A stretch of 64,000 nucleotides of DNA from Nitrososphaerota archaeon (GTDB lineage Archaea > Thermoproteota > Nitrososphaeria > Nitrososphaerales > JACQRY01). The notes under the pieces are model-generated. The model ran no database searches and was not told the origin of the DNA. It was given only the letters and a program-made list of their open reading frames with translations. This document shows, one piece after another, positions 1 to 64,000 of this stretch. Within the stretch, counting starts at the first letter, position 1. Each line of letters starts with the position of its first letter. A program made the translations under genes and the position numbers. The stretch covers positions 10,050 through 74,049 of the forward strand of contig JACPCU010000021.1 of assembly GCA_016184315.1 (NCBI GenBank). The letters run 5' to 3'.

Positions 1-1178
1 CCCATTCTGCCCGGGAAGTTTCTGTTGGTGGTGCTGATGCACACTTCGTTTTTGCGTAGAACACCCATGTGGGCTCCGCAGCAGGCGCCACATGTAGGTG
101 GGCCGATTAATGCGCCAGCTTCCATGAATGTTTGGATTAGGCCTTCCTTCAAGGCTTGCATGTAGATGCTTTGAGCAGCTGGAAGTATTTCGGTTCGAAC
201 CTTGATTTTTCTTCCCTTCATGATTTTGGCGACTTCTCTTAGATCGGTGAGTTTTGCTCCTGTGCATGAGCCTACGTATGCTTTGTCTAGTTCTACGTTG
301 CTGAGCTCGCGGGCTTCAACAACGTTGGCGGGTGAATATGGCTTGGCTACTAAGGGAACAATCTTCTCTCCTTCGTATTCATGGATCTCAGCGTATTCGG
401 CGTTTGGGTCTCCTTGCATTGGGATGAAGGATGCAGAGGTTCTCTCTTTGAGGTATCCTATGGTCTTTTCATCGGGCTCGATGATGCCGTTCTTGGCGCC
501 AGCCTCAGTAGTCATGTTGGTCAGGGTGATCCGTTCATCCATCGCCATTTCTTTTACCGCTGATCCGGCGAACTGCATTGCTTTGTATGCTCCCCCGTCT
601 GTCCCGATGTCCCCAATGATCCTGAGGATAACGTCCTTGGCCATCGTGTAGTCTGGTAGGCGTCCGTTGATCTTGAAGAGCAGGGTTTCAGGAACCCTGA
701 ACCAGATTGTGCCGTTGAGAAGCACGTATGCCACATCGGTGTGCCCCATACCGACAGCGAAGGCTCCTAGCGCACCGGTGGTATTCGTATGTGAGTCCCC
801 TCCTACATAGACTTCTCCAGGGAGAACAAGGGCTTCTTCATGTGAGAGGGTGTGGCAGATGCCGTATTGGCCGAAGCCGTATTTGAAGTGCTTAGCAATA
901 TGGAACCGTTTCACAAAATCCTCTAGGGTGCCTATGTTCTGGGCTGACTGTTTATCAGAACAGGGTACAAAGTGGTCTTCAGCCACCCAGACTCTGCTCG
1001 GATCCCAAAGTCTGTCGATCTTCTTTCCCTCCTTCTCTAAGTCGTGGAATATGGTGGCGACGCCTGGTCCGGAAACATCATGGACCATGACCTTATCGAC
1101 ATCGGCGAAGACCACGTCTCCTGGCGAGACTCTGTCTCTGCCTGAGGCTCTGGCGATTATCTTCTCTGTGATGGTCAT
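1..1178 (-). CDS. Aconitase-family dehydratase large subunit (LeuC/HacA-like 3-isopropylmalate/homoaconitate dehydratase); C-terminal end lies beyond window start
   Basis: Not in ORF track because it has no stop in the window. Own translation of the minus strand from ATG (1178-1176): MTITEKIIARASGRDRVSPGDVVFADVDKVMVHDVSGP...VGGDSHTNTTGALGAFAVGMGHTD...AYVGSCTGAKLTDL...STTNRNFPGRM. These are aconitase-family Fe-S/substrate motifs. Plus-strand ORFs 202..651 and 850..1248 are antisense shadows. Confidence 0.85.
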   Translation of the reverse strand, partial: MTITEKIIARASGRDRVSPGDVVFADVDKVMVHDVSGPGVATIFHDLEKEGKKIDRLWDPSRVWVAEDHFVPCSDKQSAQNIGTLEDFVKRFHIAKHFKYGFGQYGICHTLSHEEALVLPGEVYVGGDSHTNTTGALGAFAVGMGHTDVAYVLLNGTIWFRVPETLLFKINGRLPDYTMAKDVILRIIGDIGTDGGAYKAMQFAGSAVKEMAMDERITLTNMTTEAGAKNGIIEPDEKTIGYLKERTSASFIPMQGDPNAEYAEIHEYEGEKIVPLVAKPYSPANVVEARELSNVELDKAYVGSCTGAKLTDLREVAKIMKGRKIKVRTEILPAAQSIYMQALKEGLIQTFMEAGALIGPPTCGACCGAHMGVLRKNEVCISTTNRNFPGRM

Positions 1179-1318
1179 GCTCAAACTGGGTTTCACTATT
1201 GATAATTCGCTGGTTTCCCGTGATATTAATTCCTTATCCAGCAGTTAGGGGTGGTTGTGCGGTTTGTTTCGGTGGGTTTGAAATCCTTATAATTGGTTTG
1301 GGTGGTGTTTTCGTCGCC

Positions 1319-2551
1319 TTGGATCTGGGTTTTTCTGAGGATGAGGCTATTTTTCGGAAGAACATTCACGAATTTTTTGAGAGGAGGGTTGCTCCTAGCT
1401 GGGTGTCTATAGATGAGCGGGGTGAGATACCTGTAGATTTGCTGAAGGAGTTGGGTAAATCTGGTCTCATTGCCATGCTAGTGTCTCCTGAGTATGGCGG
1501 CCCGGGTTCGTCGATGGTGAGTTCCACTATTGCCTTGGAGGAGGCGGGGTATGCCGATCCCAGTCTGGCTACTGCCGTGTATCTGTTGGTGAGCACTGCT
1601 TGGCCGTATATGGTTCAGCTTTATGGAAGTGAAGAGGCTAAGAGTGAGATTCTTCCGAAAGTGGCTTCTGGGGAGGGTTTCTTCGGGATTGCGAGCACGG
1701 AGGCCCAGGGAGGCTCCGATATAGCTGGCTTCCGAACTATGAGGGCTTCGAGGAGGAAGGATGGCGAGTGGGTCATCACGGGCGAGAAGTCTATTGTTGG
1801 CGGTATGGTTGACGTTGAGCGTCTCCCTTGGGGAGGAGGCTGGTTTCTTATCACTCGCTCAGGGGCTGTGGATGACAGACATCGCTCCCTAACTACATTC
1901 GCGTTTCTTGCGAAGAAGGACGGTAAGAAGGTCGACGGCTATGAGTATCACATCATGGAGGAGGTTGGTAGACACGGAGTGAAGACGGGGTCGATCAGGC
2001 TCTCAGACGTGGCTGTCGATGATAGGTATCGTTTGGGTGAAGTGAACGGAGGCTTCCGGGTTGCCATGCAGGGGTTTAATCTGGCTAGATGCTTGGTGGG
2101 TGCTGCGAGTGTTGGAGCTGCTAGGTGGGCTCTTGACCGTGGACTGGATTGGCTGAAGCAGCGGAATATGAGAGACAGGCCTTTGGCATCGTATCAGGGT
2201 GTAAACTTCAGGTTTGCAGATCTTTACGCGGAGCTGGATGCTGCTAGGCTCTTATGCTATAAGGCCGCATGGCTCGCGGATCGCTACTACTTCAAGAAGG
2301 ATCCCACTGTTAGCGTAAACGACATTGCTGTTGCTTCTGCTTGCGCCAAGCTGAAGGCTCCTGAAGCAGCCTTCCAAGTCTTCCAAGAAGTCATGAAGTG
2401 GCATGGAGGCATGTCTTTCTTCAAGGATCTGCCTTTCCACAGAGGTCTCCTAGGTGTACTAGCATATTTGGTAGGAGCAGAGGGAAGTCAAAACGTGATG
2501 CGCTACCTTATTGCCCGAAACATCATGGGACCGGACTACGTTCCACCGTAA
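1319..2551 (+). CDS. Acyl-CoA dehydrogenase family protein
   Basis: ORF track 1199..2551 (450 aa). The first ~40 aa look non-coding. In-frame TTG at 1319 gives (M)DLGFSEDEAIFRKNIHEFFERRVAPSW, a typical ACAD N-terminus. ACAD-like blocks: GIASTEAQGGSD, NGGFRVAMQGFNLAR, WHGGMSF. The start codon is uncertain. Confidence 0.85.
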   Translation: MDLGFSEDEAIFRKNIHEFFERRVAPSWVSIDERGEIPVDLLKELGKSGLIAMLVSPEYGGPGSSMVSSTIALEEAGYADPSLATAVYLLVSTAWPYMVQLYGSEEAKSEILPKVASGEGFFGIASTEAQGGSDIAGFRTMRASRRKDGEWVITGEKSIVGGMVDVERLPWGGGWFLITRSGAVDDRHRSLTTFAFLAKKDGKKVDGYEYHIMEEVGRHGVKTGSIRLSDVAVDDRYRLGEVNGGFRVAMQGFNLARCLVGAASVGAARWALDRGLDWLKQRNMRDRPLASYQGVNFRFADLYAELDAARLLCYKAAWLADRYYFKKDPTVSVNDIAVASACAKLKAPEAAFQVFQEVMKWHGGMSFFKDLPFHRGLLGVLAYLVGAEGSQNVMRYLIARNIMGPDYVPP

Positions 2552-2599
2552 GCTCATACCATGCTTCATCACAATGCGTTAAATATGTTTAAACGGTCT

Positions 2600-2998
2600 T
2601 CACAAAACGTGCAGGAGTCTTAGTACCCAGTCTATCAGGGTCTTATCTATTACAATGCCGACGAGATTTTCGTTTTTGACGACGGGCAGACGCCTTATCT
2701 TCTTCTCGTGCATTAGCATGAACGCTTTGAGTATTGCGGTGTCAGGTGTAACTGTTGTCACTGGGCTCGACATTAATCGTAGGACAGGCACATCAGGTAT
2801 CTGCCAGTCTGCCCTGCAGCGTGTAAGAACATCTCGTTCGGTGAATATGCCTATGGGCTTCATGCTCTTGACGACTATGAGTGCTCCGATGTTTTTCTCG
2901 GCCATGATCTTTATGGCGGAGCGGACATTCGTCTCTGGACTCACTGTTTCAGCATCTTTGATCATGATTTGACCAACGGTGCTGGGTATCTCTGACAT
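2600..2998 (-). CDS. CBS-domain pair protein
   Basis: 132 aa with two CBS repeats (VGQIMIKDAETVSPETNVRSAIKIMAEKNIGALIVV...GIFTERDV; LMSSPVTTVTPDTAILKAFMLMHEKKIRRLPVV...LVGIVIDKTL). Confidence 0.8.
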   Translation of the reverse strand: MSEIPSTVGQIMIKDAETVSPETNVRSAIKIMAEKNIGALIVVKSMKPIGIFTERDVLTRCRADWQIPDVPVLRLMSSPVTTVTPDTAILKAFMLMHEKKIRRLPVVKNENLVGIVIDKTLIDWVLRLLHVL

Positions 2999-3069
2999 TT
3001 CTTGCGGAGAGAACTCAGCTGGCTGTTTATATCGTTTGTATTGAATCTTCTTGCGCGGACTTGCAGTAG

Positions 3070-4524
3070 CTAGTTTTCCACTGTCACATTCACTGGTACT
3101 AGCCTAGTTACTCCTCCGTAGGCGGCTCCCACCATCAGGGTGTACATGCCTTCTTGCAGTGTCTGGGCGGCTGAGAGTCGTAGAATGTAGCCTGTTCGGG
3201 TGTCGCTTGAAAGGGCCTGACTGGGCTCAAAGGTGGCTGTCATGTTCCTTAGGTTGCCCGTGACCGAGAAGGTTCCTGCAATGATGGTCTGAGGCCTAGC
3301 AGACTCACCCACTGTAGACACGATGACACCTAGCTGGGCTGAACCGCCTTTAGTAAGTTTCACCGATTGTTGCTGGACCGTTATGTCAAAGGGGATTGGA
3401 GTATTAGGGTCTATGACGCCGATCTTGTTTTCGCTCCACTCTGTGAACCATATCTTTCCATCGGGTGCTAAGGCCAGTTGAAGTACGTTAGCGATGTCGC
3501 CCCACTCAGGGTTAGCAGTGGGCACATCATATTCCACCAGCTGATTCAACGAAGGGTCGAAGTATGATATTCGGTTGCCTTGATGCTGGTTGAACCATAT
3601 TCTTCCTTTCTGATCTATGTCGCCCCAGTAGGGGAGGGAAACGACGTGCTTGGTGGTGCTTACCGAAGTGGCGTAGACGTTGGTGACGTTGAGGGCGGGG
3701 TCGAATAAGGCGAAGAAGTTGCTTCCGTGATCCGTGATCAGTAACCTTCCTGACGGGTCAAGAGTGATTCCGACTGGAGACTTGATCTCGGGGGGCAGGT
3801 TGAAGCCTTGGAATCTGTTTGCAGAGGGGTCGAAGTAGCCCACTTTTCCCGCGAAGGGGAATGTAAGCATGGTGAACCAGATTCTTCCCTTCGAGTCTCC
3901 AGTCAATCCGCCCACCGTCTCAAGTCTCTCTGGAGGAGTTAGCTCGTCGATTCCCTCTGAAGTCCCTGCTTTGACTTGGGCGGGGTTGATTCTGCCCAGC
4001 TTGTTTCCCAAGGCTTCACTGAACCAGACCGCTTGATCCTCGGCGACATATATCTGGACGGGGAAGCTTTCCTTGGTGGGGATCAAATACTTCTCGAAGT
4101 CTTTGGAAGCAGGGTCGAATCTCCAAACCGCGTTGCCAGCCACATCTGTAAACCAGATTCTTCCAGTCTTGTCGAAGCTCATGCTCCAAATCTCGGTGGC
4201 CTCGTTTCCGCTGATTGGGATCTTGAACTCTGCAAAGCTCTTGTCACTAGGATTGAAGCGGGCTATCTTCCCCTCCCTAGTCAGAGCTAGCCAAATATTT
4301 CCCTGCAGATCAGCAATTATGCCAAGGGGTTGGGAGCAGGTGCTGGGGATCAGATGCTCCTGCACGAACTGGTTCGAATTGACGACACCAGAGCCGCATA
4401 CCCTCTTTTTCTCCAATTCATCCTGTTTCGGCTCTGCCGAACGGGGAGCAAACAGAAATGCCAGTGTTGAGACTGCGAGGATCGCGATGACAGCTACAAC
4501 CAGAACCTTGCGACGCTGACGCAC
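3070..4524 (-). CDS. Secreted or membrane-anchored beta-propeller protein with Vgb (streptogramin-lyase, COG4257)-like repeats and a C-terminal Ig-like domain
   Basis: N-terminal hydrophobic helix (VLVVAVIAILAVSTLAFLF). Repeated blades of type G(R/K)IWFT(D/E)...N.(I/V)(G/W)R(F/I)(D/N)P, e.g. GRIWFTDVAGNAVWRFDP, AVWFSEALGNKLGRINP, GKIWFTEWSENKIGVIDP. The C-terminal ~100 aa are beta-rich. Confidence 0.6.
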   Translation of the reverse strand: MRQRRKVLVVAVIAILAVSTLAFLFAPRSAEPKQDELEKKRVCGSGVVNSNQFVQEHLIPSTCSQPLGIIADLQGNIWLALTREGKIARFNPSDKSFAEFKIPISGNEATEIWSMSFDKTGRIWFTDVAGNAVWRFDPASKDFEKYLIPTKESFPVQIYVAEDQAVWFSEALGNKLGRINPAQVKAGTSEGIDELTPPERLETVGGLTGDSKGRIWFTMLTFPFAGKVGYFDPSANRFQGFNLPPEIKSPVGITLDPSGRLLITDHGSNFFALFDPALNVTNVYATSVSTTKHVVSLPYWGDIDQKGRIWFNQHQGNRISYFDPSLNQLVEYDVPTANPEWGDIANVLQLALAPDGKIWFTEWSENKIGVIDPNTPIPFDITVQQQSVKLTKGGSAQLGVIVSTVGESARPQTIIAGTFSVTGNLRNMTATFEPSQALSSDTRTGYILRLSAAQTLQEGMYTLMVGAAYGGVTRLVPVNVTVEN

Positions 4525-4740
4525 CTACGATCGCCTCTTATCTAAGCGCAACCGAGTTTAGGCTCGTAGATGAATCTTCCCTTATGCGTTTCCGATAGCT
4601 GTGCGGGCAACGGTCAGCATCTTGCACTTTATATTGTAAGGGGGGTTTCTACACATGCGCATCTCAAAGAGTTATCAGAACTCCCTATGGCCTAGTCCAG
4701 AACACATAAAACCATGTCAAAGAATAAGGGCTGATTAGAT

Positions 4741-5148
4741 ATGGATGCAAGTTACTCTAATCGCCCCCCGAAGACAGTGGCGTTCATATCGACTCTCTCA
4801 GTGCTATGGGGCGGATTCCTCGTCTTCATCGGAGTCTTGGGAGCGGTGTCAGCAACATTCCTCAAGACTGTGCAGCCTACTGTCCCCTACCTTATCGCGG
4901 TAGCCATAGGCACAGGAGCACTGCAGGTCACCGCGGGATTCAAGTTGAAGAGCCTCAGACCCATCGGGTTCTGGATCATGGTTTCAGCAGTAGTGGTCAA
5001 CATACTGTTTTCCACAGTAGGACTCATAACAGGGGTTCAAGAGACTTCAGGGGTAATCCTCTCTTTTCTCGTTAATGGCTTCATCGCCGTTTATCTGGCT
5101 GTGAAACGGCAGCTATTCAGAATCCGATCGAACAGGTCAGCTATCTAA
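4741..5148 (+). CDS. Small integral membrane protein (about 4 TM), unknown function
   Basis: 135 aa with four hydrophobic segments (FISTLSVLWGGFLVFIGVLGAV, YLIAVAIGTGALQVTAGF, IGFWIMVSAVVVNILFSTVGLI, VILSFLVNGFIAVYLAV). No recognisable family. Confidence 0.45.
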   Translation: MDASYSNRPPKTVAFISTLSVLWGGFLVFIGVLGAVSATFLKTVQPTVPYLIAVAIGTGALQVTAGFKLKSLRPIGFWIMVSAVVVNILFSTVGLITGVQETSGVILSFLVNGFIAVYLAVKRQLFRIRSNRSAI

Positions 5149-5154
5149 CATCGC

Positions 5155-6453
5155 CTACTGCGGTGTTTTAGCCACCCTTGCCGCTACTTCATCTATAGGC
5201 AGCGTTTCCTCTTTGCCGCTCACCATGTCTTTTAAGACGACTTTGCCCTCCTGAAACTCCCTCGGGGCAACTATGACGACATACGGAACCTTTGTTGAAG
5301 AAGCATGTTCAAGCTGGTGGCGGAGTCCCCTGCCCATCATCTCAAGTTCAGTGGAGACACCAAGCCCTCTAAGCTTAGAGGCCAGCTTTGAAGCTTCAGC
5401 GGCCATCTGCTTAGCCACATAAGCCACGAAAACCTTTACGCCGCTGTCCCCCATGGATCCGCCACGGTTCCTGATGGCAAGAATCATCCTATCCACTCCA
5501 CCTGCAGCACCAGTAGCCGCCACATCAGGTCTACCGAAGGCAGCCGGCAAACTGTCGTATCTTCCTCCGCCGCAGAGGGCTCCTAGATCAGGAGTGGCAG
5601 GGTCATAGACCTCGAAGACTATGCCAGTATAGTAATCTAGACCCCTCACGACCCCCATGTTCAAATCGACGTTCACGATTCTCCTAGACTTCAAAGAATC
5701 CAAGAGTCTGCTCAAATTGCCCTGAGTGTCCAACCCTTCCTTCTCTAGAGCAGACAAAACCTTGTCTGCTTCACCACGAATCATTCCAAAATCCATCACT
5801 CTCCGCACAACATTAGCGTCCAACCCTTTTCCAGAATACTCTCTTACGATTTCTTCTTCGCTCTTCTTAGAAGCCTTGTCCAACGCCCTCAGCAGCTCAA
5901 GTATGGCATCGGTTTCGCTTATCCCCAGCTTTTTCCTGAGAAACTCCTCCGCTACCCTTCTGTCACCGACCTGTATCTTAACGTCCCCTAGGCCGAGTCT
6001 GCTGAAGACTCTGGAGATTAACTCAATGATCTCCGCATCAGCCTCCACTCCCTGCGCGCCGAAGATCTCAGCGTCCCACTGGTAGAACCACCGGAACCTT
6101 CCGTGCTGAGGCTCATCATACCTCCACATGCTTGAAAACGCAGCTAGCTTCAGAGGCATGCTCAGATCGCGGCGGGAAGCAACGAACCTCGTCAAGCCCA
6201 CTGTAAGATCAAAGCGGAGCCCCACGTCTCTGCCGCCCTTATCAGTGAAATGGTAGATCTCTTCACGTATCCCCGCGCCGCTCTTAGCCTCCAAGGTGCT
6301 CAACAATTCAAGGGGAGAAGGCTCCATCTGTCTGAAGCCCAGGATACGACAGGTCTCAGAGAAAGCATCTCTGACCTTCTGGAGCAGGATGTAGTCGTCA
6401 GGCTCGATGTCCCGCATTCCCCTAGGGAGACCTAGATCCAAAAGATTCCGCAC
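5155..6453 (-). CDS. hisS: Histidine--tRNA ligase
   Basis: 432 aa. N-terminal PRGMRD, class II motif 2 region (MWRYDEPQHGRFRWFYQWDAEIFG), motif 3 (GGGRYD), C-terminal anticodon-binding domain. Confidence 0.92.
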   Translation of the reverse strand: MRNLLDLGLPRGMRDIEPDDYILLQKVRDAFSETCRILGFRQMEPSPLELLSTLEAKSGAGIREEIYHFTDKGGRDVGLRFDLTVGLTRFVASRRDLSMPLKLAAFSSMWRYDEPQHGRFRWFYQWDAEIFGAQGVEADAEIIELISRVFSRLGLGDVKIQVGDRRVAEEFLRKKLGISETDAILELLRALDKASKKSEEEIVREYSGKGLDANVVRRVMDFGMIRGEADKVLSALEKEGLDTQGNLSRLLDSLKSRRIVNVDLNMGVVRGLDYYTGIVFEVYDPATPDLGALCGGGRYDSLPAAFGRPDVAATGAAGGVDRMILAIRNRGGSMGDSGVKVFVAYVAKQMAAEASKLASKLRGLGVSTELEMMGRGLRHQLEHASSTKVPYVVIVAPREFQEGKVVLKDMVSGKEETLPIDEVAARVAKTPQ

Positions 6454-6458
6454 ACTCT

Positions 6459-7475
6459 CTACTGTTTCTTAGCTGTTGCTGCCCTCGTCTTCACAGCTTC
6501 AGCCTTGAAGCCCATTTCCCTGCCTATTCTGCCCAGCTCAGCGAGGAGAGCCGCCAACTGCACCTCAGCCCGAGCACCGACCGCCAGCCTGTAATCGTAT
6601 TTCGCCAACACTTCTGCCACTTCACCAACACTTGGAAGACCCAGGTTCAACAGTTCCTCAGAGCTGTACTTCAGAAAATCCTTCTCTGGCATACCATAAA
6701 CGCTGATCAGCTCAACGAGCCCGCTCCTAGACCCAGAAAAATCGCCTTCCAACGCTCTTGTAACCACTTCTTTCACCCTGGCTTTGCCCGACAAACCTAT
6801 AGCTTTCCTCACACCGTCAGCAGTAACCTCGCCGCCCATGGCCACAGCTTGAAGCAGGTTCAAAGCATGCCTCATATCCCCCCCGGTCAACTCGAAGATA
6901 GCCTCAAGAGCCTCTCTTCCTACTTTGACGCCTTCTGTCTTGCAGATCTCCTCAAGCCTCCCCGCTACATCTTCCAACCCGAGCCGGGAGAAATGGAAGA
7001 CGGCGCACCTGCTCTGAATAGGCTCAATTATCCCCGAAGAGTAATTAGCTATCAGAATAAACCTGCATATGCGCGAACTATCTTCAATAACTCTTCTCAA
7101 AGCTGTTTGAGCAGCAGAAGTCATCTCATCCGCCTCATCAAGAATGATGATGCGGAAGGGTACATCCACCCTCCTATCCACGTATCTGGCGAAGGTCTTC
7201 ACCCTTTGACGGACAGTGTCGATTCCACGTTCGTCGGAAGCATTCAAATCTAATGTGAAATCCCTCCAGTAATCACCCAGAATCACCCTGGCTGCGCATA
7301 GAGCTGCAGTGGTCTTACCTGTTCCCGGGGGCCCAGCGAAGAGCAGATGAGGCATATCCTGAGGCTTCTTAGCCATCTGGATAAGTCTCCCAACAGAGGC
7401 CTCTTGGTTCACAATATCCTCAAGTCTCTGGGGCCTATACTTCTCAACCCACATCAGACTCTCCGTTTCAGACAT
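6459..7475 (-). CDS. rfcS: Replication factor C small subunit
   Basis: 338 aa. WVEKYRP box, Walker A GPPGTGKTT, Walker B ILDEADEMT, SRC motif (QSRCAVFHF). No intein. Confidence 0.92.
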   Translation of the reverse strand: MSETESLMWVEKYRPQRLEDIVNQEASVGRLIQMAKKPQDMPHLLFAGPPGTGKTTAALCAARVILGDYWRDFTLDLNASDERGIDTVRQRVKTFARYVDRRVDVPFRIIILDEADEMTSAAQTALRRVIEDSSRICRFILIANYSSGIIEPIQSRCAVFHFSRLGLEDVAGRLEEICKTEGVKVGREALEAIFELTGGDMRHALNLLQAVAMGGEVTADGVRKAIGLSGKARVKEVVTRALEGDFSGSRSGLVELISVYGMPEKDFLKYSSEELLNLGLPSVGEVAEVLAKYDYRLAVGARAEVQLAALLAELGRIGREMGFKAEAVKTRAATAKKQ

Positions 7476-7649
7476 CCCATCTGGGCCTCCTGAACATTAC
7501 TCCAACCTTCACCGGCTCCGCTGCGTTATAATAAGTTTGAGTCTCCAACGAAGAATAATCAGTCAAAGACCAAACGATGAACAAATCAAACTATGCCTAA
7601 CGTCTCAACAAGGCTGTGCAAAGATTAAAGTCTAGGCTCATGGGATCCA

Positions 7650-8219
7650 GTGTCAGTTCAAAGTATGACCTTGGAAGACGCGGATGTAGCGAAATACCTC
7701 AAAGACCGTGAGCTAAGCTACCTACTCAGACCAGTACGGATACACTTCACCAAGACACCGGAATCTGATGCCGAGGGTGAAGAGGAACGGCCTCTACAAG
7801 GAACCAGAGACATACCTCGATGGCAAGCCGAGGTCTACGCCGAGGAAGGAGCAGCACAGATTGATGAAGAGAGTTTCGAAGTTGAGCTTTCAAAGACCGC
7901 CAGCCGAGAAAGAATACAGGGCAGGGATCAGATAGCTGCCTTAAACCCTGACTTCTACCTCAAGATGCGCCGCCACTTAGTATCTCTGAAAGCTAAGGCT
8001 GAGGGAAACGGAGCCAACATGGAGGATTACAGGCGCAACAGCATGGTCGCCTACGATCTACTTACCATTAGGCTCGGAAAGATACTGAGGTTTGCAGCTT
8101 CAAGTTCCATCCCCCAAGACCTTTTGGCTAAGATCACTCCAGAGGAGAAACTGTTCTTGGAGCATGTGCACCGGAAGGTTGACGGTTGGAGGAAAGCTGT
8201 TTTGGACGGTGCTGAGTAA
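7650..8219 (+). CDS. Putative GINS subunit (Gins23-type domain order), immediately upstream of mcm
   Basis: 189 aa whose stop abuts the mcm start (8219/8220). The C-terminal helical part (LNPDFYLKMRRHLVSLKAKA...DLLTIRLGKILRFAASS...ITPEEKLFLEHV) resembles the GINS A-domain. The beta-rich part is N-terminal. Assigned from motif resemblance and synteny only. The start may be ATG at 7665. Confidence 0.45.
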   Translation: MSVQSMTLEDADVAKYLKDRELSYLLRPVRIHFTKTPESDAEGEEERPLQGTRDIPRWQAEVYAEEGAAQIDEESFEVELSKTASRERIQGRDQIAALNPDFYLKMRRHLVSLKAKAEGNGANMEDYRRNSMVAYDLLTIRLGKILRFAASSSIPQDLLAKITPEEKLFLEHVHRKVDGWRKAVLDGAE

Positions 8220-10262
8220 ATGGCTTTGACTCAATCCAAGCTGGCAGAGCAACTGGAATCATTTCTCAAGGGCTTCAAGGAGCGGGGAGGAGCATCCAAG
8301 TACCGCAACAGGGTTTCAGAGATGCCGGCTTCAGCCACGAAGTCGGTAGTAGTGGACTACGATGATCTAGCCAAATTTGATGTAGAACTCGGAGAAATGA
8401 TCATCCAGAAGCCCGACGACATTTTTCCCGCATTCAAGTCTGCCCTCTACGAGGCTCTCCGAACAGAAAACGCGTCCTACGCTGAATCCATCAGACGCCA
8501 ACTAGCAGTGCGAGTAAGAAGCATCCCTGAAACCATCCACCTAAGACTCGTAACTTCAGAGCATCTGGATCGCCTTATCGCCGTTACAGGAATGGTAGTA
8601 CGAGCCTCAGAGCTGAAACCTATGGCTGTTAGAGCAGCCTTCGCATGCAGAAAATGCGGCAACATCAACATGGTCGAGCAGGACACCATGCTGCTGAAGA
8701 GGCCGTCCAAATGCGAGCAGTGTGACGAGGTGAAGAGACTCGAATTAGACGAGAAGAGAACCGAGTTCATCGACTACCAAGTCCTGCGCCTACAGGAGCT
8801 GCCTGAAGAGCTGCCCCCCGGCCAACTACCTCAATATTTCGACATAGATTTGGTAGGAGACACAGTGAACGCCGCTAGACCAGGTGACCGTGTCAACCTC
8901 ACAGGCATAGTTAGAGCTGAGGCGGAGTACTCTCAGAGCGCAGGCAGACTCAGAATCTTCAGGTCCCGGATAGATGCGAACTATGTGCAAGTCATTGGGC
9001 GAGAGGCAGACCAGATACAGCTCACCAGGGAAGACGAGGATCTGATAAAGAGGATAGCTCGCCGCACAGAAGCCTACCAACAGCTAATTACATCAATTTC
9101 ACCCTCCATACACGGCTTCGAAACCCAGAAAGAAGCCATACTACTCCAAATGGTCAGCGCACCCCAGAAAACCCTACCAGACGGCACCACCATTAGAGGA
9201 GACATCAACGTTCTCATGGTGGGAGACCCCGGTACAGCGAAATCAGAGCTGCTGAAGTACAGTGCTAGGATTGCTCCCCGAGGCCTCTACACTTCAGGCA
9301 GAGGATCTACTGCTGCAGGTTTGACTGCGGCGGTGGTTAGGGAGAAAAACGGAATGATGATGCTGGAGGCGGGAGCCGTGGTCTTGGCGGATCAAGGGGT
9401 AGCCTGTATAGATGAATTTGACAAGATGAGGACTGAGGATCGTAATGCACTCCACGAGTGCATGGAGCAGCAGACCTGCAGCGTAGCCAAAGGCGGAATC
9501 GTCGCAACTCTTAACGCAAGAACGTCTATCCTCGCAGCCTCCAACCCCGTCCTCGGAAAATACGATCCCTTCAGAAACATTTCTGACAACGTGAATCTCC
9601 CTATTCCACTGTTAACCAGGTTCGACTTGATCTTCGTGGTTAGAGACGTTCCCGATAGGGCCTCAGACGAAAGAGTAGCAAAACATATTCTCACTATTCA
9701 CAGGAAGGGAACCTTCGCTTCGCCTCCGCCCCTAGACTTCGACGTGCTGAGGAAATACTTGATCTACTCGAAGAAAGTTGAACCGGTGATCACAAAGGAG
9801 GCTGAAGAGAGGATACTGGAGTATTACCTGCAGATGCGTGGAGTAGGCTCAGACAACATGATCACCGTGACCCCGAGGCAGCTGGAAGCCTTGATCCGTC
9901 TGGCAACCGCTAGGGCAAGGCTCCTGCTGAGAGAGAAGGTCACCGAGGATGACGCTCTGCACGCTATAGGATTGATGAGAAGGATGCTTGAAACCGTCGG
10001 CGTAGATGTGAAAAGCGGGAAGGTGGATATGGGCGTCTTCCACGGCAAGCCCCTCAGTGAACGTAACCTGCTGGAGACTGCTTTGGACATATTCAAGACC
10101 CTTGAAGGCGCCCAGAAGAACCCTGTTGACGGTAAAGTCTTCGTGCAGGAACTTGTGAAGACAGGGAGATTCACCGAAGAGGACGCCAAACGCATGCTTA
10201 ACAGCCTATACAGAAGCGGCCAAATATACGAAGTCAAGACAGGGTTCTACAGAAAGATCTAG
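8220..10262 (+). CDS. mcm: MCM replicative helicase
   Basis: 680 aa. Zn finger CRKCGN...CEQC, Walker A GDPGTAKS, Walker B CIDEFDKM, SILAASNP, arginine-finger region LLTRFDLIFVV, C-terminal winged-helix. No intein. Confidence 0.95.
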   Translation: MALTQSKLAEQLESFLKGFKERGGASKYRNRVSEMPASATKSVVVDYDDLAKFDVELGEMIIQKPDDIFPAFKSALYEALRTENASYAESIRRQLAVRVRSIPETIHLRLVTSEHLDRLIAVTGMVVRASELKPMAVRAAFACRKCGNINMVEQDTMLLKRPSKCEQCDEVKRLELDEKRTEFIDYQVLRLQELPEELPPGQLPQYFDIDLVGDTVNAARPGDRVNLTGIVRAEAEYSQSAGRLRIFRSRIDANYVQVIGREADQIQLTREDEDLIKRIARRTEAYQQLITSISPSIHGFETQKEAILLQMVSAPQKTLPDGTTIRGDINVLMVGDPGTAKSELLKYSARIAPRGLYTSGRGSTAAGLTAAVVREKNGMMMLEAGAVVLADQGVACIDEFDKMRTEDRNALHECMEQQTCSVAKGGIVATLNARTSILAASNPVLGKYDPFRNISDNVNLPIPLLTRFDLIFVVRDVPDRASDERVAKHILTIHRKGTFASPPPLDFDVLRKYLIYSKKVEPVITKEAEERILEYYLQMRGVGSDNMITVTPRQLEALIRLATARARLLLREKVTEDDALHAIGLMRRMLETVGVDVKSGKVDMGVFHGKPLSERNLLETALDIFKTLEGAQKNPVDGKVFVQELVKTGRFTEEDAKRMLNSLYRSGQIYEVKTGFYRKI

Positions 10263-10279
10263 GTGAAATCATCTAAGCC

Positions 10280-12451
10280 TTGAAGCTGGAATCCCTTCCT
10301 CTACCTCAGCCCCTAATAACGCTCCTCAACGAGCAGGGGTACACAGATCTCTACCCTCCCCAGCAACTAGCCTATGAAGCAGGGATATTCGATGGAGCAA
10401 ACCTCCTGGTAACCACTCCCACAGCCTCAGGAAAGACACTTGTCGCCATAATGGCTACAGGGCGACTCATCTTGAAAGGGTTGGGGAAAGCAGTCTACCT
10501 GACTCCTCTAAGAGCATTAGCCAGCGAGAAATACGAGGAGTTCAAGGCTCTTGAACAACTCGAGAAGCCTGACGGAAGTAGCGTAAGAGTGGCGATTTCA
10601 ACCGGAGACTACGATTCTTCCGGCGAATCACTGGGATCTGGCGACGTAATCATTCTCACCAATGAAAGGTTCGACTCCATACTCAGACACAACGCGTCAT
10701 GGATAGAACATGTAAAGCTCTTCGTCGCAGACGAAGTTCATCTCGTAGGCGACGGACACCGCGGTCCGACCCTTGAAACTCTGCTCACCAAAATTCTTGC
10801 CTTCGCCTCAGACTCACAGATCTTGGCTTTGAGCGCCACGGTGACCAATTCTGAGACGATCGCTAAGTGGCTCGGCGCCAAGCTGGTGGATGTGAAGTGG
10901 AGACCGGTTAAGCTGCTGGAGGGAGTCTACCACTATAATCAGATAGTGTTCGCTGATGGCTCAAGCAGAAACATTGTCCCTTCAGGTAGAGGCGGACCTA
11001 TCGATGCTGCCCTAGACTCTTTGCGGAACGGTGGTCAAAGCCTAGTTTTCACAGAGACGAGAAGGCGAGCTGTAAGCTTAGCTACAAAGTCCTCTGAAGT
11101 AGTGGCGAAACTTCTGTCGCAGAAGGAGAAGCGTGAAGCCATAGGGATGTCAGAGGAGATCATGGCTGAAGGGGAGGAGACAGAGCTCAGCAGAAATCTA
11201 GCCAAGGCCGCTTCCGGGGGATCTGCTTTCCACCATGCGGGTCTGAGCTCTGAGCACCGGAGAATAGTTGAAGACGGTTTCAGGAGAGGCGTGATCAAGG
11301 TTCTATGCGCGACTCCGACTCTAGCCGCAGGGGTCAACCTCCCAGCTAGACGGGTCGTGGTCAGCAGCCTGATGAGGTATGACACGGAGTATGGGGGTCA
11401 GACTCTGCTCAGCGTCTTGGAGTATAAGCAGTTGGCGGGGCGAGCCGGTAGACCAAAGTTCGACACAGTTGGCGAAGTTGTAGTGGTTACTCCTCCCTCT
11501 ATGGAACCTCAGGACGTGATAGAGCAGTATGTGAAAGGAGAGCCTGAGCCTCTCCGTTCCCAGCTGTCGAACATCTCTGCTCTGAGAACCCATATTCTCG
11601 CTGCAATAGCGACTTACCCCGGGATGTCCAAACAAGACCTGAACAACCTGTTCTCGAAGACCCTGTTCGCAATACAATACCAGAAGGAGACAGTGGAAGC
11701 AAGGGTTTCCCGAGGATTAGACTATCTTCTAGAAGAAGGTCTAGTGGAGGCAAGAGGCATACGTTTCATAGCCACCGAGTTTGGCAGACGCGTGTCCATG
11801 CTTTACATCGATCCAGCTACGGGCGTGCTCTTCAAAAACGCTTTGAAACACGCAGCCGATGGCGCTGACAAAACGGTAGGCATCCTTCACTTGGTAGCCT
11901 CTTGCCCTGACTTCACGCCCAAGTTCTATTTCAGGAACCATGACTGGGAGGAAGCCATAGAATTCCTCGAAGAGCATAAGGACGAATTCATTCTTCCTAT
12001 GGCCAAGGAGAGAAGCCTTAGCTTCGGAGATGCTTTGAAGGATTTCCGAACCCTGATGGCTATGCACGGATGGATCAACGAGCTGCATGAAGACAAGCTG
12101 CTCAACAGATACGGCGTCGAACCCGGGGACCTGCACAGGGCTGTGGAGAACGGGGACTGGCTTCTCTACTCTTTGGGCGAAATCGCCAAGCTCGTGGGGA
12201 AGAACGCTCTTCTCAGGGAGATCGGGGAAGTCCGAGAGAGGAACCGCTACGGAATCAAGAAGGAACTCATTCCTCTGACCACTCTTAAGGGAGTGGGCAG
12301 AGTCAGGGCAAGGACTCTTTACAATGCTGGCTACACCAGTCTCGAAAAGGTTTCAGCGGCGAATGTCGATGCAATTGCAACTCTTCCAAAGATAGGTGTG
12401 AAGACGGCTAAGCTGATCAAACAACAGCTCCAAAAGAGGAGAAGCCGATAG
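10280..12451 (+). CDS. hel308: Hel308/Hjm-type Ski2-like DNA helicase
   Basis: 723 aa with a TTG start. Walker A TPTASGKT, DEVH box (ADEVHLVGD), SAT, motif VI QLAGRAGRP, C-terminal helix-hairpin-helix (LKGVGRVRARTLYNAGY). Confidence 0.88.
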   Translation: MKLESLPLPQPLITLLNEQGYTDLYPPQQLAYEAGIFDGANLLVTTPTASGKTLVAIMATGRLILKGLGKAVYLTPLRALASEKYEEFKALEQLEKPDGSSVRVAISTGDYDSSGESLGSGDVIILTNERFDSILRHNASWIEHVKLFVADEVHLVGDGHRGPTLETLLTKILAFASDSQILALSATVTNSETIAKWLGAKLVDVKWRPVKLLEGVYHYNQIVFADGSSRNIVPSGRGGPIDAALDSLRNGGQSLVFTETRRRAVSLATKSSEVVAKLLSQKEKREAIGMSEEIMAEGEETELSRNLAKAASGGSAFHHAGLSSEHRRIVEDGFRRGVIKVLCATPTLAAGVNLPARRVVVSSLMRYDTEYGGQTLLSVLEYKQLAGRAGRPKFDTVGEVVVVTPPSMEPQDVIEQYVKGEPEPLRSQLSNISALRTHILAAIATYPGMSKQDLNNLFSKTLFAIQYQKETVEARVSRGLDYLLEEGLVEARGIRFIATEFGRRVSMLYIDPATGVLFKNALKHAADGADKTVGILHLVASCPDFTPKFYFRNHDWEEAIEFLEEHKDEFILPMAKERSLSFGDALKDFRTLMAMHGWINELHEDKLLNRYGVEPGDLHRAVENGDWLLYSLGEIAKLVGKNALLREIGEVRERNRYGIKKELIPLTTLKGVGRVRARTLYNAGYTSLEKVSAANVDAIATLPKIGVKTAKLIKQQLQKRRSR

Positions 12452-12517
12452 CAGTCGAATTGCACTTAGCCGCCAGATTTGAACTATGTCGCAGATGATA
12501 TAGAGTTGAGGTAAACT

Positions 12518-13843
12518 ATGGGGTTCAGCGGTCTGGCAGCCTATTTGTCTGAAGGCTACGCGTCAAACCGACTCTCCCGCTATTTGGTCGCGATGCGCCA
12601 CAGAGCCCCCGCTGGCTACCGTGTGTGGAGCAATAATTCTGTGCTAAGACTGCCACAGGGAGACACCAGACTTCCAGAAGCACCGATGATCCTTGCAGGC
12701 TTTCTCCGCCGATCTCTGGAAAAACACGATGCTCCTCTTGTTCACGGAGTCATGTACAATGCTCAGCCTTTCCCATCCACAGACAAGTCACCGGACAAAG
12801 CTCTACGAACCATGTCAGAATACCTTGCAGACTGCGACGGCTCTTACGCGTTGATTGCACCCTGTGGAGAAGGTCTGATCTTCGCCAGAGACCCCATGGG
12901 GCAGAAACCGCTATGCTTTGAGCGGAGCGCAAAGGGTTTGGGGCTTGCAAGCGACTCTTACGCCTTGTCCGAACAGGGTTCAGCGGTATCTGTTGAGCCC
13001 GGCAAGGTCTATTACATGGATCTCAATAGAGACCAGCGCATCCAGATACCTCCGCCAAAACCAAGTTTCCCTGTTCCCGCTTCATTGCAGGAAGCTGCTG
13101 TCAACACGTTAACCCTTCTTTCGGAGTCCTTGGATCATAGAGCAATTAGTGGAAGCAAGGTTGCGGTGGCATCTTCAGGAGGAATCGACAGCGCTTTGAT
13201 CGCCCATCTTCTCTCCAAGAGATGTAACGTGACGGTCTTTTCTGTTTCCGCCGAGGGTTCGAAGGACGCTGTTGAAGCGAAGAGGTTTGTCAAAGCTTTG
13301 GATGCGGAGCACAAGGAGATTTCTGTGTCCGCAGAGGCCGTAACAGAAATTATTCCGTCTGTTTCCAAGCTGATTGGTGGCGGTAGCCCTATGGATTTGG
13401 GCATAGGAACAGCTATTCATCTAGCTGCTAAAGCTGCTTGCGAAGACGGGTTTGAAGTTCTCTTCTTGGGGCAGCTGGCTGATGAGCTATTCGGAGGCTA
13501 CTCACGCTACCTGCATGTTTTGAAAAGTAGAGGCGAGGCGGCTGTTACGCAAACCATGCATAGCGACGTTCACTACGCTTATAGGAGCAACTTCGAGAGA
13601 GATGAAAGAGCAGCTTCGCCTTTCCTCGACCTAGTGCTTCCATACGCATACTTGCCCCTAGTGCAATACGCCCTAAACATTCCTTTGACATACAAGCTCG
13701 ACTCTAAGAGCGGTGAACGGAAGATCGTACTCAAGCGGGCCGCGGCTGAAGCCGGTGTACCCGAAGAGATATGGTCGAAGCCCAAGAAAGCAGTCCAGTA
13801 CAGCTCGGGGCTCCAGAAGATAGTGGAGAAGTTCCTAAGCTGA
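12518..13843 (+). CDS. Asparagine synthase (AsnB)-like PP-loop ATP pyrophosphatase with a degenerate glutaminase domain
   Basis: 441 aa. PP-loop VAVASSGGIDSALIA. The N-terminal domain resembles the class II amidotransferase fold (RHRAPAGY aligns with RHRGPDG) but starts MGFSG instead of MCG. Confidence 0.65.
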   Translation: MGFSGLAAYLSEGYASNRLSRYLVAMRHRAPAGYRVWSNNSVLRLPQGDTRLPEAPMILAGFLRRSLEKHDAPLVHGVMYNAQPFPSTDKSPDKALRTMSEYLADCDGSYALIAPCGEGLIFARDPMGQKPLCFERSAKGLGLASDSYALSEQGSAVSVEPGKVYYMDLNRDQRIQIPPPKPSFPVPASLQEAAVNTLTLLSESLDHRAISGSKVAVASSGGIDSALIAHLLSKRCNVTVFSVSAEGSKDAVEAKRFVKALDAEHKEISVSAEAVTEIIPSVSKLIGGGSPMDLGIGTAIHLAAKAACEDGFEVLFLGQLADELFGGYSRYLHVLKSRGEAAVTQTMHSDVHYAYRSNFERDERAASPFLDLVLPYAYLPLVQYALNIPLTYKLDSKSGERKIVLKRAAAEAGVPEEIWSKPKKAVQYSSGLQKIVEKFLS

Positions 13844-13861
13844 GCTTTACATCAGCTGCCC

Positions 13862-14293
13862 CTAGATGTCGAGGACTACCGTCGCTTGCCAGCCGTCAGC
13901 AGTCTGCCGCACTTCGAACCGGTGCATCGTGACTGCTTTCACATCTGCAATCAAGTTATGCTTCTTCATATCGATCTCTTCTCCATAGACATTCGCCTCC
14001 AACCTAAACTTCTCATCCACGTGCTCTATTGAAACATCGTATTTGCTGAAGAGGAGTAGCTCAGCATCCTTGTAGAAGACAAGCTCTTGAAGAAAATCGA
14101 AGAGCAGCCGCTCCACGTCGCCTGCTTCAAGAACAATCTTCCGCTCAACCTTCCTTTCCACCTTGTCAATATTGCGCACCATTACGACCTCTGTAGCCTC
14201 AGCAGCAGAGCCGAAGAGCTCAGAAAGTGTCCTTCCCTCCGCCCGGAAAGCTACGTCCGCCAGCGCAATGTCTTCGATGAAGATGTAGGGCAT
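13862..14293 (-). CDS. Archease (RtcB activator)
   Basis: 143 aa. MPYIFIEDIALADVAFRAEGRTLSELF...VKAVTMHRFEV is typical archease. Its ATG overlaps the rtcB TGA by 1 nt (TGATG at 14293). Confidence 0.88.
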   Translation of the reverse strand: MPYIFIEDIALADVAFRAEGRTLSELFGSAAEATEVVMVRNIDKVERKVERKIVLEAGDVERLLFDFLQELVFYKDAELLLFSKYDVSIEHVDEKFRLEANVYGEEIDMKKHNLIADVKAVTMHRFEVRQTADGWQATVVLDI

Positions 14294-15759
14294 CAGCCCT
14301 TCACGTTGCCAATAGGTATGAATCTGACCACAGGCTTAGAGATCCCGGCTACTCGAACAGCTTCAATCACGTCGTCAATATCCTTGTAGGCCGGCCCAGC
14401 CTCCTCTGCAACACCCTCATAGGAAACGGAGCGCACATAGATCCCTCTCTGCTCCATGTCTCTCAGCAGACGGTCGCCGCGAAATAACTTCTTCGCCTTG
14501 GTTCGACTCATAGTCCTCCCAGAACCATGACAGGTGCTGAAGAAGGTCTCCCTTCCACCAGGTGTTCCCACTAGCAGATAGGATCCTGTCTCCATGCTGC
14601 CCCCTATGATAATAGGCTGCCCAAGAGGACGGTATTCTTCAGGCATGTCTCCCATCCCCGGCCCGAAGGCTCTTGTCGCTCCCTTACGGTGCACCAGCAC
14701 GTCGCGGTTCACCTTGTCAACCTCATATCTTTCCAGCTTGGCTGTGTTGTGAGCAACATCGTAGACTTGGTGTAAGCCGAGGCTCTCCGCGTCCTTCTTG
14801 AACACGTTTGCGAAGACCTCTCTGATTCTGTGCAGGATCACCTGTCTGTTGACGAAGCTCATGTTTATGCCGCATTTCATTCCAGCGAAATAGTCTTGGC
14901 CTTCAGGCGAATGGAACGGTGCGCATGCCAGCTCGCGGTCAAGGATCTTGATGCCGTATTTGCGCTCCATTACGTTGAGGAAGACTTGGAGGTAGTCGCT
15001 GGCTACCTGGTGTCCGAAGCCTCTGGAGCCGCAGTGGAACATCACGACAATCTGGTTAGGCAGAGTTATCCCAAAGGCTTTTGCAAGTTCCTTGTCATAT
15101 ACGAATTCAGGCTTCACGACCTGCACTTCGAGATAGTGGTTCCCCGACCCTAAGGTGCCGATCTGATTCAGCCCACGGGTAACCGCTCTATTACTGATCT
15201 TGGATGTGTCAGCGCCCTCAACGCATCCACTTTCCTCAGTCTTCTCCAGATCTTCCTCCCATCCGTATCCCTTCTCGATGCACCAGCGGCCTCCCTTCTC
15301 AACCGCGGCGCGAAACTCGCTTGCGGACAGCTTGACGAACCCTGATGAGCCTACTCCAGCGGGAACACGGTGAAACAGTTGATCAACAAGCTCCTTCAGC
15401 TTGGGGCGAACATCATCATAGGTGAGATTAGTCAGAACCAGACGCATCCCGCAGTTGATGTCGAAGCCGATCCCTCCCGGAGAGATGACCCCCTCCTCAG
15501 CATCCATAGGGGCAACCCCACCGATAGGAAACCCGTAGCCAGAATGCCCATCAGGCATACAGTAAGCATACTGCAAAATGCCCGGGAGAGTAGCTACATT
15601 GGTGATCTGGTCAAACACCTGCTCATCCATGGTCTGCATAATCTTCTCAGTCGCATAGAGCCTAGCGGGAACACGCATTCCCTGCTTGAAGCTGGGAGGA
15701 ATCTCCCAGACCACATCACTGACGCGTCGAACCTGTTGGGGGAAGGTCAATTCTAACAC
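14293..15759 (-). CDS. rtcB: RNA-splicing ligase RtcB
   Basis: 488 aa. Motifs MPDGHSGYGFPIGG, DINCGMR, GSGNHYLEVQ, HCGSRGFGHQ, HGSGR. Confidence 0.95.
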   Translation of the reverse strand: MLELTFPQQVRRVSDVVWEIPPSFKQGMRVPARLYATEKIMQTMDEQVFDQITNVATLPGILQYAYCMPDGHSGYGFPIGGVAPMDAEEGVISPGGIGFDINCGMRLVLTNLTYDDVRPKLKELVDQLFHRVPAGVGSSGFVKLSASEFRAAVEKGGRWCIEKGYGWEEDLEKTEESGCVEGADTSKISNRAVTRGLNQIGTLGSGNHYLEVQVVKPEFVYDKELAKAFGITLPNQIVVMFHCGSRGFGHQVASDYLQVFLNVMERKYGIKILDRELACAPFHSPEGQDYFAGMKCGINMSFVNRQVILHRIREVFANVFKKDAESLGLHQVYDVAHNTAKLERYEVDKVNRDVLVHRKGATRAFGPGMGDMPEEYRPLGQPIIIGGSMETGSYLLVGTPGGRETFFSTCHGSGRTMSRTKAKKLFRGDRLLRDMEQRGIYVRSVSYEGVAEEAGPAYKDIDDVIEAVRVAGISKPVVRFIPIGNVKG

Positions 15760-15961
15760 CTAATTCTAAGAATAGATATCCGCAAGACAGTGGCCAAGAA
15801 GCACGCTTTTAAGATTTGGGCTCTGAAATCACGTTGTTTCACAATCACCCCTTTTGGTTGGCGGTCACTCCAATGGGTGTTCTTGTAAGTTCTCTGATTT
15901 ATCCGCATGGCGTTAATGCAAAGGAATAAATTTCGGCTAGAAGGAATAGTTAGACGAATCA

Positions 15962-16114
15962 ATGCCCATTTGTCCTCGGTGCGGGAAATTTGTCAAGGAT
16001 CTTCGAAAACATAGAAGTAGGAACAGGTGTAGAGTAAAGGGGAAACGCAAGGCGGAGGCACTACCCTTACCAAGCAGTCTTCAAGAAAAACTGACAAATC
16101 CTATGGTCTATTAG
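15962..16114 (+). CDS. Hypothetical small basic protein with a C-x2-C...H-x4-C zinc-knuckle-like pattern
   Basis: Below the ORF-track size cutoff. Own translation: MPICPRCGKFVKDLRKHRSRNRCRVKGKRKAEALPLPSSLQEKLTNPMVY (50 aa). It sits at the left edge of the Rhs island. No other support. Confidence 0.25.
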   Translation: MPICPRCGKFVKDLRKHRSRNRCRVKGKRKAEALPLPSSLQEKLTNPMVY

Positions 16115-16150
16115 GGAATTTGATGGTTCAAGACGTAAACAAGGTGAGGG

Positions 16151-16462
16151 ACCTCTTCAACAAGGCCACGGTGCACCATCAGCTACACGTATGATCAGGT
16201 GGGAAACAGGTTGACGAAGAAAGAAGGCACCACAACTGTAGCCTACACCTATGGAGCCTACAACAGGCTCACCTCCACAAACAGCTCTCTCACATTCACC
16301 TATGATAACAACGGGAACACGCTCAGCAAGATTGAGGGTGGAGACACTTGGAACTACACTTACAACTACAACAACATGATGACGAAAGCAGTCAAGAACA
16401 GCGTTACTCAAGGACAGTATTTCTACGATGGGGAGAATAAGAGGGTGAAAGTCATCGAAGGT
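16151..16462 (+). repeat. YD-repeat block, copy A (paralogous to 21031..21350 and the degraded copy at 22125..22345)
   Basis: Encodes TSSTRPRCTISYTYDQVGNRLTKKEGTTTVAYTYGAYNRL...YNYNNMMTKAVKNSVTQGQYFYDGENKRVKVIEG, against copy B TSSTGPWGTISYTYDQVGNRLTKTEGSTTSYTYGTYNRL...YDYNNMMTKAVKNSVTQGQYFYDCDNRRVKTIES. 16373-16416 and 21247-21290 match at 43 of 44 nt. Confidence 0.9.
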
Positions 16463-17557
16463 TCCACTCTGATCAACATGTTCAACGGTTTAAACATCAT
16501 CTACCAGAAGAACATGACGAGTGGAAGCATATCTAAATTCTTCTTCGCCAACGGTCTGGTGATAGCTAAGAACAATGGTTCGTCGACCTATTATCATCAG
16601 GACTCTCTTGGAAGCACAAGGTTGACCACCAGCTCATCGAAGCTCCAGATATTCGCTTCGAACTACAAGCCTTTCGGACCCTTGTACAACCAATCGGGAA
16701 CAGAGAAGGTGAAGTACACGGGGAAATGGGAGGACTCACCTACCAAGCTATACTACTTCGGAGCTCGTTACTATGACCCGGAGATAGGCAGATTCACAAC
16801 TCAGGACACAGTTGTGACCATCAACCAATATATCTACGCCAATAACAATCCGTACAAATATATCGGCCCCACGGGAAGAGAACCGGTGAGAAAGGAAATT
16901 GGTTCGTATGAGTTGATAGTCGATTACATAAGAGGACTCGAAGCGTCTCATCCTGGTGCTAAACCAACAGAAATATTGAATATGATAGTCAACAGAGAAG
17001 GCCCAGGCTTTGGGCAACCTAAATTTGGTGACGGATATCCAAAAGATGCTCGCTATATTTACTCGGAAAGCGCAGGCTTTGTGGATATGCTTCATTTCTT
17101 TGATAACGCTAAGTTGGGTGCCAATTACGGGATCGGGCCCTTCGACCCTGCCGGCATTGCACTCGACTATGGCGTGGAGATTGGACAGGCCGCGACGAGA
17201 GATAGACCGAGTGCGTTCAGCTACGAGGACATCACTTCGAATCGACTAGGACGAGCGTTCGGAGTGAATGTCCTGACTTCTAGCATCCTTGTGACTGTTG
17301 GCATCTCTGACGATAAACCTTTGTCACAACAATTCTCTGATTACATGAAGAATATAGGTGCCTCAACAAATCCAGAAGAAACCATCAAGAAACAGCATCC
17401 TGGGTTGTGGGAAACCATCCCGGAAAACCGGGACGCCGTACAGAAGACAGGTTTCCTACCGGCTTCAAGGACATGTGTCATCTGTTATGGGCCTGCTATT
17501 CCAGATTCTTTGGGATCAATACCAATAGTCGGTGGAATTCTGTCATGGGCGTTTTAG
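16199..17557 (+). CDS. Orphan Rhs/YD-repeat C-terminal module 1: YD repeats, Rhs core end, and an unassigned ~230-aa C-terminal (toxin-like) domain
   Basis: ORF track 452 aa. The frame is open from 16148 (after TGA at 16145-16147) with no ATG; the first candidate start is GTG at 16199. YD repeats, then the Rhs-associated core signature YYFGARYYDPEIGRFTTQD, then a degenerate tip motif YANNNPYKYIGPTGRE (canonical form NNPxxxxDPxG). An unrelated domain follows, ending in a hydrophobic tail (GSIPIVGGILSWAF). Confidence 0.78.
   Translation: MGNRLTKKEGTTTVAYTYGAYNRLTSTNSSLTFTYDNNGNTLSKIEGGDTWNYTYNYNNMMTKAVKNSVTQGQYFYDGENKRVKVIEGSTLINMFNGLNIIYQKNMTSGSISKFFFANGLVIAKNNGSSTYYHQDSLGSTRLTTSSSKLQIFASNYKPFGPLYNQSGTEKVKYTGKWEDSPTKLYYFGARYYDPEIGRFTTQDTVVTINQYIYANNNPYKYIGPTGREPVRKEIGSYELIVDYIRGLEASHPGAKPTEILNMIVNREGPGFGQPKFGDGYPKDARYIYSESAGFVDMLHFFDNAKLGANYGIGPFDPAGIALDYGVEIGQAATRDRPSAFSYEDITSNRLGRAFGVNVLTSSILVTVGISDDKPLSQQFSDYMKNIGASTNPEETIKKQHPGLWETIPENRDAVQKTGFLPASRTCVICYGPAIPDSLGSIPIVGGILSWAF
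16538..16807 (+). repeat. Rhs core-end block, copy 1 (paralogous to 18065..18340)
   Basis: FFFANGLVIAKNNGSSTYYHQDSLGSTRLTTSSSKLQIFASNYKPFGPLYNQSGTEKVKYTGKWEDSPTKLYYFGARYYDPEIGRFTTQD, against KYFYANGLMIARVNPFATTYFHQDSLGSTRLTTSASKLQLFASNYKPFGPVYNQSGTEKVKYTGKWEDSATKLYYFGARYYDPEIGRFTTQDP. Confidence 0.9.
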
Positions 17558-17574
17558 GCATCATAAGGAGGTCG

Positions 17575-17985
17575 ATGCTACTCAGAACCTATCTGGCGTT
17601 GGTAACGGCTTCTTCTTTGCTAGGTATCTATTCGGGCATTTATGTCGAAAATGTGAAAGCGTCGAATCCTGGGGTAGATCCAGAGCTGTTATTGGAATTT
17701 GATCCGGTTTTCCCCATAAATGGACTGTTCATCATATGCATAATGATTTTCAGTGTCTATATCCTAGCAGCGTCCATCGACAAGACGTATCCGACCTTTA
17801 TTCTGCTTTTGCCTTTAGCCGAACTGGCATTAATTGCGATAAGGATTTTCGGAGACGAAAGCCTGTTTTACCCAGTGTTATCCGCCCAGATACTGTTGTC
17901 GTCGCTCCTACTTCTTGCGTCCTATGTTTCGCCTTCAAACCCATCTAGACTAGAGATAAGAAGACGGGAAGGTAAGGCAGATTAA
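17575..17985 (+). CDS. Four-TM membrane protein; candidate immunity protein for Rhs module 1
   Basis: ORF track 17407..17985 overlaps the Rhs ORF. Plausible starts are ATG at 17545 or ATG at 17575, which is preceded by AGGAGG (17566-17571). Hydrophobic segments: LLRTYLALVTASSLLGIYSGIYV, INGLFIICIMIFSVYILAASI, TFILLLPLAELALIAIRIF, VLSAQILLSSLLLLASYV. The role is inferred from position only. Confidence 0.5.
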   Translation: MLLRTYLALVTASSLLGIYSGIYVENVKASNPGVDPELLLEFDPVFPINGLFIICIMIFSVYILAASIDKTYPTFILLLPLAELALIAIRIFGDESLFYPVLSAQILLSSLLLLASYVSPSNPSRLEIRRREGKAD

Positions 17986-17989
17986 GTGG

Positions 17990-18959
17990 TTGAAACTAAT
18001 ACCAGAGTCTTCACATGCCTTGGCTTACATAATTCAGGAGAGGGATGTCAACGTCGTCAGCAAATACTTCTATGCTAACGGTTTGATGATTGCTAGGGTT
18101 AATCCTTTCGCTACGACGTACTTCCATCAGGACTCATTGGGCTCAACGAGGCTGACGACTAGCGCATCTAAGCTCCAGTTATTCGCTTCCAACTACAAGC
18201 CTTTTGGGCCAGTGTATAACCAGTCGGGAACGGAGAAGGTGAAGTATACGGGGAAATGGGAGGACTCAGCAACCAAACTATACTACTTCGGGGCTAGATA
18301 CTACGACCCTGAGATAGGGAGGTTCACCACGCAGGATCCCGTGCTGGGAACATCTGACGATCCGCAGACGCTGAACCGTTACCCGTATGCTAAGAATAAT
18401 CCGTTGAAGTATGTTGATCCTGATGGCAGGTTCATAGACACTATCTTCGATGCCTTTGGTATCCTCAATTCCTTTCATACCGACCTTCGGAGTTATCAGG
18501 AAGACTGTTCGTCATATTGACGATGCAATCCGCGGCGTTAGGAAGGTAGATCTCGACGATCTTACTGCGGCGACTAAGAAGATAGGCGGGTTGATGGATG
18601 ATACGCTAAGTCACCGAGGACATTTTGAAGACATGAAAGCGAACGGGCTTGTCGAGGCTCAGACCTTTGAGGCTTTTCAGCAAGAGGCTAAAGATTTTGT
18701 TCATAAGGGTGTGACTGCAGCCAAGAGTGGTGATAGCAACTATAAGATCTATGCCCAGAACGACGGAGCCTATGCAATCGTTGACACTAAGAGGCAGATA
18801 TTTGCTATCTATGATCCCGAACAGGACAAGGTTAGGACATTCTTCTCACCCCTACAAGGTGATGCCGAACATCGTTCGATAACGATGCAACAATACATCG
18901 AAATGAAGCTGGAAGCTGGACGGCAAGGAAAAACAGAAGGCTGGAGGCCCACTGGTTAA
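17990..18959 (+). pseudogene. Orphan Rhs C-terminal module 2: Rhs core end with a canonical DPxG tip and an unassigned toxin-like domain, split by a +1 frame shift near 18465-18480
   Basis: ORF 17990..18520 has YYFGARYYDPEIGRFTTQDP...YAKNNPLKYVDPDGRFIDTIFDAFGILNS and then stops. ORF 18450..18959 in the next frame continues sensibly (IPFIPTFGVIRKTVRHIDDAIRG...SHRGHFEDM...YKIYAQNDGAYAIVDTKRQIFAIYDPEQDKVRTFFSP). Skipping one nt near 18471 joins them into about 320 aa. Confidence 0.65.
18065..18340 (+). repeat. Rhs core-end block, copy 2 (paralogous to 16538..16807)
   Basis: See 16538..16807. Roughly four-fifths nt identity by eye, with near-identical stretches (gagaaggtgaagta[c/t]acggggaaatgggaggactca). 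Confidence 0.9.
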
Positions 18960-19661
18960 ATGGCTGTCAGAAAGAATCTTCTTGAGCATGACCCTTACTT
19001 TGACTCACTAATACGTCGTAAGTCGGAAGGCGTGATAGAAGCCCTAGGGAGAGTCGAAAAGGGTCTAAAGGAAGATCGGAATTCAAGAGACTTTCCTTGG
19101 GATGAACCATTTAGTTTCTTGGGCATGCTTGTCTACGATCTGGAAGAGGCGGAGGAGAACGGATACGATATCTCCCCCTATGAGCGAATTAGAGTGGAAT
19201 GCGTTGAAAATGTGAAGGCGTTCTGCCAAAAATGGGGAAAGAAATACCTTGATAAGGTTAGGGATTTCATGAAATTCTGGTATGCGGATTCATATGCAGT
19301 GTGGATCAGGAAATTAGAGGAGATGATTAAGAGCGGAGAGCTCGTCAAAGAATCCCCTATACATATGAAGATTTCATGCTTCGAATCTCGCGTGATAAAA
19401 GCTTACGGGCTTGCGGGGCTAAGAGCTGTATCAATAGCAAAAGAAATAGACATGCACGAAATTGAGCGTATAGTAGCTGAGTGTGATGAACGCTTTCGAA
19501 AATTACTTCCTGCGATAGCCAAGACCTACGCCAATGTTCCTAACCTATTCAAGGGAAATTCCCCTAGGACTTGGTGGTGGCACCATGAAGCGCGCCGCCT
19601 GCATGAGATGTATAGAGCCCAGTTGTCACCTGGAACCCCTGACAGAGATTACTACACATAA
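18960..19661 (+). CDS. Hypothetical helical cytoplasmic protein; candidate immunity protein for Rhs module 2
   Basis: 233 aa. Its ATG directly follows the stop of the toxin-domain ORF (18957-18959). W/K/E-rich helical sequence (WGKKYLDKVRDFMKFWYADSYAVWIRKLEEMIKSGE) with no TM segment or signal. No family recognised; the role is inferred from position. Confidence 0.5.
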   Translation: MAVRKNLLEHDPYFDSLIRRKSEGVIEALGRVEKGLKEDRNSRDFPWDEPFSFLGMLVYDLEEAEENGYDISPYERIRVECVENVKAFCQKWGKKYLDKVRDFMKFWYADSYAVWIRKLEEMIKSGELVKESPIHMKISCFESRVIKAYGLAGLRAVSIAKEIDMHEIERIVAECDERFRKLLPAIAKTYANVPNLFKGNSPRTWWWHHEARRLHEMYRAQLSPGTPDRDYYT

Positions 19662-21435
19662 AGATGATCTAACGGATCAGACCTACGATAAGGCTGGGAA
19701 TCTTCTTACAGTTAAGGATGCTAAGGGCCAGTTGACGAGGTTCTACTATGATGACTTGAATAGGAATATCAAGACCACGTTTCCGGACAACAAGAATCAG
19801 ACTGGGTTCTACGATGTGTTGGGGAATGTGGTGGGTGTGAAGGATTCTAATGGTAACTCTACGAGCTTTGCGTATGATGAGGGGGGTAGGCTGTTCTATG
19901 CTGGGAGCGGCGCGGGGAGGGATAATCTTGTCGCTTGGTGGCTCTTTGACGAAGGCTTGGGCGGCTCTGTTAGGGATAGTAGTGATAACAAGAATTCGGG
20001 GGTCTTGGTGAACGGCCCCGTGTGGGTTGAGGGGAAGCAGGGTAGGGCCTTGAGTTTTGATGGGGTGGATGATTCCGCGGACTTTGGGGATAAGGCTGGT
20101 TTCCGTTTCGGGGGCGGGAGCTTCAGTTTGAGCGCGTGGGTGAAGACTTCGTCGGCCTCTAATCAGGGTATTATTGACAAGAAGTTCGGCTTCGGCGCCG
20201 GGGTGGCTGGTTACTCGCTTTTCGTGAATACGAACGGTAATCTGCGTTACCAGATTTCGGATGGGGCGAGTCAGAATGATAATAATGCTGGTGTGGTGAG
20301 GGATGGGAACTGGCATCATGTGGCGATGGTGAGGAATGCGTCTAGCTCTAGGGTCAATCTGTATGTTGATGGTGTGCAGGTGTTAAGTGACTCTACTACT
20401 GTAGGCAATTTGGACAATGCTCAAAGCCTGTACGTTGGCTACGGTGCCGGTGGGGGAAACTTTTTCCCTGGGTCAATCGATGATGTTAAGGTGTTTTCGA
20501 GGGCTTTGGGTGCGGCGGAGGTTTTGGCTGAGTATCGTTCCCAAGGCGTGTCAGTCATCTATGATAAGATGAGTAACAGGGTGTCTATGAGCGACTCCGC
20601 TTCCGCTGCCACGTATGGTTATGATGCTTTGAACAGGCTGCTCAGCGAAGCCAAGACTGTTGACGGTTCACAGTACACTACATCCTTTACCTATGATGCT
20701 GGGAGCCGTGTGACGAAACTGACTTATCCTGATGCTTACCAGTTGAGCTACCAGTATGATGATTTGGATAGGGTGAAGAGCCTCGGGGGCTTTGCTAACT
20801 TCACTTACACGAAGGACAATAAGGTTAAGACGATTACTTATGGTAATGGTATTCAGACGACGTATACCTATGATTTGAGGAGCAGAGCAACGAGAATACT
20901 TGTCCAGGACGGTTCAACCACTAAGCTGGATTTGAACTATGCTTACAAAGGTAACGGGGATGTAGAAAGCATTGATGATGGGTATGCTCCTACAGATGAG
21001 ACCTACAGCTACGATGGCTTGGACAGGTTGACCTCTTCCACTGGGCCTTGGGGCACCATAAGCTACACTTATGATCAAGTAGGGAACAGGTTGACCAAGA
21101 CTGAGGGCTCCACGACAAGTTACACCTATGGAACATACAATAGGCTTACCCAAGCAGGCTCAACCAACTACACATACGATAATAACGGCAACATGATTAC
21201 GAAGAACGATGGCACAGACTCATGGACATACACCTACGATTACAACAACATGATGACCAAAGCAGTCAAGAACAGCGTTACTCAAGGACAATACTTCTAC
21301 GACTGTGATAATAGACGCGTCAAGACTATTGAGTCTGGGAGCACGACGATATTATGGTTACACTCAAAAAGTAGCTGGTGGATCCTAAGGTTCGTCCGTG
21401 ATGGCTACTGTACCATTTCTCTTATCGTAGATTAG
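19534..21435 (+). CDS. Rhs/YD-repeat core fragment with an embedded LamG/concanavalin-A-like lectin domain; lacks an N-terminal secretion region and the Rhs core end/toxin tip
   Basis: 633-aa ORF. Recognisable YD repeats begin at 19663, 2 nt after the stop of the previous gene (DDLTDQTYDKAGNLLTVKDAKGQLTRFYYDDLNRN). The LamG_3-like block is about 19921-20548 (LVAWWLFDEG...GRALSFDGVDD...FSLSAWVK...WHHVAMV...LYVDGV...IDDVKVFSRAL). More YD repeats follow. Homology to copy A ends near 21350 and the last ~28 codons are out-of-context sequence. Confidence 0.8.
   Translation: MFLTYSREIPLGLGGGTMKRAACMRCIEPSCHLEPLTEITTHKDDLTDQTYDKAGNLLTVKDAKGQLTRFYYDDLNRNIKTTFPDNKNQTGFYDVLGNVVGVKDSNGNSTSFAYDEGGRLFYAGSGAGRDNLVAWWLFDEGLGGSVRDSSDNKNSGVLVNGPVWVEGKQGRALSFDGVDDSADFGDKAGFRFGGGSFSLSAWVKTSSASNQGIIDKKFGFGAGVAGYSLFVNTNGNLRYQISDGASQNDNNAGVVRDGNWHHVAMVRNASSSRVNLYVDGVQVLSDSTTVGNLDNAQSLYVGYGAGGGNFFPGSIDDVKVFSRALGAAEVLAEYRSQGVSVIYDKMSNRVSMSDSASAATYGYDALNRLLSEAKTVDGSQYTTSFTYDAGSRVTKLTYPDAYQLSYQYDDLDRVKSLGGFANFTYTKDNKVKTITYGNGIQTTYTYDLRSRATRILVQDGSTTKLDLNYAYKGNGDVESIDDGYAPTDETYSYDGLDRLTSSTGPWGTISYTYDQVGNRLTKTEGSTTSYTYGTYNRLTQAGSTNYTYDNNGNMITKNDGTDSWTYTYDYNNMMTKAVKNSVTQGQYFYDCDNRRVKTIESGSTTILWLHSKSSWWILRFVRDGYCTISLIVD
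21031..21350 (+). repeat. YD-repeat block, copy B (within the core fragment)
   Basis: See 16151..16462. Confidence 0.9.
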
Positions 21436-21822
21436 GCGAAGCTTGTTCAGAATATCTCTTCCAAGGACACTTGGAATCCTCAGTATGTTCTCATCAATCT
21501 TATCGTGTCTCACTACTAACAGCTCTGTAAGTGACTCTCTATGCTCAGCCCCCTCATCGGTTCTGAAGTAGAGCTCCGCATCCCTTGCAACAAATGTTCC
21601 CACAACACCTCCTAAGCCTAGTAGGGGCTGTTTCGATTCCCCGAGCCTAGCGTATGAAATGCCCATCGATAAAACGTCCTTATCCAGAATGGCGGTCTTT
21701 GTGGCGCCGGTATCGATCAGTAACTCTATGCTCTGCCTTATGTTGAGCTTAGGCACCGCGACTACAGCAGTAAGATAGGCTCCTTCTAAGGGCCCGGCTC
21801 TAAAGTAGCCTTTCAGACGCAC
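21385..21822 (-). CDS. Retropepsin-like (clan AA) aspartic protease, small single-domain prokaryotic type
   Basis: 145 aa with a GTG start at 21822. Catalytic signature LIDTGATKTAIL (D-T-G-A) and later SVLGRDILNKL (flap/dimer-interface-like). Resembles the archaeal AF_0612-type clan AA proteases (family name from memory). Confidence 0.75.
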   Translation of the reverse strand: MRLKGYFRAGPLEGAYLTAVVAVPKLNIRQSIELLIDTGATKTAILDKDVLSMGISYARLGESKQPLLGLGGVVGTFVARDAELYFRTDEGAEHRESLTELLVVRHDKIDENILRIPSVLGRDILNKLRLIYDKRNGTVAITDEP

Positions 21823-22083
21823 CTATACCACAAGAACCATATTAATCGGTTTCTTGGTCACGTATTCTATCGCTACCTCTGAGTATCTCCCAGCCAGTTT
21901 CTTTCTCAACCGTGCCGCGAGCCTCTTCAGGTCCCCGTCGTAGTCGATCACGCTTTTGTCGAGAACAGCTACCCATTTGTCGTCGTATCTTTTGGTCAGC
22001 TGTTTGTAGCTTAAATTAAGCCACTTTCGGTTCTCCTCCGCTCTAGAAATAAGTTCAGCGATGGACATAGTACCCTGACTCAA
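21823..22083 (-). CDS. Small DUF5678-like protein, translationally coupled to the aspartic protease
   Basis: 86 aa. Its stop TAG (21825-21823) abuts the protease GTG (21822). The pattern W..LSYKQL...Y.DKWVAVLDKSVIDYDGDLKRL resembles small antitoxin-like beta-proteins annotated DUF5678 (family name from memory, unverified). Confidence 0.45.
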   Translation of the reverse strand: MSQGTMSIAELISRAEENRKWLNLSYKQLTKRYDDKWVAVLDKSVIDYDGDLKRLAARLRKKLAGRYSEVAIEYVTKKPINMVLVV

Positions 22084-22124
22084 CTTATTGTAAAGAGCTT
22101 AAATTCTTATCTACCGCATATAGT

Positions 22125-22345
22125 TATGACGGCTTGGATAGACTGATATCTTCGACAGGCACGTGGGGCACCATCAGCCACACTTACGGAACTTACAACA
22201 GGCTTAGGCAGGTTCGACCAACTATACTTACGATAACAATGGGAACATGATCAGCAAGATAGCTGGGGGAGACACTTGAAACTACACCTACAACTACAAC
22301 AACAGGAAGAGCAAAGCTGTGAAGAACAGCGTTACACAAAGAAAA
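22125..22345 (+). pseudogene. Degraded third copy of the YD-repeat block (Rhs fragment C)
   Basis: Reads YDGLDRLISSTGTWGTISHTY-GTYNRL..(frame break)..YTYDNNGNMISKIAGGDT*NYTYNYNN..KAVKNSVTQ. An internal deletion removes the DQVGNRLTK.. segment. There is an indel frame break, and TGG has become TGA at 22277-22279. Confidence 0.75.
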
Positions 22346-22404
22346 CACCTCGTGACCGTGCCGGCTACGCCTTCGAACAGACAACCAATTCTCTATTTAT
22401 AGAG

Positions 22405-22506
22405 AGGTCTCTCTGTCTCCGTCTCTCCCCCCCTCCCTCCCCCCCAACCACACACCGCGAGAAAGACAACCCCACAACACCCAACTACCCACCAAAAGAC
22501 CAACCC
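22405..22506. repeat. Pyrimidine/C-rich low-complexity tract (plus strand) with a C7-T-C3-T-C7 core; G-quadruplex/i-motif-capable
   Basis: 22427-22445 reads ccccccctccctccccccc, which is G7-A-G3-A-G7 on the minus strand. The flanks are CT/CA-rich. It lies between Rhs fragment C and the 3' end of the minus-strand gene that stops at 22507. Confidence 0.7.
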
Positions 22507-22884
22507 CTACTCTTCAGCAGACTTCAACTTATCCTGCAAAGAAACAAGCCTACCACTATCCTCAACCGCAATCCTAGTCTCCACCCTAACATTCAACCCC
22601 AAATTCCTGAAAAGCGACAGAAGCTCTCCACCAGAAACATACTCCTTCAAAGTACCCTCCTTGATCAGAGCCGCAAGCCTCTTCACAATAACCTGAGTCT
22701 CCCTAGGATAGAATGTTTCCGCAGCCTCCAACACCTCCACTCCCCTATCCACCAAATATCCGACAACGATCTCCCTGTCAGTCCTCTCCTTGGTCTTCTC
22801 TTTGGACTGTTCTTGAGCAAGCTTCTTCCTAAGCTGCATCATCTTCTTCCTAGTGATAAGATCGAGTTCTCTGTCGCTCTCCAT
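22507..22884 (-). CDS. PDCD5/TFAR19-like double-stranded DNA-binding protein (COG2118-like)
   Basis: 125 aa. N-terminal ELDLITRKKMMQLRKKLAQEQ and the central helical part (LVDRGVEVLEAAETFYPRETQVIVKRLAALIKEGTLKEYVSGGELLSLFRNL) parallel the MTH1615-type family as I recall it. Confidence 0.55.
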   Translation of the reverse strand: MESDRELDLITRKKMMQLRKKLAQEQSKEKTKERTDREIVVGYLVDRGVEVLEAAETFYPRETQVIVKRLAALIKEGTLKEYVSGGELLSLFRNLGLNVRVETRIAVEDSGRLVSLQDKLKSAEE

Positions 22885-22972
22885 AAAGTAAGAAAAGCTT
22901 CTCCTTAAGGCAGTATTTTAACAGTTTCCACCCCACTCAGGCTTAAATCAATCCATCTAAGCTCTAAACCAT

Positions 22973-23842
22973 GTGCACACTCCGCGAGTTTGGATAGCCA
23001 TCCCAGACAGCATCCTAACCGACACTCCGAGCCTAAGGGAAAAAACCGTCAAGATGGGGACGATCGCAAGAGCAGCAGCCATATTCAAAGTCACGCAAAT
23101 ATACCTCTACCACCATCGCAAACACGCACAACCTCAAGACTCTAATCTAATACACGACATCTTGGAATACCTCAACACACCCCAATACCTACGGAAAACA
23201 CTCTACCCAATGAAAAAAGAATTCGCCTACACAGGACTACTCCCACCCCTCAGAACACCCGCCCACACAGTTCCTACCAAACCCGAAGCCGTCAAAACAG
23301 GAGACTACAGACAAGGCACGCCAGTACCCACCAGCAAAGGACTTCAAATCGACGCAGGGTTACCCCATCTGATGCCATTCCAAGGAAGAGCCAAAAAAGG
23401 GGAAAGAATCACCGTGCGCATAACTTCAACAGCGCCATTTGAATGTGAAATCTCTGATCCTCCACCCACCACATACTGGGGCTACAAAGTAGTCGCAGAA
23501 CCATCTCTCACCGTCCTACTCAACGAAAATAAAGCCGACGCAACCCTACTAACATCAAGAAAAGGACAGAACATCACCCACGTCTGGCCGAAACTAATCC
23601 AAACACTTGCCTCAGCATCAACCCTACTAGTCATATTCGGCTCAACCAAACAAGGCATCTTCGAAATCATGAGTGAGGAAGGCATGGAACCCAGCTCAGT
23701 AAAAGCCATGTCCCTGAATACCTTTCCGCAGCAAGGCACAGCAACAGTCAGAGTAGAAGAAGCCCTCCTAGGATCACTGGCCATACTCAACACCGCTGCC
23801 GAAATCGCCAGACCAAAGACCATCGATGTGCACACCCCATAG
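22973..23842 (+). CDS. SPOUT-superfamily RNA methyltransferase, DUF171/Methyltrn_RNA_3 (COG2106) type
   Basis: 289 aa with a GTG start. The N-terminus VWIAIPDSILTDTPSLREKTVKMGTIARAAAIFKVTQIYLY is characteristic. There is a central inserted OB-like region and a C-terminal knot region (LLVIFGSTKQGIFEI). Confidence 0.7.
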   Translation: MHTPRVWIAIPDSILTDTPSLREKTVKMGTIARAAAIFKVTQIYLYHHRKHAQPQDSNLIHDILEYLNTPQYLRKTLYPMKKEFAYTGLLPPLRTPAHTVPTKPEAVKTGDYRQGTPVPTSKGLQIDAGLPHLMPFQGRAKKGERITVRITSTAPFECEISDPPPTTYWGYKVVAEPSLTVLLNENKADATLLTSRKGQNITHVWPKLIQTLASASTLLVIFGSTKQGIFEIMSEEGMEPSSVKAMSLNTFPQQGTATVRVEEALLGSLAILNTAAEIARPKTIDVHTP

Positions 23843-23930
23843 ATGCCAATAGAAATCATCGGGAAAAGCCTGCCACGATAAGCGAAAACTTGAAGACAAA
23901 GAGTCTACCAAGAAAGAAGCGTCGAGAGAA

Positions 23931-24901
23931 ATGGTTGACCCTATTCTGACAGCATCAATCATAGTTCCACTATTAGTGTTGCTCTACATTTTCACGCTAG
24001 GTTTCAGGATCGTCATACCAACCGAAAGAGGCCTAGTTGAGAGACTCGGAAAACATGAGCGTTTCGTGGAGCCCGGATTCCACTGGATCATCCCCGTTGT
24101 CCACAGAATGTTTAAAGTGAACATAACAGAAAAGATGGTCACCGTTGCACAGCAAGCAATCATCACTAAGGACAAACTGAACGCCCAGGTGAGCGCCCAA
24201 ATCTACTTCAAAGTGAAGCCAGAGGAGGGCACGGTAAAGGCGAGCCAGTACAACGTCAACAAAGTAGATGAACAGATAGTAGCCTTGGCTCAAACTACTC
24301 TCCGAAACATTATCGGCACCAACACTGACGGAGGCCAACAGTGAGAGGAGCAGGATCAACAGCGACCTCATGAAGACCTTGAGCGAAGAAACAAAGCACT
24401 GGGGAATGCAAGTCGTCAGAGCCGAGCTCAGGGAGATAGATCCGCCTCCAGACGTGCAGGAGACCATGAACAAGGTCGTCAAAGCTGAAAACGAGAAGAC
24501 TGCTGCAAGAGACTTCTCAGAAGCAAAAAGAGACCCAGGCAGACGGCGAGCGCAGAGTAGCCATCAAGATCGCCGAGGGCAGGAAACAAGCGGAGATCCT
24601 CGAAGTAGAAGGAAGGAGGCAAGCTCTCATACTTGAAGGAGAAGGCAAGGCCAAAGCACTGGAAACAGTGTTCACCGCCTCTGAGCAATGCTTCAAAGGA
24701 GGCGCAATAACACTGCGCCAAATAGAAGTAGTGGAGAACTCTCTAAAAGAGAACAGCGTCTTCATAGTCCCAGAAGACCAGCAGCTAGTGAACCTCATCA
24801 GTGGAATCGCAGGAGCAGGCACCGTCATGATCCCGATGGGCAAGAAGACCAATACTGGCGAAGAGCAATCCAAAGAATCAGCTGCCAAATCTAGAAAGTA
24901 G
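23931..24901 (+). pseudogene. SPFH/stomatin-prohibitin (band 7) family gene interrupted by two +1 frame shifts
   Basis: Three consecutive ORFs in frames 0, 1 and 2 (23931..24344, 24370..24636, 24668..24901) together read as one SPFH protein: TM helix, IVIPTERGLVERLGKHERFVEPGFHWIIP...LRNIIGT | TLTEANSERSRINSDLMKTLSEETKHWGMQVVRAELREIDPPPDVQETMNKVVKAENEKTAARDFSEAK | ETQADGERRVAIKIAEGRKQAEILEVEGRRQALILEGEGKAKALE... Breaks are near 24318-24323 and at the A5 run 24525-24529. Confidence 0.8.
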
Positions 24902-25009
24902 CAGTCAGAGCTACCGCTCTGATTACCACATAACTCAAGGTTCCATATGACAAACCAGCAAAGATTTAAAAGCAGTCAACGGATCGGCGTTTGAAGCAGC
25001 TGATTAACG

Positions 25010-26017
25010 ATGGGCCATCGAAAGTACAACGCACCTAGACGAGGTTCCCTAGCCTACAGGCCAAGAGGCAGAGCGGCCAGCCCCATACCATGGTTTCGCA
25101 ACTGGCCCCAGATTGAAGGCGACAAGCCTGCTCTACTTGGACACGCAGGATTCAAAGCAGGCTCCCTACACGTAATCACTGTAGATGACAGGGAGAAGAC
25201 ACCCAACTACGGCAAACCCCTGTTCAACCACGCAACAATAATAGCAACACCACCAATCCTAATATCTGGACTCAGAGCATACACCAAAACAAATACAGGA
25301 CTACAAACCCTAGCCGACGCCTACATCAAAGATCTGCCCAAAGAAGCTACTAAGAAGACCACCATCAAACCCAAGCCCATCGAAGAAACGATAAAAAAAA
25401 TTGAAAACAGCATAGAGAAGATAGAATGCTTCTCCGTCCACGGATATCTTTCTCCCAAAGACGCACGTCTACCCCAGAGGACACCTGTAATCTTTGAAAT
25501 CGGGGTGGGAGGAGGAAATAAGAAGACCCAACTGCAATACATTACTTCAATCTTAGGTAAAAAGATCCCTATCTCAGAATTTACGACGCCTGGCACATAT
25601 GTTGATGTCGCAGCCGTAAGCAAGGGCAAAGGATTCGAAGGCCCCATCACCCGATTCGGAGTAAAAACCAAGCAAGCGAAGTCACGCAAAAGTGTTCGCG
25701 CCGTGGCAGTCATAGGCCCATGGCATCCTGCTGCAGTAACCTATACTGTGCCAAGAGGAGGTCAGATGGGCTACCACCACCGAACAGAGTTCAACAAGAA
25801 GGTTCTCGCAGTAGGCAACGGAAAGGAGCATCCCCTCACCCCTAAAGGAGGCTTCCCGCATTACGGAGTAGTGGACGGCGACTACATTATTCTGAAAGGG
25901 TCAGTGCCAGGTCCAGCGAAGAGACCTATAAGGTTCAGGAGACCAATAAGGAAAGATTCAGCAAAAGTCCAGACTCCGAAGATCCTTGAAGTTAGCACAG
26001 TAGGAGCAGTGGCGTAA
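25010..26017 (+). CDS. rpl3: Ribosomal protein uL3
   Basis: 335 aa. MGHRKYNAPRRGSLAYRPRGRA. First gene of the canonical archaeal L3-L4-L23-L2-S19-L22-S3 order. Confidence 0.95.
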   Translation: MGHRKYNAPRRGSLAYRPRGRAASPIPWFRNWPQIEGDKPALLGHAGFKAGSLHVITVDDREKTPNYGKPLFNHATIIATPPILISGLRAYTKTNTGLQTLADAYIKDLPKEATKKTTIKPKPIEETIKKIENSIEKIECFSVHGYLSPKDARLPQRTPVIFEIGVGGGNKKTQLQYITSILGKKIPISEFTTPGTYVDVAAVSKGKGFEGPITRFGVKTKQAKSRKSVRAVAVIGPWHPAAVTYTVPRGGQMGYHHRTEFNKKVLAVGNGKEHPLTPKGGFPHYGVVDGDYIILKGSVPGPAKRPIRFRRPIRKDSAKVQTPKILEVSTVGAVA

Positions 26018-26019
26018 GA

Positions 26020-26823
26020 ATGAATGTACCACTCTTAAACCTAGACGGCTCCAAAACTGGAGAAGTCTCTCTTCCACCGGTATTCTCAACCCCCATCAGA
26101 CCTGACTTAATTCATAGAGTATACGTCTCACAGCGTTCGCACAGCAAACAGCCCCAAGGAACTGACTTGGAAGCTGGAGAAAAGACAAGTGCCCAGTCAT
26201 GGGGAGTAGGAAGAGGAGTAGCAAGAATACCTAGGGTGAAAGGTGAACGCCATCCGAAAGCCGGTCAAGCAGCAGGAGCGGCCAGCATAGTGGGCGGAAG
26301 AATCCCTCACCCCCCTAGAGCTGAAAAAAACATCTATCAGCGAGTCAACAAGAAGGAAAGACTTCTAGCAACTGCATCTGCCATAGCAGCCTCATCTAAG
26401 AAAGAACTGGTTGTGAAAAGAGGCCATAGGCTTTCAGCAGATACATCTTATCCACTGATAATTTCAGATGAAGTCGAAGAATTGGTCAAAGCAAAAGATC
26501 TACGCTCCACTCTTTTAAAACTAGGATTCGAAGGAGAGTTAAAACGCATATCCAAGGGCCGCAAAACCGCCTCTGGAACTACAGCTCTCAGAGGAAGAGT
26601 GACCAGAACACCGCTAGGCCCACTGATAGTTGTTGCAGAAGATAAAGGGATCAGCAAAGCTGCAGACGGTCTTCCAGGAGTAGAATGGACACTAGCAAGA
26701 GATCTCTCAATTCTCCAACTTGCACCTGGCGGCCACCTAAGTCGGCTGACAATATGGTCTAAAAGTTCCTTGGATCATCTGTCACCAATTCTTGTAAGGA
26801 GGGTTACACCTATTGCGATCTGA
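26020..26823 (+). CDS. rpl4: Ribosomal protein uL4
   Basis: 267 aa. SQRSHSKQPQGTDLEAGEKTSAQSWGVGRGVARIPRVKG. Operon position. Confidence 0.93.
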   Translation: MNVPLLNLDGSKTGEVSLPPVFSTPIRPDLIHRVYVSQRSHSKQPQGTDLEAGEKTSAQSWGVGRGVARIPRVKGERHPKAGQAAGAASIVGGRIPHPPRAEKNIYQRVNKKERLLATASAIAASSKKELVVKRGHRLSADTSYPLIISDEVEELVKAKDLRSTLLKLGFEGELKRISKGRKTASGTTALRGRVTRTPLGPLIVVAEDKGISKAADGLPGVEWTLARDLSILQLAPGGHLSRLTIWSKSSLDHLSPILVRRVTPIAI

Positions 26824-27079
26824 AGCCGCGTTGAAGATTGTCGTCAGGCCCTATATGACTGAGAAGACTTTCGATCTGCTTGAGAAGCAGAACAAACTGG
26901 TCTTCATAATAGATGATAATGCCAACAAGAGCTCAGTGAAGCAGGCTGTAGAAACCCTATACAAAGTCAAAGTAGAATCAGTGAACACAGTTAGGACAAC
27001 GATTGGAAAGAAAGCTTATGTAAGGCTCACCAAGGAAAGCTCCGCATCAGAGATAGCCTCAAGACTAGGGTTGATGTAG
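26813..27079 (+). CDS. rpl23: Ribosomal protein uL23
   Basis: 88 aa. VVRPYMTEKTFDLLEKQNKLVFIIDDNANKSSVKQAVETLYKVKV. The start may be a few codons downstream. Confidence 0.92.
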   Translation: MRSEAALKIVVRPYMTEKTFDLLEKQNKLVFIIDDNANKSSVKQAVETLYKVKVESVNTVRTTIGKKAYVRLTKESSASEIASRLGLM

Positions 27080-27083
27080 ACAC

Positions 27084-27824
27084 ATGGGTAAACGAATCCT
27101 TATACAGCACCGTGGCAAAGCAGGAATGCAGTACCGAGCCCCACCGAAGGGAAGAATCGCCCCCGCCAAATACCCGTTTTTCCGAGAAGAGATCACGACA
27201 TCCGGGCGAGTCATGGGTCTCTCGCATGAGCAGGGAAGAGGTGTTCCTTTGGCCAGAGTAGAGTATGACAATGGGCTTACCGGCTATCTTCCAGCTGTAG
27301 AAGGCTTGGCAGTAGGCTCTTCGATCACTCTTGGAAAGAACGCTGAAATGAGTCTTGGAAACATTCTTCCCCTAGCAAACATACCTGAAGGCAGCAGCAT
27401 CTGCAACATTGAACGCCTCTTCGGAGACGGCGGCAAGCTAGTCAGAACTGGAGGAGGATCAGCCATCCTCTTCACCCATACCCCCTCAGGATCAGTGATC
27501 AGGCTTCCCTCAGGCAAATCCATCACTCTAAACCAGAACTGCAGGGCCACTATCGGAAAGATAGCTGGAGGAGGCCGACTGGAAAAGCCACTCCTAAGGG
27601 CAGGCGAAAACTTCAGGAAGCACATGGCAAAGAACCAGATGTATCCAAGAGTAAGAGGAATCGCCATGATCTCCGCTTACCATCCGTTCGGAGGAGGCCG
27701 ACACCAGCATCCAGGCAAATCCACTTCAACATCAAGAAACGCTCCTCCTGGAAGAAAAGTAGGCCACATCGCTCCAAGAAAGACTGGTCGGAAGAGGATA
27801 CCTAGGGTGCAGGCAGGTAGCTAG
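27084..27824 (+). CDS. rpl2: Ribosomal protein uL2
   Basis: 246 aa. MGKRILIQHRGKAG...YHPFGGGRHQHPGKSTS. Confidence 0.95.
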   Translation: MGKRILIQHRGKAGMQYRAPPKGRIAPAKYPFFREEITTSGRVMGLSHEQGRGVPLARVEYDNGLTGYLPAVEGLAVGSSITLGKNAEMSLGNILPLANIPEGSSICNIERLFGDGGKLVRTGGGSAILFTHTPSGSVIRLPSGKSITLNQNCRATIGKIAGGGRLEKPLLRAGENFRKHMAKNQMYPRVRGIAMISAYHPFGGGRHQHPGKSTSTSRNAPPGRKVGHIAPRKTGRKRIPRVQAGS

Positions 27825-27826
27825 CC

Positions 27827-28222
27827 ATGGTCAGAGAATTCAAGTACAGAGGCTATACTCTACAACAGCTTCAAAGCCTATCCTTAGAGAACTTCCTCGC
27901 CTTGCTCCCGTCTAGGCAGAGACGCTCACTCAACAGAAGCATCTCCAACGAGAAGAGGAAGCTGCTAGAGGATATTCGGACCGCCAAGGAAAGCTCCGCC
28001 GCCAAACCTATCAAGACTCATGCTCGGGACATGGTCATCTTACCCTACATGGTCGGAGTATCAGTCCAGATTCACAACGGAAAAGATTTCATCGCCCTAG
28101 AAATCAAACCTGAGATGATCGGACACTACTTAGGTGAGTACGTGAGCACAATAAAGAAGGTTACACATGGCACACCCGGCATAGGCGCATCAAGATCAAG
28201 CCTCTACGTGCCTCTCAAATAG
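27827..28222 (+). CDS. rps19: Ribosomal protein uS19
   Basis: 131 aa. HARDMVILPYMVGVSVQIHNGKDFIALEIKPEMIGHYLGEYVSTIKKVTHGTPG. Confidence 0.95.
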   Translation: MVREFKYRGYTLQQLQSLSLENFLALLPSRQRRSLNRSISNEKRKLLEDIRTAKESSAAKPIKTHARDMVILPYMVGVSVQIHNGKDFIALEIKPEMIGHYLGEYVSTIKKVTHGTPGIGASRSSLYVPLK

Positions 28223-28288
28223 CATTAATGGCAGCGAAGGGTTTTTATCTACAATGAATAAGGGTTCTCCCTGCTTTGGGGAAGCGAA

Positions 28289-28750
28289 GTGCCGGTTTTC
28301 AAGTACAGCTTCAAAGGATACGATCCCATCACTCATGTCCGGGCGAGCGGGAGAGAAGTCGACTTTAGCCCCAAGGCTGCAAGAGAAGCTTGTACCACAA
28401 TCAAAGGCAAGCTGCTTCCTGATGCAAAGTCTTATCTTGAGAGGGTATCAGAGATGAAGGAAGCCCTTCCACTCAGACGCTACAACAAAGAGGTGGGTCA
28501 CCGACGCCAGCTGCAAGGCTTCCACTCAGGAGCCTACCCTGTTAAGACTGTAAAGGGGATATTAGAGATCTTGAATAACCTTGAGGCGAACGCAGGCTTC
28601 AAGGGGATGAACACCGACAGATTACAGATAATTCACGCAGCAGCTCACAGAGGTTTGAAGGTTAAGAATTATACTCCAAGGGCGCAGGGCAGATCTTCAC
28701 CTTCATATAACATTCTGACTCATATCGAGCTGGTTGCTAAGGAGGTCTAG
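28289..28750 (+). CDS. rpl22: Ribosomal protein uL22
   Basis: 153 aa with a GTG start. HVRASGREVDFSPKAAREACTTIKG...RAQGRSSPSYNILTHIELV. Confidence 0.93.
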   Translation: MPVFKYSFKGYDPITHVRASGREVDFSPKAAREACTTIKGKLLPDAKSYLERVSEMKEALPLRRYNKEVGHRRQLQGFHSGAYPVKTVKGILEILNNLEANAGFKGMNTDRLQIIHAAAHRGLKVKNYTPRAQGRSSPSYNILTHIELVAKEV

Positions 28751-28753
28751 TGA

Positions 28754-29479
28754 TTGTCTGGGTACGAAGAGCAATACGCAATTAAGAGCGTCATGAAAAG
28801 GCAGATTCGGAACAGCGAACTGGACGAATTTCTCACCAAGCAGCTGGCTGATGCAGGTTATGGGGGCGCCGACATTCAGAGGACCCCGCTCGGTACTAGG
28901 ATAACCGTCTACGTTACTAGGCCGGGTCTTGTGATCGGCCGAGGCGGTGTTGGAATAAAAGCCTTGACTGAAAAAGTGGAGCATCAATTCGGTTTGGCAA
29001 GTCCACAGATATCAGTCATGGAGGTTGAAATTCCTGAGCTTAACCCACGAATTATGGCTGGGAGAATAGCTCACACAGTTTCAAGGGGAACAGCGTTCCG
29101 AAGGGCAGCCCTGTGGGCTATGAATTCGATTATGAACGCGGGGGCTATGGGCGTTGAAATTAAGATAGCTGGCAAACTAAGAAGTGAAAGGTCTCACTTT
29201 GAGAAGTATCGGGCAGGAGTGATCCCGAAGAGCGGTTTTACCGTTGAAAGAGTTGTAAGGCAGGCAACTGCTGATGTTCTGCTGAAAATGGGTTTGTATG
29301 GAATCAATGTTAAGATATCTTTGAAGGATGCTTTTCCGCCAGAAGTTCAGTTCTTAGAGCCGGTGAAAGACCAGCAGGCCGAGCAGACAACTGAGAATGC
29401 ACCTGAGCAGACAACCGAGCAGCAAGTTGAAGCAAAGGAGGCTTCAAACGATGAACAGGCTAAAGGCGAAGACGCTTAG
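28754..29479 (+). CDS. rps3: Ribosomal protein uS3
   Basis: 241 aa. KH domain (VIGRGGVGIKALTEKVE), S3 C-terminal domain, acidic/Q-rich tail. Confidence 0.95.
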   Translation: MSGYEEQYAIKSVMKRQIRNSELDEFLTKQLADAGYGGADIQRTPLGTRITVYVTRPGLVIGRGGVGIKALTEKVEHQFGLASPQISVMEVEIPELNPRIMAGRIAHTVSRGTAFRRAALWAMNSIMNAGAMGVEIKIAGKLRSERSHFEKYRAGVIPKSGFTVERVVRQATADVLLKMGLYGINVKISLKDAFPPEVQFLEPVKDQQAEQTTENAPEQTTEQQVEAKEASNDEQAKGEDA

Positions 29480-29675
29480 AGAACAAACTGAAGAAGATCT
29501 TCAGAAGAAGCTCTCCGAGCTGGGTGTAGAGCTATCTAAGCTTAGAAACAGCTCAGCAAGGGGGACAATAAAGAAAGATTCAGGCAAGGTCAGAGCTGCT
29601 AGACGCAACGTGGCCCGCATACTGACTGTCCTTAACGAGAAGAAACGCGGAGCAGAGGTGAAAACACAGTCTTGA
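29451..29675 (+). CDS. rpl29: Ribosomal protein uL29
   Basis: ORF track 29397..29675. The likely start is ATG at 29451 (MNRLKAKTLREQTEEDLQKKLSELGVELSKLR), overlapping the uS3 3' end. Confidence 0.9.
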   Translation: MNRLKAKTLREQTEEDLQKKLSELGVELSKLRNSSARGTIKKDSGKVRAARRNVARILTVLNEKKRGAEVKTQS

Positions 29676-29944
29676 AGATGTCTCCAGCAAACATTCTGAG
29701 ACACGAGTTAATCGGCTTGCACTGCAACATCTTGGATTCAGAGGACGATTCTTTGAAAGGACTAAGCGGAATCATCGTAGATGAAACCAGAAACACCCTG
29801 AGGATAGACATAGAAGGCCGTGTCAAGATCATTCCAAAGGAAACGGTAAGTCTGAATCTGAAGTTACCCGCTGGGATTAACGTCATGGTCGACGGCAGCG
29901 CATTCCACGGCCGGCCTGAAGAAAGACTTGTGAGGAGAGCATAG
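29672..29944 (+). CDS. rnp1: RNase P protein component 1 (Rpp29/Pop4)
   Basis: 90 aa. ILRHELIGLHCNILDSEDDSLKGLSGIIVDETRNTLRID. Conserved archaeal position between L29 and S17. Confidence 0.88.
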   Translation: MKMSPANILRHELIGLHCNILDSEDDSLKGLSGIIVDETRNTLRIDIEGRVKIIPKETVSLNLKLPAGINVMVDGSAFHGRPEERLVRRA

Positions 29945-29946
29945 CT

Positions 29947-30267
29947 ATGAAGAGCATAGGTCTAGACGTGAAACCCCCTTCAAAATCTTGCGACGACCCT
30001 GTTTGCCCATTCCATGGCTCGCTATCTGTTAGAGGAAGAGTGCTCAGAGGAAGAGCTGCCAGCGTCAAGGCCAGAAACCTAGCTGTAGTTGAGCGAGAGT
30101 ACTTGCACTATGTGTCCAAGTATATGCGATATGAAAAGCGTTCAAGCAGGATAAGTGCCCATCTGCCTCCCTGCCTAGATGTTAAGGAAGGTGACGAGGT
30201 CACTGTCGCTGAATGCAGACCTCTAGCCAAATCGATAGCATTCGTAATAGTTGAGAAGGTGAGCTGA
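29947..30267 (+). CDS. rps17: Ribosomal protein uS17
   Basis: 106 aa. CDDPVCPFHGSLSVRGRVLRG...YEKRSSRISAHLPPCLDVKEGDEVTVAECRPLAKS. Confidence 0.95.
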   Translation: MKSIGLDVKPPSKSCDDPVCPFHGSLSVRGRVLRGRAASVKARNLAVVEREYLHYVSKYMRYEKRSSRISAHLPPCLDVKEGDEVTVAECRPLAKSIAFVIVEKVS

Positions 30268-30271
30268 ATCC

Positions 30272-30706
30272 ATGTCGACGAAGTCTAGAGCAGTATCCGC
30301 GAAGGGTGTACAAGAATTCAAGCTATACATTACCAGATCCATCCCTGTCAGCGCGGTGATCGTCTGCGCCGACAATACGGGTGCCAAGACTCTAAAAGTC
30401 GTTCAGGTAACTGGCTACAAAGGCAGGCTGCGAAGGGTTCCTGCAGCATCCGTGGGTGATCATATCACTGTAGTTGTAAAGAAAGGTCCCCCTGATCTGA
30501 GGAACCAGACCTTCGGAGCAGTGATCGTCAGACAGAAGTATCCGGTAAGAAGGATCAGCGGGACACGCGTATCATTCGAGGATAATGCTGCTGTCATAAT
30601 AACTCCTGAAGGAGAATTGAAGGGTACCGACATCAAAGGTCCTGTGGCAACAGAAGCAGCTGAAAGATGGCCTAGGATAGCAAACCTCGCCACAATAATA
30701 GTGTAG
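30272..30706 (+). CDS. rpl14: Ribosomal protein uL14
   Basis: 144 aa. VIVCADNTGAKTLKVVQV...FEDNAAVIITPEGELKGT. Confidence 0.95.
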   Translation: MSTKSRAVSAKGVQEFKLYITRSIPVSAVIVCADNTGAKTLKVVQVTGYKGRLRRVPAASVGDHITVVVKKGPPDLRNQTFGAVIVRQKYPVRRISGTRVSFEDNAAVIITPEGELKGTDIKGPVATEAAERWPRIANLATIIV

Positions 30707-30708
30707 AA

Positions 30709-31077
30709 GTGATAATAGATATGTCATCGAAGCCTTCAAAAGTTCGCCGCAGCTTATTCAACGCCCCTATACATCAGAGGTCAGGTAGAGTTTCCGCAAC
30801 TCTCTCAGAGGATCTGAGGACCAAACACGGTCTTCGTTCCATAAGAGTTGTTAAAGGTGACTCGGTGAAGGTGCTTAGAGGTGAATACAAGGGTATTGAG
30901 GGAAAAGTTATCAGGGTTTACACCAAAGCCGGTAGGCTTTCATTGGAAGGTGTAACCAGAGAGAAGATTGCTGGAGGTACTGTGCCTGTGAGAATTCATG
31001 CTTCAAAGGTCGCTGTAACAACCCTTAATCTTGATGACAAGCTGCGGAAAAGCAGACTAGAAGGGTCCAAAAAGTAG
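30709..31077 (+). CDS. rpl24: Ribosomal protein uL24
   Basis: 122 aa. KOW motif (VVKGDSVKVLRGEYKGIEGKVIRV). The likely true start is ATG at 30721 (MSSKPSKVRR). Confidence 0.93.
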   Translation: MIIDMSSKPSKVRRSLFNAPIHQRSGRVSATLSEDLRTKHGLRSIRVVKGDSVKVLRGEYKGIEGKVIRVYTKAGRLSLEGVTREKIAGGTVPVRIHASKVAVTTLNLDDKLRKSRLEGSKK

Positions 31078-31089
31078 AGAGGATAAGAT

Positions 31090-31821
31090 ATGGCTCGCAT
31101 GGGTCCAGCTACAAAGGTCAAGAGGTCAACGGTACCCGGCTTCTGGAGACTTCCCAGAAAGACCTTTGAGTTCAGCATCAGGACTTCTTCTGGTCCTCAT
31201 CCTATTGATCGGTCCTATCCGCTTCTTGTTCTGCTCAGAGACGTGCTCCAAGTGGTGAAGACAGCCAGGGAATCTGACGCAGTGCTCAGAGAAGGAAAGG
31301 TGCTTGTTGACGGTGTCCCCAGGGCTAGAGGCAACTTTCCCGCCGGTCTTATGGACGTGGTTGAGATACCATCTATAGGAAAGGTTTACAGGCTTCTGCC
31401 CCACAGACGTTACTCTCTCTACCCGGTGTCTGTGAAGGAGTCTGAGAAGTCTCTGAAACTCTGTCTGGTTAAAACGAAACAGACTGTCGCTAAAGGCAAG
31501 ATTCAGCTAGGGCTTCATGATGGAAAGAGCGTTCTGCTCGATGATGGTTCAACGATAAAACGGGGAGATGCATGTCTCCTAGATCTTTCCACCGGTAAAA
31601 TCACTGGTTCTTTCAGACTAGAGAAGGGCAGCCAAGCTCTAGCAATTAGAGGCGAAAAAGCAGGCTTGATAGGCACCGTGGAGGAGATCAAGGCTGGCAC
31701 AGCTACTCGCCCCGCTATGGCAACCCTTTCCATAGAGGGTTCAACAACTGAACTGCCCGTTCATCTAGTAATGCCCCTAGGCAAAGAGAGGCTTCCATTA
31801 ACTGTAACATCGGAGGAGTAG
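31090..31821 (+). CDS. rps4e: Ribosomal protein eS4
   Basis: 243 aa. MARMGPATKVKRSTVPGFWRLPRKTFEF, S4 and KOW-like domains. Confidence 0.93.
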   Translation: MARMGPATKVKRSTVPGFWRLPRKTFEFSIRTSSGPHPIDRSYPLLVLLRDVLQVVKTARESDAVLREGKVLVDGVPRARGNFPAGLMDVVEIPSIGKVYRLLPHRRYSLYPVSVKESEKSLKLCLVKTKQTVAKGKIQLGLHDGKSVLLDDGSTIKRGDACLLDLSTGKITGSFRLEKGSQALAIRGEKAGLIGTVEEIKAGTATRPAMATLSIEGSTTELPVHLVMPLGKERLPLTVTSEE

Positions 31822-31825
31822 ACCT

Positions 31826-32362
31826 ATGGCTGTGTCACCCACTACAACAGTTCTGGAAAACCCGATGCGAAGAGTCAAGCTTGCAAAGGTGGTCCTGAAC
31901 ATAGGTGTAGGTAAGTCTGGTGAAGCAGTGGAAAGAGCCAAGGTGGTTCTGGAAGAAGTATCATCGCAGTCTCCTACTACTACAAGGGCCAGACGGACCA
32001 TTCGTGAATTCGGTATTCACAAAGGTGAACCAATAGGTGTAGTGACCACTCTAAGAGGCCGATTGGCATCTGAAGCTTTGAAACGTTTACTGCAGGCCAA
32101 GACGTCCCGTATCCCTTCATCATCGTTTGATGTAGGAGGAAACTGTAGTTTCGGTATCAAGGAACACATTGATATTCCCGGTGCTTCCTACAAGCCTGAG
32201 ATAGGTATCTTTGGAATGGACGTGACTGTTGTTCTCGGGAGACCTGGCTACAGGGTTGCTCGCCGTAGACGCGGTCGGAGCCGTGTTGGAAAACGCCATG
32301 TAGTTACCAAAGAGGATGCTGTAGAGTTCTTCAAGAGAGATCTGGGTGTAGAGGTGTATTAG
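31826..32362 (+). CDS. rpl5: Ribosomal protein uL5
   Basis: 178 aa. [22 protein letters not shown]...[11 protein letters not shown]...GMDVTVVL. Confidence 0.95.
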
Positions 32363-32364
32363 TT

Positions 32365-32526
32365 TTGAAGATTAGACATGGTAAACCTAGGAAGTATGGG
32401 AAGGGCTCCAGATGGTGCAGACGCTGTGGCCAATACAATGCTCTGATACAGATGTATGGTCTCAACCTGTGCAGACAGTGCTTCAGAGAAGTAGCCCCTA
32501 AGATAGGCTTCAAGAAATACGAGTAA
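32365..32526 (+). CDS. rps14: Ribosomal protein uS14 (zinc-binding type)
   Basis: Below the ORF-track cutoff. Own translation from TTG at 32365: (M)[52 protein letters not shown] (53 aa) with CxxC...CxxC. Expected slot between uL5 and uS8. Confidence 0.9.
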
Positions 32527-32546
32527 ACATATGGAGACATGAAGAA

Positions 32547-32939
32547 ATGCCTGCTCAAAACATTCTGGCCAACCTCTTCTCAACCATCTACAACAATGAG
32601 TTGAGGAACAAGAAGGAATGCATGGTAATCCCTGCATCCAAACTAGCAAGCGAAGTGTTACGGACGATGCAGCGACAGAAGTATCTAGGTGAATTCGAGC
32701 TGATCGACGACGGAATCTCTGGGAAATTCAGGATACAGTTGCTGGGCCGAATCAACAAGTGTGGAGTCATTACCCCTAGATTCGCAGTTACACTGGATGA
32801 CTTCATCAGGTGGGAGAGGCAATACCTACCTGCCGTAGGAGTCGGTGTGCTTATCGTTTCTACGTCTCAGGGAGTCATGTCCCACGCAGAGGCTGTTGAG
32901 AAAGGAGTAGGAGGGAGGCTGCTCGGATATGTCTTCTGA
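32547..32939 (+). CDS. rps8: Ribosomal protein uS8
   Basis: 130 aa. LANLFSTIYNNELRNKKECMVIPASKLASEVLRTMQRQKYLGEFELIDDG. Confidence 0.95.
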   Translation: MPAQNILANLFSTIYNNELRNKKECMVIPASKLASEVLRTMQRQKYLGEFELIDDGISGKFRIQLLGRINKCGVITPRFAVTLDDFIRWERQYLPAVGVGVLIVSTSQGVMSHAEAVEKGVGGRLLGYVF

Positions 32940-33477
32940 GAAGAAATTAGATGAAGTGGTCATGACGATGCCTGAAGGTGTTAAGCAGTCGCTTCAAGGC
33001 CGTGTCCTTACTATTCAAGGTCCTCTCGGGAAAATCTCCAAGGACTTCTCCAAGGTATACGTCTCCTTGGAGAGCAGGGACGGTTCAGTTGTCATCAAGT
33101 CGTATGGCGCCAGACGGAGGGATGCGGCTGCGTTAAACACTGTTCGTTCCCATTTGAGGAACATGATTGATGGAGTAACAAAAGGCTATGTCTACCGCCT
33201 TAAGGTTGTTTACGCCCATTTCCCCTCATCTGTGAAAACTAAGGGTAATACTGTGCTGGTCGAGAACTTCTACGGCGAGCGTTCTCCCCGAGTTGCAGAG
33301 ATAATTGGAACATGCAAGGTTTCAGTTGAAGGAGACGATGTCATAATCAAAGGAGTTTCAAAAGAGGATGTCGGTCAGACTGCAGCTAATATTGAGCAGG
33401 CTACAAGAGTTAAGCGTAAGGATCAAAGGGTCTTCCTAGACGGTGTATACGTATATGAGCGAACCAAAGGTCAGTAA
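32929..33477 (+). CDS. rpl6: Ribosomal protein uL6
   Basis: 182 aa. GPLGKISKDFSKVYVSLESRDGSVVIKS...YRLKVVYAHFP. Confidence 0.93.
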   Translation: MSSEKKLDEVVMTMPEGVKQSLQGRVLTIQGPLGKISKDFSKVYVSLESRDGSVVIKSYGARRRDAAALNTVRSHLRNMIDGVTKGYVYRLKVVYAHFPSSVKTKGNTVLVENFYGERSPRVAEIIGTCKVSVEGDDVIIKGVSKEDVGQTAANIEQATRVKRKDQRVFLDGVYVYERTKGQ

Positions 33478-34102
33478 ACCAAGAAAAAAGACTGCGGCTA
33501 AAGCCAAGAAGACAAAGGCAGCCGCAAAGGCGGCTAAACCGGCGAAAAAGGCAGCCCCGAGAAGGAAAATGACGAAACTAGATGCGAAGGCTAAGGCGCC
33601 TGTAACTCCACCTGAAATGCTTGAGCAGCAGCCAAAGGAAATCGAGGAGCAACAGGTCGTAAAGCAGCCTACACAAGTAGAGAAAAAACCCCCTATGGAC
33701 TTGAAGCAGCTACTAGCTCTAAGAGCCCAGATCAGCAGCAAGCGTCCACGGTTCATACGGCAGGAGTCTTGGAGATACGGCAGGATCAAGGAAAACTGGA
33801 GGAAGCCAAAAGGCATAGACAGCAAAATGCGGAAGATGGTAAAAGGATGGCCCAAAATAGTAAAAGTAGGCTACCGGGGACCCAAAATTGTAAGGGGTCT
33901 GCATCCATCTGGACTAAGAGATGTCTTGGTCAGCAACGCGGGTGACTTGGAGAAGCTCAACCCCAAGACTGATGCAGCGAGGTTTGCGTCAACCCTTGGA
34001 AGAAGAAAGAGGATTGCTCTGTTCGCAAAGGCTAAGAACATGGGCATACGGGTGTTGAACCCCGCTCGTGTAACTCCGATTAAAACCAGAGAGGAGACTT
34101 AG
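33443..34102 (+). CDS. rpl32e: Ribosomal protein eL32 with a ~90-aa K/A/P-rich N-terminal extension
   Basis: 219 aa. The eL32 core is RPRFIRQESWRYGRIKENWRKPKGIDSKMRKMVKGWPKIVKVGYRGPKIVRGLHPSG. It is preceded by KKTAAKAKKTKAAAKAAKPAKKAAPRRK...EQQPKEIEEQQVVKQPTQVEKK. Internal Met starts (MTKLDAK, MDLKQLL) cannot be excluded. Confidence 0.88.
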   Translation: MYTYMSEPKVSKPRKKTAAKAKKTKAAAKAAKPAKKAAPRRKMTKLDAKAKAPVTPPEMLEQQPKEIEEQQVVKQPTQVEKKPPMDLKQLLALRAQISSKRPRFIRQESWRYGRIKENWRKPKGIDSKMRKMVKGWPKIVKVGYRGPKIVRGLHPSGLRDVLVSNAGDLEKLNPKTDAARFASTLGRRKRIALFAKAKNMGIRVLNPARVTPIKTREET

Positions 34103-34105
34103 ACT

Positions 34106-34549
34106 TTGGATGTAAAGGGAAAGAAGCGTTTGGCTGCCGACGTGTTAGACGTAGGCGTCAGCAGAATCAGATTCGACCCTACTCAACTAGAATTGATTGA
34201 AGACGCTATTACCAGGGGTTCCATAAGGGGGCTTGCTAAAGACGGAGTAATCTGGGTCACGCCTGCCAAAGGAGTCTCAAAGGGCAGGCACCGTATTAGA
34301 AAGATAGCTCTGAGAAAGCGCGGTCGAAGCCCAGGGTCTAAGGAAGGCGCAGAAGGGGCTCGGGTGGGCAAAAAGGAGGTTTGGGTGAGGAAGGTCAGAG
34401 CCCTCAGAAATCAATTGAAATCTATGAAGAAGAAGGGCTCCATCACGCATGGAACTTTCAACAAGCTCTATGTGCAGGTAAAAGGCGGTCAGGTGAGAAA
34501 CGTTAAGCACCTTAAGGAGCTAATCCGTGCAACAGGTAAAGGAGCGTGA
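34106..34549 (+). CDS. rpl19e: Ribosomal protein eL19
   Basis: 147 aa. KRLAADVLDVGVSRIRFDP...GRHRIRKIALRKRGRSPGSKEG. Confidence 0.93.
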   Translation: MDVKGKKRLAADVLDVGVSRIRFDPTQLELIEDAITRGSIRGLAKDGVIWVTPAKGVSKGRHRIRKIALRKRGRSPGSKEGAEGARVGKKEVWVRKVRALRNQLKSMKKKGSITHGTFNKLYVQVKGGQVRNVKHLKELIRATGKGA

Positions 34550-35160
34550 CGACGAGTTTGCAGCAGGCGCGTTATATCCCGGTCTTCAGGCGCAGCAGGT
34601 TGAACTACACTAACTACGGAGTGCGCCGCACCTTGGCGGTGTCAAGGATTCCTCTGTTAGTAGTCAGGATCAGCGGCCGCAACGTTAGCGTTCAGGTTAC
34701 GGAAATGGCTACAGGAGGCGACATAGTGTTGGTGTCAGCCTCATCGAGGGAACTGATCAAACTGGGTTGGAAGGGTTCACGGAAGTCTCTGCCAGCAGCT
34801 TATCTGACCGGTCTCTTAGCGGGAACAAAGGCTGTCAAGAAAGGGGTCAAGAAGGCCACTCTTTACATCGGCCTTGAGAGCTTCGTGCCTAAGTCTAGGA
34901 TTATGGCTGTTGTAAAAGGTGCAAAGGACGTTGGGTTGGAGGTTCCTGCTGATCCTGAGACTCTTCCTGCAGAGGAGCGCATAAGAGGTGAGCATGTATC
35001 TGCTTACGCTCAGAGTCTGCGTGAGAAGGATAAAGAGGAGTATTCGAACCGGTTTTCAGGCCTCGTCAACGCAGGCTTTAAGGCAGAGGACTATCCCAGC
35101 AAATTTGACGCTGTCAAGGATAAGATCTTGGAGAGGCGTAAGGTGAAGAAAAATGAGTAG
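34546..35160 (+). CDS. rpl18: Ribosomal protein uL18
   Basis: 204 aa. PVFRRSRLNYTNYGVRRTLAVSRIPLLVVRISGRNVSVQV...AAYLTGLLAG. Confidence 0.92.
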   Translation: MTTSLQQARYIPVFRRSRLNYTNYGVRRTLAVSRIPLLVVRISGRNVSVQVTEMATGGDIVLVSASSRELIKLGWKGSRKSLPAAYLTGLLAGTKAVKKGVKKATLYIGLESFVPKSRIMAVVKGAKDVGLEVPADPETLPAEERIRGEHVSAYAQSLREKDKEEYSNRFSGLVNAGFKAEDYPSKFDAVKDKILERRKVKKNE

Positions 35161-35791
35161 AGCAGTTCAGAGGGAACGGGAAGAGGAGCAGCAACCTTGG
35201 CTACCGAAGACAAGGCTAGGGTCAATGGTGCAGAAAGGTGAAGTTACTTCTCTAGAAGAAATCTTCCAGAGCGGATGGAAGATCAAAGAACCAGAGATAG
35301 TTAAGACTCTCCTCCCCGACATTAGAAACATAGTTGTCAACGTTGCTGTCGTTCAGAAGCAAACCGATGCCGGAGAAATGACTCGCTTCGCTGCCTTGGT
35401 TGCGGTGGGCAACGGAAATGGTTGGCTGGGATTAGGCCGAGGTAAGACTACTCCGATGCGCCTTGCCATCGACAAGGCTACGATCGATGCATTGCTCAAC
35501 GTAATACCTGTCAGATTGGGATGCGGCAGCTGGGAGTGCAGATGTGGTCGTCCACATTCACTGCCCTTCAAAATCGATGGCAAGGGGGGAAGCGTCCGCA
35601 TCGAAATAATCCCCGGCCCCAGAGGTCTAGGACTTGTCGCAGGAGCCACTGTGAAAAACCTTCTTGAGCTCGCAGGTGTAAAAGACGCTTGGACCAGAAC
35701 GTTCGGCTCAACAAGCACCGCATCCTCCATAGCCAATGCGGTCTACGATGCTTTGAAGAAGGTTCACAGCTTAACTTCGGTGCCAAGGTGA
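35153..35791 (+). CDS. rps5: Ribosomal protein uS5
   Basis: 212 aa. VVQKQTDAGEMTRFAALVAVGNGNGWLGLGRGK...IIPGPRGLGLVAG. Confidence 0.95.
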   Translation: MSRAVQREREEEQQPWLPKTRLGSMVQKGEVTSLEEIFQSGWKIKEPEIVKTLLPDIRNIVVNVAVVQKQTDAGEMTRFAALVAVGNGNGWLGLGRGKTTPMRLAIDKATIDALLNVIPVRLGCGSWECRCGRPHSLPFKIDGKGGSVRIEIIPGPRGLGLVAGATVKNLLELAGVKDAWTRTFGSTSTASSIANAVYDALKKVHSLTSVPR

Positions 35792-35798
35792 ACACTAA

Positions 35799-36275
35799 AT
35801 GCCTGACGACAACAAGAGTCTCATTGTGGTGAACATTAGGGGCACCATCAACATCCCCGCGCCTATCAAGGACACTTTAGCTAAACTGAGGTTGGATCGC
35901 CGATACACTGCTACAATAGTAGCTGACACGCCAGTCATAAGAGGTATGTTGAACAAGGCGAAGAACTACGTGGCTTGGTGCCACGCAGATCCAGCTCTGG
36001 TCGAAAAAGTCGTGGAGAAAAGGGGTAGATCCGCTGAGAAGAAGACTTCGCAAGATGAAGCTCTCTCCGCTCTGGGTTTTGAAAATGTGAAGGCTTTCGC
36101 TAAGGCTATTAGCGACGGGAATGTTGTCTTAGGCAAGGCTGAAGGTGTTAAACCAGTGTTCAGGCTTGCTCCTCCCAGAGGGGGTTTCCGCCGGTCCACT
36201 AAGCGGATGCGTTCCGAAGGTGGAGTCTTGGGTGAGAATCCGGATCTGCCTAAGCTTATCGAGGCGATGATTTAG
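35799..36275 (+). CDS. rpl30: Ribosomal protein uL30
   Basis: 158 aa. LIVVNIRGTINIPAPIKDTLAKLRLDRRYTATIV. Confidence 0.93.
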   Translation: MPDDNKSLIVVNIRGTINIPAPIKDTLAKLRLDRRYTATIVADTPVIRGMLNKAKNYVAWCHADPALVEKVVEKRGRSAEKKTSQDEALSALGFENVKAFAKAISDGNVVLGKAEGVKPVFRLAPPRGGFRRSTKRMRSEGGVLGENPDLPKLIEAMI

Positions 36276-36278
36276 AAG

Positions 36279-36710
36279 ATGCCTACTAGACTTAGAAAGA
36301 GCAGAAGATATAGAGGCTCTAGGCAGTGCGGCTTTGGTCAGGTCGCCCAGCACCGCGGATCAGGTTCTAGGGGAGGTTTCGGGCAGGCTGGCTTGATGAA
36401 GCATAAGTGGACTTGGACTGTGAAGTACGACCCCGATCATTTTGGCCATGACGCTTTTAAGCCGCCTCAGCATAAGGGTCCTTCAAAATGGCTCAACGTG
36501 GGGCAGCTTGACGGTCTTGCACGGAGTCTAAACCTTGGCGATAAGAAGGGTATGCAGGAATTAGACCTGACTCATCTCGGATACAGGAAGCTATTAGGTG
36601 AAGGAGCGGTGAAGGGCTCCTACCAGATCGTTGTACCCTCATCCAGCAAATCTGCCCAAGAAAAAGTCGTTGAAGCAGGTGGAGAAATAGTCTCAGGGTC
36701 GAAGAAATGA
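36279..36710 (+). CDS. rpl15: Ribosomal protein uL15
   Basis: 143 aa. MPTRLRKSRRYRGSRQCGFGQVAQHRGSGSRGGFGQAG. Confidence 0.93.
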   Translation: MPTRLRKSRRYRGSRQCGFGQVAQHRGSGSRGGFGQAGLMKHKWTWTVKYDPDHFGHDAFKPPQHKGPSKWLNVGQLDGLARSLNLGDKKGMQELDLTHLGYRKLLGEGAVKGSYQIVVPSSSKSAQEKVVEAGGEIVSGSKK

Positions 36711-38119
36711 GCGCTGTTTCGAAGCTAGTGAGGAACGCAGCCACAGTCCTCCCCGAAGTCGCCAAACCAGTCCGTAAGCCTTCATTCAACGAGAAGCTTG
36801 TATGGACTGGCGTAGCTCTGATTATATATTTCGTAATGGCACAGACCCCTCTCTTTGGGGTTCCCACTGGGCTGCAGGATCAGCTTGCCTACACCAGAGT
36901 GATCTTTGCCTCTAACCAAGGCACCTTGATGGAGCTAGGGATAGGCCCCATCGTGACTGCAGGTATCATCGTTCAGCTCCTGAAAGGGGCTCAAATAATC
37001 AAGCTTGATTTGAAGAAGCCAGAGGACAGAGCTCTATACACCTCAGCAACCAAACTGCTCACAATCATAGTTACACTCTTCGAAGCAGCAGCCTTCATGG
37101 CCGGAGGACTTTTTGGACGAAACGTCACTTTGACCGTTACTGCAGTAATTCTAGGGCAATTGGTGGTAACAGGCATAATCGTTATGCTGCTCGATGAGCT
37201 AGTCCAGAAAGGTTGGGGCTTGGGAAGCGGTATCAGCCTCTTCATTATGGCGGGTGTAGCGCAGAAGATGCTTTGGGATACTTTCAGTATCTTTGAGACT
37301 GGTCAAGGTCCATTTGGAATAATTCCGTATGCGATTGCTGCCGCGACGAGGGGCGACGCAGGTTCTGCTATCTTTAGGGCAGGTGGTCTCCCAAGTATCT
37401 TTGGGCTTGTTTCCACCATACTGCTAATACTTGCGATAACCTTTATCGAGGGAGTAAGAATAGAGATACCTATCACTTCAACCAAGTACCGAGGCTTCTC
37501 GGGCGTATACCCGATCAAGCTCATGTACGTGTCAGTACTTCCGGTAATACTTGTTTCTGCGCTTATAGCAAACATAAACTTCTTCTCCCAAATAATCTCG
37601 CAACGTCTGAATCCAGATAACAGCAACATGCTCATGAACTGGTTCGCCACCTTTAATCCTGCAAATCCAGGTGCGGGACCTACCGGCGGATTACTCTATT
37701 TTCTGACATCTCCCCGTGATATTGGGGCCGCTGCAAGTGAACCTATTAGAACCATAATGTTCATCGCGTTTTACGTTGTCTTCTCAATTATCTTCGCAAA
37801 GATCTGGGTTGAAATAGGCGGTCTCTCACCTAAAGAGGCGGCTAAAGGTCTCATCGACGCCAATGTGATGGTGCCAGGATTCAGGAGAGCAAACATTTCA
37901 ATTGAATCTATCTTGGAGCGACACATACCTGCACTGACGATAATCAGCGGAGCTTTGATAGGTCTTCTGGGTTCGGCAGCAAACCTTCTGGGCGTCTTCG
38001 GTTCGGGTACTGGAATCTTGCTTGCAGTAGGCATCATCATGAACTACTACCAGATACTTGTGAAAGAGCATTTGGAGACTACTATGCCAAAGCTTGCAGG
38101 TCTGCTTGGACGCGCATAG
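36707..38119 (+). CDS. secY: Protein translocase subunit SecY
   Basis: 470 aa, 10 TM pattern. GTLMELGIGPIVTAGIIVQLL, GWGLGSGISLFI. Follows uL15 as usual. Confidence 0.95.
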   Translation: MSAVSKLVRNAATVLPEVAKPVRKPSFNEKLVWTGVALIIYFVMAQTPLFGVPTGLQDQLAYTRVIFASNQGTLMELGIGPIVTAGIIVQLLKGAQIIKLDLKKPEDRALYTSATKLLTIIVTLFEAAAFMAGGLFGRNVTLTVTAVILGQLVVTGIIVMLLDELVQKGWGLGSGISLFIMAGVAQKMLWDTFSIFETGQGPFGIIPYAIAAATRGDAGSAIFRAGGLPSIFGLVSTILLILAITFIEGVRIEIPITSTKYRGFSGVYPIKLMYVSVLPVILVSALIANINFFSQIISQRLNPDNSNMLMNWFATFNPANPGAGPTGGLLYFLTSPRDIGAAASEPIRTIMFIAFYVVFSIIFAKIWVEIGGLSPKEAAKGLIDANVMVPGFRRANISIESILERHIPALTIISGALIGLLGSAANLLGVFGSGTGILLAVGIIMNYYQILVKEHLETTMPKLAGLLGRA

Positions 38120-38195
38120 TTGGCTAAGAGCAGTGGGCAAAACCTTTTTACAAGTAAAGGAACTTTCGTTACCTTCAGTTTGAGGCTGGTCTTAG

Positions 38196-38777
38196 GTGTC
38201 TGGTCAGAAGAGGCTCATAGTGGTAGGCATACCTGGCGTGGGAAAGACTACAGTGATAGATAGGATGATGAGGATTTCGAAGAAGAAGCAGCTCCGGGCA
38301 GAGCATGTTGTCTTCGGAACAGTGATGATGCAGGAGGCTGGGAAGCTGGGTGTTAGCGATAGAGACCAGATGCGTAGATTGCCTGTTGGAGAGCAGAAGA
38401 GGCTTCAATCGTTGGCTGCAGAACGCATTGGGAAGATGACAACTGATCTGTTGGTCATTGATACTCACCTGTTCATCAAGACAGGCGAGGGGTATATGCC
38501 AGGGCTCCCAATTGATTTGCTTAAGCCACTTGCTCCTACCAACATGGTGTTGGTAGATGCCTCTGTACCAGAAGTGTTGGCTAGGCGGGCTAAAGACTCA
38601 ACTAGACAGAGAGATGTTGGGAGCAAAGAGGATGTTCAGCTGGATAAGCAGATGGCTGTAAGCATGTTAGGCGCCACTGGAGTGGCTTTGGGGGTTCCTT
38701 CTTTGATAGTTGAGAATAAGGATGGTGAAGCTGATAAGGCTGCTGAAACGGTTTTACGTGCAGTAGGAGTTGGCTGA
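38196..38777 (+). CDS. adkA: Adenylate kinase, archaeal type
   Basis: 193 aa. P-loop VVGIPGVGKTTV. Conserved position after secY. Confidence 0.85.
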   Translation: MSGQKRLIVVGIPGVGKTTVIDRMMRISKKKQLRAEHVVFGTVMMQEAGKLGVSDRDQMRRLPVGEQKRLQSLAAERIGKMTTDLLVIDTHLFIKTGEGYMPGLPIDLLKPLAPTNMVLVDASVPEVLARRAKDSTRQRDVGSKEDVQLDKQMAVSMLGATGVALGVPSLIVENKDGEADKAAETVLRAVGVG

Positions 38778-38780
38778 AGT

Positions 38781-39269
38781 ATGCTGCAAATATTGGGCGA
38801 CATATCCACGATACCTACCTCGACCCTAATCGTAATCTTGATGGCTGCAGGTGTAAACCTGCTTTTTGCTGTAGGAAGAAGGTTCCTTACAAACGTGGAG
38901 TGGTCTAAGAGGGCTCAAGCTGAGCTTAGAGAGTTCAACAAGGAGTTACGGCAATCCTTGAAGGCTAAAGATAAGTCTAAGGAGGATAAGATGATGAAGA
39001 AGAAGAAGCAGATGGACGCTATGCAAGCCAAACTCATGATGGAGAATACGCGCGTAACCTTTCTGTTCTTTCTACCCATGATAGGTCTCTGGTGGCTCAT
39101 GTCAGGTATCATTGGTGCTAACGCTGTTGTAGCCATGTCCCCCATCCCCTTTGATCTCATCTTCATCAAAATTGATCCGCATCTGAACTTCTTTTGGTGG
39201 TACTTCATCTGCAGCTTAGCTCTTAGCGGAGTCATCACAAAGGCCACCGGGACAAGTCTCACTGACTAA
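38781..39269 (+). CDS. DUF106/EMC3-TMCO1-like membrane protein (archaeal Oxa1/YidC-superfamily homologue)
   Basis: 162 aa. TM helix, then a basic coiled stretch (KAKDKSKEDKMMKKKKQMDAMQAKLMMEN), then two TM helices. Conserved adk-DUF106-cmk synteny. Confidence 0.7.
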   Translation: MLQILGDISTIPTSTLIVILMAAGVNLLFAVGRRFLTNVEWSKRAQAELREFNKELRQSLKAKDKSKEDKMMKKKKQMDAMQAKLMMENTRVTFLFFLPMIGLWWLMSGIIGANAVVAMSPIPFDLIFIKIDPHLNFFWWYFICSLALSGVITKATGTSLTD

Positions 39270-39857
39270 TTGTTTCTGGAGGGGTTTCACTTCACCATGG
39301 TTGCCGTAATAATCATCTCAGGTTATCCTTCCGTGGGTAAGACTACTGTAGCTAAGGTTGTGGCTCAGCATCTGAAGCTCGGATACATGGGTGGCGGAGA
39401 AGCGTTGATGGCCATGGCAATCAGAAAAGGGTACAAGCCTTCGGGGGAAGACTGGTGGGACACAGCTGAGGGTATGGCCTTCCTTCGTGAAAGATCTGGC
39501 AACTCACAGTTCGATAAAGACGTTGACAATGAGCTCCTAGAAGCTGTAGACAAAGGGAATATGGTCGTCACGAGCTATACTCTGCCATGGCTCGCCAAAA
39601 AGGGCTGGAAGTTTTGGCTCTCCGCTAGCGCCGAGAACAGAGCTAGAAGGATGTCTGGAAGAGACAGAATCAGCTATGAAGACGCCGTCAAGGTTGTGAG
39701 AACAAGAGATGAGGAGAACAGGAATCTCTACAGCAAGCTTTACGGCTTCGAATTCGGCTACGACCTGTCAGTATTCGATTTCGTGGTCTCCACGGACAGG
39801 CTTTCCAAGGAGCAGACCGTTGAGTCGGTGTTGTGCATAGCCAAGAGATTAGTGTGA
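39270..39857 (+). CDS. cmk: Cytidylate kinase, archaeal type
   Basis: 195 aa. P-loop ISGYPSVGKTTVAK. The start may be ATG at 39297. Synteny. Confidence 0.8.
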   Translation: MFLEGFHFTMVAVIIISGYPSVGKTTVAKVVAQHLKLGYMGGGEALMAMAIRKGYKPSGEDWWDTAEGMAFLRERSGNSQFDKDVDNELLEAVDKGNMVVTSYTLPWLAKKGWKFWLSASAENRARRMSGRDRISYEDAVKVVRTRDEENRNLYSKLYGFEFGYDLSVFDFVVSTDRLSKEQTVESVLCIAKRLV

Positions 39858-40885
39858 TCCCAAAGTTGTCCTATGAACCATCTAAGAGTCATGTGGCCCT
39901 AGCGGAAGAGCAGACTGATCCACAATTCGGTTGCCCCTATGACCAAAGACCGATAGAAGTCCTACTGGACTACGGTCTGATTCCTCTTGACAAGACTCCT
40001 GGGCCGACTAGCCACGAAGTGGTCGCATGGGTGAAGAGGGTCTTGGGGGTCAAGAAGGCCGGCCACAGTGGAACCCTAGATCCAATGGTAACGGGTCTTC
40101 TGCCTGTGGGTATAGGTGAGGCTACGAAGGCCCTGTCGATTCTCCTGATGGGACCCAAGGAATATTATGCCGTTGCCAGACTTCACGCTTCCGTAAGCGA
40201 AGAGAGCCTTAGAAGGGTTCTCGAGGAGTTTACTGGTGAGATATATCAGCGTCCGCCTCAGCGGTCTAGTGTGAAACGTGTAACACGTACCAGGTTCATT
40301 TACAGTCTTGAGTTGGTTGAACAGCAAGGGAACCTTCTTCTCCTAAGAGTGCTCTGTCAAGCAGGAACCTATGTGAGGAAACTGGTTTACGATATGGGAG
40401 AGGTCTTGGGTACGGGTGCAACGATGGTAGATCTGAGGAGAAGTAAGGTGTGTCATCTGGAGGAGAAGGATGGGTTTGTGAGGCTGCACGACTTGGCTGA
40501 TGCTTATCACTCTTGGAGGAGTAACGGGGAAGAAAAGAGGCTTAGACAGATGATCTTTCCCGTTGAGAAGGTTGTTGAAGGGTTGAAGAGCGTTGTGGTA
40601 CGGGATTCAGCTGTCAACGCGCTTTGCCATGGGGCTCAGCTGGCTGTCCCAGGGATTCTTACGCTATCATCAGATATCAGGAGAGGTGAGTTGGTTGCAG
40701 TTTACACTTTGAAGAGGGAGCTGGTCTCTGTGGCTGAGGCTGAGATGACTACGGAGGAGATTGCTGAGGCAGGGAAAGGCATCGCGCTTCTAACTAAGAG
40801 GGTGATAATGAAGGCCGATACATATCCTAGGCTTTGGAAGACGAAGACTGCAGCTGAAGCGGGTAAAGTTGAGGGGCACACCTAG
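39833..40885 (+). CDS. cbf5: tRNA/rRNA pseudouridine synthase Cbf5 (TruB family, H/ACA RNP catalytic subunit)
   Basis: 350 aa. Catalytic-Asp motif GHSGTLDPMVTGLLPV. C-terminal PUA domain (VVRDSAVNALCHGAQLAVPGI). Confidence 0.92.
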   Translation: MHSQEISVIPKLSYEPSKSHVALAEEQTDPQFGCPYDQRPIEVLLDYGLIPLDKTPGPTSHEVVAWVKRVLGVKKAGHSGTLDPMVTGLLPVGIGEATKALSILLMGPKEYYAVARLHASVSEESLRRVLEEFTGEIYQRPPQRSSVKRVTRTRFIYSLELVEQQGNLLLLRVLCQAGTYVRKLVYDMGEVLGTGATMVDLRRSKVCHLEEKDGFVRLHDLADAYHSWRSNGEEKRLRQMIFPVEKVVEGLKSVVVRDSAVNALCHGAQLAVPGILTLSSDIRRGELVAVYTLKRELVSVAEAEMTTEEIAEAGKGIALLTKRVIMKADTYPRLWKTKTAAEAGKVEGHT

Positions 40886-40970
40886 TCTGCCTGTTGTCAT
40901 GCCTTGAAAATTGCATATGTCAGTTAGAAACTAAGAGAATATTAAGGACAAAAGCTGTTCTATCAGGTAA

Positions 40971-41510
40971 ATGTACGAGATCAGATGGCATGGAAGAGGA
41001 GGGCAGGGTGTTGTAACTGCCGCTGAACTTTTGGCCGATGCCGTAGTGGAGGAGGGTCGCTTTGCTCAAGCCTTCCCTTTCTTTGGCCCTGAGAGACGTG
41101 GCTCCCCAGTCTCTGCTTTTACTCGGGTTGATCAAGAGCCGATAGAGCTTGTTTCAAGGGTCTATGAGCCTGACGCTGTGGTTGTTCTTGACCATAGGTT
41201 GCTGCATCAGGAGAATGTGGTCGAAGGTCTGAAGCCAGGTGGCGCTTTGATTCTAAATGCTCCGGAGGGCTTCAGTGTCTTAGATAAGACTATAGGAGAG
41301 TGTACCATCACCTCCGTCGACGCCACCGCTATTGCAGTCAAGAGAATTGGGGTGCCTTTGGCTAACACAACGATTCTGGGTGCCGTGGTGAAGGCTACTG
41401 GAACGGTTGGGCTTGAGAGTGTTGAAAGAGTAGTGTTGAGGAAGTTTGATGCTCAAAACGCTGAAGCGGTAAGGGAGGGTTTTCATCTAGCTTACCGTGT
41501 GGAGAATTGA
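40971..41510 (+). CDS. porG: Pyruvate/2-oxoacid:ferredoxin oxidoreductase gamma subunit
   Basis: 179 aa. IRWHGRGGQGVVTAAELLADA. First gene of the gamma-delta-alpha-beta order. Confidence 0.88.
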   Translation: MYEIRWHGRGGQGVVTAAELLADAVVEEGRFAQAFPFFGPERRGSPVSAFTRVDQEPIELVSRVYEPDAVVVLDHRLLHQENVVEGLKPGGALILNAPEGFSVLDKTIGECTITSVDATAIAVKRIGVPLANTTILGAVVKATGTVGLESVERVVLRKFDAQNAEAVREGFHLAYRVEN

Positions 41511-41794
41511 TCTGTTTGTCTGAACATCTGCGGGCTTGGACTGAAATGGACATCGGCACTGTGGTGAGGGACAGTGGCTCCACAATACACGCCAAGAAGT
41601 CAGGGTGGAGAAGTACTCAACCGCTCATAGATTACAAGCGTTGCACTTCATGTGGATGGTGCTGGGCGTATTGCCCTGAACCAGCCATAAGACTGGAAGG
41701 AGGAAAATACATTATCGACTACTCATTCTGCAAGGGTTGCGGCATATGCGCAGTTGAATGCCCGCTGCACTGCATATCCATGGTTATGGAGTAG
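41507..41794 (+). CDS. porD: Pyruvate/2-oxoacid:ferredoxin oxidoreductase delta subunit (2x[4Fe-4S])
   Basis: 95 aa with a TTG start overlapping the porG stop. CTSCGWCWAYCP and CKGCGICAVECP. Confidence 0.88.
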   Translation: MICLSEHLRAWTEMDIGTVVRDSGSTIHAKKSGWRSTQPLIDYKRCTSCGWCWAYCPEPAIRLEGGKYIIDYSFCKGCGICAVECPLHCISMVME

Positions 41795-41803
41795 AACAAA
41801 AGA

Positions 41804-42991
41804 TTGCAGAAATTGACAAGCAGACTTGGGCTTTCAGGGAACACAGCTGCGGCGTACGCTGTCAGACAGCTTGACGTAGACGTAGTCCCTGTGTATCCGA
41901 TAACTCCTTCAACAACAATCATGGAGACTCTGGCTCAATATGCAGCTGATGGAAGAATGGATGCTGAGATCATCACCGTTGAGTCTGAACATTCAGCTAT
42001 CTCTGCTGCTGCCGCAGCATCAGCAGCTGGGGCGAGAACCTTCACCTCTACTAGTTCACAAGGTCTCCTCTACATGCATGAAGTTTTGTACGTAACTTCG
42101 GGTCTCAGGCTTCCAGTGGTCATGGCTGTGGCCAACAGGGCGATATCTGCACCCATAAACATATGGAACGATCAGTCAGATGTTTTCGCTGAGAGAGACA
42201 CAGGTTGGATTCAGATTCATGCTGAGAGCGTTCAGGATGTCTACGATAGGATGGTTCAGGCCTATCGTATAGCCGAAGATTCAAGGGTTAGGCTTCCTGT
42301 GATGGTGAATTATGATGGCTTCGTTCTGAGCCATGCTCATGGTCCTGTCACCATCGTCGCTGATGAAGAGGTTGCCCATTTTGCTCGTAGAGTCGCTTCG
42401 CCGTTTAGGCTCGACCCTGATTCGCCTATCAGTTTGGGCGCCATTGTTTGGCCCGATCATTACTTTGAAGTCAAGTATCAAGCAGCTCGTGCCCTTGAAG
42501 ATTCGAGGCGTGTTATCGATGAGGTGCAGAACGACTTTAGAGGGATGACCGGCAGAAAGTATGAGTTACTTCGACCATATATGGCTGAAGACGCTGACTT
42601 CCTGCTATTAGCTATCGGCTCGGTGTGCGGCACCATCAAGACGGCGGCTAGGAAAATGAGGAGTGAAGGCTTGAAAGTGGGGCTCATTGGCCTCGATGTT
42701 TACAGGCCTTTCCCGGGGAAGGAGCTTATGCGTCTTATTGGGGGCGCCAAGGCGGTAGGCGTGTTGGACAAGGCTTTCCTGCCTGGATCTATGGCTGGAC
42801 CAGCCTATACTGATGTAACCTCAGCCTTATGCCGCTACGGTGTCAATGTTCCTGTTCACGATTTTGTTGCTGGTATTGGAGGAAGAGATATCAAAGTCGA
42901 GGATGTTCAGACCATGTACCGTGTTCTGGAAAAGGCCAAGGACAATGCCAGATTTGACCGTGAAATCCATTATGTGGGTTTGAGGAGGTAA
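41804..42991 (+). CDS. porA: Pyruvate/2-oxoacid:ferredoxin oxidoreductase alpha subunit
   Basis: 395 aa. GNTAAAYAVRQLDVDVVPVYPITPST...VESEHSAISAAAAASAAGARTFTSTSSQGL. Confidence 0.9.
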   Translation: MQKLTSRLGLSGNTAAAYAVRQLDVDVVPVYPITPSTTIMETLAQYAADGRMDAEIITVESEHSAISAAAAASAAGARTFTSTSSQGLLYMHEVLYVTSGLRLPVVMAVANRAISAPINIWNDQSDVFAERDTGWIQIHAESVQDVYDRMVQAYRIAEDSRVRLPVMVNYDGFVLSHAHGPVTIVADEEVAHFARRVASPFRLDPDSPISLGAIVWPDHYFEVKYQAARALEDSRRVIDEVQNDFRGMTGRKYELLRPYMAEDADFLLLAIGSVCGTIKTAARKMRSEGLKVGLIGLDVYRPFPGKELMRLIGGAKAVGVLDKAFLPGSMAGPAYTDVTSALCRYGVNVPVHDFVAGIGGRDIKVEDVQTMYRVLEKAKDNARFDREIHYVGLRR

Positions 42992-42997
42992 AGTGGC

Positions 42998-43927
42998 ATG
43001 CCTTACAGAGCTATTAAGCAGCTCCCGGCGGAAGAGTATCTTGCTCCCGGCCACGACATGTGCGCAGGATGCACCGTGCCCATAACTGTCCGTCTGCTAA
43101 CGAGAATTGCCGGTAAGAACACTGTGGTTGTCAACGCTACTGGCTGCCTTGAGGTTTCAACAACGCCTTATCCGCGTTCTGCGTGGAAGATTCCTTGGCT
43201 GCACTTGGCTTTTGAGAATGCTGCTGCAGCGGGGAGCGGTGTGTCTGCGGCCTTCAAAGTGTTGAAGAGGAAGGGTTTGACTGATAAGGATGTGAAGGTT
43301 GTTGTATTGGGCGGTGACGGGGGAACCGCTGATATTGGTCTGCAGTCTTTGAGCGGTGCTTTTGAGCGTGGGGACGACATAACTTACGTCTGCTACGATA
43401 ACGAGGCATACATGAACACCGGGATACAGCGAAGCGGTACCACGCCTTTTGGAGCATGGACGACCACAACTCCGCCGGGGCTGCTGTCAGCAGGTCAGAG
43501 GACGTGGAAGAAGGATCTTATGGGCATAGTCATTGCTCACCGAGTGAAATATGCGGCTACTGCCTCTCCTTCACATATCATTGACGCTGCCAATAAGATT
43601 GAGAAAGCCTTTTCCAAAGGGGGTCCAGCCTTCATACATTTTCTTCAACCCTGTGTGCCTGGCTGGAAGATAGATCCGAGCTTGGGTGTTAAGATCGCGA
43701 GGCTTGCAGTTCAGAGCGGGTTGTGGCCTCTTTACGAGTATGAGGATGGTTCGGTTAGGACGACGGTGCAAGTAGCGAAACGGGTTCCGGTAGTGGAGTA
43801 CTTTAAGCTTCAAGGGCGGTTTAAGCATCTTATGAACCGGCCTGAGGAGCTCACATTGATTCAGAACTATGCAGACGGGTTGGCTGCCAAGCATGGATAT
43901 GGGCCATTAGTTCCTGCTTCCCAGTGA
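42998..43927 (+). CDS. porB: Pyruvate/2-oxoacid:ferredoxin oxidoreductase beta subunit (TPP-binding)
   Basis: 309 aa. CAGCT..., TPP motif VVLGGDGGTADIGLQSLSGA...YVCYDNEAYMNTG. Confidence 0.9.
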   Translation: MPYRAIKQLPAEEYLAPGHDMCAGCTVPITVRLLTRIAGKNTVVVNATGCLEVSTTPYPRSAWKIPWLHLAFENAAAAGSGVSAAFKVLKRKGLTDKDVKVVVLGGDGGTADIGLQSLSGAFERGDDITYVCYDNEAYMNTGIQRSGTTPFGAWTTTTPPGLLSAGQRTWKKDLMGIVIAHRVKYAATASPSHIIDAANKIEKAFSKGGPAFIHFLQPCVPGWKIDPSLGVKIARLAVQSGLWPLYEYEDGSVRTTVQVAKRVPVVEYFKLQGRFKHLMNRPEELTLIQNYADGLAAKHGYGPLVPASQ

Positions 43928-44276
43928 GAAGTCGATGCTTCTTCGCTGTGTAGGGGTTCTTCTGCGTTGATTGTGCAGGTGCTGTTCGTTCATCGGGGCT
44001 TGCCGGATGCCGAGCGCTGGTGTAGAACCGGTCTAGGGGGGTTATATAAAGGGGGTAAGGCGAACACGCCTCGAAGTTTGAACAGAAGTCTATCTGCACC
44101 ACCATGAATCTTCTAGGCCACATCTCACTGGACGCAACATTTTGGACGACTGTCGAGTTATGCACAATAGACGCATGGAACCCCCCAGTTAGGCGACATC
44201 GTGCGTGTTGTGAAGTTTACCACCTCGGTGGCATTGATAAGGTAGAAATGGGGCCGTTGGACGGTGCTTTTCGATC

Positions 44277-45512
44277 ATGAGGGTTGGTCGTAGTTACAGT
44301 TGGGTTATTCTCAGTGTAGCGTTCGCGGCTATATTCATATCCAGTGGAGCCAATCGGTCAATTGGGCTCTTCTTCGGGCCGCTGCAAAGAGACTTCGGGT
44401 GGGACATAGCTACGCTGTCACTGGCGGTGGCGCTGTCGACTCTGGTCAACGGCGTATCTAACCCTGTGGTGGGGAAGCTGACGGACCGTCATGGTCCAAG
44501 GATAGTGATGTTTTTCAGTGGAATTTCGATGGGCGCGGGGCTTGTGGCTCTGTTCAGTCTTTCGGCTCTATGGCAGTTCTATGTGATGCTGGCTTTGATC
44601 GGTTTTGGTTACACGGGGCTGTCGAACGTTACCGGCACTGCGCTGGTTGTGCACTGGTTCCAGAGACGGAAGGGAACCGCCCTCTCCATGTTTCAGGCGG
44701 GTTTCTCAGCCGGCCAATTGTTCCTGATACCTTTGACAGGTCTGCTGATGTTGGTCAGCGGCTGGCAATCTGCCTTCCTAGCCTTGGGGCTGATGGTTTT
44801 AGCTCTTCTGCCAGTGATCGCGGTTTTGGTCAAGGATAGGCCATTGGAATCGTCTTCCTTCGTTGAAGGGCGGATTTCTAATCCAGGCGATCCCACGCGG
44901 GTGCAGCTGAAAGCTCAAGGTGACAAACCTTTCTCTTTCGCGGCGAAGACAAGACCGTTCTGGCTCATCACGTTTGGCTACTTTATCTGTGGGTTCACCT
45001 CGATCTCCATCGCCACCCACTTTCCAGTCATTGCCGAGCACCACGGTTTCAGTCCTACTGTGGCGGCTGCCAACCTGGGCGTAATGGGAGGAGTGAATGT
45101 GCTGGGCACACTGTTCATGGGCAGTGCTTCAGACAAGGTGGGGAGAAAAAACCTCTTGGCCCTTACGTATCTGATCAGGGGTCTTACTCTGGTGATGTTG
45201 TTCTTCACTCTGGACGGGACTCTCCTAACAGTCTTCGCTGCTGTCTTCGGCTTCGCCTATTATGCGACTGTCCCTCTTACATCAGGCCTGTGCAGCGACT
45301 TTTATGGGCGGAGGCATATGGGCACAATCTATGGAGTGGTGATGCTTGTACACCAGATAGGTGGGGCCGTCGGCACCTATCTGGCTGGATACGTGTTCTC
45401 TTCCACAGGAACCTATGCTTCCATACTCTTGGCCATGATAGCATCTTCAGCGCTAGCAGCCTTGATGAGCTACGGCATCGGCGAAGGAAAATGGAGAACA
45501 GGGAGCCTGTGA
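44277..45512 (+). CDS. MFS transporter (oxalate/formate antiporter-like subfamily; substrate unknown)
   Basis: 411 aa, about 12 TM. MFS loop motif GKLTDRHGPR and second-half SDKVGRK. Confidence 0.8.
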   Translation: MRVGRSYSWVILSVAFAAIFISSGANRSIGLFFGPLQRDFGWDIATLSLAVALSTLVNGVSNPVVGKLTDRHGPRIVMFFSGISMGAGLVALFSLSALWQFYVMLALIGFGYTGLSNVTGTALVVHWFQRRKGTALSMFQAGFSAGQLFLIPLTGLLMLVSGWQSAFLALGLMVLALLPVIAVLVKDRPLESSSFVEGRISNPGDPTRVQLKAQGDKPFSFAAKTRPFWLITFGYFICGFTSISIATHFPVIAEHHGFSPTVAAANLGVMGGVNVLGTLFMGSASDKVGRKNLLALTYLIRGLTLVMLFFTLDGTLLTVFAAVFGFAYYATVPLTSGLCSDFYGRRHMGTIYGVVMLVHQIGGAVGTYLAGYVFSSTGTYASILLAMIASSALAALMSYGIGEGKWRTGSL

Positions 45513-45766
45513 GTAGCGACAGGGAGATTTAGACTGGAATATGTTCCTAAATTCATTACTAGGCTAGACACATTTAGGAAAACAGGCAAAAAAGGGTTCT
45601 GGCAACTATTTGTCGCACGGGTATGTATCTCCCCTCTTCCAATATAATCCTAAGATGTTGGTCACCACTCGGTAGAGTTATCAGAACAACGTGAGAAACC
45701 GATAAAAACCAAGGGGAACAGACTGAGCGCTGATACAAGGATACACCACTTAGCCGATGTACCCGC

Positions 45767-45872
45767 GCCGGGGTCGCCTAGCTCGGTAGGGCGCAGGCCT
45801 GGAATCCATGTTAACCGGCTTGTAAGCCTGTGACCCCTCGGGGTCTCGTGGGTTCAAATCCCACCCCCGGCG
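45767..45872 (+). tRNA. tRNA-Ser (anticodon GGA) with a 20-nt canonical-position intron
   Basis: Hand-folded. Acceptor GCCGGGG/CCCCGGC. D-arm GCCT-AGCTCGGTA-GGGC. Anticodon stem CAGGC/GCCTG with loop CU-GGA-A[intron]A. 17-nt variable arm (GACCCC-TCG-GGGGTC stem-loop, i.e. class II). T-arm GTGGG-TTCAAAT-CCCAC. Discriminator G. CCA is not encoded. Mature length 86 nt. Confidence 0.85.
45805..45824 (+). other. tRNA intron (between positions 37 and 38)
   Basis: tccatgttaaccggcttgta. It starts with TCC, complementary to the GGA anticodon, as is usual for bulge-helix-bulge substrates. The exact boundaries were inferred by folding only. Confidence 0.7.
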
Positions 45873-45949
45873 CCTAATCATGATTCAATTTGCTATACGG
45901 CATCAAATAGCTCTGAACAAAGCGAAACTGAAGTGGCTTCTACGGAGTG

Positions 45950-46702
45950 TCATTGCTTCCTCGAACGTCTTGGAATAATTCTTTGCAAAAGTAGAGCTGT
46001 TGCCATAGTGCCTAAGACGACTGTGGATACTCCGAGGAGATATGTTAGAGTACTCATCGTATTGAGATGCGTTCGGAGTTCTGTTAACTCTTGGTCTAGG
46101 GCCGCGGTTTGATTGTTGCTCTGCGATAATTGCTGCTCTAGACTGGAGACTTGCCGCTGGAGGCTGCTGATCTTGTCCAGCAACGATTTTGTCTGATCGG
46201 CTGGTTCCTTTTCCTCTCCTCGGGACACCATTTGTCCCTTCACATGGATGGTGGTTGAGATGATTCTGGAGTGTGTCCCAGCTAGGCCTGACATGTTATA
46301 TGTGACTAGGATTTCTGCAGGTGCAGCGTAGAGGTCGATGGGACTAGATGTTACTTGGAAGTTGATCTTTGTGGTTGCTGTTGCTCCTTGCGGAAGATCT
46401 ATCGGCAAATCGGTTGCCCTGTAGGTGTAATCGTAGGGTGCTCCATCCTCGGTGTAGAAGATGAATGTGACCTGTGCTTGCGTGAACGTGATGCGGGTCG
46501 TATTGTTGTTTTGCACGATAAGTGTCAGGGTGCCGCTGTCGGAGGACGAGTAGAACGTAGTCTTGTCGAAACGGTAGTCTACGATCTGGGCATATGAGTG
46601 TGGTATTAGGTGAGCTGCTAGGAAGAAGCATAGGACAGCTGACGCTACAATGGCCCAGCGCCTGATGACTCGGTGCAACAAGTTCGTTGTGCGCACTTGC
46701 AC
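45950..46702 (-). CDS. Hypothetical surface protein: N-terminal signal/anchor, beta-rich domain, coiled coil, C-terminal TM anchor
   Basis: 250 aa. WAIVASAVLCFFLAAHLIP (signal-like). The T/N-rich beta region has N-x-T sequons. Coiled coil LLDKISSLQRQVSSLEQQLSQSNNQTAALDQELTELRTHL. C-terminal TM LLGVSTVVLGTMATALLL followed by a basic tail. Confidence 0.5.
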   Translation of the reverse strand: MQVRTTNLLHRVIRRWAIVASAVLCFFLAAHLIPHSYAQIVDYRFDKTTFYSSSDSGTLTLIVQNNNTTRITFTQAQVTFIFYTEDGAPYDYTYRATDLPIDLPQGATATTKINFQVTSSPIDLYAAPAEILVTYNMSGLAGTHSRIISTTIHVKGQMVSRGEEKEPADQTKSLLDKISSLQRQVSSLEQQLSQSNNQTAALDQELTELRTHLNTMSTLTYLLGVSTVVLGTMATALLLQRIIPRRSRKQ

Positions 46703-46777
46703 ATAAAAAACAGTTCTAGTGCCCGAAATGCAAGAGCTAGAATGCGGTGTTCATAGATGTTCTTTGGTTGTGGCCGA

Positions 46778-47542
46778 TTATTTGCTGAGTATCTCTCTAA
46801 TATTGACGAATATCTTTGCAAAGGCTTCCTTGGTCAGCAGGCCTGTGTTAGTGTTCCTAGGCGTCGGATGGTAAGATGCGAAGAGAATTGGCAAGCCTCG
46901 TCCAGGCTTGTAGACTGCTCCGTGGTGGAACTTCAGATTACGGATATCGATCTTGTGGCTATCTTTGATATGCCTTACATAGCCATCGAAGGCGAACCTG
47001 CCGAGTGCGAGAACAGCTTGCACAGACCCTAACAGTCTGATCTCTTCCGCGAGATACTGGGCGCAGTTAGACGTTTCCGCAGCAGACGGCTTGTTATCAG
47101 GAGGCGCGCACTTAACAGCCGCCGTCATAAACGCGTCTCTCAACACCAATCCGTCATTTTTACTCTCAGAGGTAGGCTGGTTAGCGAATCCTGCCTCATA
47201 CATGGCTCTCATTAGGAAGCGGGCTGTTGCGTCTCCTGTGAAAACTCTGCCAGTTCTGTTGCCTCCGTGGGCCGCAGGAGCCAACCCTATGATCAGGAGT
47301 CTGGCATAAGCGTCACCGAAGCCTGAAACCGGTCTCCCCCAATACTGTCCTCCTTTGAAGCCTCTGATCTCTCCTCTTGCTACTTTCTCGCGGTATTCGA
47401 CAAGTCTAGGACAGCGTCTGCACTGATGTATCTCCTCAGATAATGTCTGTAGCTCGGATTCACGAATCAGCCCTTGTCCTTTCCCGCTTCCGTCGTCACG
47501 CATAATTGCATCGCCTCTGTCCGCCGAACAACTTAAATCCAC
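46778..47542 (-). CDS. udg: Uracil-DNA glycosylase, Fe-S-containing family 4/5 (motif A GLAPA indicates family 5/UDGb-like)
   Basis: 254 aa. CRRCPRLVEYRE, IIGLAPAAHGGNRTGRVFTGD, VKCAPP...C, SYHPTPRN. Confidence 0.75.
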   Translation of the reverse strand: MDLSCSADRGDAIMRDDGSGKGQGLIRESELQTLSEEIHQCRRCPRLVEYREKVARGEIRGFKGGQYWGRPVSGFGDAYARLLIIGLAPAAHGGNRTGRVFTGDATARFLMRAMYEAGFANQPTSESKNDGLVLRDAFMTAAVKCAPPDNKPSAAETSNCAQYLAEEIRLLGSVQAVLALGRFAFDGYVRHIKDSHKIDIRNLKFHHGAVYKPGRGLPILFASYHPTPRNTNTGLLTKEAFAKIFVNIREILSK

Positions 47543-47692
47543 ATAGTTTCAGAACTAGATCTAGACATCGTCATGGAAGACAAACCCAAGACCAAGCTCG
47601 CAAAGGAACAGCAAGAGCAAAAAGAACAGTACGAGCATGAGCCGATATCATACTCTTTCGACTATGAGTCCTGTGGTTGCGAATAGACATAT

Positions 47693-48934
47693 TCAACCAG
47701 CTTTTACAAGCACGTAAACAGAGCGAAGCACTTTCTGTTCGGAAGACGATCCTGGACGCAGAGGGTATTCTACGTGCATATTCTCCGGCATGTAGATCTG
47801 GAAGGCAGTCTCCGACAGGGTTCTTTTGAAGGGAAGCGTAATTGTTCCACCTTCCCGTACCCTTATCTGTGGAACCACTATTGCTGATCGACCATGCTTC
47901 TTCAAGACCTTCTCCATGTCTACTAGGGCATCCCGGTAAGTCGGAAGGGCTTCGGCCAGCATATGTTCAGCCTCAGAGCGGCTTGGGGTCTTCTTAAGAA
48001 GAGGCAGCAGAATCGGTTCAGTGGCTATTGCGTCAACGCTTTCATGGCCCACTATCTTGGATAGGTGTCTTGCATCACCTTTGATGATCCTCCTGCTTCC
48101 TTTGCCTCCGAATGAGTCTGCAGTCCACTTAAGGTTCTTTTCAGCGGCTCTGACCATGTTTGAGTCGATATCTGCGCCTAATACGTTCAGCCCCATTACA
48201 AGCGCCTCTTGAAGTATCGTCCCTGTGCCGCAGAACGGATCAAGAAGGGTCATTCCCTTGCCGACGCCGGTGAGATTCACAAGCATCCTTGCAAGCCTAG
48301 GCGCAAGGCTGATCTTAGAAACCTTGATCGGCCTCTCCATGTCCCTCTTATGGAAACCTTCGTTGTCAGACACTCCCACTGTACATCCTACGTAGACCTC
48401 GCCACCTATGCGCGCGGCCACAATCTCCAAAACTGACCTAGAGTCTCTTTTCTTAATGTAGTCTGTAGACAAGAGTTCCACGCCTCTCGCAGCTGACTCG
48501 GTTGTCTTAGTTTCAAGGAACTTGGCCTTAGAGGCGCCGTCTTCTTTGAGGCGTTCCGCGAAGTACTGTCGAAGTTTCTCAGCTATAGCTTTACTTTGGT
48601 TGGGCTGGGGGTCGTAGACGCTGATGGCCCATGGGACTTTCTCGTCGAGCCAGTCGTAGAAGACCTTATCTCTCAGCCGAGATCTGAGAAGTTCGGTGCC
48701 GGAGAAGTCTTCGAGTCTGAGCTTAGTGGTGTGGGCGCAGACTTTGAAGCATCCTCCCAGTTCCTTTATCGCTCTGGAAGACTCCAATCCTTCTGCGGCC
48801 AGTATTGCTGCATTAGGCGATACGCTGACTACTTTATGGTTGATTCTCCTAGCGTGCAGGTATGAGTGGATTTCAAGTAGGGATAGTTCAGAATGGATCA
48901 GTATGAAGATGTATTCGGGGCTCATGGTGTTCAT
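47693..48934 (-). CDS. THUMP-like domain plus class I SAM methyltransferase, Trm11/COG1041-like, with an atypical motif IV
   Basis: 413 aa. LAPRLARMLVNLTGVGKGMTLLDPFCGTGTILQEALVMGLNVLGADID (motifs X/I/II of COG1041-type RNA methylases). Where (D/N)PPY is expected the sequence reads VDAIATEPILLP. Confidence 0.55.
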   Translation of the reverse strand: MNTMSPEYIFILIHSELSLLEIHSYLHARRINHKVVSVSPNAAILAAEGLESSRAIKELGGCFKVCAHTTKLRLEDFSGTELLRSRLRDKVFYDWLDEKVPWAISVYDPQPNQSKAIAEKLRQYFAERLKEDGASKAKFLETKTTESAARGVELLSTDYIKKRDSRSVLEIVAARIGGEVYVGCTVGVSDNEGFHKRDMERPIKVSKISLAPRLARMLVNLTGVGKGMTLLDPFCGTGTILQEALVMGLNVLGADIDSNMVRAAEKNLKWTADSFGGKGSRRIIKGDARHLSKIVGHESVDAIATEPILLPLLKKTPSRSEAEHMLAEALPTYRDALVDMEKVLKKHGRSAIVVPQIRVREGGTITLPFKRTLSETAFQIYMPENMHVEYPLRPGSSSEQKVLRSVYVLVKAG

Positions 48935-49038
48935 GTGAAGAACCTTCTTTCAAACCTACGCTGGAACAACTGGGAGTATGGGTTAACTTAATTATTACCT
49001 TCTTTGCAGGTCTGAGTTACACGGAAGGATGTTTAGAC

Positions 49039-49551
49039 ATGAAGGGGAGAAACTACAGGATTCCAAGCGGGATGCCACTTACTCAGAAGAGGTTCAAGCC
49101 TGGCGCACCTAACCCTAAGATTGCTAGGTTCACCTTGGGGAAGTCTAGGCCAGACTATGACGTCAAAGTCCAACTCGTATCAACGGAGAGAACCCAGATA
49201 AGGCATAACGCCCTTGAAGCTGCTAGGGTAGCGGCGAACAAGAAGCTGATCACCGTAGGTGAAGAGAATTACTTCTTGATGGTCAAGGTGTATCCTCATG
49301 TAATACTTAGGGAGAACAAGATGATCGCCACTGCAGGCGCAGATAGGCTTCAGGAGGGCATGCGGAAGGCCTTCGGAAAAGCCGTGGGCTTGGCTGCAAG
49401 AGTGAAGCCAGGGTCGGTGATCTTGGAGATAAGCACCAGCCAACAGCACGCAACCAAAGCTAGAGAATCCCTTAAGACCGCTTCAACAAAACTTCCTATG
49501 CCTACTTACGTAGTGCAAGTGCCTCTGACGCCAGCTGCTCCTCAAGCGTGA
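49039..49551 (+). CDS. rpl10e: Ribosomal protein uL16 (L10e)
   Basis: 170 aa. MKGRNYRIPSGMPLTQKRF...IRHNALEAARVAANKKL...GADRLQEGMRKAFGK. Confidence 0.92.
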   Translation: MKGRNYRIPSGMPLTQKRFKPGAPNPKIARFTLGKSRPDYDVKVQLVSTERTQIRHNALEAARVAANKKLITVGEENYFLMVKVYPHVILRENKMIATAGADRLQEGMRKAFGKAVGLAARVKPGSVILEISTSQQHATKARESLKTASTKLPMPTYVVQVPLTPAAPQA

Positions 49552-49592
49552 GTAGCGAATAGAACCGCGGTTTGCGATGTAGTTCACTGGTC

Positions 49593-50630
49593 TTATCCGC
49601 CGATGGTGTGCATCGGTCTGATATGGATCATCTGAACATTTGTCTTCATCATGGTTTCTACTCCTGGAGACTTGCTCCAGAAGTTTTTCCGTATTGATCG
49701 GGCTATTTCGCTGTCTGAAGCTCCTTCTCGTAGCAGCGATTTCACGTCGTATTCGTCTAGGCTGAACATGCAGGGCACTATCTTGCCGTCAGCCTTGAGT
49801 CTGATCCTGTCGCAGTCGCCGCAGAAGGGTTCCGTCATGGATGTTATAGTGCCTATTTCTCCTTTGGATGAATCCTTGAATTTGTAGACTTTGGACGTAC
49901 TGCCATATTCTTTGGGTAGTTCGAGTAGGTCGTAGGCTGTCTGAATCTTCTGTATGATTTCTCTTCCGCTTACTACTCTTTCTACGTCCCAGATCTTTGT
50001 TCCGTCGAAGGGCATGTATTCGATGAATCTGACGATGGCGTTTGAGTCGTGGGCTAGCTTGGCGAAGTCGAGGATTTCGTTGTCGTTGCATCCTCTTGTT
50101 ACTACGCAGTTTATCTTCAGCTTGAGACCTGCTTTCTTGGATTCCTCAATGCCTGCCAGGACTCTTTCAAACATGTTTTTGGTGCCTGTTATGGTGTGGT
50201 AGAGTTCAGGTTTGAGGCTGTGGAGGCTCACCGTGACTCCTTTCAGCCCGTTTTCCTTCAATATGGCTGCTTTCTCTTTTAAGAGGGCTCCGTTGCTAGT
50301 CATGCTCACACTCTCTATCCCTTTGACCTTGGTGAGCATTATGACAAGTTTCTCGATGTCTTTTCTGACTAGGGGTTCGCCTCCGCTCAGCCTGATGGTG
50401 TTTATGCCCATCGATGCTAGGATTGACGCTACTCTCGTTATTTCTTCAAAGGTGAGGACTTCTTTGTGATCCAGCCAGATGGGGTGTGTGGGCATGCAGA
50501 AGTCGCAGCGGAAGTTACATCTGTCTGTCACTGATATTCTCAGTTTAGCTGCTTTTCGCCCGAAGGAGTCTACTAGGGATCCTTCTGTTGGATATGCGTG
50601 TTCACTGGATTTGCGGTACACGTCGGGCAA
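49593..50630 (-). CDS. moaA: GTP 3',8-cyclase MoaA (radical SAM, molybdenum cofactor biosynthesis)
   Basis: 345 aa. Radical-SAM CNFRCDFC, LSGGEPL, C-terminal cluster CGDCDRIRL, terminal GG. Confidence 0.9.
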   Translation of the reverse strand: MPDVYRKSSEHAYPTEGSLVDSFGRKAAKLRISVTDRCNFRCDFCMPTHPIWLDHKEVLTFEEITRVASILASMGINTIRLSGGEPLVRKDIEKLVIMLTKVKGIESVSMTSNGALLKEKAAILKENGLKGVTVSLHSLKPELYHTITGTKNMFERVLAGIEESKKAGLKLKINCVVTRGCNDNEILDFAKLAHDSNAIVRFIEYMPFDGTKIWDVERVVSGREIIQKIQTAYDLLELPKEYGSTSKVYKFKDSSKGEIGTITSMTEPFCGDCDRIRLKADGKIVPCMFSLDEYDVKSLLREGASDSEIARSIRKNFWSKSPGVETMMKTNVQMIHIRPMHTIGG

Positions 50631-50722
50631 AGTGTACCTTGTCCTCTAATGTAATAACTGCTCGGTGCATGCTATTAAGCGTGGTGCTGACCGGTTGAGT
50701 GAGGATTAGAGTGTTTGGTCGG

Positions 50723-50759
50723 CATGTTTCTGCGGGTTACCCTAGCGGGAAGAAACATG
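50723..50759. promoter_or_regulatory. Perfect 9-bp inverted repeat with a 19-nt spacer in the divergent moaA / glycosyltransferase intergenic region
   Basis: catgtttct (50723-50731) ... agaaacatg (50751-50759). The spacer gcgggttaccctagcggga contains a small ggg-tta-ccc hairpin. Function unknown (operator or RNA hairpin). Confidence 0.3.
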
Positions 50760-50849
50760 GAGCGAGATGGGATAGGTGGCTCATTGTTCTGATCGTGTTC
50801 AAGTTTCTTTAGGCTTAAATCGACGTAGACCAGTAGGTAGATGGCTTAG

Positions 50850-51860
50850 TTGTCTAGTTCACCGTTTGACTCTCAATTTCTTGTACTCGTTGCTGGGTTT
50901 GCAGTGCTACTTTCCGCTGGTGCCACTTATGTCGCGTCTAGTCTTTTGATAGGATTATTGGGTAAGAAGGGTCGCGTTGTGATGGATTACCACAAGAAAG
51001 GCAAGCCGATGGTTCCTAAACCCGGTGGACCCGCGATTATTCTGGGGCTTGTAGTGGGGGAGGCCGTGCTCTACCTGTTCACTCAGCAGGCTTCCCTGCT
51101 TGCTTTGATGGCTACTCTAATAATAGCGGGTGTGATAGGTCTGCTTGACGATGTTGTAACTTTGAGTGGCGCTGTTAAGCCTGCTCTTCTCCTGTTCGCC
51201 TCTCTTCCTATCCTCTTGCTTGGAGCCTATGATTTTCACCTTGCCCTCCCCTTCTTCGGGGCTGTTCGCCTCTCCATCATCTATCCTATTCTCCTGCTCT
51301 TGGCGATACCTGTGACGTCGAACACTGTTAACACGATCGATGTTCTGAACGGCGTTGTCTCAGGCTTCATGCTGATAGCTTCTATTCCACTGATCTTCGC
51401 GCTGCTTTTGTTCGGAAATTATGTTGTTGCTGCAGCAGCAACAGTATTCGCTGCTACAGCAGCTGCTTTCTACCTTGTTCACAGATATCCTTCGAAGATC
51501 TTCCCCGGAGACTCGGGGAGCCTTACTTTAGGTGCAGGTTACGGTGCCCTAGCCATCATAGGTAGAGCAGAGATGGTTGGAGTAGTAGCTTTACTCCCAG
51601 CGATATTGAACTCATTCTTCTTCCTCTCAACAGTGAAGAGGCTCGTAGAGCATAGGAAGGTGAAGGAGAGGCCCATAGTTGTAAGCGAAGACGGTCTGCT
51701 GACTGCATCCCGTAAGCCAGAGGCGCCCATCAGTCTGGTTAGGCTCATAGTAGCAAGAAGCCCGATGTTTGAGCACCAAGTCGCCGGGGAAATACTGAGG
51801 CTCGCAGCGTTTTCAGCCATACTCGCAGCATTAACAGCATTGACCGTCAGAGGATTCTAG
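50850..51860 (+). CDS. Glycosyltransferase family 4 (MraY/WecA/AglH-like polyprenyl-phosphate HexNAc-1-phosphate transferase)
   Basis: 336 aa, about 10 TM. GLLDDV, NTVNTIDVLNG, FPGDSGS motifs. Confidence 0.78.
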   Translation: MSSSPFDSQFLVLVAGFAVLLSAGATYVASSLLIGLLGKKGRVVMDYHKKGKPMVPKPGGPAIILGLVVGEAVLYLFTQQASLLALMATLIIAGVIGLLDDVVTLSGAVKPALLLFASLPILLLGAYDFHLALPFFGAVRLSIIYPILLLLAIPVTSNTVNTIDVLNGVVSGFMLIASIPLIFALLLFGNYVVAAAATVFAATAAAFYLVHRYPSKIFPGDSGSLTLGAGYGALAIIGRAEMVGVVALLPAILNSFFFLSTVKRLVEHRKVKERPIVVSEDGLLTASRKPEAPISLVRLIVARSPMFEHQVAGEILRLAAFSAILAALTALTVRGF

Positions 51861-51861
51861 G

Positions 51862-52113
51862 ATGGCTTCCACTCTCCGCCCCTTAATGATGATCCTATTC
51901 GCCACTTGGCTCCTGATACTAGGCGGCTCGGTAATCGTCTTCAAACTCATAGTCCCCATCCCCGACTTGTACGAAGGCAGAATAGGCTTGATTGTGACAG
52001 CGATTCTGAAGGCTGGAGCCTCAGTTGCACTGGTTTTGGTCTGGGTTTGGATTATGGTAAATCTTAGGAACCTCTATGTGAAGCGTATATTGAAGCCAGT
52101 AAGTTCAGACTAG
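51862..52113 (+). CDS. Small 2-TM membrane protein, unknown function
   Basis: 83 aa. It starts 2 nt after the GT4 stop. Two hydrophobic helices. Confidence 0.4.
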   Translation: MASTLRPLMMILFATWLLILGGSVIVFKLIVPIPDLYEGRIGLIVTAILKAGASVALVLVWVWIMVNLRNLYVKRILKPVSSD

Positions 52114-52583
52114 TTTGTCGCTTTGACAGCCTTAGTGACTTCTTCGTACGGAGGCTCTTTTCCTGGGTCGTCGGAGACCCATCTGTAGCGCACTGTTCCT
52201 TGAGCATCTAATACGAAGACTGAACGCTTAGCTGTGTCGTATCCCTGTATGCCAGCGAAGTTCTTCAACACTATTCCATACCTGCTGATTGTCTCACGAT
52301 TATAGTCGCTGAGCAACGGGAAGTTCAGCCCGTTCTTTTCTGCGAAACCCTTGTTTGCGAAGGGGCTGTCAACGCTGATAGCTACGATGTTTGCGCCTAG
52401 CTGACTCAGGTTTTGAAGAGAGTCTCTGAATGTGCACAACTCCTTGGTGCAGACACCGGTGAAAGCACCAGGGAAGAAGGCGACGATCAGCTTCTTTCCT
52501 GACAAATCCTTTAGACTTATAGGCTTCCTCTCCGTATTAAGCAAGGTGAAATCTGGGGCCTTCTGACCAACTTCAACAGACAT
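52110..52583 (-). CDS. Peroxiredoxin (AhpC/TSA-Bcp type)
   Basis: 157 aa. FFPGAFTGVCTKELC peroxidatic-Cys motif. Confidence 0.85.
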   Translation of the reverse strand: MSVEVGQKAPDFTLLNTERKPISLKDLSGKKLIVAFFPGAFTGVCTKELCTFRDSLQNLSQLGANIVAISVDSPFANKGFAEKNGLNFPLLSDYNRETISRYGIVLKNFAGIQGYDTAKRSVFVLDAQGTVRYRWVSDDPGKEPPYEEVTKAVKATN

Positions 52584-52701
52584 GTTTTATCCTCTATCAA
52601 AATCCTTCAAACCAACCCTATTTATCTTATCTGCTTAACATATTTCGCTTATAGGAAAGAAACTCGGCCGGACAAAATCTCTTAAGGAGACCAAGTTAGA
52701 C

Positions 52702-53205
52702 ATGTCTGAAGCGAAGGAATCGTTGACAAACAAGACCGTCAACCACATAGGTAAGAACGTCAAGATAGGCAGGAACGTGAAGATCTGGCATTTCACCTAC
52801 ATCGGCGAAAACACCAGGATAGGACACGACGTGAAGATAGGCTCCTTAGCCCATATCGACTACAACGTGAAGATAGGAGACAACACAAAGATCGAGGCAA
52901 TGGTCTACATTCCTCCTAGAACAGTGATAGGGCGAAACGTCTTCATAGGCCCAGGCGCCATATTCACCAATGACCCTTACCCCCCCAGTAAGAAGATGGT
53001 CGGTGTCACAGTAGAAGACGGGGCAGTGATTTGCGCCGGTGCCCTAGTAAAAGCAGGTGTCACAATAGGCAGGAACAGCGTGGTCGCCATGGGAGCAGTT
53101 GTAGTAAAGGATGTTCCTCCAAATACAGTGGTTATGGGTGTGCCTGCTGTGAAGAAAGGTAACAGAGAAGAATATGACAAAAAGCGATTCAAATGGGAAA
53201 CATAG
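52702..53205 (+). CDS. Left-handed beta-helix (hexapeptide-repeat) acyl/acetyltransferase, WbpD/WbbJ-like
   Basis: 167 aa. Repeated [IV]G.N..I hexapeptides (KIGRNVKIW, RIGHDVKIG, KIGDNTKIE, VIGRNVFIG, TIGRNSVVA). Confidence 0.78.
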   Translation: MSEAKESLTNKTVNHIGKNVKIGRNVKIWHFTYIGENTRIGHDVKIGSLAHIDYNVKIGDNTKIEAMVYIPPRTVIGRNVFIGPGAIFTNDPYPPSKKMVGVTVEDGAVICAGALVKAGVTIGRNSVVAMGAVVVKDVPPNTVVMGVPAVKKGNREEYDKKRFKWET

Positions 53206-53332
53206 TTCAAGCTAAAGTGCAGCTGACTCCGACCAGACTAGGTGCAACACTGTTCTGATCAGGTCAGGCACATAGGTTTACCGTGGTGGACGATTTTTTC
53301 GGGAAGCTTGCTTGCCCACCTACTCGGAACGC

Positions 53333-53518
53333 CTAGTCGTCCCCTCTTTTTCTGAACTCGTCCGGAAACATAATCGGGTTCTATTAGATGATAAGATAGA
53401 ACCTTTCACATAGGGAGCAGAAGAGGACGCCTTCAACTATTCTTTCGCCCACAGCTTCGCACCCATACAGATCTAGCGAATAACACTTGTCGATGGGACA
53501 TGCGAGTATGTCTATGGT
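53333..53518 (-). pseudogene. Trm112-like zinc-ribbon relic: no canonical start and tandem in-frame stops (TAA TAG) before the conserved C-terminal motif
   Basis: Not in the ORF track. Own minus-strand translation: TIDILACPIDKCYSLDLYGCEAVGERIVEGVLFCSLCERFYLII**NPIMFPDEFRKRGDD*. It matches the Trm112/DUF343 pattern LxCPxxKxxL...L.C..C...YPI.dGIP.mLpdE with CPxxxC...CxxC. The stops at 53386-53381 align to the usual D-G. An upstream in-frame TAG leaves no ATG/GTG/TTG start. Confidence 0.5.
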
Positions 53519-54447
53519 CTAATGACGATTTTCTCCTCTGTCTGGGCTGATTTCAGGGCTGCTTCCGCCACTTTTGTGGTTTGAACAGCGTCATACCCCT
53601 CTACTACCGGCTTAGTTCTGCCTTCAACAGAGTCTATGAAGTTCCTGAGCTCCAGCGTCAAAGGCTCCTGTTTCTCAATCCTAGGTATCCTTGTTCCGCT
53701 GGCATCGTCTAGCCGAAGCTCCTGCGAGATGAAGTCGACTGTCGCGGTTCCATTGGTGCAGACCGCGCTGAGCTGCCTGACCCTCTTGGGGGTAACCCAG
53801 TTCGACGCAATGAAAGCCGTCTTCTTACCGCTGAACGAGAGTATCATGGTAGCGAAGTCTTCGTGGTTGCCCATTACTCGGCCTGTTCGGGCGAAGACCT
53901 CCTTAGGCTCCTCCTTGAAGAGCCACCTTGCCGTATCAATGTCATGCACAGAGGTGTCTAGTATTATTCCGACATCCTTGATGTGCGGCGGCCACCGGTT
54001 CTCCCTGTGGAACTCTAGTAGGAGGGTTTGCCCCAATTCACCCTTCTCTAATACCTTGGCTAGCTCTGAAACCGCTGGGTTGAAGCGTTCAATGTATCCT
54101 ACTACAAGATGCACCCTTTTCGACTTGGCGAGACTTACGAGCTTGTCTCCTTCCGAAGAGCTGTATGTCAAGGGTTTCTCGACGAATGCGGCTAGGCCCT
54201 TCTCCATCGCCTTGGAGGCTATCTGATGATGAGTAGATGTGGGTGTGCAGATGACGACGCCGTCGAGCTTCTCTTCAGAGACCATTTGATCCACATTGGA
54301 GTAGCCTTTGGCCTGATACCTCTTGGTGTAGAATGCGAGTTTCTGCTTGTCGATCTCACAGATCGCCGCTAATGCTTCCAGCTCATAGAGGACTCTGAGA
54401 TGATTCTTTCCCCAGCCGCCAGTGCCGATTACACCTATCCTCGCCAT
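53512..54447 (-). CDS. Gfo/Idh/MocA-family NAD(P)-dependent oxidoreductase (WbpB-like sugar-nucleotide dehydrogenase candidate)
   Basis: 311 aa. MARIGVIGTGGWGKNH Rossmann start, EKPL motif (FVEKPLT), C-terminal alpha/beta domain. Confidence 0.8.
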   Translation of the reverse strand: MARIGVIGTGGWGKNHLRVLYELEALAAICEIDKQKLAFYTKRYQAKGYSNVDQMVSEEKLDGVVICTPTSTHHQIASKAMEKGLAAFVEKPLTYSSSEGDKLVSLAKSKRVHLVVGYIERFNPAVSELAKVLEKGELGQTLLLEFHRENRWPPHIKDVGIILDTSVHDIDTARWLFKEEPKEVFARTGRVMGNHEDFATMILSFSGKKTAFIASNWVTPKRVRQLSAVCTNGTATVDFISQELRLDDASGTRIPRIEKQEPLTLELRNFIDSVEGRTKPVVEGYDAVQTTKVAEAALKSAQTEEKIVIRP

Positions 54448-54450
54448 TTA

Positions 54451-55656
54451 CTATGACACTTCCACAAGCTCAACGATCAAGTTGGCTTTCACAATGTAGG
54501 CTGCTTCACTGATGCGCCTCTCCGAAACCGTTTTCCCAATGGCATCTGCGTCTCTCTTTGAACATGTGAGGAAGATATTGCTTCTCCCCTCTTGGAACCG
54601 GCTTGCCTTGACGTGGCTGTCCGAAGCGTACTCCTCTATTCCAGATGCACGCACGTCGCTGGCGAACTCGCTCAGCCTCTCAACTACGCCTTCCCTGCTA
54701 GCCAACCTGTCCCCCCTCATCTCAAATCTATCCGCGCTCCACACTACGTGCAGAGTAGACCGACTGGCCCTCAAAGCCTTCTCCTTCATCAAATCCTTAA
54801 CCCGCCCCACCAGAATCCTAGGATACGCCTCTACGCTCCTCAACACGCCTGTAACAAGGTAGAGCACTGGCTCACCAGTCTTGAAAGACGAGGAAGCAGC
54901 TTTGAGGTCAAAGAGGTATTCGCAGAGCTCATCGATGAAAGTGTTGACAGCTATGCTTCCCTTAGAGTAAGCAGAGCCACCAGTTTGCCCATACATCTTT
55001 GCAAACTCCAGCTCTGCGATCAGACCAGTAGCCTTACCGACAACATGCTTAAAGTGGGCAACTTCAGCTGATGACAGAGAACCCTGAGGTTGCGAGCCCC
55101 AGCTCTTCAAGCCCAGCGCCTTGATCTCTCCTAAACCACTTGGAGTGGAGCCTACTGCAACAGGTGTGCCGCTACCCGGCTGCAGAGGAGCGAAGACATA
55201 CTTGATATCTTGATCTACCGTCAGACCTGATTGCTTCTCTACCAAGAGAATGTTGTCTTGGTTGCCCCCCAGCCTGGTGGGAAGAGAGTAGACGAAAGTA
55301 GAACCTTTCGATATATGTTTAGCCACTTCCCTTAGCTTCACGTTGATGTCACCCATGGCTTCCTCTCCCTGCTTCCTGATTCTAGGGGCGAAGAATACTG
55401 TGCTGGCCTTCGCCACCGCTCTATCCATCGGCTCCAAACCGAGGAGGGTTTCTTCTCCGACTAGGGACGCTAAGGAAGGATGGCTGGAGACGGTTTGAGC
55501 CTTCAGCTCCATGGCCATCTGCAGAGTTTCATCTACAATGGTGGTCCTGATCCCGTTAGATGCCAGAGCTGAAGCTATGGCGTAGCCCTCTGAGCTTAAA
55601 CCGTAGACAGTTGCAGACTTCATTTTCTCCGGCAATCTTATCCTGCTCCTTCGCAC
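54451..55656 (-). CDS. Divergent nucleotide-sugar dehydrogenase-like protein (UDP-Glc/ManNAc dehydrogenase architecture) with degenerate dinucleotide-binding and catalytic motifs
   Basis: 401 aa. Length and layout recall the UGDH family (N-terminal Rossmann-like ATVYGLSSEGYAIASALASNGIRTTIVD, central SSAEVAHFKHVVGKATGLIAELEFAKM, C-terminal domain). I see neither GxGxxG nor the GGxCxxKD catalytic Cys. It is 4 nt upstream of the Gfo/Idh/MocA gene. Weak call. Confidence 0.3.
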   Translation of the reverse strand: MRRSRIRLPEKMKSATVYGLSSEGYAIASALASNGIRTTIVDETLQMAMELKAQTVSSHPSLASLVGEETLLGLEPMDRAVAKASTVFFAPRIRKQGEEAMGDINVKLREVAKHISKGSTFVYSLPTRLGGNQDNILLVEKQSGLTVDQDIKYVFAPLQPGSGTPVAVGSTPSGLGEIKALGLKSWGSQPQGSLSSAEVAHFKHVVGKATGLIAELEFAKMYGQTGGSAYSKGSIAVNTFIDELCEYLFDLKAASSSFKTGEPVLYLVTGVLRSVEAYPRILVGRVKDLMKEKALRASRSTLHVVWSADRFEMRGDRLASREGVVERLSEFASDVRASGIEEYASDSHVKASRFQEGRSNIFLTCSKRDADAIGKTVSERRISEAAYIVKANLIVELVEVS

Positions 55657-55699
55657 ATCTGAATCACAGATCTACAGCGCCAGACTCCTCTTTCTGTAA

Positions 55700-56119
55700 T
55701 CACCGTGTCTTGGAATTATCCCAAGTAATAGTTCTTGTAGGGTGCACCACTATCAGCACCCTAGGCTCGTTCAGCCAGCGCTGCAAATATCTCTGCCTTT
55801 CCTCATCACCCTCAATATATTTCCAGATCGCTTTCTTCATCTGGTCGCGGAGGTTTCTGTCAGTTAACTCAGCTTTTCCTTCAACTATGACGCCTTTGTA
55901 AGGTTTATCGTTGGTGTCAATGCATAACGCCACCCTGTCATCAGCTTTGATGTTACGATACTTCACCCTGTCACTTCTCGTCACCACTGTGAATTTTCTT
56001 CCGTCCCAGTCGTACCAAACCGGTGTTATTTGGGGAGAACCGTTCTTCCTCAAAGTCACTAGGCGCGCCAGCCAATTGTCTTTCAAAAACGAATTCATCT
56101 CCCGCGTGGTCATCGACAA
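55700..56119 (-). CDS. Pyridoxamine 5'-phosphate oxidase (PPOX)-family flavin/F420-binding protein
   Basis: 139 aa. NWLARLVTLRKNGSPQITPVWYDWDGRKFTVVT...GVIVEGKAEL, typical split-barrel PPOX class. Confidence 0.72.
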   Translation of the reverse strand: MSMTTREMNSFLKDNWLARLVTLRKNGSPQITPVWYDWDGRKFTVVTRSDRVKYRNIKADDRVALCIDTNDKPYKGVIVEGKAELTDRNLRDQMKKAIWKYIEGDEERQRYLQRWLNEPRVLIVVHPTRTITWDNSKTR

Positions 56120-56305
56120 TAGCAGCCATCAGCCTCTGATGCGTAGTCATCTCTGAGCTGGCTGCTTATAAGGCCTAAGGGAATAGTTACAGCGTAACTA
56201 TTCCTATTGGTCCCGGCGAAACAAGATCGACCACAATATGTTTTGCAATTATTTGGCTATATAGACATAATCCTTAATTTGATGTGGATTAGCTCAGCTA
56301 ATTCC

Positions 56306-57400
56306 ATGAGTAAAGTTAGGTTCGGCGCAAGAATTCCTACATCTGGTCCTGCAAGCAGCGTGAAGAGGGTCATAGAGTCCTCTCAGGAAGCAGAATCCTT
56401 AGGCTATGACAGTGCTTGGATCATGGATCATATCCACAACTCGTTTGAGAGACACAAGCAGTACCCCGTAGGAATGGGTTCACACAAAGAGCCTAGTAAT
56501 ACGTCGGATCCAAATCAATTCGAAACCATATCTGCCTTCTCCTTTCTAGCAGGGAAAACCAGAAAGCTGAGATTCGGAGTCGGCGTGATGCCGGTTCTGC
56601 TCCGGGACCCTGTTATTCTTGGAAAGGAGATTGCTACAATGGACGCCCTCTCCGGAAGCAGATTCATCTTCGGCGTTGGCGTAAGCAATGTTTCAGACAG
56701 GCCAGAGTTCAAGGCTTTGGGGACGCCGTTCTTGAGTTACGCTGAGAGATACGAGATGCTAGGCGAATACATCGCTGCGATGAAGGCCATCTGGACGAAG
56801 CCTACGGCCTCCTTCCACGGGAAATATGTTAATTTTGACGACCTGTGCATCTACCCGAAGCCTGCTAAGCCCAGGGTGCCTATCTGGGTAGGATGCTATA
56901 CTCTTGCTGGGGGATTAGAGCGGCCAGCAGTGAAGTTCGCTGTTGAACATGCGGACGGGTGGATCTATGGTTTCCTTTTCAGACCTGACACTCTGCGCGC
57001 AATGATCCGTGAATTCAAGGCTACTGCGAAGAAAGCCGGCAGGGATCTATCCAAGTTCGAGTGGTGTTTCCAGCTCCGTATGAGTATGGGCAAGACCGAC
57101 GCAGAGGCAAGGAGGAACTGTGAATGGATACCCAGAGATCAGCCGAAGATGTCGCGTTACGCTGGCTACATGTGGAAGAAGAAGGAGGATTGGAGAAAGG
57201 TCGAAGGAGCAGAAAAGGCGCCTAGGTCGAATATCGAGACTGCTGCTGTTGGGACACCGTCAAAGCTCCTAAAGGAGGTTGAAGCGTTCGTTGATGCTGG
57301 TGCAACCTACTTCGACCTGTGGTTCATGTATCCCCGTTACGAGTCCTTGATGAGCCAGATGAAGCTCTTCGCGAAGGAAGTCATGCCCTTGTTCAACTAG
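56306..57400 (+). CDS. Luciferase-like monooxygenase (LLM) class flavin/F420-dependent oxidoreductase
   Basis: ORF track 56207..57400. The probable start is ATG at 56306 (MSKVRFGARIPTSGP). LGYDSAWIMDH, LRFGVGVMPVLLRDPVILGKEIATMDALSGSRFIFGVG. Confidence 0.8.
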   Translation: MSKVRFGARIPTSGPASSVKRVIESSQEAESLGYDSAWIMDHIHNSFERHKQYPVGMGSHKEPSNTSDPNQFETISAFSFLAGKTRKLRFGVGVMPVLLRDPVILGKEIATMDALSGSRFIFGVGVSNVSDRPEFKALGTPFLSYAERYEMLGEYIAAMKAIWTKPTASFHGKYVNFDDLCIYPKPAKPRVPIWVGCYTLAGGLERPAVKFAVEHADGWIYGFLFRPDTLRAMIREFKATAKKAGRDLSKFEWCFQLRMSMGKTDAEARRNCEWIPRDQPKMSRYAGYMWKKKEDWRKVEGAEKAPRSNIETAAVGTPSKLLKEVEAFVDAGATYFDLWFMYPRYESLMSQMKLFAKEVMPLFN

Positions 57401-57524
57401 TGAACCCTTTAGTCGTTCTTCATTTGACCGACGGAGCACAGCTGCTGTACGTCGCGAAATTCAGAGTGATGCGGATAAATAACACGTTTAGAGTCCTCTA
57501 AGGCGAAATCAGAGGATTGATAGC

Positions 57525-58529
57525 TTGAAGTTTGCATTAGCCTACGACATGATGTCCAAAGTCTCCCCGAACCCTATGTCCCGAGGAGACATTACTCGGC
57601 ATGCCCTTTTGGCGGAGAAACTGGGGTTTGACTCTATTTGGGCAGGTGAAACACATGGCGCAGCTCCTAGACATGGACATCTACCCTCCCCCCTACAGGC
57701 ATTGGCAGCCATCAGCTTCGCAACCAAAAAGCTCAGGTTGGGGACAGGTGTTCTCCTGCTGCCCGTCTACGATCCTCTTAGACTTGCTGAGGATGTTGCG
57801 ACAATAGACTGCCTGTCAAATGGGCGGATGGTGCTGGGAGTTGCCTTAGGATCTAATGTTAACCGGGAGTACTTCAATGTGCCAAAGGATGATCTTGGAG
57901 GCCGCTTCGAGGAAGCCGTTTCCTTAGTCAAGGAGTTTTGGACACGCCCAGAGGTATCTCACGAGGGAACGCATTTCGCTTACCGAAGGGTTGCTGTGAT
58001 ACCGAAGCCTGTTCAGAAGCCTCATCCTCCAGTCCTGATCGGCGGCGGCACTTTGACAGGAGCTGAGAGAGCAGCTAGGCTTGGAGATGGTTGGATAGGT
58101 GCTAGTAACCATGCTTTTGACAGGTTGAACAGTTTTGTGTCGCATTATAGGGGGGCATTGCCGAAGGGCAGGAAGGGGTTTGTGGCATCCAACAGAGTTC
58201 TTTGGGTTGCGAAGACTGATGCTGGAGCGTTGAAGAGTTTCACCCCCCATTTCACTGAGTTCGCTAAATGGTATTCTGATCGGCACGCCCTCAAGGACGC
58301 TAGTGGAAAGGACGTAGATTACGTTAGAGATGTGGAGAGAGCTATGGAGCTCTTCGCTATTGTAGGTTCGTCTGACACTTGCATCGAGACCATTGAGCAG
58401 TATGATAAGCTCGGGGTTGATCAGCTGAACCTGAGGATCAGGCTTTCCGGTGTCAAGAGCAGTGAGTTTGAAAGCATGATTAGACTCTTGTCTGCGAAAG
58501 TGTTCCCATCTTTCGCTAAGAGAGATTAG
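57525..58529 (+). CDS. LLM class flavin/F420-dependent oxidoreductase (paralogue 2)
   Basis: 334 aa. AEKLGFDSIWAGETH, LRLGTGVLLLPVYDPLRLAEDVATIDCLSNGRMVLGVALG. Confidence 0.8.
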   Translation: MKFALAYDMMSKVSPNPMSRGDITRHALLAEKLGFDSIWAGETHGAAPRHGHLPSPLQALAAISFATKKLRLGTGVLLLPVYDPLRLAEDVATIDCLSNGRMVLGVALGSNVNREYFNVPKDDLGGRFEEAVSLVKEFWTRPEVSHEGTHFAYRRVAVIPKPVQKPHPPVLIGGGTLTGAERAARLGDGWIGASNHAFDRLNSFVSHYRGALPKGRKGFVASNRVLWVAKTDAGALKSFTPHFTEFAKWYSDRHALKDASGKDVDYVRDVERAMELFAIVGSSDTCIETIEQYDKLGVDQLNLRIRLSGVKSSEFESMIRLLSAKVFPSFAKRD

Positions 58530-58963
58530 CGTCTGGGCCTGAACTTGAAGATTGAGGCTCCTCCGATGTCTTCGAAGAAGGCTTCAACCTCCATGCCTAT
58601 CTTGACGTCCTCTGGCTTGCACTCCACTACTTGACCGACTACCCTGACGCCGTCGTCGAGGTCTATGAGGGCGAGGGCGTAGGGGATTTCTTTTTCGAAG
58701 GCCATACTGTTCATGACTACGTGCCTTATGATGGAGTAAGAGTAGACTTTGCCTTTCCCACCGCTTTTGATCCATGAGAGATCTATGCTTCCGCATTCTT
58801 CGCAGGCTGCCTTGGGTATCCACTGCTTGTGGCTACAAGCGTTACATTTCTGTATTCTGAGTTCTCCTGCTTTGGTGCCCTCCCAGAAGCCTTGTGAGTA
58901 ATTGGTGATGTAGGGGAGAGGTTTGCGGGCTTCTCCGCCTTCTTTGACTCCGAATCGCGACAT
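58526..58963 (-). CDS. DUF35 OB-fold/zinc-ribbon protein (thiolase-associated)
   Basis: 145 aa. Zn-ribbon CNACSHKQWIPKAACEECGS, then an OB fold. Its start overlaps the thiolase stop by 1 nt. Confidence 0.82.
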   Translation of the reverse strand: MSRFGVKEGGEARKPLPYITNYSQGFWEGTKAGELRIQKCNACSHKQWIPKAACEECGSIDLSWIKSGGKGKVYSYSIIRHVVMNSMAFEKEIPYALALIDLDDGVRVVGQVVECKPEDVKIGMEVEAFFEDIGGASIFKFRPRR

Positions 58964-60156
58964 TAGAGTTCACTCCCTAGGACTGCTACGGAGTTGTACC
59001 CCACGTTTCTACCGTATTGAACGGCCCCTATTCCCGTAACCATGCCGGCCTTGGCGCCTTGGATCTGTCTGCCTTCTCCTTCTCCTCTCAGCTGCCTTAC
59101 TCCTTCCACCAGATTCAAGTTGCCTCCTGCTAAGCCTGGTTGCCCAGCGGATATTTGGCCGCCCCCTGTGTTGAGGGGGATGCTTCCTCGGTACGATAGG
59201 TCTGTCTCTTCGATGAACTTGCCTCCTTTGCCTACTTCGCAGAAGCCTGCAGCCTCTATCTGCATCAGGACAGCTATGGTGAAGTCATCGTAGGGCTGGA
59301 AGAAGTTCATGTCTCTAGGCTCCAAGCCTGCCATGCTTAGGGCTTCCCGGGAGGCTTGGCCTATGCCCATTAGTGTAGCGTCGGAGAGAGCCTTGGAGCC
59401 ATGGTGATAGTTGTTGCATTCCCCGTAGCCCAGCAGATAGACGGGTTTGTCGGTCCACCGTTTGGCTTCCTCAGTTTTGGTGACTATGAATGCTGATCCT
59501 CCGTTGACCCTCATCACTGTGTCTAGGAGGCGTATGGGCTCAGCTATCATTCGGGAGTTCAGGTAGTCCTCCATGGTGAATCTTTCTTTGAAGACGGCGT
59601 CAGGGTTCAGGACTGCGTGTTCCCTCTGCGTTACAGCGATCTTTCCTGTGTGCTCCACTTTGGTTCCGTACTGCTCCATGTGGCGCCTCATGACCAGCGC
59701 GAAGAGGCTTGTCGGACCCATGACTCCAAAGGGTTTCTCAAAGTCCCTCCTGTGCTCAGTGAGCATCATGGTGTCACCATAGGTCATGGGAGCGTCGCCG
59801 ATGACGCATAGAACTCTGTCCACTATGCCTGAGCTGACTGCGAGAGCTGCCTGCGCCAAACCTACGCAGCCGCTGGCTCCTCCGTGAGAAGGGGTTATGA
59901 TCCACTTCGATGTGACTCCGAGCATTTCGGCAACCTCAACTCCCAAGAACAGCGAGTGGTCAACCTCGGGATGCATCACCGCAAGCCCTTGGCCGTCAAG
60001 ATCCTTTGTCGTCATGCCTGCCTTCTTCAACGCGAGGCTAGTCGCCCAAGCGAAATACTCCCAGTAGCTTAGACGCGGCTCACCCTTATCCTTCCTTGCC
60101 CTTGTAACAGGGGTTTCGCCGTAGCTTACTATGGCCGCCTTGCCGCGAAGAGTCAT
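58963..60156 (-). CDS. Thiolase-fold protein (SCP-x/archaeal acetyl-CoA acetyltransferase-like)
   Basis: 397 aa. GGASGCVGLAQAALAV (active-site Cys region), C-terminal NTGGGQISAGQPGLAGG. Paired with DUF35 as in archaeal thiolase complexes. Confidence 0.82.
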   Translation of the reverse strand: MTLRGKAAIVSYGETPVTRARKDKGEPRLSYWEYFAWATSLALKKAGMTTKDLDGQGLAVMHPEVDHSLFLGVEVAEMLGVTSKWIITPSHGGASGCVGLAQAALAVSSGIVDRVLCVIGDAPMTYGDTMMLTEHRRDFEKPFGVMGPTSLFALVMRRHMEQYGTKVEHTGKIAVTQREHAVLNPDAVFKERFTMEDYLNSRMIAEPIRLLDTVMRVNGGSAFIVTKTEEAKRWTDKPVYLLGYGECNNYHHGSKALSDATLMGIGQASREALSMAGLEPRDMNFFQPYDDFTIAVLMQIEAAGFCEVGKGGKFIEETDLSYRGSIPLNTGGGQISAGQPGLAGGNLNLVEGVRQLRGEGEGRQIQGAKAGMVTGIGAVQYGRNVGYNSVAVLGSEL

Positions 60157-60187
60157 GTTGAGGCGTATTGGCGAGGCGAGTTAAAAA

Positions 60188-62302
60188 CTATCCTAGGGTT
60201 CTGCTCTGTAGAAACCTAGAGTATCTGACCATGGCGTCTATAGCCTTCATGGCTTTCAAAGGGGTGCCGTAGACAGGAACCTTGTTCTCCAACAGTAGGC
60301 GACGGGACTCTTCTGCGTACTGCTTTGAGGTCATCCAGCACGCCACGATAGTCTTGCCCTTAGATCTGAACATCTCAGCTGACTTCACAATGGACTTCGC
60401 GGCCTTCACTGCTCCTCCTACTCTCAGCATCAGGAATATGTCTCCTTCCTCGATGACTTCATCCATCACTCTCTCAAAGATAGTCGGGTCGCCTAGGGCT
60501 TGACCAGTCAGATCCATAGGGTTTCTCAGAGCCGCGAACTCTGGTAGAATCTTGCTGAGCCTCTCTACGCACCCCTTTGACAGCTCCGGAAGCACTATGC
60601 CTCTCTCATGACACCAGTCAGCCAACATGGTGTTTGCGCCACCTGAAGAGGAAATGACGACTAGCCTCTCACCTTTGGGCACAGGTTGAAGAGTGAAGGC
60701 TTGGAGGTAATCCATGATTTCTTCCAGGTCCTCGGCTTCGACGACTCCGAGCTGGTTGAAGAGGGCGCGGTAAGCTTCATAGGAGCCTGTCATGGCCCCC
60801 GTGTGGAACCTTGCAGCCATGGCTCCTTTCTCCGATCTGCCTGCCTTGACGACGATCAACGGCTTCTTCGCTTCGATCAGTGACTCGATGGCTCTTGCAA
60901 GCTTCGGCCCGTGTTTCACTCCCTCCAAGAAGGCGCCGACTGCCTTTGTCTTAGAATCTGATGCGAAGAAACGCAGGTAGTCTGATAAGCCTAGGTCTGC
61001 TTCGTTAGCAGATGACACAGCCCGGCTTACGCCGTATCCCTGATCCGCTAGGTTGCTGAGAAGATAGATCATTATGCCCCCGCTTTGAGTTACGATTGCT
61101 CCTTCTCCACTGGGGAGACGCTGGAAGAAGTCGAGGGTAGGGCTGAAGGTGGCGCAGCTGTTGTTTGAGGGGGAAACCGCGCCCTCGGTATTGGGGCCGC
61201 ATAGACGCATCCCGTGTCTTCTGGCAATCTCCCTTAGCTTCTCTTGGGCTTCGCGTTTACCTGCCTCTTCAAACCCTGATGAGAAGATGATGGCTGCTCT
61301 GACGCCCTTCTCTCCAGCCTCCTCCAAAACCTTCTCCACTAGTTGAGGAGGAACCACTATGCAAGCCAAGTCGACGCGTGTCGTTATTTCGCCGATGCTT
61401 CGATAGCAGGGTAGGCCAATGATGTTGCTTCGATTGGGGTTGACGGGGTAGATCTTTTCCCGCGGGAAGCCGAATTTTAGGAGCCTAGGGATCACCATTC
61501 CAGCTATCTTCTCAGTGTTCTCGGATGCCCCGATGACAGCTATGCTCTCAGGCTCAAACAGAGGTGTGACTTCCTCGGGCTTGGCTAGAGGCTCATCTCT
61601 TACTTCCACGGGTTTTCCGACGAGGATCCTAGCATCCACTGCGGCAAGCCCCTGCGAAGAATCAGGGATTACAGGGTTGAGATCGACGCCCAGTATAGAC
61701 GGGTTTTCCAGCATCATTTGGCCCAAGTTCTTCAGCATCTGTATCAACGCCTGCTTGTCTACCAGGGCTCCTCCTCGGTAGCCGTCTAGGAGTCTGTTGC
61801 CCTTTATCCTGCTTAACATAGCTTCGAGGTCCCGGTCTCTCCAGGGATGAACACACATAGAGACATCCTTGTAGATCTCAGTCCAGATGCCTCCTAGGCC
61901 GAAGAGAAGCACGGGTCCGAAGGTTTCATCCCGCTTAGCACCCAAGATGAGCTCAGGGGATCCTCTCAACATCTTCTGAACTAGGACACCGGTCAGTTTT
62001 GCTGAAGGAAGATGGGTGGTAATGGATTGGAATTCTCCGAAGATTTTCTTGGCGTCTTCTTCGCTTACTACTCCTAGCTTTACTCCTCCGGCGTCAGACT
62101 TGTGTGATATCTCCTCGCTGACCAGTTTCAGGGCCACTGGGGGACCGATTTCCCGTGTCAGCTTTGAGGCTTCATCTGGACTATGGGCTAGGCCTTGTGG
62201 AGGAACCTTTACGCCGTATTTCGAGAGGAGTTGCTCTGCTTCGACGGGGTTGAGGAGACTTCTGCCTGACTCTGCGGCTGCCCTAACCGGGTCCTGTGTC
62301 AA
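60188..62302 (-). CDS. ADP-forming acyl/acetyl-CoA synthetase, fused, with the ATP-grasp (beta) domain N-terminal to the CoA-binding/ligase (alpha) domains
   Basis: 704 aa. The N-terminal ~230 aa are ATP-grasp (LNPVEAEQLLSKYGVKVPP...KSDAGGVKLGV). Then PESIAVIGASENTEKIAG (CoA_binding), GMRLCGPNTEG, and the phosphohistidine-loop-like AARFHTGAMTGS. Confidence 0.8.
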   Translation of the reverse strand: MTQDPVRAAAESGRSLLNPVEAEQLLSKYGVKVPPQGLAHSPDEASKLTREIGPPVALKLVSEEISHKSDAGGVKLGVVSEEDAKKIFGEFQSITTHLPSAKLTGVLVQKMLRGSPELILGAKRDETFGPVLLFGLGGIWTEIYKDVSMCVHPWRDRDLEAMLSRIKGNRLLDGYRGGALVDKQALIQMLKNLGQMMLENPSILGVDLNPVIPDSSQGLAAVDARILVGKPVEVRDEPLAKPEEVTPLFEPESIAVIGASENTEKIAGMVIPRLLKFGFPREKIYPVNPNRSNIIGLPCYRSIGEITTRVDLACIVVPPQLVEKVLEEAGEKGVRAAIIFSSGFEEAGKREAQEKLREIARRHGMRLCGPNTEGAVSPSNNSCATFSPTLDFFQRLPSGEGAIVTQSGGIMIYLLSNLADQGYGVSRAVSSANEADLGLSDYLRFFASDSKTKAVGAFLEGVKHGPKLARAIESLIEAKKPLIVVKAGRSEKGAMAARFHTGAMTGSYEAYRALFNQLGVVEAEDLEEIMDYLQAFTLQPVPKGERLVVISSSGGANTMLADWCHERGIVLPELSKGCVERLSKILPEFAALRNPMDLTGQALGDPTIFERVMDEVIEEGDIFLMLRVGGAVKAAKSIVKSAEMFRSKGKTIVACWMTSKQYAEESRRLLLENKVPVYGTPLKAMKAIDAMVRYSRFLQSRTLG

Positions 62303-62304
62303 GC

Positions 62305-63087
62305 CTATCTGCCCTTGAACTTAGGCTCACGTTTCTCTAGGAAGGCTGCTGTGCCTTCCTGCTTATCATCAGTGTAGTGGATTATGGTGCTGGCCTCCTT
62401 CTCATAGGCTAATCCAGTGGTGATGTCTGAGTCGAGGCCTCTGTCTATGGCAGCCTTGGATAACATTAGTGCGACAGGGCCGTTCTTCGCAATGGTTATT
62501 GCTAGATCCTCCGCTGCCTTCATAAGTTCTTCAGCAGAATAGACATGGTTGACTAGGCCGATGCGTTCCGCCTCCTTGGCTTCAACCATCTTGCCTGTGA
62601 AGATCAATTCTTTGGCGAGCCCCGGTCCTACGAGTCGTGGTAATCGCTGTGTCCCGCCTGCGCCTGGAATCAACCCTCTCAAGACTTCAGGTTGTCCCAG
62701 CTTGGCGTTCTCAGAGGCAAGTCTAATGTCGCAGGCCAAAGCCAGTTCGCATCCGCCTCCGACAGCGTATCCGTTTATCGCTGCGATGGTAGGTTTCGGG
62801 TACTGGGCGATGGTGTTGAATGGTTCTGTGCCGCCGAGCTTCACTGTTCTCCTTGCTTCTAGAGGTGTCCTAGATTTTAGCTCTTTCACGTCGACGCCTG
62901 AGCAGAATGCTCTGCCTGTTCCCGCGAAGATGACTACTCTGATCTCGTCATTGTTTAATGCTTCGTCTAGGGCGGATAGAATCTCCTGCCTCATCTGAAT
63001 GTTGATAGCGTTAAGCACATCAGGTCTATTCAATGTTATGACTGCGAAATTCTGTTCCTTGCGGAACTCTATGAATTGAAAAGACAT
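62305..63087 (-). CDS. Enoyl-CoA hydratase/isomerase (crotonase family)
   Basis: 260 aa. FAGTGRAFCSGVDVKEL, INGYAVGGGCELALACDIRLA, GLIPGAGGTQRLPRLVG. Confidence 0.9.
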   Translation of the reverse strand: MSFQFIEFRKEQNFAVITLNRPDVLNAINIQMRQEILSALDEALNNDEIRVVIFAGTGRAFCSGVDVKELKSRTPLEARRTVKLGGTEPFNTIAQYPKPTIAAINGYAVGGGCELALACDIRLASENAKLGQPEVLRGLIPGAGGTQRLPRLVGPGLAKELIFTGKMVEAKEAERIGLVNHVYSAEELMKAAEDLAITIAKNGPVALMLSKAAIDRGLDSDITTGLAYEKEASTIIHYTDDKQEGTAAFLEKREPKFKGR

Positions 63088-63180
63088 GCTGTTATGAAAC
63101 CTTTTCCAGTATTTACCTCTTTTCTAAGGCGATTCTGCTGCGTTGACTCGGGATAGTTTGGAGTCAACGCAACCGTATCT

Positions 63181-64000
63181 CTAAAGATTGATGATTGAAT
63201 GAATCTTGTCCAATTGGTCTAGATCAAAGCTTATGGGGGCCAACACTAGGACATTCACGCCTGCGTCCCGATACCTGTTGATCAAATCGGAGCATTGTTC
63301 AGGTGCACCAACTGCGTTGAATCCTTCGAGTGTTTCCCGTTTTCTGTTGAAGAACTTGGTAAGGAAGCTTTCAGATTCGTGCCAAGCTTGGTCTTCGTTG
63401 TCAGCGATATGGGAGAAGATTACGTTGGCGAAGCTGAAGTCTTCTAATCTACTTTTGTAGTGCAGTATTACTTCCCGCCTCAACCTGAATTCTTCTGGTG
63501 TTGTGAAGCAGGCTACGTAGCCCTGACTGGTTTCTGCCGCTCTCTTCAAAGAGCTCGTTGAGCGACCGCCCAGCCAGAGAGGTGGATGTGGTTTTTGAAC
63601 TGGTTTCGGGTCCATGCTGACATCTTTGAAACTGTAGTATCTTCCGTGGAAACTCGCTTTGGGCTTAGTCCACGCCGCCTTCAATACGTTTACCGTTTCT
63701 TCCAGTCGCCCTGTTCGCTCAGAGTAGGATTGACTCCAAGCTGACAGCTGCTCTAGTCCTCCTCCTGTTCCCAGTCCTAGGATAAGGCGTCCCGATGATA
63801 GGTAGTCAAGTGTGGATGCTTCCTTAGCCAATACTAAGGGGTTTCTGATTGGTGCTATGAGGATCGATGTGCCGAGTTTGATCCTGTTGGTTGCTGATGC
63901 TACTGCTGAAAGAGTGGTCAAAGACTCAAGCATTCTGTGGGGGAACGCTACGTGGTCAAAGACCCATAGTGAATGGAAGCCTAGTTCATCGGCTTTCCTT
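63181..64000 (-). CDS. LLM class flavin/F420-dependent oxidoreductase (paralogue 3); N-terminus beyond window end
   Basis: ORF track 63181..63933 starts at an internal Met. The frame stays open to 64000 and reads ...KADELGFHSLWVFDHVAFPHRMLESLTTLSAVASATNRIKLGTSILIAPIRNPLVLAKEASTLDYLSSGRLILGLGTGG. Confidence 0.8.
   Translation of the reverse strand, partial: RKADELGFHSLWVFDHVAFPHRMLESLTTLSAVASATNRIKLGTSILIAPIRNPLVLAKEASTLDYLSSGRLILGLGTGGGLEQLSAWSQSYSERTGRLEETVNVLKAAWTKPKASFHGRYYSFKDVSMDPKPVQKPHPPLWLGGRSTSSLKRAAETSQGYVACFTTPEEFRLRREVILHYKSRLEDFSFANVIFSHIADNEDQAWHESESFLTKFFNRKRETLEGFNAVGAPEQCSDLINRYRDAGVNVLVLAPISFDLDQLDKIHSIINL

Follow-up and report, generated by a model that had tools for sequence, protein, structure and literature searches.

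The chromosome of a Nitrososphaerota archaeon probably carries what is left of an Rhs/YD polymorphic-toxin array, in which the toxins are decaying and the immunity genes have likely become orphans. Within the window, a stretch of 64,000 nucleotides from a MAG of this lineage, the island spans about 6.5-6.7 kb at 15.96-22.5 kb (locus tags HYU39_07500-07520) between rtcB (14293-15759, minus strand) and a gene for a PDCD5-like dsDNA_bind protein (22507-22884, minus strand), and Rhs genes are present in it only as fragments. Every element that an initial annotation had described there was found, with matches far above chance. HMM searches with the RHS_repeat, TIGR01643, TIGR03696 and Laminin_G_3 profiles all gave significant hits, bearing out the proposed grammar of YD repeats, core ends and a LamG domain. 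In a tblastn search of the window, all YD/Rhs sequence fell within 16166-22399.

The contig also encodes archaeal ribosomal proteins, RNase P p29 and S4e, as does an independent 35-kb contig, and the flanks of the island are syntenic with two thaumarchaeal MAGs. Hence, we conclude that the host is archaeal. The organism is a soil or groundwater archaeon. The island had been judged AT-rich by eye; the difference is real (GC 47.2% versus 50.2% for the window, within the lowest 0.3% of same-size windows) but small, and the tetranucleotide distance falls at the 99th percentile. At its left edge, directly upstream of the first Rhs fragment, a small basic ORF of 50 aa (15962..16114, plus strand) has a CPRC zinc-ribbon-like start and sub-threshold hints of Zn_ribbon_3/DUF6758; its sequence recurs unchanged in the independent contig L001, and its membership in the island is uncertain. 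At the right edge, a C-rich low-complexity spacer (22400..22506) reaches to the PDCD5-like stop codon, and two Logan contigs (L009 and L010) terminate in it.

The first fragment, tail A (16148-17557, plus strand), is a 5'-truncated Rhs gene matching TIGR03696 Rhs_assc_core (E 4e-19). It comprises a homology block (16150-16439), the end of the YD shell, a core (16664-16876) and a C-terminal domain of about 225 aa, CT-A (16877-17554). We found neither a start codon nor a secretion signal ahead of the homology. Both core ends of the island had been credited with a DPDG-type tip. That description fits the second fragment, tail B, but in tail A the tip reads GPTG instead of DPxG, with the codon GGC where the catalytic Asp should be encoded. 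In Photorhabdus laumondii Rhs1, the D1338N substitution abolishes cleavage (PMC8636562). Judged from its sequence, the tail A core protease has lost its catalytic Asp.

What might CT-A (16877..17557, plus strand, as a predicted toxin tip) do? A phmmer search returned 193 homologues, in which the domain is always C-terminal and which include large RHS/SpvB/TcdB proteins. The alignment contains invariant Y80, D88, H91, E119, S130, E135, D136, S139, G143 and F146, with G85 nearly invariant, and tail A retains all of the invariant residues. PF13265 (DUF4056) matched 10 of 22 family members, at up to E 1e-5 and below the gathering cut-off. CapCone-DUF4056, CapCone-1/2 and TelC make up a clade of the Lipocone superfamily (bioRxiv 10.1101/2025.01.14.632903). 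As in that clade, CT-A has a Gly six and an Asp three residues before the conserved His, an SxxSxxD motif at the start of a later helix and, in its AF2 model (pLDDT 71, pTM 0.72), a beta-hairpin before the His helix. Unlike the clade, it stays below the DUF4056 cut-off and matches no solved structure: a Foldseek comparison of the model with the PDB gave no match, TelC included. These motifs and sub-threshold Pfam scores suggest that CT-A belongs to a widespread family of Rhs tips with CapCone/DUF4056 (Lipocone) features. Its predicted targets would be the head groups of lipids or lipid-linked precursors.

The start of immA (17545..17985, plus strand) overlaps the tail A stop. It encodes the candidate CT-A immunity protein, of 146 aa with 3-4 hydrophobic membrane segments by hydropathy, and is 34% identical (E 1e-9) to a 127-aa membrane ORF directly after the closest CT-A homologue, on L097. 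The CT-A/immA pairing is thus conserved there.

Tail B (17960/17990-18520, plus strand) is shorter, also 5'-truncated, and matches TIGR03696 at E 3e-24. It consists of a shell end, an intact core (18194-18427, tip DPDG) and the first ~30 aa of a different domain, CT-B, followed by a frameshift. The remainder of CT-B lies in the shifted frame (18438..18959, plus strand; ORF from 18450, HYU39_07500, 167 aa) and is fused in frame in sister samples. The frameshift is due to a 77-nt deletion at 18466 relative to contigs L002-L004; CT-B is intact in three independent sister-sample assemblies, and in L004 tail B and CT-B form a continuous 287-aa ORF. The initial annotation had each core end followed by its own C-terminal domain and a small downstream ORF. 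This was correct for tail A and immA. After tail B, however, ORF 18450-18959 is the frameshifted toxin domain and not an immunity gene, so the immunity candidate becomes the next gene, immB (18960..19661, plus strand), which encodes a soluble 233-aa protein and has its ATG directly after the CT-B stop codon. The exact immB protein occurs on 6 Logan contigs of sister runs. A homologue search with CT-B returned only itself, and there were no Pfam or PDB matches; its AF2 model was poor (pLDDT 51) and the fold search was not significant. Profile searches with immB gave no family match, and no homologues were found. Because neither protein has homologues, position is the basis for naming CT-B a candidate toxin and immB its candidate immunity protein.

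Downstream lie the remaining annotated elements, all present: a 633-aa YD-repeat ORF with a LamG domain, an oppositely oriented two-gene cassette and a degraded third YD fragment. The first, head C (19534-21435, plus strand; RHS_repeat E 2e-31, TIGR01643 E 7e-19), is a shell fragment truncated at both ends and 100% identical to database protein P0001. Its YD homology begins at ~19669, just past the immB stop. It carries a nearly complete Laminin_G_3 insert (20062-20523; E 3e-28, profile positions 2-150 of 151) and a homology block (21004-21313), and its last ~30 codons are out-of-context read-through. Relative to L007, L008, L094 and L095, where the ORF ends in FYAKGFR and a stop codon, the window has a 116-nt deletion at 21343. 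This and the 77-nt deletion could be MAG assembly errors rather than real alleles. The reversed pair begins with a small DUF5678 protein (21823..22083, minus strand; PF18929, E 6e-9), possibly an antitoxin-like partner. The second gene (21385..21822, minus strand) encodes a 145-aa retropepsin-like protein (clan AA, DTGA motif) with weak matches to gag-asp_proteas, RVP and TIGR02281 (E 6e-4 to 7e-3) and to PADLOC PDC-M08B (E 5e-4), and is identical in 5 Logan contigs. Fragment D (22116..22399, plus strand), identified by self-similarity and tblastn, is a degraded copy of the homology block; its reading frame shifts near 22250-22280, it has one YD repeat fewer, and it contains neither core nor toxin.

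How do these pieces relate to a complete gene? All of them align within the final third of an intact metagenome relative of 2,007 aa (L099), and tblastn found no homologue of its N-terminal region in the window. With the relative ~2,000 aa long, the window lacks about 1,300 codons from the start of such a gene. In L099 and in a second relative (L092), a large N-terminal domain precedes the YD-repeat cocoon; L092 is split into two ORFs, with an N-terminal signal or anchor at its start. Both loci also carry orphan tails and membrane immunity genes. Among the closest shell homologues (67-74% identity) are P0002 and P0003, on NCBI MAG contigs, and P0004 (MBI2183589.1), a 622-aa protein from a Thaumarchaeota MAG, probably the same MAG as the window. 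A full-length partner gene may exist elsewhere in the genome, but P0004 too has neither the N-terminal region nor a recognisable toxin; head C and tail A align colinearly with it, and tail B aligns to its end. These comparisons uphold the earlier statements that no complete, delivery-competent Rhs gene is present and that the only head fragment, which has no N-terminal delivery region, comes downstream of both orphan tails.

Direct repeats mark the fragment starts. Block 16150-16439 resembles 21030-21313 at 78-80% and 22119-22367 at 72-76%, and 16584-16806 resembles 18114-18336 at 83%. All fragments begin in or close to one shell block, YDGLDRLTSSxGPWG, as recombination handles would. Might the island then be a working cassette store, in which the tip of a full-length Rhs gene elsewhere is exchanged for those of tails A and B through homologous recombination, or unequal crossover between the head C and tail A blocks creates a head::tail fusion? 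The long open frames of tails A and B, the preserved CT-A residues, the intact CT-B of sister samples and the 81% identity of tail A to P0004 over 243 aa would all fit. Yet tail A lacks its catalytic Asp, a local fusion to head C would still be undeliverable, the block identity of just 72-80% is low for frequent homologous exchange, and the window contains no full-length Rhs gene. We consider a working store possible but doubtful.

We wondered if the coupled genes might instead be TA-like modules for addiction or defence inside the cell (tail B with immB, DUF5678 with the protease) and not relics of exported toxins. Toxin and immunity ORFs are tightly coupled, with the CT-B stop codon abutting the immB ATG, TA-type pairs adjoin truncated YD heads in three related loci, and the PDC-M08B match, though weak, points the same way. 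However, no start codon or promoter has been demonstrated for the tails, toxin B is disrupted here, and an intracellular toxin would have no use for the shell and core sequence kept in the tails. This explanation is improbable.

Could the mosaic be false, with repeats collapsed or chimerically joined and the true locus one ordinary long Rhs gene? Logan contigs do break within the repeat blocks, at 16219 and ~21260, and the MAG differs by two indels from all sister contigs. Nevertheless, three junction regions are found again in independent assemblies of at least five runs: from rtcB into the start of tail A, from tail B across immB into head C, and from the end of head C across the cassette and fragment D as far as PDCD5. 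The coverage of these assemblies lies outside 16219-18172 and 20132-21259. Unique toxin and immunity genes separate the fragments, and simple expansion cannot turn their order into one gene. Because the junctions recur in independent contigs and the internal repeats are merely 72-83% identical, mis-assembly is unlikely, and very unlikely to conceal a single long gene. Bacterial DNA misbinned or joined to the contig can be given still less credence: Rhs systems are mostly bacterial, island composition deviates from the flanks and CT-A homologues include large RHS proteins that carry SpvB or TcdB domains, but archaeal flanks recur on the same independent contigs (L001 joins rtcB to tail A, and the 35-kb L007 joins the ribosomal operon to the cassette and head C) and the closest shell homologues include thaumarchaeal P0004.

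We therefore favor a decaying polymorphic-toxin array. Its intact form would have been a ~2,000-aa protein with a large N-terminal domain, a YD-repeat cocoon and a variable C-terminal toxin; the core aspartyl protease would cut after the second DPxG motif to free the toxin, and the downstream immunity gene would protect kin. What survives is tail A with CT-A and a 4-TM immA, tail B with an unclassified toxin and soluble immB, a LamG head that has lost its tail along with ~1,300 N-terminal codons, the reversed TA-like cassette and a frameshifted scrap of the block. The decay that had been proposed is visible in the truncations, fragment D, the lost Asp and the two deletions relative to sister-sample assemblies. 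Since nothing in the locus is exportable, it most likely makes no deliverable toxin. Both immA and immB ORFs are intact beside a tail A without its Asp and a frameshifted toxin B; if expressed, they would now probably serve as orphan immunity against neighbours' toxins, with the 72-80% identical blocks probably a recombination stock. We infer an inter-archaeal conflict locus, of a kind that is real but ordinary in microbial warfare and rarely documented in archaea.

Like bacterial Rhs/YD loci (the rhs loci of Escherichia coli and Salmonella, and the T6SS effector Rhs1 of P. laumondii, PMC8636562), the island combines YD repeats, a core that bears paired DPxG motifs, a variable toxin at the C terminus with an immunity gene after it, orphan tails that are truncated but keep a shell stretch, and atypical composition. 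It differs in its archaeal host, in lacking PAAR, VgrG, T6SS or any other delivery domain and a full-length gene, in having its orphan tails upstream of the sole head and in its interleaved TA-like pairs. Archaeal polymorphic toxins were already known: the RHS proteins of Methanosarcina acetivorans, and systems predicted in surveys of the kind that the initial annotation had mentioned (Zhang et al. 2012, PMC3482391; Makarova et al. 2019, as cited in PMC8416519), which lessens the novelty of our finding. Those systems likewise place RHS-repeat toxins and immunity cassettes in archaeal chromosomes, on sequence analysis only; ours differs in its lineage, Nitrososphaerota, and its fragmentary state. 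No mention of thaumarchaeal Rhs was found in the consulted passages of the literature or by a full-text search, which returned one irrelevant paper. CT-A resembles the CapCone/TelC clade in being a polymorphic-toxin tip with a membrane-protein immunity partner; it differs in its archaeal setting, without peptidoglycan, and the toxin tips listed for the clade are CapCone-1/2, not CapCone-DUF4056 (bioRxiv 10.1101/2025.01.14.632903). The YD shell with a C-terminal aspartyl-protease plug recalls the TcB/TcC cocoons of ABC toxins, as does the two-ORF split of L092, which looks like a broken single gene because the halves are fused in L099; unlike TcB/TcC, the archaeal genes have no TcA partner and no SpvB or TcdB domains. 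Orphan-immunity arrays and acquired interbacterial defence islands keep intact immunity genes beside inactive or absent toxins. The island has just two immunity genes and no mobile-element machinery, unlike such arrays, but like them it holds intact predicted immunity genes next to toxins that are probably inactive.

To the left the island borders on rtcB (minus strand, 14293-15759), past which lie genes for archease and an Asn-synthase-like protein, and to the right on a gene for a PDCD5-like dsDNA_bind protein (22507-22884, minus strand). Between these flanks lies a co-directional string of plus-strand ORFs, together with one reversed pair. Two 5'-truncated Rhs fragments, tail A (16148-17557) and tail B (17960/17990-18520), match the Rhs-associated core model TIGR03696 (Rhs_assc_core) with E values of 4e-19 and 3e-24; both exceed the cut-off of 32.5 bits, and both also have TEN_YD-shell matches in HMM searches. 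Head C (19534-21435, plus strand) is a 633-aa shell fragment matching PF05593 RHS_repeat (E 2e-31), TIGR01643 (E 7e-19) and Laminin_G_3 (PF13385, E 3e-28), the last across profile positions 2-150 of 151. Many database matches have the same RHS-plus-LamG architecture. A fourth YD piece, fragment D (22116-22399), changes frame and is missing one repeat. The Rhs, YD, core and LamG assignments made in the initial annotation thus hold at significant HMM scores, and tblastn of the window with related Rhs proteins confined YD sequence to 16166-22399. From fragment D to the PDCD5-like stop (22400-22505) runs a C-rich low-complexity tract with a GC skew of about -0.45, within which two Logan contigs of sister samples (L009 and L010) end. 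Beyond the flanking gene, a Band_7/SPFH gene is spread over two successive plus-strand ORFs (23931-24344 and 24370-24636; 137 and 88 aa) and may be split or frameshifted; the same split is present in Logan contig L007.

Self-comparison of the island bore out its repetitive makeup. A YD-shell block of ~290 nt is present in three copies, at 16150-16439, 21030-21313 (78-80% identity) and 22119-22367 (72-76%), and a 223-nt stretch around the core is common to tails A and B at 83% identity. The orphan tails keep the shell homology block (direct repeats D1, D4, D5 and D2), and the same block opens orphan fragments in L091, a contig with a related locus. When we aligned the Rhs pieces with thaumarchaeal relatives, head C plus tail A proved colinear with a 622-aa protein, P0004 (MBI2183589.1). 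The block TSSTxPxxTISYTYDQVGNRL marks the start of tail A, and tail B starts ~100 residues beyond that point. In head C, YD homology runs from ~19669, directly after the stop of the candidate immunity gene immB; the 45 codons that open head C come from reading through the immB region. The LamG insertion occupies ~230 aa of head C and is absent from P0004 and from two other relatives, P0002 and P0003. P0004 and tail A share 81% identity across 243 aa; judging by accession numbering, P0004 probably comes from the same MAG as the window proteins (MBI2184785-9). It has no N-terminal region, and past its DPTGL motif there is only a Pro-rich tail. Exact look-ups of head C, P0004 and the candidate immunity protein immA matched no contigs.

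Could this arrangement be a product of mis-assembly or contamination? The Logan contigs end inside repeat blocks, as expected of short-k-mer assemblies, and those retrieved do not cover 16219-18172 or 20132-21259. They do cover 10894-16219 (L001), 18172-20132 (L002-L006) and the region from ~21260 rightwards (L007, L008, L094 and L095), and three junction regions are confirmed by them. With much of the island tiled by independent contigs, neither mis-assembly nor contamination is likely. The host is named Thaumarchaeota/Nitrososphaerota archaeon in the NCBI source record, in which the contig measures 75,273 bp. On the right, the flank leads to a ribosomal-protein operon of archaeal type, with S4e, L26 and RNase P p29 among its genes, and L007, a 35-kb contig, extends to the ribosomal genes.

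Synteny of the flanking genes extends to two thaumarchaeal MAGs (L071 and L077); there, the rtcB-PDCD5 interval holds glutamate-synthase-like genes and offers no empty site. These two were the only syntenic genome contigs recovered with RtcB as a probe; the remaining matches were mostly bacterial (70-76% identity) because RtcB is too conserved, and a methyltransferase neighbour used as a probe of metagenome contigs found no relatives. A 704-aa ORF at 60188-62302 (minus strand) equals in length the glutamate-synthase-like gene of the L071/L077 interval, and this agreement in length hints at a rearranged rtcB-PDCD5 neighbourhood in this genome. As to signs of a mobile element, the island contains no inverted repeats, and none of its ORFs matched an integrase family in HMM searches. 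ARAGORN reported no tRNA gene in the window. The only Rfam tRNA match there (45767-45872, plus strand; 46.7 bits, 106 nt) lies far from the island and is probably an intron-containing archaeal tRNA.

Complete relatives indicate how much of the gene is missing. A metagenome scan with an alignment of the block found a contig, L099, on which a single 2,007-aa Rhs protein comprises an N-terminal domain, a full shell, a core and a toxin, followed by two CPBP/Rce1-like membrane proteins. On a 2.36-Mb contig, L092, the same gene is present as two ORFs of 964 and 1,067 aa; the split gene encodes a hydrophobic anchor at its N terminus and is accompanied by a membrane immunity gene, and the opposite strand carries four orphan core-toxin tails, some of them followed by small membrane proteins. 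The Rhs island of L092 lies between partially duplicated tRNA_bind and 2-hydroxyacid dehydrogenase genes in inverted orientation (338-946 and 13864-15141). Comparison with the complete forms shows that alignment of the window's fragments is limited to roughly the final third of the 2,007-aa protein. The N-terminal 964 aa of the L092 and L099 genes have no homologue anywhere in the window by tblastn, and hydropathy analysis of head C found no hydrophobic signal or TM segment. Hence, the proposal that no delivery-competent Rhs gene is present here holds for this window.

The initial annotation had also described a locus in decay, and several features agree with this, among them a changed core motif in tail A, a frameshifted toxin domain in tail B and a cut end in head C. 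The second core motif of tail A reads GPTG (with a GGC codon), at a position that is Asp in at least 90% of 22 aligned family members; that of tail B reads DPDG. In Rhs1 of P. laumondii, the second DPxG motif holds the catalytic Asp, and the D1338N substitution abolishes cleavage (PMC8636562). At 18466, each of the three contigs that span the site has 77 nt more than the window, and in them tail B and the 169-aa ORF form one continuous core-toxin ORF, relative to which the window's CT-B (tail B's toxin domain at the C terminus) is frameshifted. Likewise, an additional 116 nt are present at 21343 in each of the four contigs that span it, and these lengthen the shell by ~30 residues to an end at ...FYAKGFR and a stop. 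Since these 116 nt are absent from the window, the last codons of the 633-aa ORF are out-of-context read-through, antisense to the protease-like gene of the reversed pair. The 77- and 116-nt differences may represent true allelic variation or mistakes in the MAG assembly. Six contigs carry the immB protein unchanged.

In composition, the island was indeed more AT-rich than its surroundings, though by a small difference: 47.2% GC versus 50.2% for the window. A windowed profile placed it in the lowest 0.3% of same-size windows for GC and at the 99th percentile for tetranucleotide distance. The LamG-coding stretch (20000-20560) has 53% GC and a GC skew of about +0.38, with the rest of the island at 44-49% GC, which is consistent with insertion of the LamG domain from another source. 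Where the LamG insertion region begins (19911-20055), a little upstream of the Pfam match, contig L002 differs from the window at seven sites, five synonymous and two not. Five of the seven fall within 17 nt, which suggests a small recombination tract or a strain variant.

The two toxin domains are unrelated to each other in the alignment of Rhs pieces. CT-A, the C-terminal domain of tail A, found no match in a word-index protein search; a full phmmer search returned 193 homologues (E <= 1e-3), in which the domain is always C-terminal and the proteins range from 170 to 3,600 aa. The long members sampled are RHS proteins, some with SpvB/TcdB/FG-GAP regions and one with an inserted LamG. Across the family alignment Y80, D88, H91, E119, S130, E135, D136, S139, G143 and F146 are invariant, S130, E135 and D136 lying within an S-A-F-S-Y-E-D motif (130-136), and at least 90% of members share G85. 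Ten of 22 members match Pfam PF13265 (DUF4056), all weakly (best E 1e-5); the window's CT-A scores 17.5 bits, under the 23.6-bit cut-off. DUF4056 has been placed in the CapCone group of the Lipocone superfamily, a group recognised by a Gly six positions ahead of the active-site His, an xD motif preceding the same His, an S/GxxSxx motif ahead of the helix-4 Asp, and a clasp formed by a beta-hairpin (bioRxiv 10.1101/2025.01.14.632903). CT-A has all of these group-defining motifs, including a hairpin predicted at 78-88 in its AlphaFold2 model (pLDDT 71, pTM 0.72). A PDB sequence search and Foldseek gave no significant match among solved structures, TelC included. Because no solved structure matched, we regard membership of CT-A in the CapCone group (DUF4056-like) as probable, not proven.

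Lipocone toxins are reported to have TM or lipoprotein immunity partners (bioRxiv 10.1101/2025.01.14.632903), and immA encodes a 146-aa protein with 3-4 membrane segments by hydropathy. On contig L097, the ORF directly after the closest CT-A homologue matches immA at 34% identity (E 1e-9). This shared adjacency supports a conserved CT-A/immA pair, predicted from sequence to be toxin and immunity protein. For CT-B, the word-index search matched only the query itself, and neither CT-B nor immB had relatives or family matches. CT-B had no significant match to solved structures by PDB sequence search or Foldseek. A CDI toxin ranked second among its fold matches (E 0.29); the model was poor (pLDDT 51), and we take this as no evidence of likeness. 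CT-B is thus a putative toxin and immB a putative immunity protein by position only.

The reversed pair (21385-22083, minus strand) consists of a DUF5678 gene (E 6e-9) and a gene whose product shows a weak likeness to retropepsins and carries a DTGA motif, the two abutting at 21822/21823. PADLOC gave only a weak PDC-M08B match, to the protease-like gene, and we found no function described for DUF5678 in the literature. Small two-gene modules of toxin-antitoxin type follow truncated YD heads in three thaumarchaeal-type loci: this pair and then a YD block fragment in the window (21385-22399); DUF433 and PIN_10 and then an 88-aa block fragment in L091 (7020-9269); and an RHH gene plus a partial gene, with PIN-MazE upstream, in L096 (2895-4568), another contig with a related locus. 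L091 (...FYANGL) and the window locus in its Logan form (...FYAKG) share the shell position at which the head breaks off. This coincidence may go back to a common ancestor that already had the truncated layout, may mark a hot spot, or may mean no more than that the parts sit together in a variable island. We give a low probability to a bolder proposal, in which the conserved YD block is a slot capturing unrelated two-gene modules and, separately, the CapCone-like tip with its four-TM immunity protein is an inter-archaeal toxin directed at lipids or lipid carriers. Such use between archaea would point to a target in the archaeal envelope, e.g., dolichol-linked precursors or ether-lipid head groups, and not bacterial lipid II.

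The Nitrososphaerota are a phylum that includes key ammonia oxidisers. From this phylum, the island supplies two compact candidate toxin/immunity pairs usable for experimental tests, one of them a predicted lipid-directed (Lipocone-type) toxin with a conserved membrane immunity partner. The intact 2,007-aa metagenome relative shows the form of the complete weapon, and the population variants would capture loss of toxin alongside retention of immunity. At present, the island would most likely serve as orphan immunity and recombination stock.

In the archaeon Methanosarcina acetivorans, RHS polymorphic toxins with cassettes were reported from computational analysis in 2012 (PMC3482391). Archaeal systems of this kind were predicted more widely in 2019 (cited in PMC8416519), and, as of 2021, no archaeal polymorphic-toxin system had been experimentally tested (PMC8416519). 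Our own literature search found no such test after 2021. Set against Rhs/YD polymorphic toxins, the island is without the N-terminal delivery part and tail A is without the catalytic Asp, but it has the YD repeats, the core, a variable toxin with an adjoining candidate immunity gene, and orphan tails. We conclude that, taken alone, it is a decayed example and not a new mechanism, best filed as a new instance of the known Rhs system in a little-documented lineage.

Follow-up and report, generated by a model that had tools for sequence, protein, structure and literature searches.

The segment at positions 16148-17985 of the window, the window being the whole stretch of 64,000 nucleotides that was analysed, is located in an archaeal Rhs (YD-repeat) region of a groundwater Thaumarchaeota MAG. 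We consider it likely that this segment corresponds to a decayed orphan module made of a CapCone-1 toxin, its cognate immunity gene and a broken delivery part (Table 1). The C-terminal (CT) domain of the first Rhs tip (tip 1), which a preliminary description of this DNA had regarded as matching no toxin family and as possibly new, is a CapCone-1 domain of the Lipocone superfamily. The tip 1 protein (MBI2184782.1) was already part of this published family, and the case is largely explained.

Table 1. Features of the Rhs region discussed in the text (positions in the window).
Feature	Position	Strand	Remarks
Truncated Rhs/YD-repeat region	16148..16885	+	ends in Rhs-associated core, TIGR03696 ~16664-16876
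Degenerate autocleavage region QDTVVT...NNNPYKYIGPTGREP	16808..16885	+	DP to DT, 7-residue deletion, catalytic Asp to Gly
CapCone-1 (Lipocone superfamily) toxin domain	16886..17557	+	223 aa plus stop; hydrophobic C-terminal tail
Candidate immunity gene, 4-TM protein MBI2184783.1	17545..17985	+	146 aa from ATG 17545
Second orphan module (neighbour)	17960..19661	+	Rhs tip 2, toxin domain, downstream 233-aa ORF MBI2184786.1
Rhs core fragment	19534..21435	+	YD repeats plus LamG domain; both ends truncated
Fourth Rhs fragment, frameshifted	22116..22400	+	homologous to the same core segment as tip 1

The file CapCone-1.tsv of Burroughs, Nicastro and Aravind (eLife 2025; PMC12419801) reproduces the 90-residue core of MBI2184782.1 letter for letter and also contains the nearest homologue of the CT domain (MBI2547048.1, E 6e-46). 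When the CT domain was used as query in a word-indexed protein search, a single match was obtained; MBI2184782.1 itself, which is clustered under an unrelated 42-aa representative, was not retrieved. The motifs defined for CapCone-1 are G-x5-H, a Glu in H3 and SxxSxxD-x3-N (PMC12419801), and we recovered all of them in the CT domain. The H2 motif reads G64-F-V-D67-M-L-H70, with VD at positions -4/-3 of H70; the acidic residue of H3 is E98 (VEIGQ), which aligns with the HE of DUF4056; and the H4 motif reads S109-A-F-S112-Y-E-D115-I-T-S118-N119-R-L-G122, in agreement with the H4 signature of the family (S/GxxSxx before the Asp, an aromatic residue before the -3 Ser, a small residue before the +4 Asn and a late Gly; PMC12419801). 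In alignments of 27 and 61 sequences, G64, D67, H70, E98, S109, E114 and D115 were invariant; all of these except G64 had been named beforehand as candidates, a choice that the homologues bear out. The predicted active-site codons are those of His70 (17093-17095), Glu98 (17177-17179) and Asp115 (17228-17230). All the invariant toxin positions are intact, which was unexpected for a long-dead gene. The window copy also carries a specific insertion of 11 aa at ~17272-17304.

The AF2 model of the CT domain (pLDDT 85.2, pTM 0.84, compared with a pLDDT of 46.8 for a run from two sequences only) was compatible with the order of secondary structures expected for the family: a beta-hairpin (57-60/64-67) plus extra strands precede three helices, with H70 located in helix 68-81, E98 in helix 88-103 and D115 in helix 115-130. 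The hydrophobic C-terminal tail mentioned in the preliminary description is present, with low confidence in the model. We rejected a PGF-CTERM-like, archaeosortase-type tail, the relatives ending in a short amphipathic basic tail and not in a TM helix with a basic end. No above-threshold match was obtained for the CT domain in Pfam/NCBIfam, DUF4056 (PF13265) being a weak hit (E 0.002) with 17.8 bits for a gathering cut-off of 23.6. Precomputed PF13265 matches exist on several members of the family, and the comparison by hhalign of the CapCone-1 family with 15 CapCone-DUF4056 sequences gave a probability of 97.5% (E 8e-12). DUF4056, which corresponds to CapCone-DUF4056, has the motifs YT..GG.ID..H and SAFS.ED..SN in common with the window domain, whereas in DUF4056 proper H2 and H3 are separated by a long insert, and the sequences examined show no Rhs fusion. 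Among PDB sequences, neither phmmer nor a profile gave a match for the CT domain, and the best Foldseek hit of the pLDDT-85 model against PDB had an E of 1.9, TelC not being retrieved. Membership in the TelC family itself was rejected: hhalign against 16 prok-TelC sequences gave a weak 29.6% although the order of the motifs was congruent, and the Asp required six positions after the H4 Asp in the prok-TelC signature is a Leu here (D115+6 is L121).

An exhaustive HMM search recovered 187 representatives, nearly all of them located directly after an Rhs DPxG-x-EP junction. The archaeal-type subtype of CapCone-1 groups DPANN archaea (Aenigmatarchaeota and Woesearchaeota) with the present Thaumarchaeote; none of the other Nitrososphaerota genomes that were scanned carried the domain, and its taxonomic spread is patchy. 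From the record names, the nearest DPANN relative looks like a product of the same groundwater project. Some of the DPANN relatives are composed of a signal peptide, ~40 residues of Rhs core and the toxin, with the DPxG kept. In PMC12419801, CapCone-1 is likewise a C-terminal tip of polymorphic toxins, with all the signatures seen here and a membrane-associated immunity partner. The context table of that paper, however, contains only bacterial phyla for this family, and the delivery modes are T6SS, MPTase-DUF4157 or cystatin-like, whereas the present host is an archaeon and an Rhs/YD shell carries the toxin, the DPANN forms having a bare signal peptide instead. The occurrence of CapCone-1 toxins in archaea on Rhs scaffolds is a modest new point, not given for CapCone-1 in PMC12419801. 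The window copy further differs from the published ones in being truncated and devoid of the cleavage Asp.

Many Lipocone families serve lipid, peptidoglycan or exopolysaccharide metabolism (PMC12419801), and the domain could in principle be a housekeeping lipid-modifying enzyme with the 4-TM neighbour as its functional partner. We regard this as extremely improbable, considering the fusion to the Rhs core, both in the window and in nearly all the relatives, the patchy taxonomy, the tandem arrays of variable tips each associated with a membrane partner (see below) and the GC content of the Rhs region, which is lower than that of the upstream housekeeping genes. As to hallmarks of integration, no tRNA was found within the window.

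The reading frame of tip 1 opens at 16148, after an in-frame TGA (16145-16147), and similarity to the core fragment (21030-21351) begins at 16150 (72% aa, 77% nt); the first account had rightly reported a frame without ATG in which core homology starts at once. The earliest possible starts are GTG 16199 and TTG 16211, no ATG being found before 16376, and GenBank MBI2184782.1 (448 aa) is the exact translation from this TTG, annotated as a protein and not as a pseudogene. Only 246 residues precede the tip, ending in the TIGR03696 match directly before it (residues 173-243, 68.8 bits for a cut-off of 32.5, E 4.2e-19), and the complete YD shell is absent. We detected neither a signal peptide nor an N-terminal plug or trafficking domain in the tip 1 protein.

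The cleavage junction is also altered and reads NNNPYKYIGPTGREP. Its second motif is GPTG, whereas the relatives have DPxG, and the catalytic position, occupied by Asp in 170/170 relatives carrying the junction, is a Gly in the window protein (codon GGC at 16865-16867), a change that corresponds to one transition and is known from a single MAG consensus. The first autocleavage motif is changed from DP to DT, and seven residues are deleted in frame just upstream of the Asp to Gly change; these two alterations had been missed in the preliminary description, which was correct on the degeneracy of the motif. Its statement that both Asp were replaced overstates the change and holds only for the catalytic one, the third position of DPxG being variable and the conserved Asp being only the first. 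In Photorhabdus Rhs1, the D1338N mutation of the equivalent Asp abolished both cleavage and toxicity (PMC8636562). Since the delivery part is broken and there is no intact rhs gene within the window, where we found fragments only, the tip is probably undeliverable and the toxin probably not deployed, and the module looks disabled or silent, as already suggested.

One could still imagine a working weapon of 448-452 aa, starting at TTG 16211 or GTG 16199, exported by another route and either active without cleavage or cut by another protease. The invariant toxin residues are kept, GenBank annotates a protein, the toxin gene is tightly coupled to an immunity gene that is itself intact, and the DPANN forms with a signal peptide and ~40 core residues suggest that a full shell is not always needed. 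Yet these shell-less forms still keep their DPxG, whereas the window protein has lost the Asp that is constant in its relatives and whose loss abolishes toxicity in Rhs1 (PMC8636562), and its core homology starts at the opening of the frame, with neither a signal peptide nor an N-terminal trafficking domain. Such a weapon is therefore clearly unlikely, and a module with broken delivery remains our preferred reading.

The organisation of the region resembles that of bacterial orphan Rhs CT-immunity pairs, in which a core-homologous 5' stub lacking a start codon likewise precedes a variable toxin domain, the immunity gene comes next, and several such pieces lie in tandem on one strand. The 5' end of tip 1 is homologous to the 3' part of the core fragment, and tip 2 has an intact VDPDGRF, its toxin domain carrying a frameshift in the present assembly. 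The window differs from the bacterial modules in having no intact main rhs gene upstream or elsewhere, and in the divergence of its stubs. The Rhs pieces share 77-84% DNA identity with each other, and recent recombination is therefore unlikely; moreover, since the cleavage Asp is lost, re-joining of the tip to a core would still give an uncleavable toxin.

These peculiarities might be due to an artefact of MAG assembly or consensus, the real genome carrying an intact rhs-CapCone-1 gene. Rhs repeats are difficult to assemble, the Asp to Gly change is a single transition, and the 70-bp deletion and frameshift of tip 2 are absent from three independent Logan contigs, which belong to the same run series and are otherwise 99.5-100% identical. 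The present assembly thus includes at least one local error or minor variant near tip 1. This explanation is nevertheless improbable: the sequence upstream of 16148 is unrelated, is interrupted in frame by several stops and includes RtcB and archease, which are conserved housekeeping genes, the seven-residue deletion is in frame and beside the Asp to Gly change, and no other assembly of tip 1, or of the 4-TM gene, is on record. Collapsed assembly repeats were ruled out, the Rhs pieces being just 77-84% identical.

The ORF following the toxin encodes four hydrophobic segments covering almost the entire protein, which confirmed its description as a 4-TM protein. The ORF and its end at 17985 stand as first proposed. 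Translation probably begins at ATG 17545, as annotated in GenBank and as conserved in a paralogue, and not at ATG 17575, which is preceded by AAGGAGGT and would give 136 aa. The gene overlaps or abuts the toxin stop. A Glu in TM3 and a Gln in TM4 are conserved, and MBI2184783.1 has no match in Pfam. We recovered a polytopic membrane ORF (4-6 TM) directly downstream of the toxin in 11/12 archaeal-type relatives, that is, at all four DPANN genome loci and beside seven of eight further toxins located on metagenome contigs, one of which holds a three-module array with variable tips in tandem, each having its own membrane partner. The association with a membrane neighbour, and with it the gene pairing behind the earlier proposal of a toxin/immunity pair, is thus conserved among homologues. 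An HMM built from seven partners outside the window matched only the 4-TM frame among the 493 ORFs of the window (E 9e-5), although similarity among membrane proteins easily arises from their composition; the identity with the nearest partner is 26%, indicating a weak homology. Judging from these sequence comparisons, the 4-TM gene is a conserved partner of the toxin and probably its immunity gene. A paralogue with 69% identity (HYU39_10315, MBI2185333.1) is located elsewhere in the same MAG, on a contig of 32,264 bp; no record of this contig was found, and a scan of JGI metagenomes gave nothing either.

The immunity partner of CapCone-1 in PMC12419801 is a BamE-like lipoprotein, whereas the window partner is a polytopic 4-TM protein without Pfam family, which does not fit the BamE-like architecture of a lipoprotein or single anchor with a two-helix/three-strand soluble fold. 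Burroughs et al. also describe a 4-TM immunity family, Imm-4TM, that accompanies Min-Wnt, prok-TelC and ClaspCone-2 toxins (PMC12419801). In archaea, the polytopic partners of CapCone-1 toxins belong to at least two families lacking a Pfam model, another modest new point that the paper does not report for CapCone-1.

By analogy with characterised Lipocone enzymes, the CapCone-1 domain would be a soluble enzyme of four helices whose active site combines His, Glu and Asp. The undecaprenyl-diphosphate bond of lipid II is the cleavage site of TelC and PTDSS1/2 exchange the head groups of phospholipids, and the Lipocone authors predict from these enzymes a head-group cleavage or exchange by CapCone-1 (PMC12419801). 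The activity predicted here for the window domain is extrapolated from the same analogy with TelC and PTDSS1/2: the toxin would act on a membrane lipid or a polyprenyl carrier at the outer face of the target cell membrane and cut or exchange its phosphate-linked head group, where the 4-TM immunity protein would presumably intercept it at the membrane. The immunity proteins of these Lipocone/CapCone-1 toxins are all membrane-anchored (PMC12419801), and the assignment to this family of predicted lipid head group toxins agrees with the membrane or envelope target put forward in the preliminary description. With most of the YD shell gone together with the N-terminus, the catalytic Asp changed to Gly and the adjacent seven residues deleted, delivery would be abolished; the module probably persists as a displaced remnant whose immunity gene could still be useful.

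A related system is the TelC/TipC pair of Streptococcus intermedius, a lipid II phosphatase toxin and its immunity protein, TelC belonging to the same ClaspCone-CapCone-TelC clade according to the authors (PMC12419801). TelC shares with the window domain the predicted His/acidic active-site layout and the action on lipid head groups outside the cytoplasm, and TipC is an immunity protein acting outside the cytoplasm, as predicted for the window partner. TelC is a member of a different family, however, and is delivered by T7SS (LXG), whereas the window toxin is an Rhs tip. Archaea of the kind found in the window have no lipid II, which raises the question of which archaeal lipid or polyprenyl carrier is attacked by a Lipocone toxin.

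A disabled toxin, an intact immunity gene and an immunity paralogue together fit orphan immunity genes retained for protection. The module might even be the trace of an arms race in which archaeal lineages oppose each other, the Thaumarchaeote, as a free-living or host archaeon, having been "vaccinated" against lipid-head-group toxins of episymbionts, a scenario that we regard as rather unlikely. If it were true, the substrate of these toxins would be archaeal (ether-lipid head groups or else dolichyl-phosphate glycan carriers) and would represent a new substrate class for Lipocone enzymes. The Thaumarchaeote keeps two diverged copies of the putative polytopic immunity gene, the window copy being located beside the apparently disabled toxin.

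The C-terminal 223 residues of tip 1, the first of two orphan Rhs modules of this window, form a CapCone-1 toxin tip. It is joined to an Rhs core and has a conserved polytopic membrane protein as its partner; of the delivery part of tip 1, a truncated stretch without the cleavage Asp is left. In Pfam, the domain obtained only a sub-threshold match to DUF4056 over SAFSYEDITSNRLG (E 0.002, 17.8 bits versus a 23.6-bit cut-off), and a word-indexed search returned a single relative, P0001, from an Aenigmarchaeota MAG (47% identical), whose junction is intact (NPYKYFDPNGKEP). With the window toxin and P0001 as input, an exhaustive HMM search recovered 187 representatives (E<=1e-3), nearly all of them sharing G[WF][IV]D..HF and S[AG][FY]SYEDLPS[ND] and placed immediately after a DPxG-x-EP Rhs junction. 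The literature on DUF4056 led to the work of Burroughs, Nicastro and Aravind on the Lipocone superfamily (eLife 2025, PMC12419801), whose CapCone-1 data file contains the core of the window protein verbatim as MBI2184782.1 and that of P0001 as MBI2547048.1.

Checked independently of this listing, the window toxin carries every CapCone-1 signature given in that paper: the H2 His, with a Gly six positions before and xD at -4/-3 (G64-FVD67-ML-H70), the H3 Glu (E98), SxxSxx before the H4 Asp with a Phe preceding the -3 Ser (S109-AF-S112-YE-D115), an Asn at +4 after a small residue (S118-N119) and a Gly towards the helix end (G122). The domain can thus no longer be said to match no toxin family, as the preliminary description had it, while the residues proposed there as invariant were among those invariant in our 27- and 61-sequence alignments (G64, D67, H70, E98, S109, E114, and D115). 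The AlphaFold2 model obtained from the 61-sequence alignment (pLDDT 85.2, pTM 0.84) comprised a beta-hairpin (57-60/64-67) and two more strands, followed by helices 68-81, 88-103, and 115-130, which bear H70, E98, and D115; this modelled order of elements is consistent with the published CapCone “clasp” followed by H2-H4. Aligning the family to 15 CapCone-DUF4056 sequences from the eLife 2025 supplement with hhalign gave a probability of 97.5% (E 8e-12) spanning H2-H4, and some family members had precomputed PF13265 (DUF4056) matches. Membership in the TelC family was ruled out because the TelC-specific Asp at +6 is a Leu in the window toxin. A hydrophobic insertion of 11 residues, LTSSILVTVGI (17272-17304), follows helix H4 in the window toxin; it is present in no aligned relative and modelled with low confidence, and its DNA resembles an imperfect 15-nt tandem duplication (cTGACTtcTaGCATC / gTGACTgtTgGCATC).

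The ORF following the toxin domain encodes four hydrophobic segments by hydropathy, as previously described. By exact look-up, it is MBI2184783.1, annotated as hypothetical, which with its GenBank start (ATG 17545) shares the final 13 nt of the toxin gene; AAGGAGGT precedes a second ATG at 17575. A paralogue has also conserved the N-terminal peptide MGVLGIIRRS read from ATG 17545, which makes this start no less likely than ATG 17575. This paralogue (MBI2185333.1, HYU39_10315, 143 aa), recovered by profile search, lies on a different contig of the same MAG (locus tags HYU39_) and is 69% identical to the window protein overall and near-identical in TM3-TM4.

The relationship between toxin and membrane partner is conserved, and the co-occurrence that the preliminary description proposed to check was recovered in most archaeal-type relatives. 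The Aenigmarchaeota locus has a 4-TM ORF of 127 aa that resembles the window protein (pairwise BLASTP E 1e-8) and overlaps the toxin stop, a 4-5 TM ORF lies directly downstream of the toxin in 3/3 Woesearchaeota genome loci, and the same position is occupied by a membrane ORF for seven of eight further archaeal-type toxins from metagenome contigs. On one contig (L048 1-5163, JGI 3300025323, and L049), three Rhs-stub/CapCone-1 tips form an array in which every tip is followed by a polytopic membrane ORF of its own (138, 201, and 145 aa). Two partner types, of ~127-172 aa with 4 TM and ~180-207 aa with 5-6 TM, track the toxin subclades and alternate along this array; the window protein is of the first type, with its common Glu in TM3 (LPLAE) and Gln in TM4. 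Searched against the 493 window ORFs (≥50 aa), an HMM of seven partners, the window protein left out, matched the 4-TM frame only (E 9e-5). No Pfam family matched this protein or its partner relatives. In the bacterial relatives, from CPR, Acidobacteria, and others, the membrane-anchored partners are different ones, in agreement with the statement that the immunity proteins of Lipocone toxins are all TM proteins or lipoproteins (PMC12419801). In the Woesearchaeota locus L004 (963-2269), the membrane partner ends with ...SSFGKAPPRTQSFFSSVKSFFIRGSK, almost a copy of the tail in which CapCone-1 toxins of this subtype end (toxin tail here: ...TPFGKAIPKQQKPSLFNRVKSFFG). A toxin/immunity cassette seems to have entered upstream of the tail of an older toxin, and the G-x-A-[LIV]-P...FF tail, which is conserved, may serve as the downstream arm for recombination.

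By analogy with characterised relatives, the CapCone-1 domain would hold a lipid tail in its helical cone and, with His/Glu/Asp, would remove a phosphate-linked head group by hydrolysis or swap it for another at the outer face of the membrane, where the membrane partner would block it. Speculatively, the archaeal substrate cannot be lipid II, and the obvious candidates are dolichyl-phosphate glycan carriers or the head groups of ether lipids. The pair had been proposed as new, but the toxin family and MBI2184782.1 itself are already published. The eLife 2025 context table (PMC12419801) gives CapCone-1 toxins in bacterial phyla only, with a BamE-like lipoprotein as the only immunity protein, whereas the window and its relatives add an archaeal Rhs-borne subtype with polytopic partner families. 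These, together with the decay of tip 1, are thus small additions and not a new kind of system.

As first described, the tip 1 frame opens at 16148, here directly after an in-frame TGA, and core homology starts at once, the match to the core fragment (21030-21351) beginning at 16150 (72% aa, 77% nt). The earliest codons that could serve as start are GTG 16199 and TTG 16211, the latter being that of MBI2184782.1 by exact look-up (“RHS repeat-associated core domain-containing protein”); a match to TIGR03696 (Rhs-associated core, E 4e-19) covers residues 173-243. The junction reads NNNPYKYIGPTGREP. The preliminary description had both Asp replaced: the conserved Asp of DPxG is indeed lost (Gly codon GGC, 16865-16867), but position 1 is the sole conserved Asp and position 3 is variable, so that one catalytic Asp was lost, not two. 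Among the 170 relatives with an Rhs tail preceding a CapCone-1-type toxin domain, all have the junction Asp (DP in 129) and none has Gly; the loss in tip 1 is exceptional. In Photorhabdus Rhs1, the catalytic Asp is that of the second DPLGL motif, and D1338N abolishes C-terminal cleavage and toxicity (PMC8636562). Comparison with the nearest homologue and tip 2 revealed two lesions absent from the earlier account, a 7-residue in-frame deletion immediately upstream of the junction and a first motif changed from DP to DT. Most likely, the tip 1 toxin is not deliverable, and what is still under selection may be the intact putative immunity gene together with its paralogue.

Rhs pieces and neighbouring features of the window
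Feature	Position	Strand	Remark
MCM	8220-10262		MBI2184777.1
Hel308-like helicase	10280-12451		
Asparagine-synthase-like gene	12518-13843		
Archease + RtcB	13862-15759	-	
50-aa Cys-rich ORF	15962-16114		
Tip 1	16148-17557	+	Rhs piece
4-TM gene	17545/17575-17985		MBI2184783.1
Tip 2	17960-18520	+	Rhs piece
233-aa ORF	18960-19661		MBI2184786.1
LamG-containing core fragment	19534-21435	+	Both ends truncated
Protease/DUF5678 unit	21385-22083	-	Two genes
Stub	22116-22400	+	Frameshifted Rhs piece

None of the four Rhs pieces, all on the same strand, is complete. Their mutual DNA identity of just 77-84% rules out collapsed repeats and makes them poor substrates for recent recombination. In the window, a frameshift splits the tip 2 toxin domain (18450-18520). 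Three Logan contigs (L038-L040; SRR12113401/422/426), otherwise 99.5-100% identical, have an extra 70 bp at 18460-18466 that restores one continuous tip 2 ORF with VDPDGRF..., a hydrophobic WAWLGVDIVLTAIPFIPTFG segment and a final domain without a Pfam match; at tip 2, the MAG has lost sequence locally or represents a minor variant. Since these contigs of the same run series lack the 70-bp deletion, local assembly or consensus errors exist here, a caveat for the Asp-to-Gly change of tip 1, which is a single-base change in this assembly. The 233-aa ORF directly after tip 2, found on 6 contigs and without Pfam or NCBIfam match, is likely the tip 2 immunity gene. Between the truncated core fragment and the fourth Rhs piece sits a unit encoding a retropepsin-like aspartyl protease (weak RVP / gag-asp_proteas matches, DTGA motif) and a DUF5678 protein, and insertion of this unit may have disrupted the Rhs locus.

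The window is archaeal. GC content is 45-48% over the Rhs remnants (15500-19500) versus 51-54% in the upstream housekeeping genes, and no tRNA genes were found anywhere in the window. The genome scan retrieved the toxin subtype from no other Nitrososphaerota, its carriers being DPANN archaea, CPR, and other bacteria, which suggests that the Rhs toxin region was acquired horizontally. The basic Cys-rich ORF upstream (MPICPRCGKF...), without family match, is in the frame of tip 1 with several stops between. Many DPANN members (proteins P0003, P0005, P0006, P0011, and P0013; loci L004, L046, and L047) are without any YD shell and run from a signal peptide through the last ~40 Rhs core residues (RFxQPD...NPQxLNRYxYxxNNPYKYxDPxGxEP), DPxG being kept, to the toxin.

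What the first reader, a model, noticed from the sequence alone, without database searches (positions are those of the whole stretch)
17990..19661. Orphan Rhs tip 2: canonical DPDG tip, frameshifted unassigned toxin domain, and a 233-aa helical partner
**Seen.**
- The module begins with only the Rhs core end (homology from about 18065) and keeps a canonical tip (YAKNNPLKYVDPDGRF).
- About 15 codons later the frame dies (stop at 18518-18520). The +1 frame continues with sequence typical of post-tip linkers (IPFIPTFGVIRKTVRHIDD).
- A ~150-aa alpha/beta domain follows (SHRGHFEDM...YKIYAQNDGAYAIVDTKRQIFAIYDPEQDKVRTFFSP).
- ORF 18960..19661 starts on the base after its stop.

**Inference.**
- The toxin gene is inactivated by a +1 frame disruption, or the disruption is a sequencing error.
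- The short His-containing N-terminal helix followed by beta-strands is loosely reminiscent of small BECR/RelE-like RNase toxins. That is a guess from the pattern only.
- The 233-aa W/K/E-rich protein would be the cognate cytoplasmic immunity protein.
Basis: partly seen in the sequence, partly recalled or inferred. Interest (0 to 1): 0.6.

Follow-up and report, generated by a model that had tools for sequence, protein, structure and literature searches.

The report
Archaeal orphan Rhs toxin–immunity cassette
This is a left-over "spare cartridge" of an Rhs contact-toxin system in a groundwater archaeon: a gene tail carrying a toxin of an unknown family plus its probable antidote gene. The apparent frameshift is a 77-base deletion seen only in this assembly.

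Summary
Window 17960-18430 encodes the last ~150 aa of an Rhs shell, with a full TIGR03696 core (E 3e-24) and a PLKYVDPDGR tip. A linker follows, then a ~120-aa C-terminal domain (CT2) and a 233-aa ORF (imm2) that starts on the base after the CT2 stop.

The frame break is not a 1-nt indel. Three independent re-assemblies of the same locus, at least two from PRJNA640378 groundwater runs, are 100% identical to the window. They carry 77 extra bases between 18465 and 18466, which restore one continuous open frame, 348 aa if read from TTG 17990. Only the deposited MAG (metagenome-assembled genome) contig has the deletion.

CT2 and imm2 are near-orphans. The only relative found is a decayed CT2+imm2 pair on one other metagenome contig, with no Rhs core upstream. 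This supports the two genes as a linked toxin-immunity pair.

No profile library or solved-structure sequence matches either protein. A low-confidence model gives helices followed by a four-strand meander, which is compatible with a BECR-type (barnase/EndoU/colicin E5-D/RelE fold) RNase but not shown.

The host is an archaeon (Thaumarchaeota/Nitrososphaerota MAG). The locus holds four truncated Rhs pieces and no full-length gene, so it is an eroding array. It is a new member of a known kind and of modest interest.

The parts
17960..18430 (+). 5'-truncated end of an Rhs/YD shell. It includes the Rhs-associated core (18194-18427) and the PLKYVDPDGR autoproteolysis-type tip (DPDGR = 18416-18430). 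There is no YD-repeat shell or N-terminal domain upstream.
   Evidence: TIGR03696 E 3.3e-24 and NF041261 positions 1179-1260 of 1261. TEN_YD-shell positions 764-894 of 909. tblastn of fragment A hits 17960-18430. Identity to fragment A is 74% and ends at ...GR.
18431..18590 (+). Post-tip linker, broken in this assembly. A 77-nt deletion lies between 18465 and 18466. The intact sequence reads FIDTIFDAFGILADLDAIRQDPSLENWAWLGVDIVLTAIPFIPTFGVIRKTVRHIDD... The deletion moves the downstream part into the +1 frame and creates the stop at 18518-18520.
   Evidence: Alignment of the window with Logan contigs L001, L002 and L003 shows 100% identity apart from the 77-nt gap. The L003 translation is continuous. 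There is no Pfam PT-TG or other hit on the linker.
18591..18959 (+). CT2, a ~120-aa C-terminal domain and presumed toxin of an unassigned, nearly singleton family (LMDDTLSHRGHFEDMK...KVRTFFSP...). It lies in the +1 frame in the window and in frame with the Rhs core in the other assemblies.
   Evidence: An exhaustive HMMER search of 1.84e9 representatives found only itself and P0003. Its relative in L006 aligns from residue 48 onward at 57% identity. There are no Pfam, NCBIfam, PADLOC, PHROGs or PDB-sequence hits. The AF2 model has pLDDT 51, with helices 55-64 and 73-92, four strands across 98-132, and helix 146-159.
18960..19661 (+). imm2, a 233-aa all-helical protein that I read by eye as having no hydrophobic segment (no transmembrane predictor was run). 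It is the presumed cognate immunity protein. Its ATG abuts the CT2 stop codon.
   Evidence: Sequence. The identical protein occurs on 6 further contigs. A decayed homologue lies directly after the decayed CT2 copy in L006 (tblastn 3e-9). AF2 gives pLDDT 69 and an all-helical model. No family, PDB or fold match was found.
16150..17557 (+). Context: fragment A, a longer 5'-truncated Rhs module with its own C-terminal domain (CT1) and a non-canonical tip (YIGPTGR).
   Evidence: TIGR03696 E 4e-19. Repeats D1, D2 and D4. Stop codons lie just upstream of the homology.
17545..17985 (+). Context: ORF that looks multi-pass hydrophobic by eye (no transmembrane predictor was run), a candidate immunity gene for CT1. 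Its 3' end abuts the 5' breakpoint of the orphan module.
   Evidence: ORF list and translation. No family hit.
19663..21435 (+). Context: fragment C, the middle part of an Rhs protein (YD repeats plus a Laminin_G_3 domain). It is truncated at both ends and begins immediately after the imm2 stop.
   Evidence: RHS_repeat E 2e-31 and Laminin_G_3 E 3e-28. Its 3' end is homologous to the 5' end of fragment A. The junction with imm2 is also present in L001, L002, L004 and L005.
22119..22400 (+). Context: fragment D, a decayed Rhs remnant with stop codons and a frameshift. It duplicates the segment at the end of fragment C.
   Evidence: Repeats D1, D3 and D5. Three-frame translation. tblastn.

Best explanation
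Window ~17960-19661 is a displaced ('orphan') Rhs C-terminal cassette on the chromosome of a groundwater archaeon (Thaumarchaeota/Nitrososphaerota MAG).

Composition:
- the last ~150 residues of an Rhs shell, with the core and the DPxGR self-cleavage tip;
- a ~55-residue linker;
- a ~120-residue toxin domain (CT2) of a previously undescribed, almost singleton family;
- a directly abutting gene for a 233-aa helical protein (imm2), apparently cytoplasmic, that most likely binds and neutralises CT2.

How it most likely works (inferred by analogy with bacterial Rhs orphans). The cassette has no shell and no export domain, so it cannot deliver its toxin. It acts as a stored alternative tip. It could be moved onto a full-length rhs gene by recombination through the conserved core (83% nt identity over 223 nt with the neighbouring module). 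Meanwhile imm2 protects the cell from kin that deploy CT2.

The frame break. In this assembly a 77-nt deletion in the linker splits the toxin gene. Three other assemblies of the same strain have the gene intact, so the break is either a minor allele or an assembly artefact.

Locus state. The surrounding locus contains only truncated Rhs pieces and no full-length gene, so it is an eroding array.

CT2 activity. It is unknown. My best guess is a small cytoplasm-acting nuclease of the BECR type, at about 0.3 probability.
For: Shown by tool results:
- Rhs core and tip.
- 5' truncation, and no other Rhs sequence in the 64-kb window beyond four fragments.
- Similarity to fragment A is 74% over 125 aa and stops at the tip. 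This is the hallmark of polymorphic-toxin cassettes.
- The 77-nt deletion, against three otherwise 100% identical contigs that give one continuous open frame. SRR12113401 and SRR12113422 belong to PRJNA640378.
- The truncated products P0001 and P0007 occur on the MAG contig only, whereas imm2 occurs on 6 further contigs.
- CT2 and imm2 recur together, both decayed, on JGI contig L006 without an Rhs core.
- The archaeal chromosomal context includes MCM, GINS, RFC, Hel308-type helicase, RtcB and ribosomal protein L3.
- Source names say Thaumarchaeota/Nitrososphaerota.

Inferred:
- Immunity role, from the TAA-ATG abutment, the conserved linkage and the lack of export signals.
- Recombination-reserve role, from established knowledge of E. 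coli, Salmonella and Serratia rhs orphans.

RNase guess rests on:
- helix-helix-four-strand topology;
- top Foldseek hit 8ey4_A, a CDI toxin-immunity complex (probability 0.84, TM-score normalised to the target 0.59), with colicin D at rank 18;
- an apparently cytoplasmic immunity partner.
Against: - No full-length rhs gene lies upstream or anywhere in the window. The recombination-reserve role therefore has no visible recipient here.
- Whether the orphan or imm2 is transcribed is untested. There is no ATG at the 5' end (TTG 17990 at best).
- Toxicity and neutralisation are untested.
- The CT2 model is low-confidence (pLDDT 51) and no fold hit is significant (best E 0.39).
- hhalign against an Rhs-borne DUF4258 domain gave probability 0.2%.
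- The family has only two known loci, so conservation says little.
Confidence: 0.75

Rival explanations
1. The 77-nt deletion is a real allele. In the strain that gave the MAG, the orphan toxin has been knocked out while the immunity gene is kept. This is the usual fate of toxin-immunity cassettes, where selection maintains immunity and not an undeliverable toxin.
For: - The flanks are 100% identical to the intact contigs and there are no Ns or repeats at the junction.
- The repeats in the locus are only 72-83% identical, too diverged to mislead an assembler.
- The deleted stretch has no unusual secondary structure (z 0.71).
- The rest of the locus (fragments C and D) and the L006 copy show that decay is the prevailing trend.
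Against: - All three independent contigs that span the site are intact.
- The broken products are found on the MAG contig alone.
- The original pipeline used MEGAHIT followed by IDBA-UD scaffolding, which can introduce local errors.
- No reads were examined.
Confidence: 0.5
2. The deletion is an assembly or scaffolding artefact, and the organism carries only the intact 348-aa orphan ORF.
For: Three of three other assemblies are intact and otherwise identical. The deleted form is unique to one deposited contig. The assembly method is given.
Against: A clean 77-nt loss with only 1 nt of junction ambiguity, and no repeat to collapse, is not a typical de Bruijn-graph error.
Confidence: 0.45
3. In the deleted allele the pair works as a free-standing, toxin-antitoxin-like module. 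The deletion puts ATG 18450 (or TTG 18456, the start NCBI chose) in frame with the complete toxin domain. A 167-169-aa cytoplasmic toxin and imm2 could then be co-expressed without any Rhs part.
For: - ORF 18450..18959 is open, starts with ATG and contains the whole conserved domain, residues 48-169.
- The L006 relative also lacks an Rhs core upstream.
- The TAA-ATG abutment suits coupled translation.
Against: - In the intact allele this ATG is out of frame and the domain is fused to the Rhs core.
- The L006 copy is itself a pseudogene, with an in-frame stop and a frameshift.
- There is no promoter evidence.
- Nothing suggests selection for the deleted form.
Confidence: 0.08
4. CT2 is not a nuclease. 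It is a toxin with another activity or a new fold, or it is not a toxin at all, and the 233-aa protein is an unrelated passenger.
For: No sequence or fold match reaches significance in any library. The structural model is poor.
Against: - By established knowledge of Rhs and polymorphic toxin systems, the position after a DPxG tip is almost always occupied by a toxin.
- The pair is co-inherited.
- A non-secreted immunity protein argues for a cytoplasmic target.
Confidence: 0.3

Closest known systems
Orphan rhs-CT/rhsI modules of Enterobacteria (E. coli, Salmonella Typhimurium, Serratia, Dickeya)
   Same: - A 5'-truncated piece of the rhs core is followed by a PxxxxDPxG tip, a divergent C-terminal toxin and an abutting immunity gene.
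- Identity to the neighbouring module is high in the core and ends abruptly at the tip.
- Several cassettes are arrayed head-to-tail.
   Different: - The host is an archaeon.
- No full-length rhs gene precedes the array. Every Rhs piece in the window is truncated.
- The toxin and immunity belong to no described family.
- No T6SS, PAAR or VgrG context turned up among the flanking ORFs I scanned against Pfam.
Predicted archaeal polymorphic toxin systems (Zhang et al. 2012, PMC3482391; Makarova et al. 2019, as cited in PMC8416519)
   Same: This is an Rhs/YD-type polymorphic toxin locus in an archaeal genome. It was probably acquired from bacteria and sits as an island of slightly lower GC (46-49% against 51-52%).
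   Different: - Those surveys report such systems as rare in archaea, and report most known immunity families as absent there.
- They are experimentally uncharacterised.
- This locus adds a CT/immunity pair not covered by the Pfam models, and it is a decaying array rather than an intact system.
BECR-fold RNase toxins (colicin D/E5, RelE/ParE, DUF4258, several CdiA-CTs)
   Same: - Small size.
- Predicted N-terminal helices followed by a tight four-strand antiparallel meander.
- His, Arg, Lys and Thr residues shared with the only homologue (H55 R56 H58 K63 H85 K86 T89 K114 R129 T130).
- Apparently cytoplasmic immunity partner.
- The best, non-significant Foldseek hit is a CDI toxin-immunity complex chain, with colicin D at rank 18.
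   Different: - No profile match to any BECR family.
- hhalign against an Rhs-borne DUF4258 domain gave probability 0.2%.
- The model confidence is too low to assign a fold.
- I could not establish whether 8ey4 chain A is the toxin or the immunity protein.
Gram-positive WapA and other Sec-exported YD-repeat toxins
   Same: A relative of the core (43% identity) on contig L085 is a long YD protein (ORFs of 1113 and 770 aa) with a hydrophobic N-terminal leader and a downstream small ORF. This suggests Sec export rather than T6SS for this Rhs lineage.
   Different: The window itself has no N-terminal part, so the export route of this lineage cannot be read from it.

Membership tests
Rhs / YD-repeat polymorphic toxin, C-terminal cassette | Rhs-associated core domain (TIGR03696) at the end of the shell | tested here: met
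   E 3.3e-24, 85.2 bits against a cut-off of 32.5, model positions 1-75 of 76.
Rhs / YD-repeat polymorphic toxin, C-terminal cassette | PxxxxDPxG[LRW] tip that demarcates core from toxin | tested here: met
   PLKYVDPDGR at 18401-18430. Self-cleavage itself is not testable here.
Rhs / YD-repeat polymorphic toxin, C-terminal cassette | Sequence after the tip is unrelated between paralogous modules (polymorphic CT) | tested here: met
   Fragment A and module B are 74% identical over 125 aa up to G(P/D)xGR, with nothing alignable after it.
Rhs / YD-repeat polymorphic toxin, C-terminal cassette | C-terminal domain is toxic and is neutralised by the product of the next gene | not testable with these tools
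   Only indirect support: the TAA-ATG abutment and co-occurrence of decayed CT2 and imm2 in L006.
Orphan rhs module (sensu enterobacterial rhs loci) | 5'-truncated: only the end of the core, no YD shell, no N-terminal or export domain | tested here: met
   Homology starts near 17960, just after stop codons. Only the last ~130 positions of the TEN_YD-shell model are matched.
Orphan rhs module (sensu enterobacterial rhs loci) | Lies downstream of a full-length main rhs gene with which it can recombine | tested here: not met
   The upstream neighbour, fragment A, is itself 5'-truncated. Fragments C and D are also truncated. There is no other Rhs sequence in the 64-kb window. The rest of the genome could not be examined.
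BECR-fold RNase toxins | Profile match to a described BECR toxin family (colicin D/E5, RelE/ParE, DUF4258, Ntox families in Pfam) | tested here: not met
   No Pfam or NCBIfam hit at E up to 10. hhalign against the DUF4258-bearing P0088 gave probability 0.2%.
BECR-fold RNase toxins | Fold: N-terminal helix or helices packed on a four-stranded antiparallel sheet | tested here: inconclusive
BECR-fold RNase toxins | RNA cleavage activity | not testable with these tools
   Needs a biochemical assay.
PT-TG pre-toxin domain (PF14449) | Profile match of the post-tip linker | tested here: not met
   No Pfam hit on the intact 76-aa linker at E up to 10. The resemblance (helical...IPFIPTFG...) is from memory only.
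Described immunity-protein families (SUKH, Imm-xx and others in Pfam/NCBIfam) | Profile match of the 233-aa protein | tested here: not met
   No hit in Pfam, NCBIfam, PADLOC or PHROGs, in PDB sequences or by fold.

The most novel reading that the evidence does not exclude
CT2 and imm2 are founding members of an archaeon-specific toxin-immunity family, with a fold or target not represented among bacterial polymorphic toxins. Truncated Rhs cassettes are kept next to rtcB across distant archaeal lineages. The window and L082 share this arrangement although their RtcB proteins are only 52% identical. They would be kept because they serve as functional immunity and toxin reserves for inter-archaeal contact killing, not as dead relics.
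Probability: 0.12. Interest if true: 0.6.

Novelty: new member of a known kind. Interest (0 to 1): 0.33.

Why it matters
Polymorphic toxin systems are predicted to be rare in archaea and have not been characterised experimentally there (PMC3482391, PMC8416519). This locus gives a concrete, testable archaeal toxin-immunity pair. It has no relatives in about 15 billion predicted proteins apart from one decayed copy.

It also shows that the apparent pseudogene is intact in the natural population. That matters for anyone who wants to synthesise and test it: the 348-aa intact sequence from the Logan contigs should be used, not the MAG sequence.

The case is also a caution. A 'frameshift' in a MAG can hide a larger indel that other assemblies of the same reads resolve.

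Otherwise the anatomy is that of an ordinary Rhs orphan cassette in an eroding locus.

Tried and rejected
Homologue searches that found nothing beyond self or one relic:
- Word-indexed searches of 5.8e9 proteins with CT2 and imm2 returned only self.
- An exhaustive HMMER search of 1.84e9 representatives with CT2 returned self and one 88-aa relic. Three further hits proved to be repeat artefacts, with per-domain scores of 7-12 bits.
- Two JGI metagenome DNA scans, one with CT2+imm2 and one with alignment A2, found nothing.
- tblastn against PLSDB plasmids found nothing.

Profile and structure libraries with no hit for CT2 or imm2:
- Pfam, NCBIfam, PADLOC and PHROGs.
- PDB sequence searches with the single sequence and with a profile.
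- Foldseek against the PDB and BFVD gave no significant match.
- hhalign against a DUF4258 Rhs CT was negative.

Context searches:
- A genome-contig scan with fragment C matched only LamG domains in unrelated genomes.
- Exact-protein look-ups for fragments A, C and imm1 found no record.

Ideas considered and dropped:
- A 1-nt sequencing error or programmed frameshift. The difference is 77 nt at the DNA level.
- The 77 nt as an insertion or mobile mini-element in the other assemblies. It restores a sensible open frame.
- Misassembly through repeats. The repeats are only 72-83% identical.
- A structured DNA element at the deletion site. The z-score is 0.71.
- tRNA or integrase island borders. 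There are no tRNAs in the window.

Literature:
- Searches for PDB entry 8EY4 found nothing.
- Makarova et al. 2019 is not held in the library.
Full report
**Observation.** The region was read directly.
- ORF 17990..18520 (176 aa) carries a full-length match to the Rhs-associated core model TIGR03696: aa 69-146, E 3.3e-24, 85 bits against a cut-off of 32.5.
- It also matches the last ~130 positions of the TEN_YD-shell model.
- The tip PLKYVDPDGR lies at 18401-18430.
- The frame ends at TGA 18518-18520. ORF 18450..18959 (169 aa) runs in the +1 frame.
- ORF 18960..19661 (233 aa) starts on the base after the TAA.

One boundary needs correcting. tblastn with the upstream Rhs fragment shows that Rhs homology begins near 17960, directly after stop codons, not at 18065.

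**The frame break is a 77-nt deletion specific to this assembly.** An exact-protein look-up of the 233-aa product found six further short contigs, five of them shown, all from Logan assemblies of runs SRR12113401, -418, -422, -426 and -432.
- Three of them (L001-L003) reach across the break. They are 100% identical to the window on both sides.
- They contain 77 additional bases between window 18465 and 18466.
- With these bases the reading frame is continuous from the Rhs core through the linker and C-terminal domain to the TAA at 18957-18959. L003 gives 287 aa, cut at the contig end.
- From TTG 17990 the intact ORF would be 348 aa.
- The missing segment encodes about 26 residues of the linker (…FGIL-ADLDAIRQDPSLENWAWLGVDIVLT-AIPFIPTFG…).
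- The truncated products P0001 and P0007 are on record only from the 75-kb NCBI MAG contig, whereas the 233-aa protein is seen on six further contigs.
- SRR12113401 and SRR12113422 belong to PRJNA640378, the Northern California groundwater study of He et al. 2021.
- That study assembled each filter with MEGAHIT and scaffolded with IDBA-UD.
- That the MAG (locus tags HYU39_07500 and HYU39_07505) comes from the same project is my inference, not a tool result.
- The junction has only 1 nt of ambiguity and no flanking repeat. The repeats in the locus are 72-83% identical. The deleted DNA has no unusual fold (z 0.71).

A real minor allele and an assembly artefact are therefore about equally likely. 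Only read mapping can decide.

**Context.** The window is archaeal chromosome. It encodes GINS, MCM, a Hel308-type helicase, RFC, HisRS, RtcB and ribosomal protein L3. Source names give Thaumarchaeota/Nitrososphaerota.

The Rhs locus spans 16150-22400 and has slightly lower GC, 46-49% against 51-52% in the flanks. It holds four Rhs pieces, all incomplete:
- Fragment A (16150-17557) is the last third of a shell plus its own C-terminal domain. A hydrophobic-looking ORF (17545-17985) follows it.
- The orphan module studied here (17960-18959) comes next, followed by imm2.
- Fragment C (19663-21435) has YD repeats and a Laminin_G_3 domain. It is truncated at both ends and starts right after the imm2 stop.
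- Two minus-strand genes follow (21385-22083), a retropepsin-like gene and a DUF5678 gene.
- Fragment D (22119-22400) has stop codons and a frameshift.

No other Rhs sequence, no tRNA and no recombinase was found in the window. Fragment A and the orphan are 74% identical over 125 aa, and the similarity ends exactly at the G(P/D)xGR tip. That is the signature of polymorphic-toxin cassettes.

**The C-terminal domain and its partner.**
- Word-indexed searches of 5.8e9 proteins returned only self for both proteins.
- An exhaustive HMMER search of 1.84e9 cluster representatives with CT2 returned self, one 88-aa protein (P0003, E 4.9e-15) and three long repeat proteins. The latter are artefacts, with per-domain scores of 7-12 bits.
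- P0003 lies on JGI contig L006. Six-frame analysis there shows a decayed copy of CT2, with an in-frame stop and a frameshift. A decayed imm2 homologue follows directly (WDEPFYFLGSLVY…, tblastn 3e-9). No Rhs core lies upstream.
- Homology between the two CT2 copies starts at ORF residue 48 (LMDDTLSHRGH…), so the conserved domain is about 120 aa.

The repeated pairing of the two genes in unrelated contexts is the best available evidence that they form a functional couple.

No further relatives or family assignments were found:
- Two JGI DNA scans, tblastn against plasmids, and phmmer against the other fetched proteins (nearly all Rhs-core) found no further copies.
- No Pfam, NCBIfam, PADLOC, PHROGs or PDB-sequence match exists for CT2, the linker or imm2.

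**Structure.**
- Single-sequence AlphaFold2 gave a poor model for CT2 (pLDDT 51, pTM 0.46). Its elements are helices 55-64 and 73-92, four short strands across 98-132 and helix 146-159.
- The model for imm2 is better and all-helical (pLDDT 69, with 80-93 over residues 11-130).
- Foldseek against the PDB gave no significant match for either protein.
- For CT2 the top hit is chain A of a CDI toxin-immunity complex: 8ey4_A, E 0.39, probability 0.84, TM-score normalised to the target 0.59. Colicin D is at rank 18.
- imm2 matched only generic helical bundles. BFVD was uninformative.
- hhalign against an Rhs-borne DUF4258 domain was negative.

The topology and an apparently non-secreted immunity partner are compatible with it. 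I give it about 0.3.

**Mechanism.**
- Shown: the anatomy of a 5'-truncated Rhs tip, linker, unique CT and abutting partner. Also shown: the intact state of the gene in most assemblies and the co-inheritance of CT2 and imm2.
- Inferred from established knowledge of enterobacterial rhs loci: the module cannot export its toxin. It serves as a silent reserve that could replace the tip of a full-length rhs by recombination through the conserved core (83% nt identity over 223 nt with fragment A). Meanwhile imm2 confers protection against kin that use CT2.
- Against a live reserve: no full-length rhs is visible in the window, and the neighbouring pieces are decaying.
- Relatives of the core do include a long YD protein with a hydrophobic N-terminus (L085). 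Full-length genes of this lineage therefore exist, probably Sec-exported.

**Comparison and novelty.** The closest known system is the orphan rhs-CT/rhsI cassette of Enterobacteria.
- All structural criteria are met except the presence of a main rhs gene upstream.
- The host is archaeal, and such systems have been predicted to be rare and are uncharacterised in archaea.
- The toxin and immunity sequences are new families.

I file it as a new member of a known kind, of modest interest (0.33). The practical result is that the intact sequence, not the MAG sequence, should be used for any experiment.

Noticed in passing
window 16150-17557: Fragment A is also a 5'-truncated Rhs module. Its tip reads YIGPTGR: both Asp residues of the usual DPxG motif are replaced, so self-cleavage may be lost. 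Its C-terminal domain resembles the CT of a Teredinibacter Rhs protein (P0055), sharing RYIY…D..HFF and S.SYED…N.(A/L)G. It gives a weak DUF4056 hit (E 0.002, below cut-off).
   Followed up: partly
window 17545-17985: A 146-aa ORF that looks multi-pass hydrophobic by eye overlaps the stop of fragment A by 13 nt. It is a likely immunity gene for CT1. Its last codons run into the 5' breakpoint of the orphan module. An exact-protein look-up found no record.
   Followed up: partly
window 19663-21435: Fragment C is an Rhs middle piece with a Laminin_G_3 domain (E 3e-28) embedded between YD repeats. It starts on the second base after the imm2 stop and ends by frame decay. Its last ~100 aa are 72% identical to the first ~100 aa of fragment A, so the fragments are in permuted order.
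   Followed up: partly
window 21385-22083 (minus strand): A two-gene unit, a weak retropepsin-like aspartyl protease plus a DUF5678 protein (E 6e-9), sits between two diverged copies of the same Rhs segment (21004-21380 and 22119-22400). It looks like an insertion into, or between, Rhs remnants.
   Followed up: no
window 22119-22400: Fragment D is an Rhs remnant with stop codons and a frameshift, 72-76% identical at nucleotide level to the ends of fragments C and A.
   Followed up: partly
L082 3298-7000 (JGI 3300031877): A distant archaeon (RtcB 52% identical) has the same arrangement. rtcB on the minus strand is followed by a 216-aa 5'-truncated Rhs fragment with a DPDGRF tip, a broken glycine-rich CT and a hydrophobic-looking ORF. 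Either this site is a long-lived Rhs locus or it is a recurrent insertion spot.
   Followed up: partly
L006 6377-6952 (JGI 3300045950): This is the only other copy of CT2 and imm2. Both are pseudogenised (in-frame stop, frameshifts) and no Rhs core lies upstream. The contig carries ORFs with weak archaeal-type hits (PH0730-like, DUF7504).
   Followed up: yes
L085 3481-9602 (ENA ERZ28573654): A relative of the Rhs core (43% identity) is a long YD protein split into ORFs of 1113 and 770 aa. A run of X residues within the second ORF marks a scaffold gap. It has a hydrophobic N-terminal leader, a DPTGH tip and a 147-aa downstream ORF. This suggests that full-length, Sec-exported members of this Rhs lineage exist.
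   Followed up: partly
window 16001-24000: GC content dips to 46-49% across the Rhs locus against 51-52% in the flanking replication and translation genes. This is consistent with foreign origin.
   Followed up: no
window 15962-16114: A small 50-aa ORF with a CPRCG motif and a very basic tail lies between rtcB and fragment A. It may be a zinc-ribbon protein or may not be a gene at all.
   Followed up: no
one search hit list (P0008-P0116): All 110 proteins found with the Rhs-core query are 402 aa or shorter. Many are core, tip and CT only, some on long contigs. Short orphan-like Rhs modules are thus abundant in public data, and their CTs carry many different Pfam toxin domains (HNH, GH-E, DUF4258, Ntox50 and others).
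   Followed up: no
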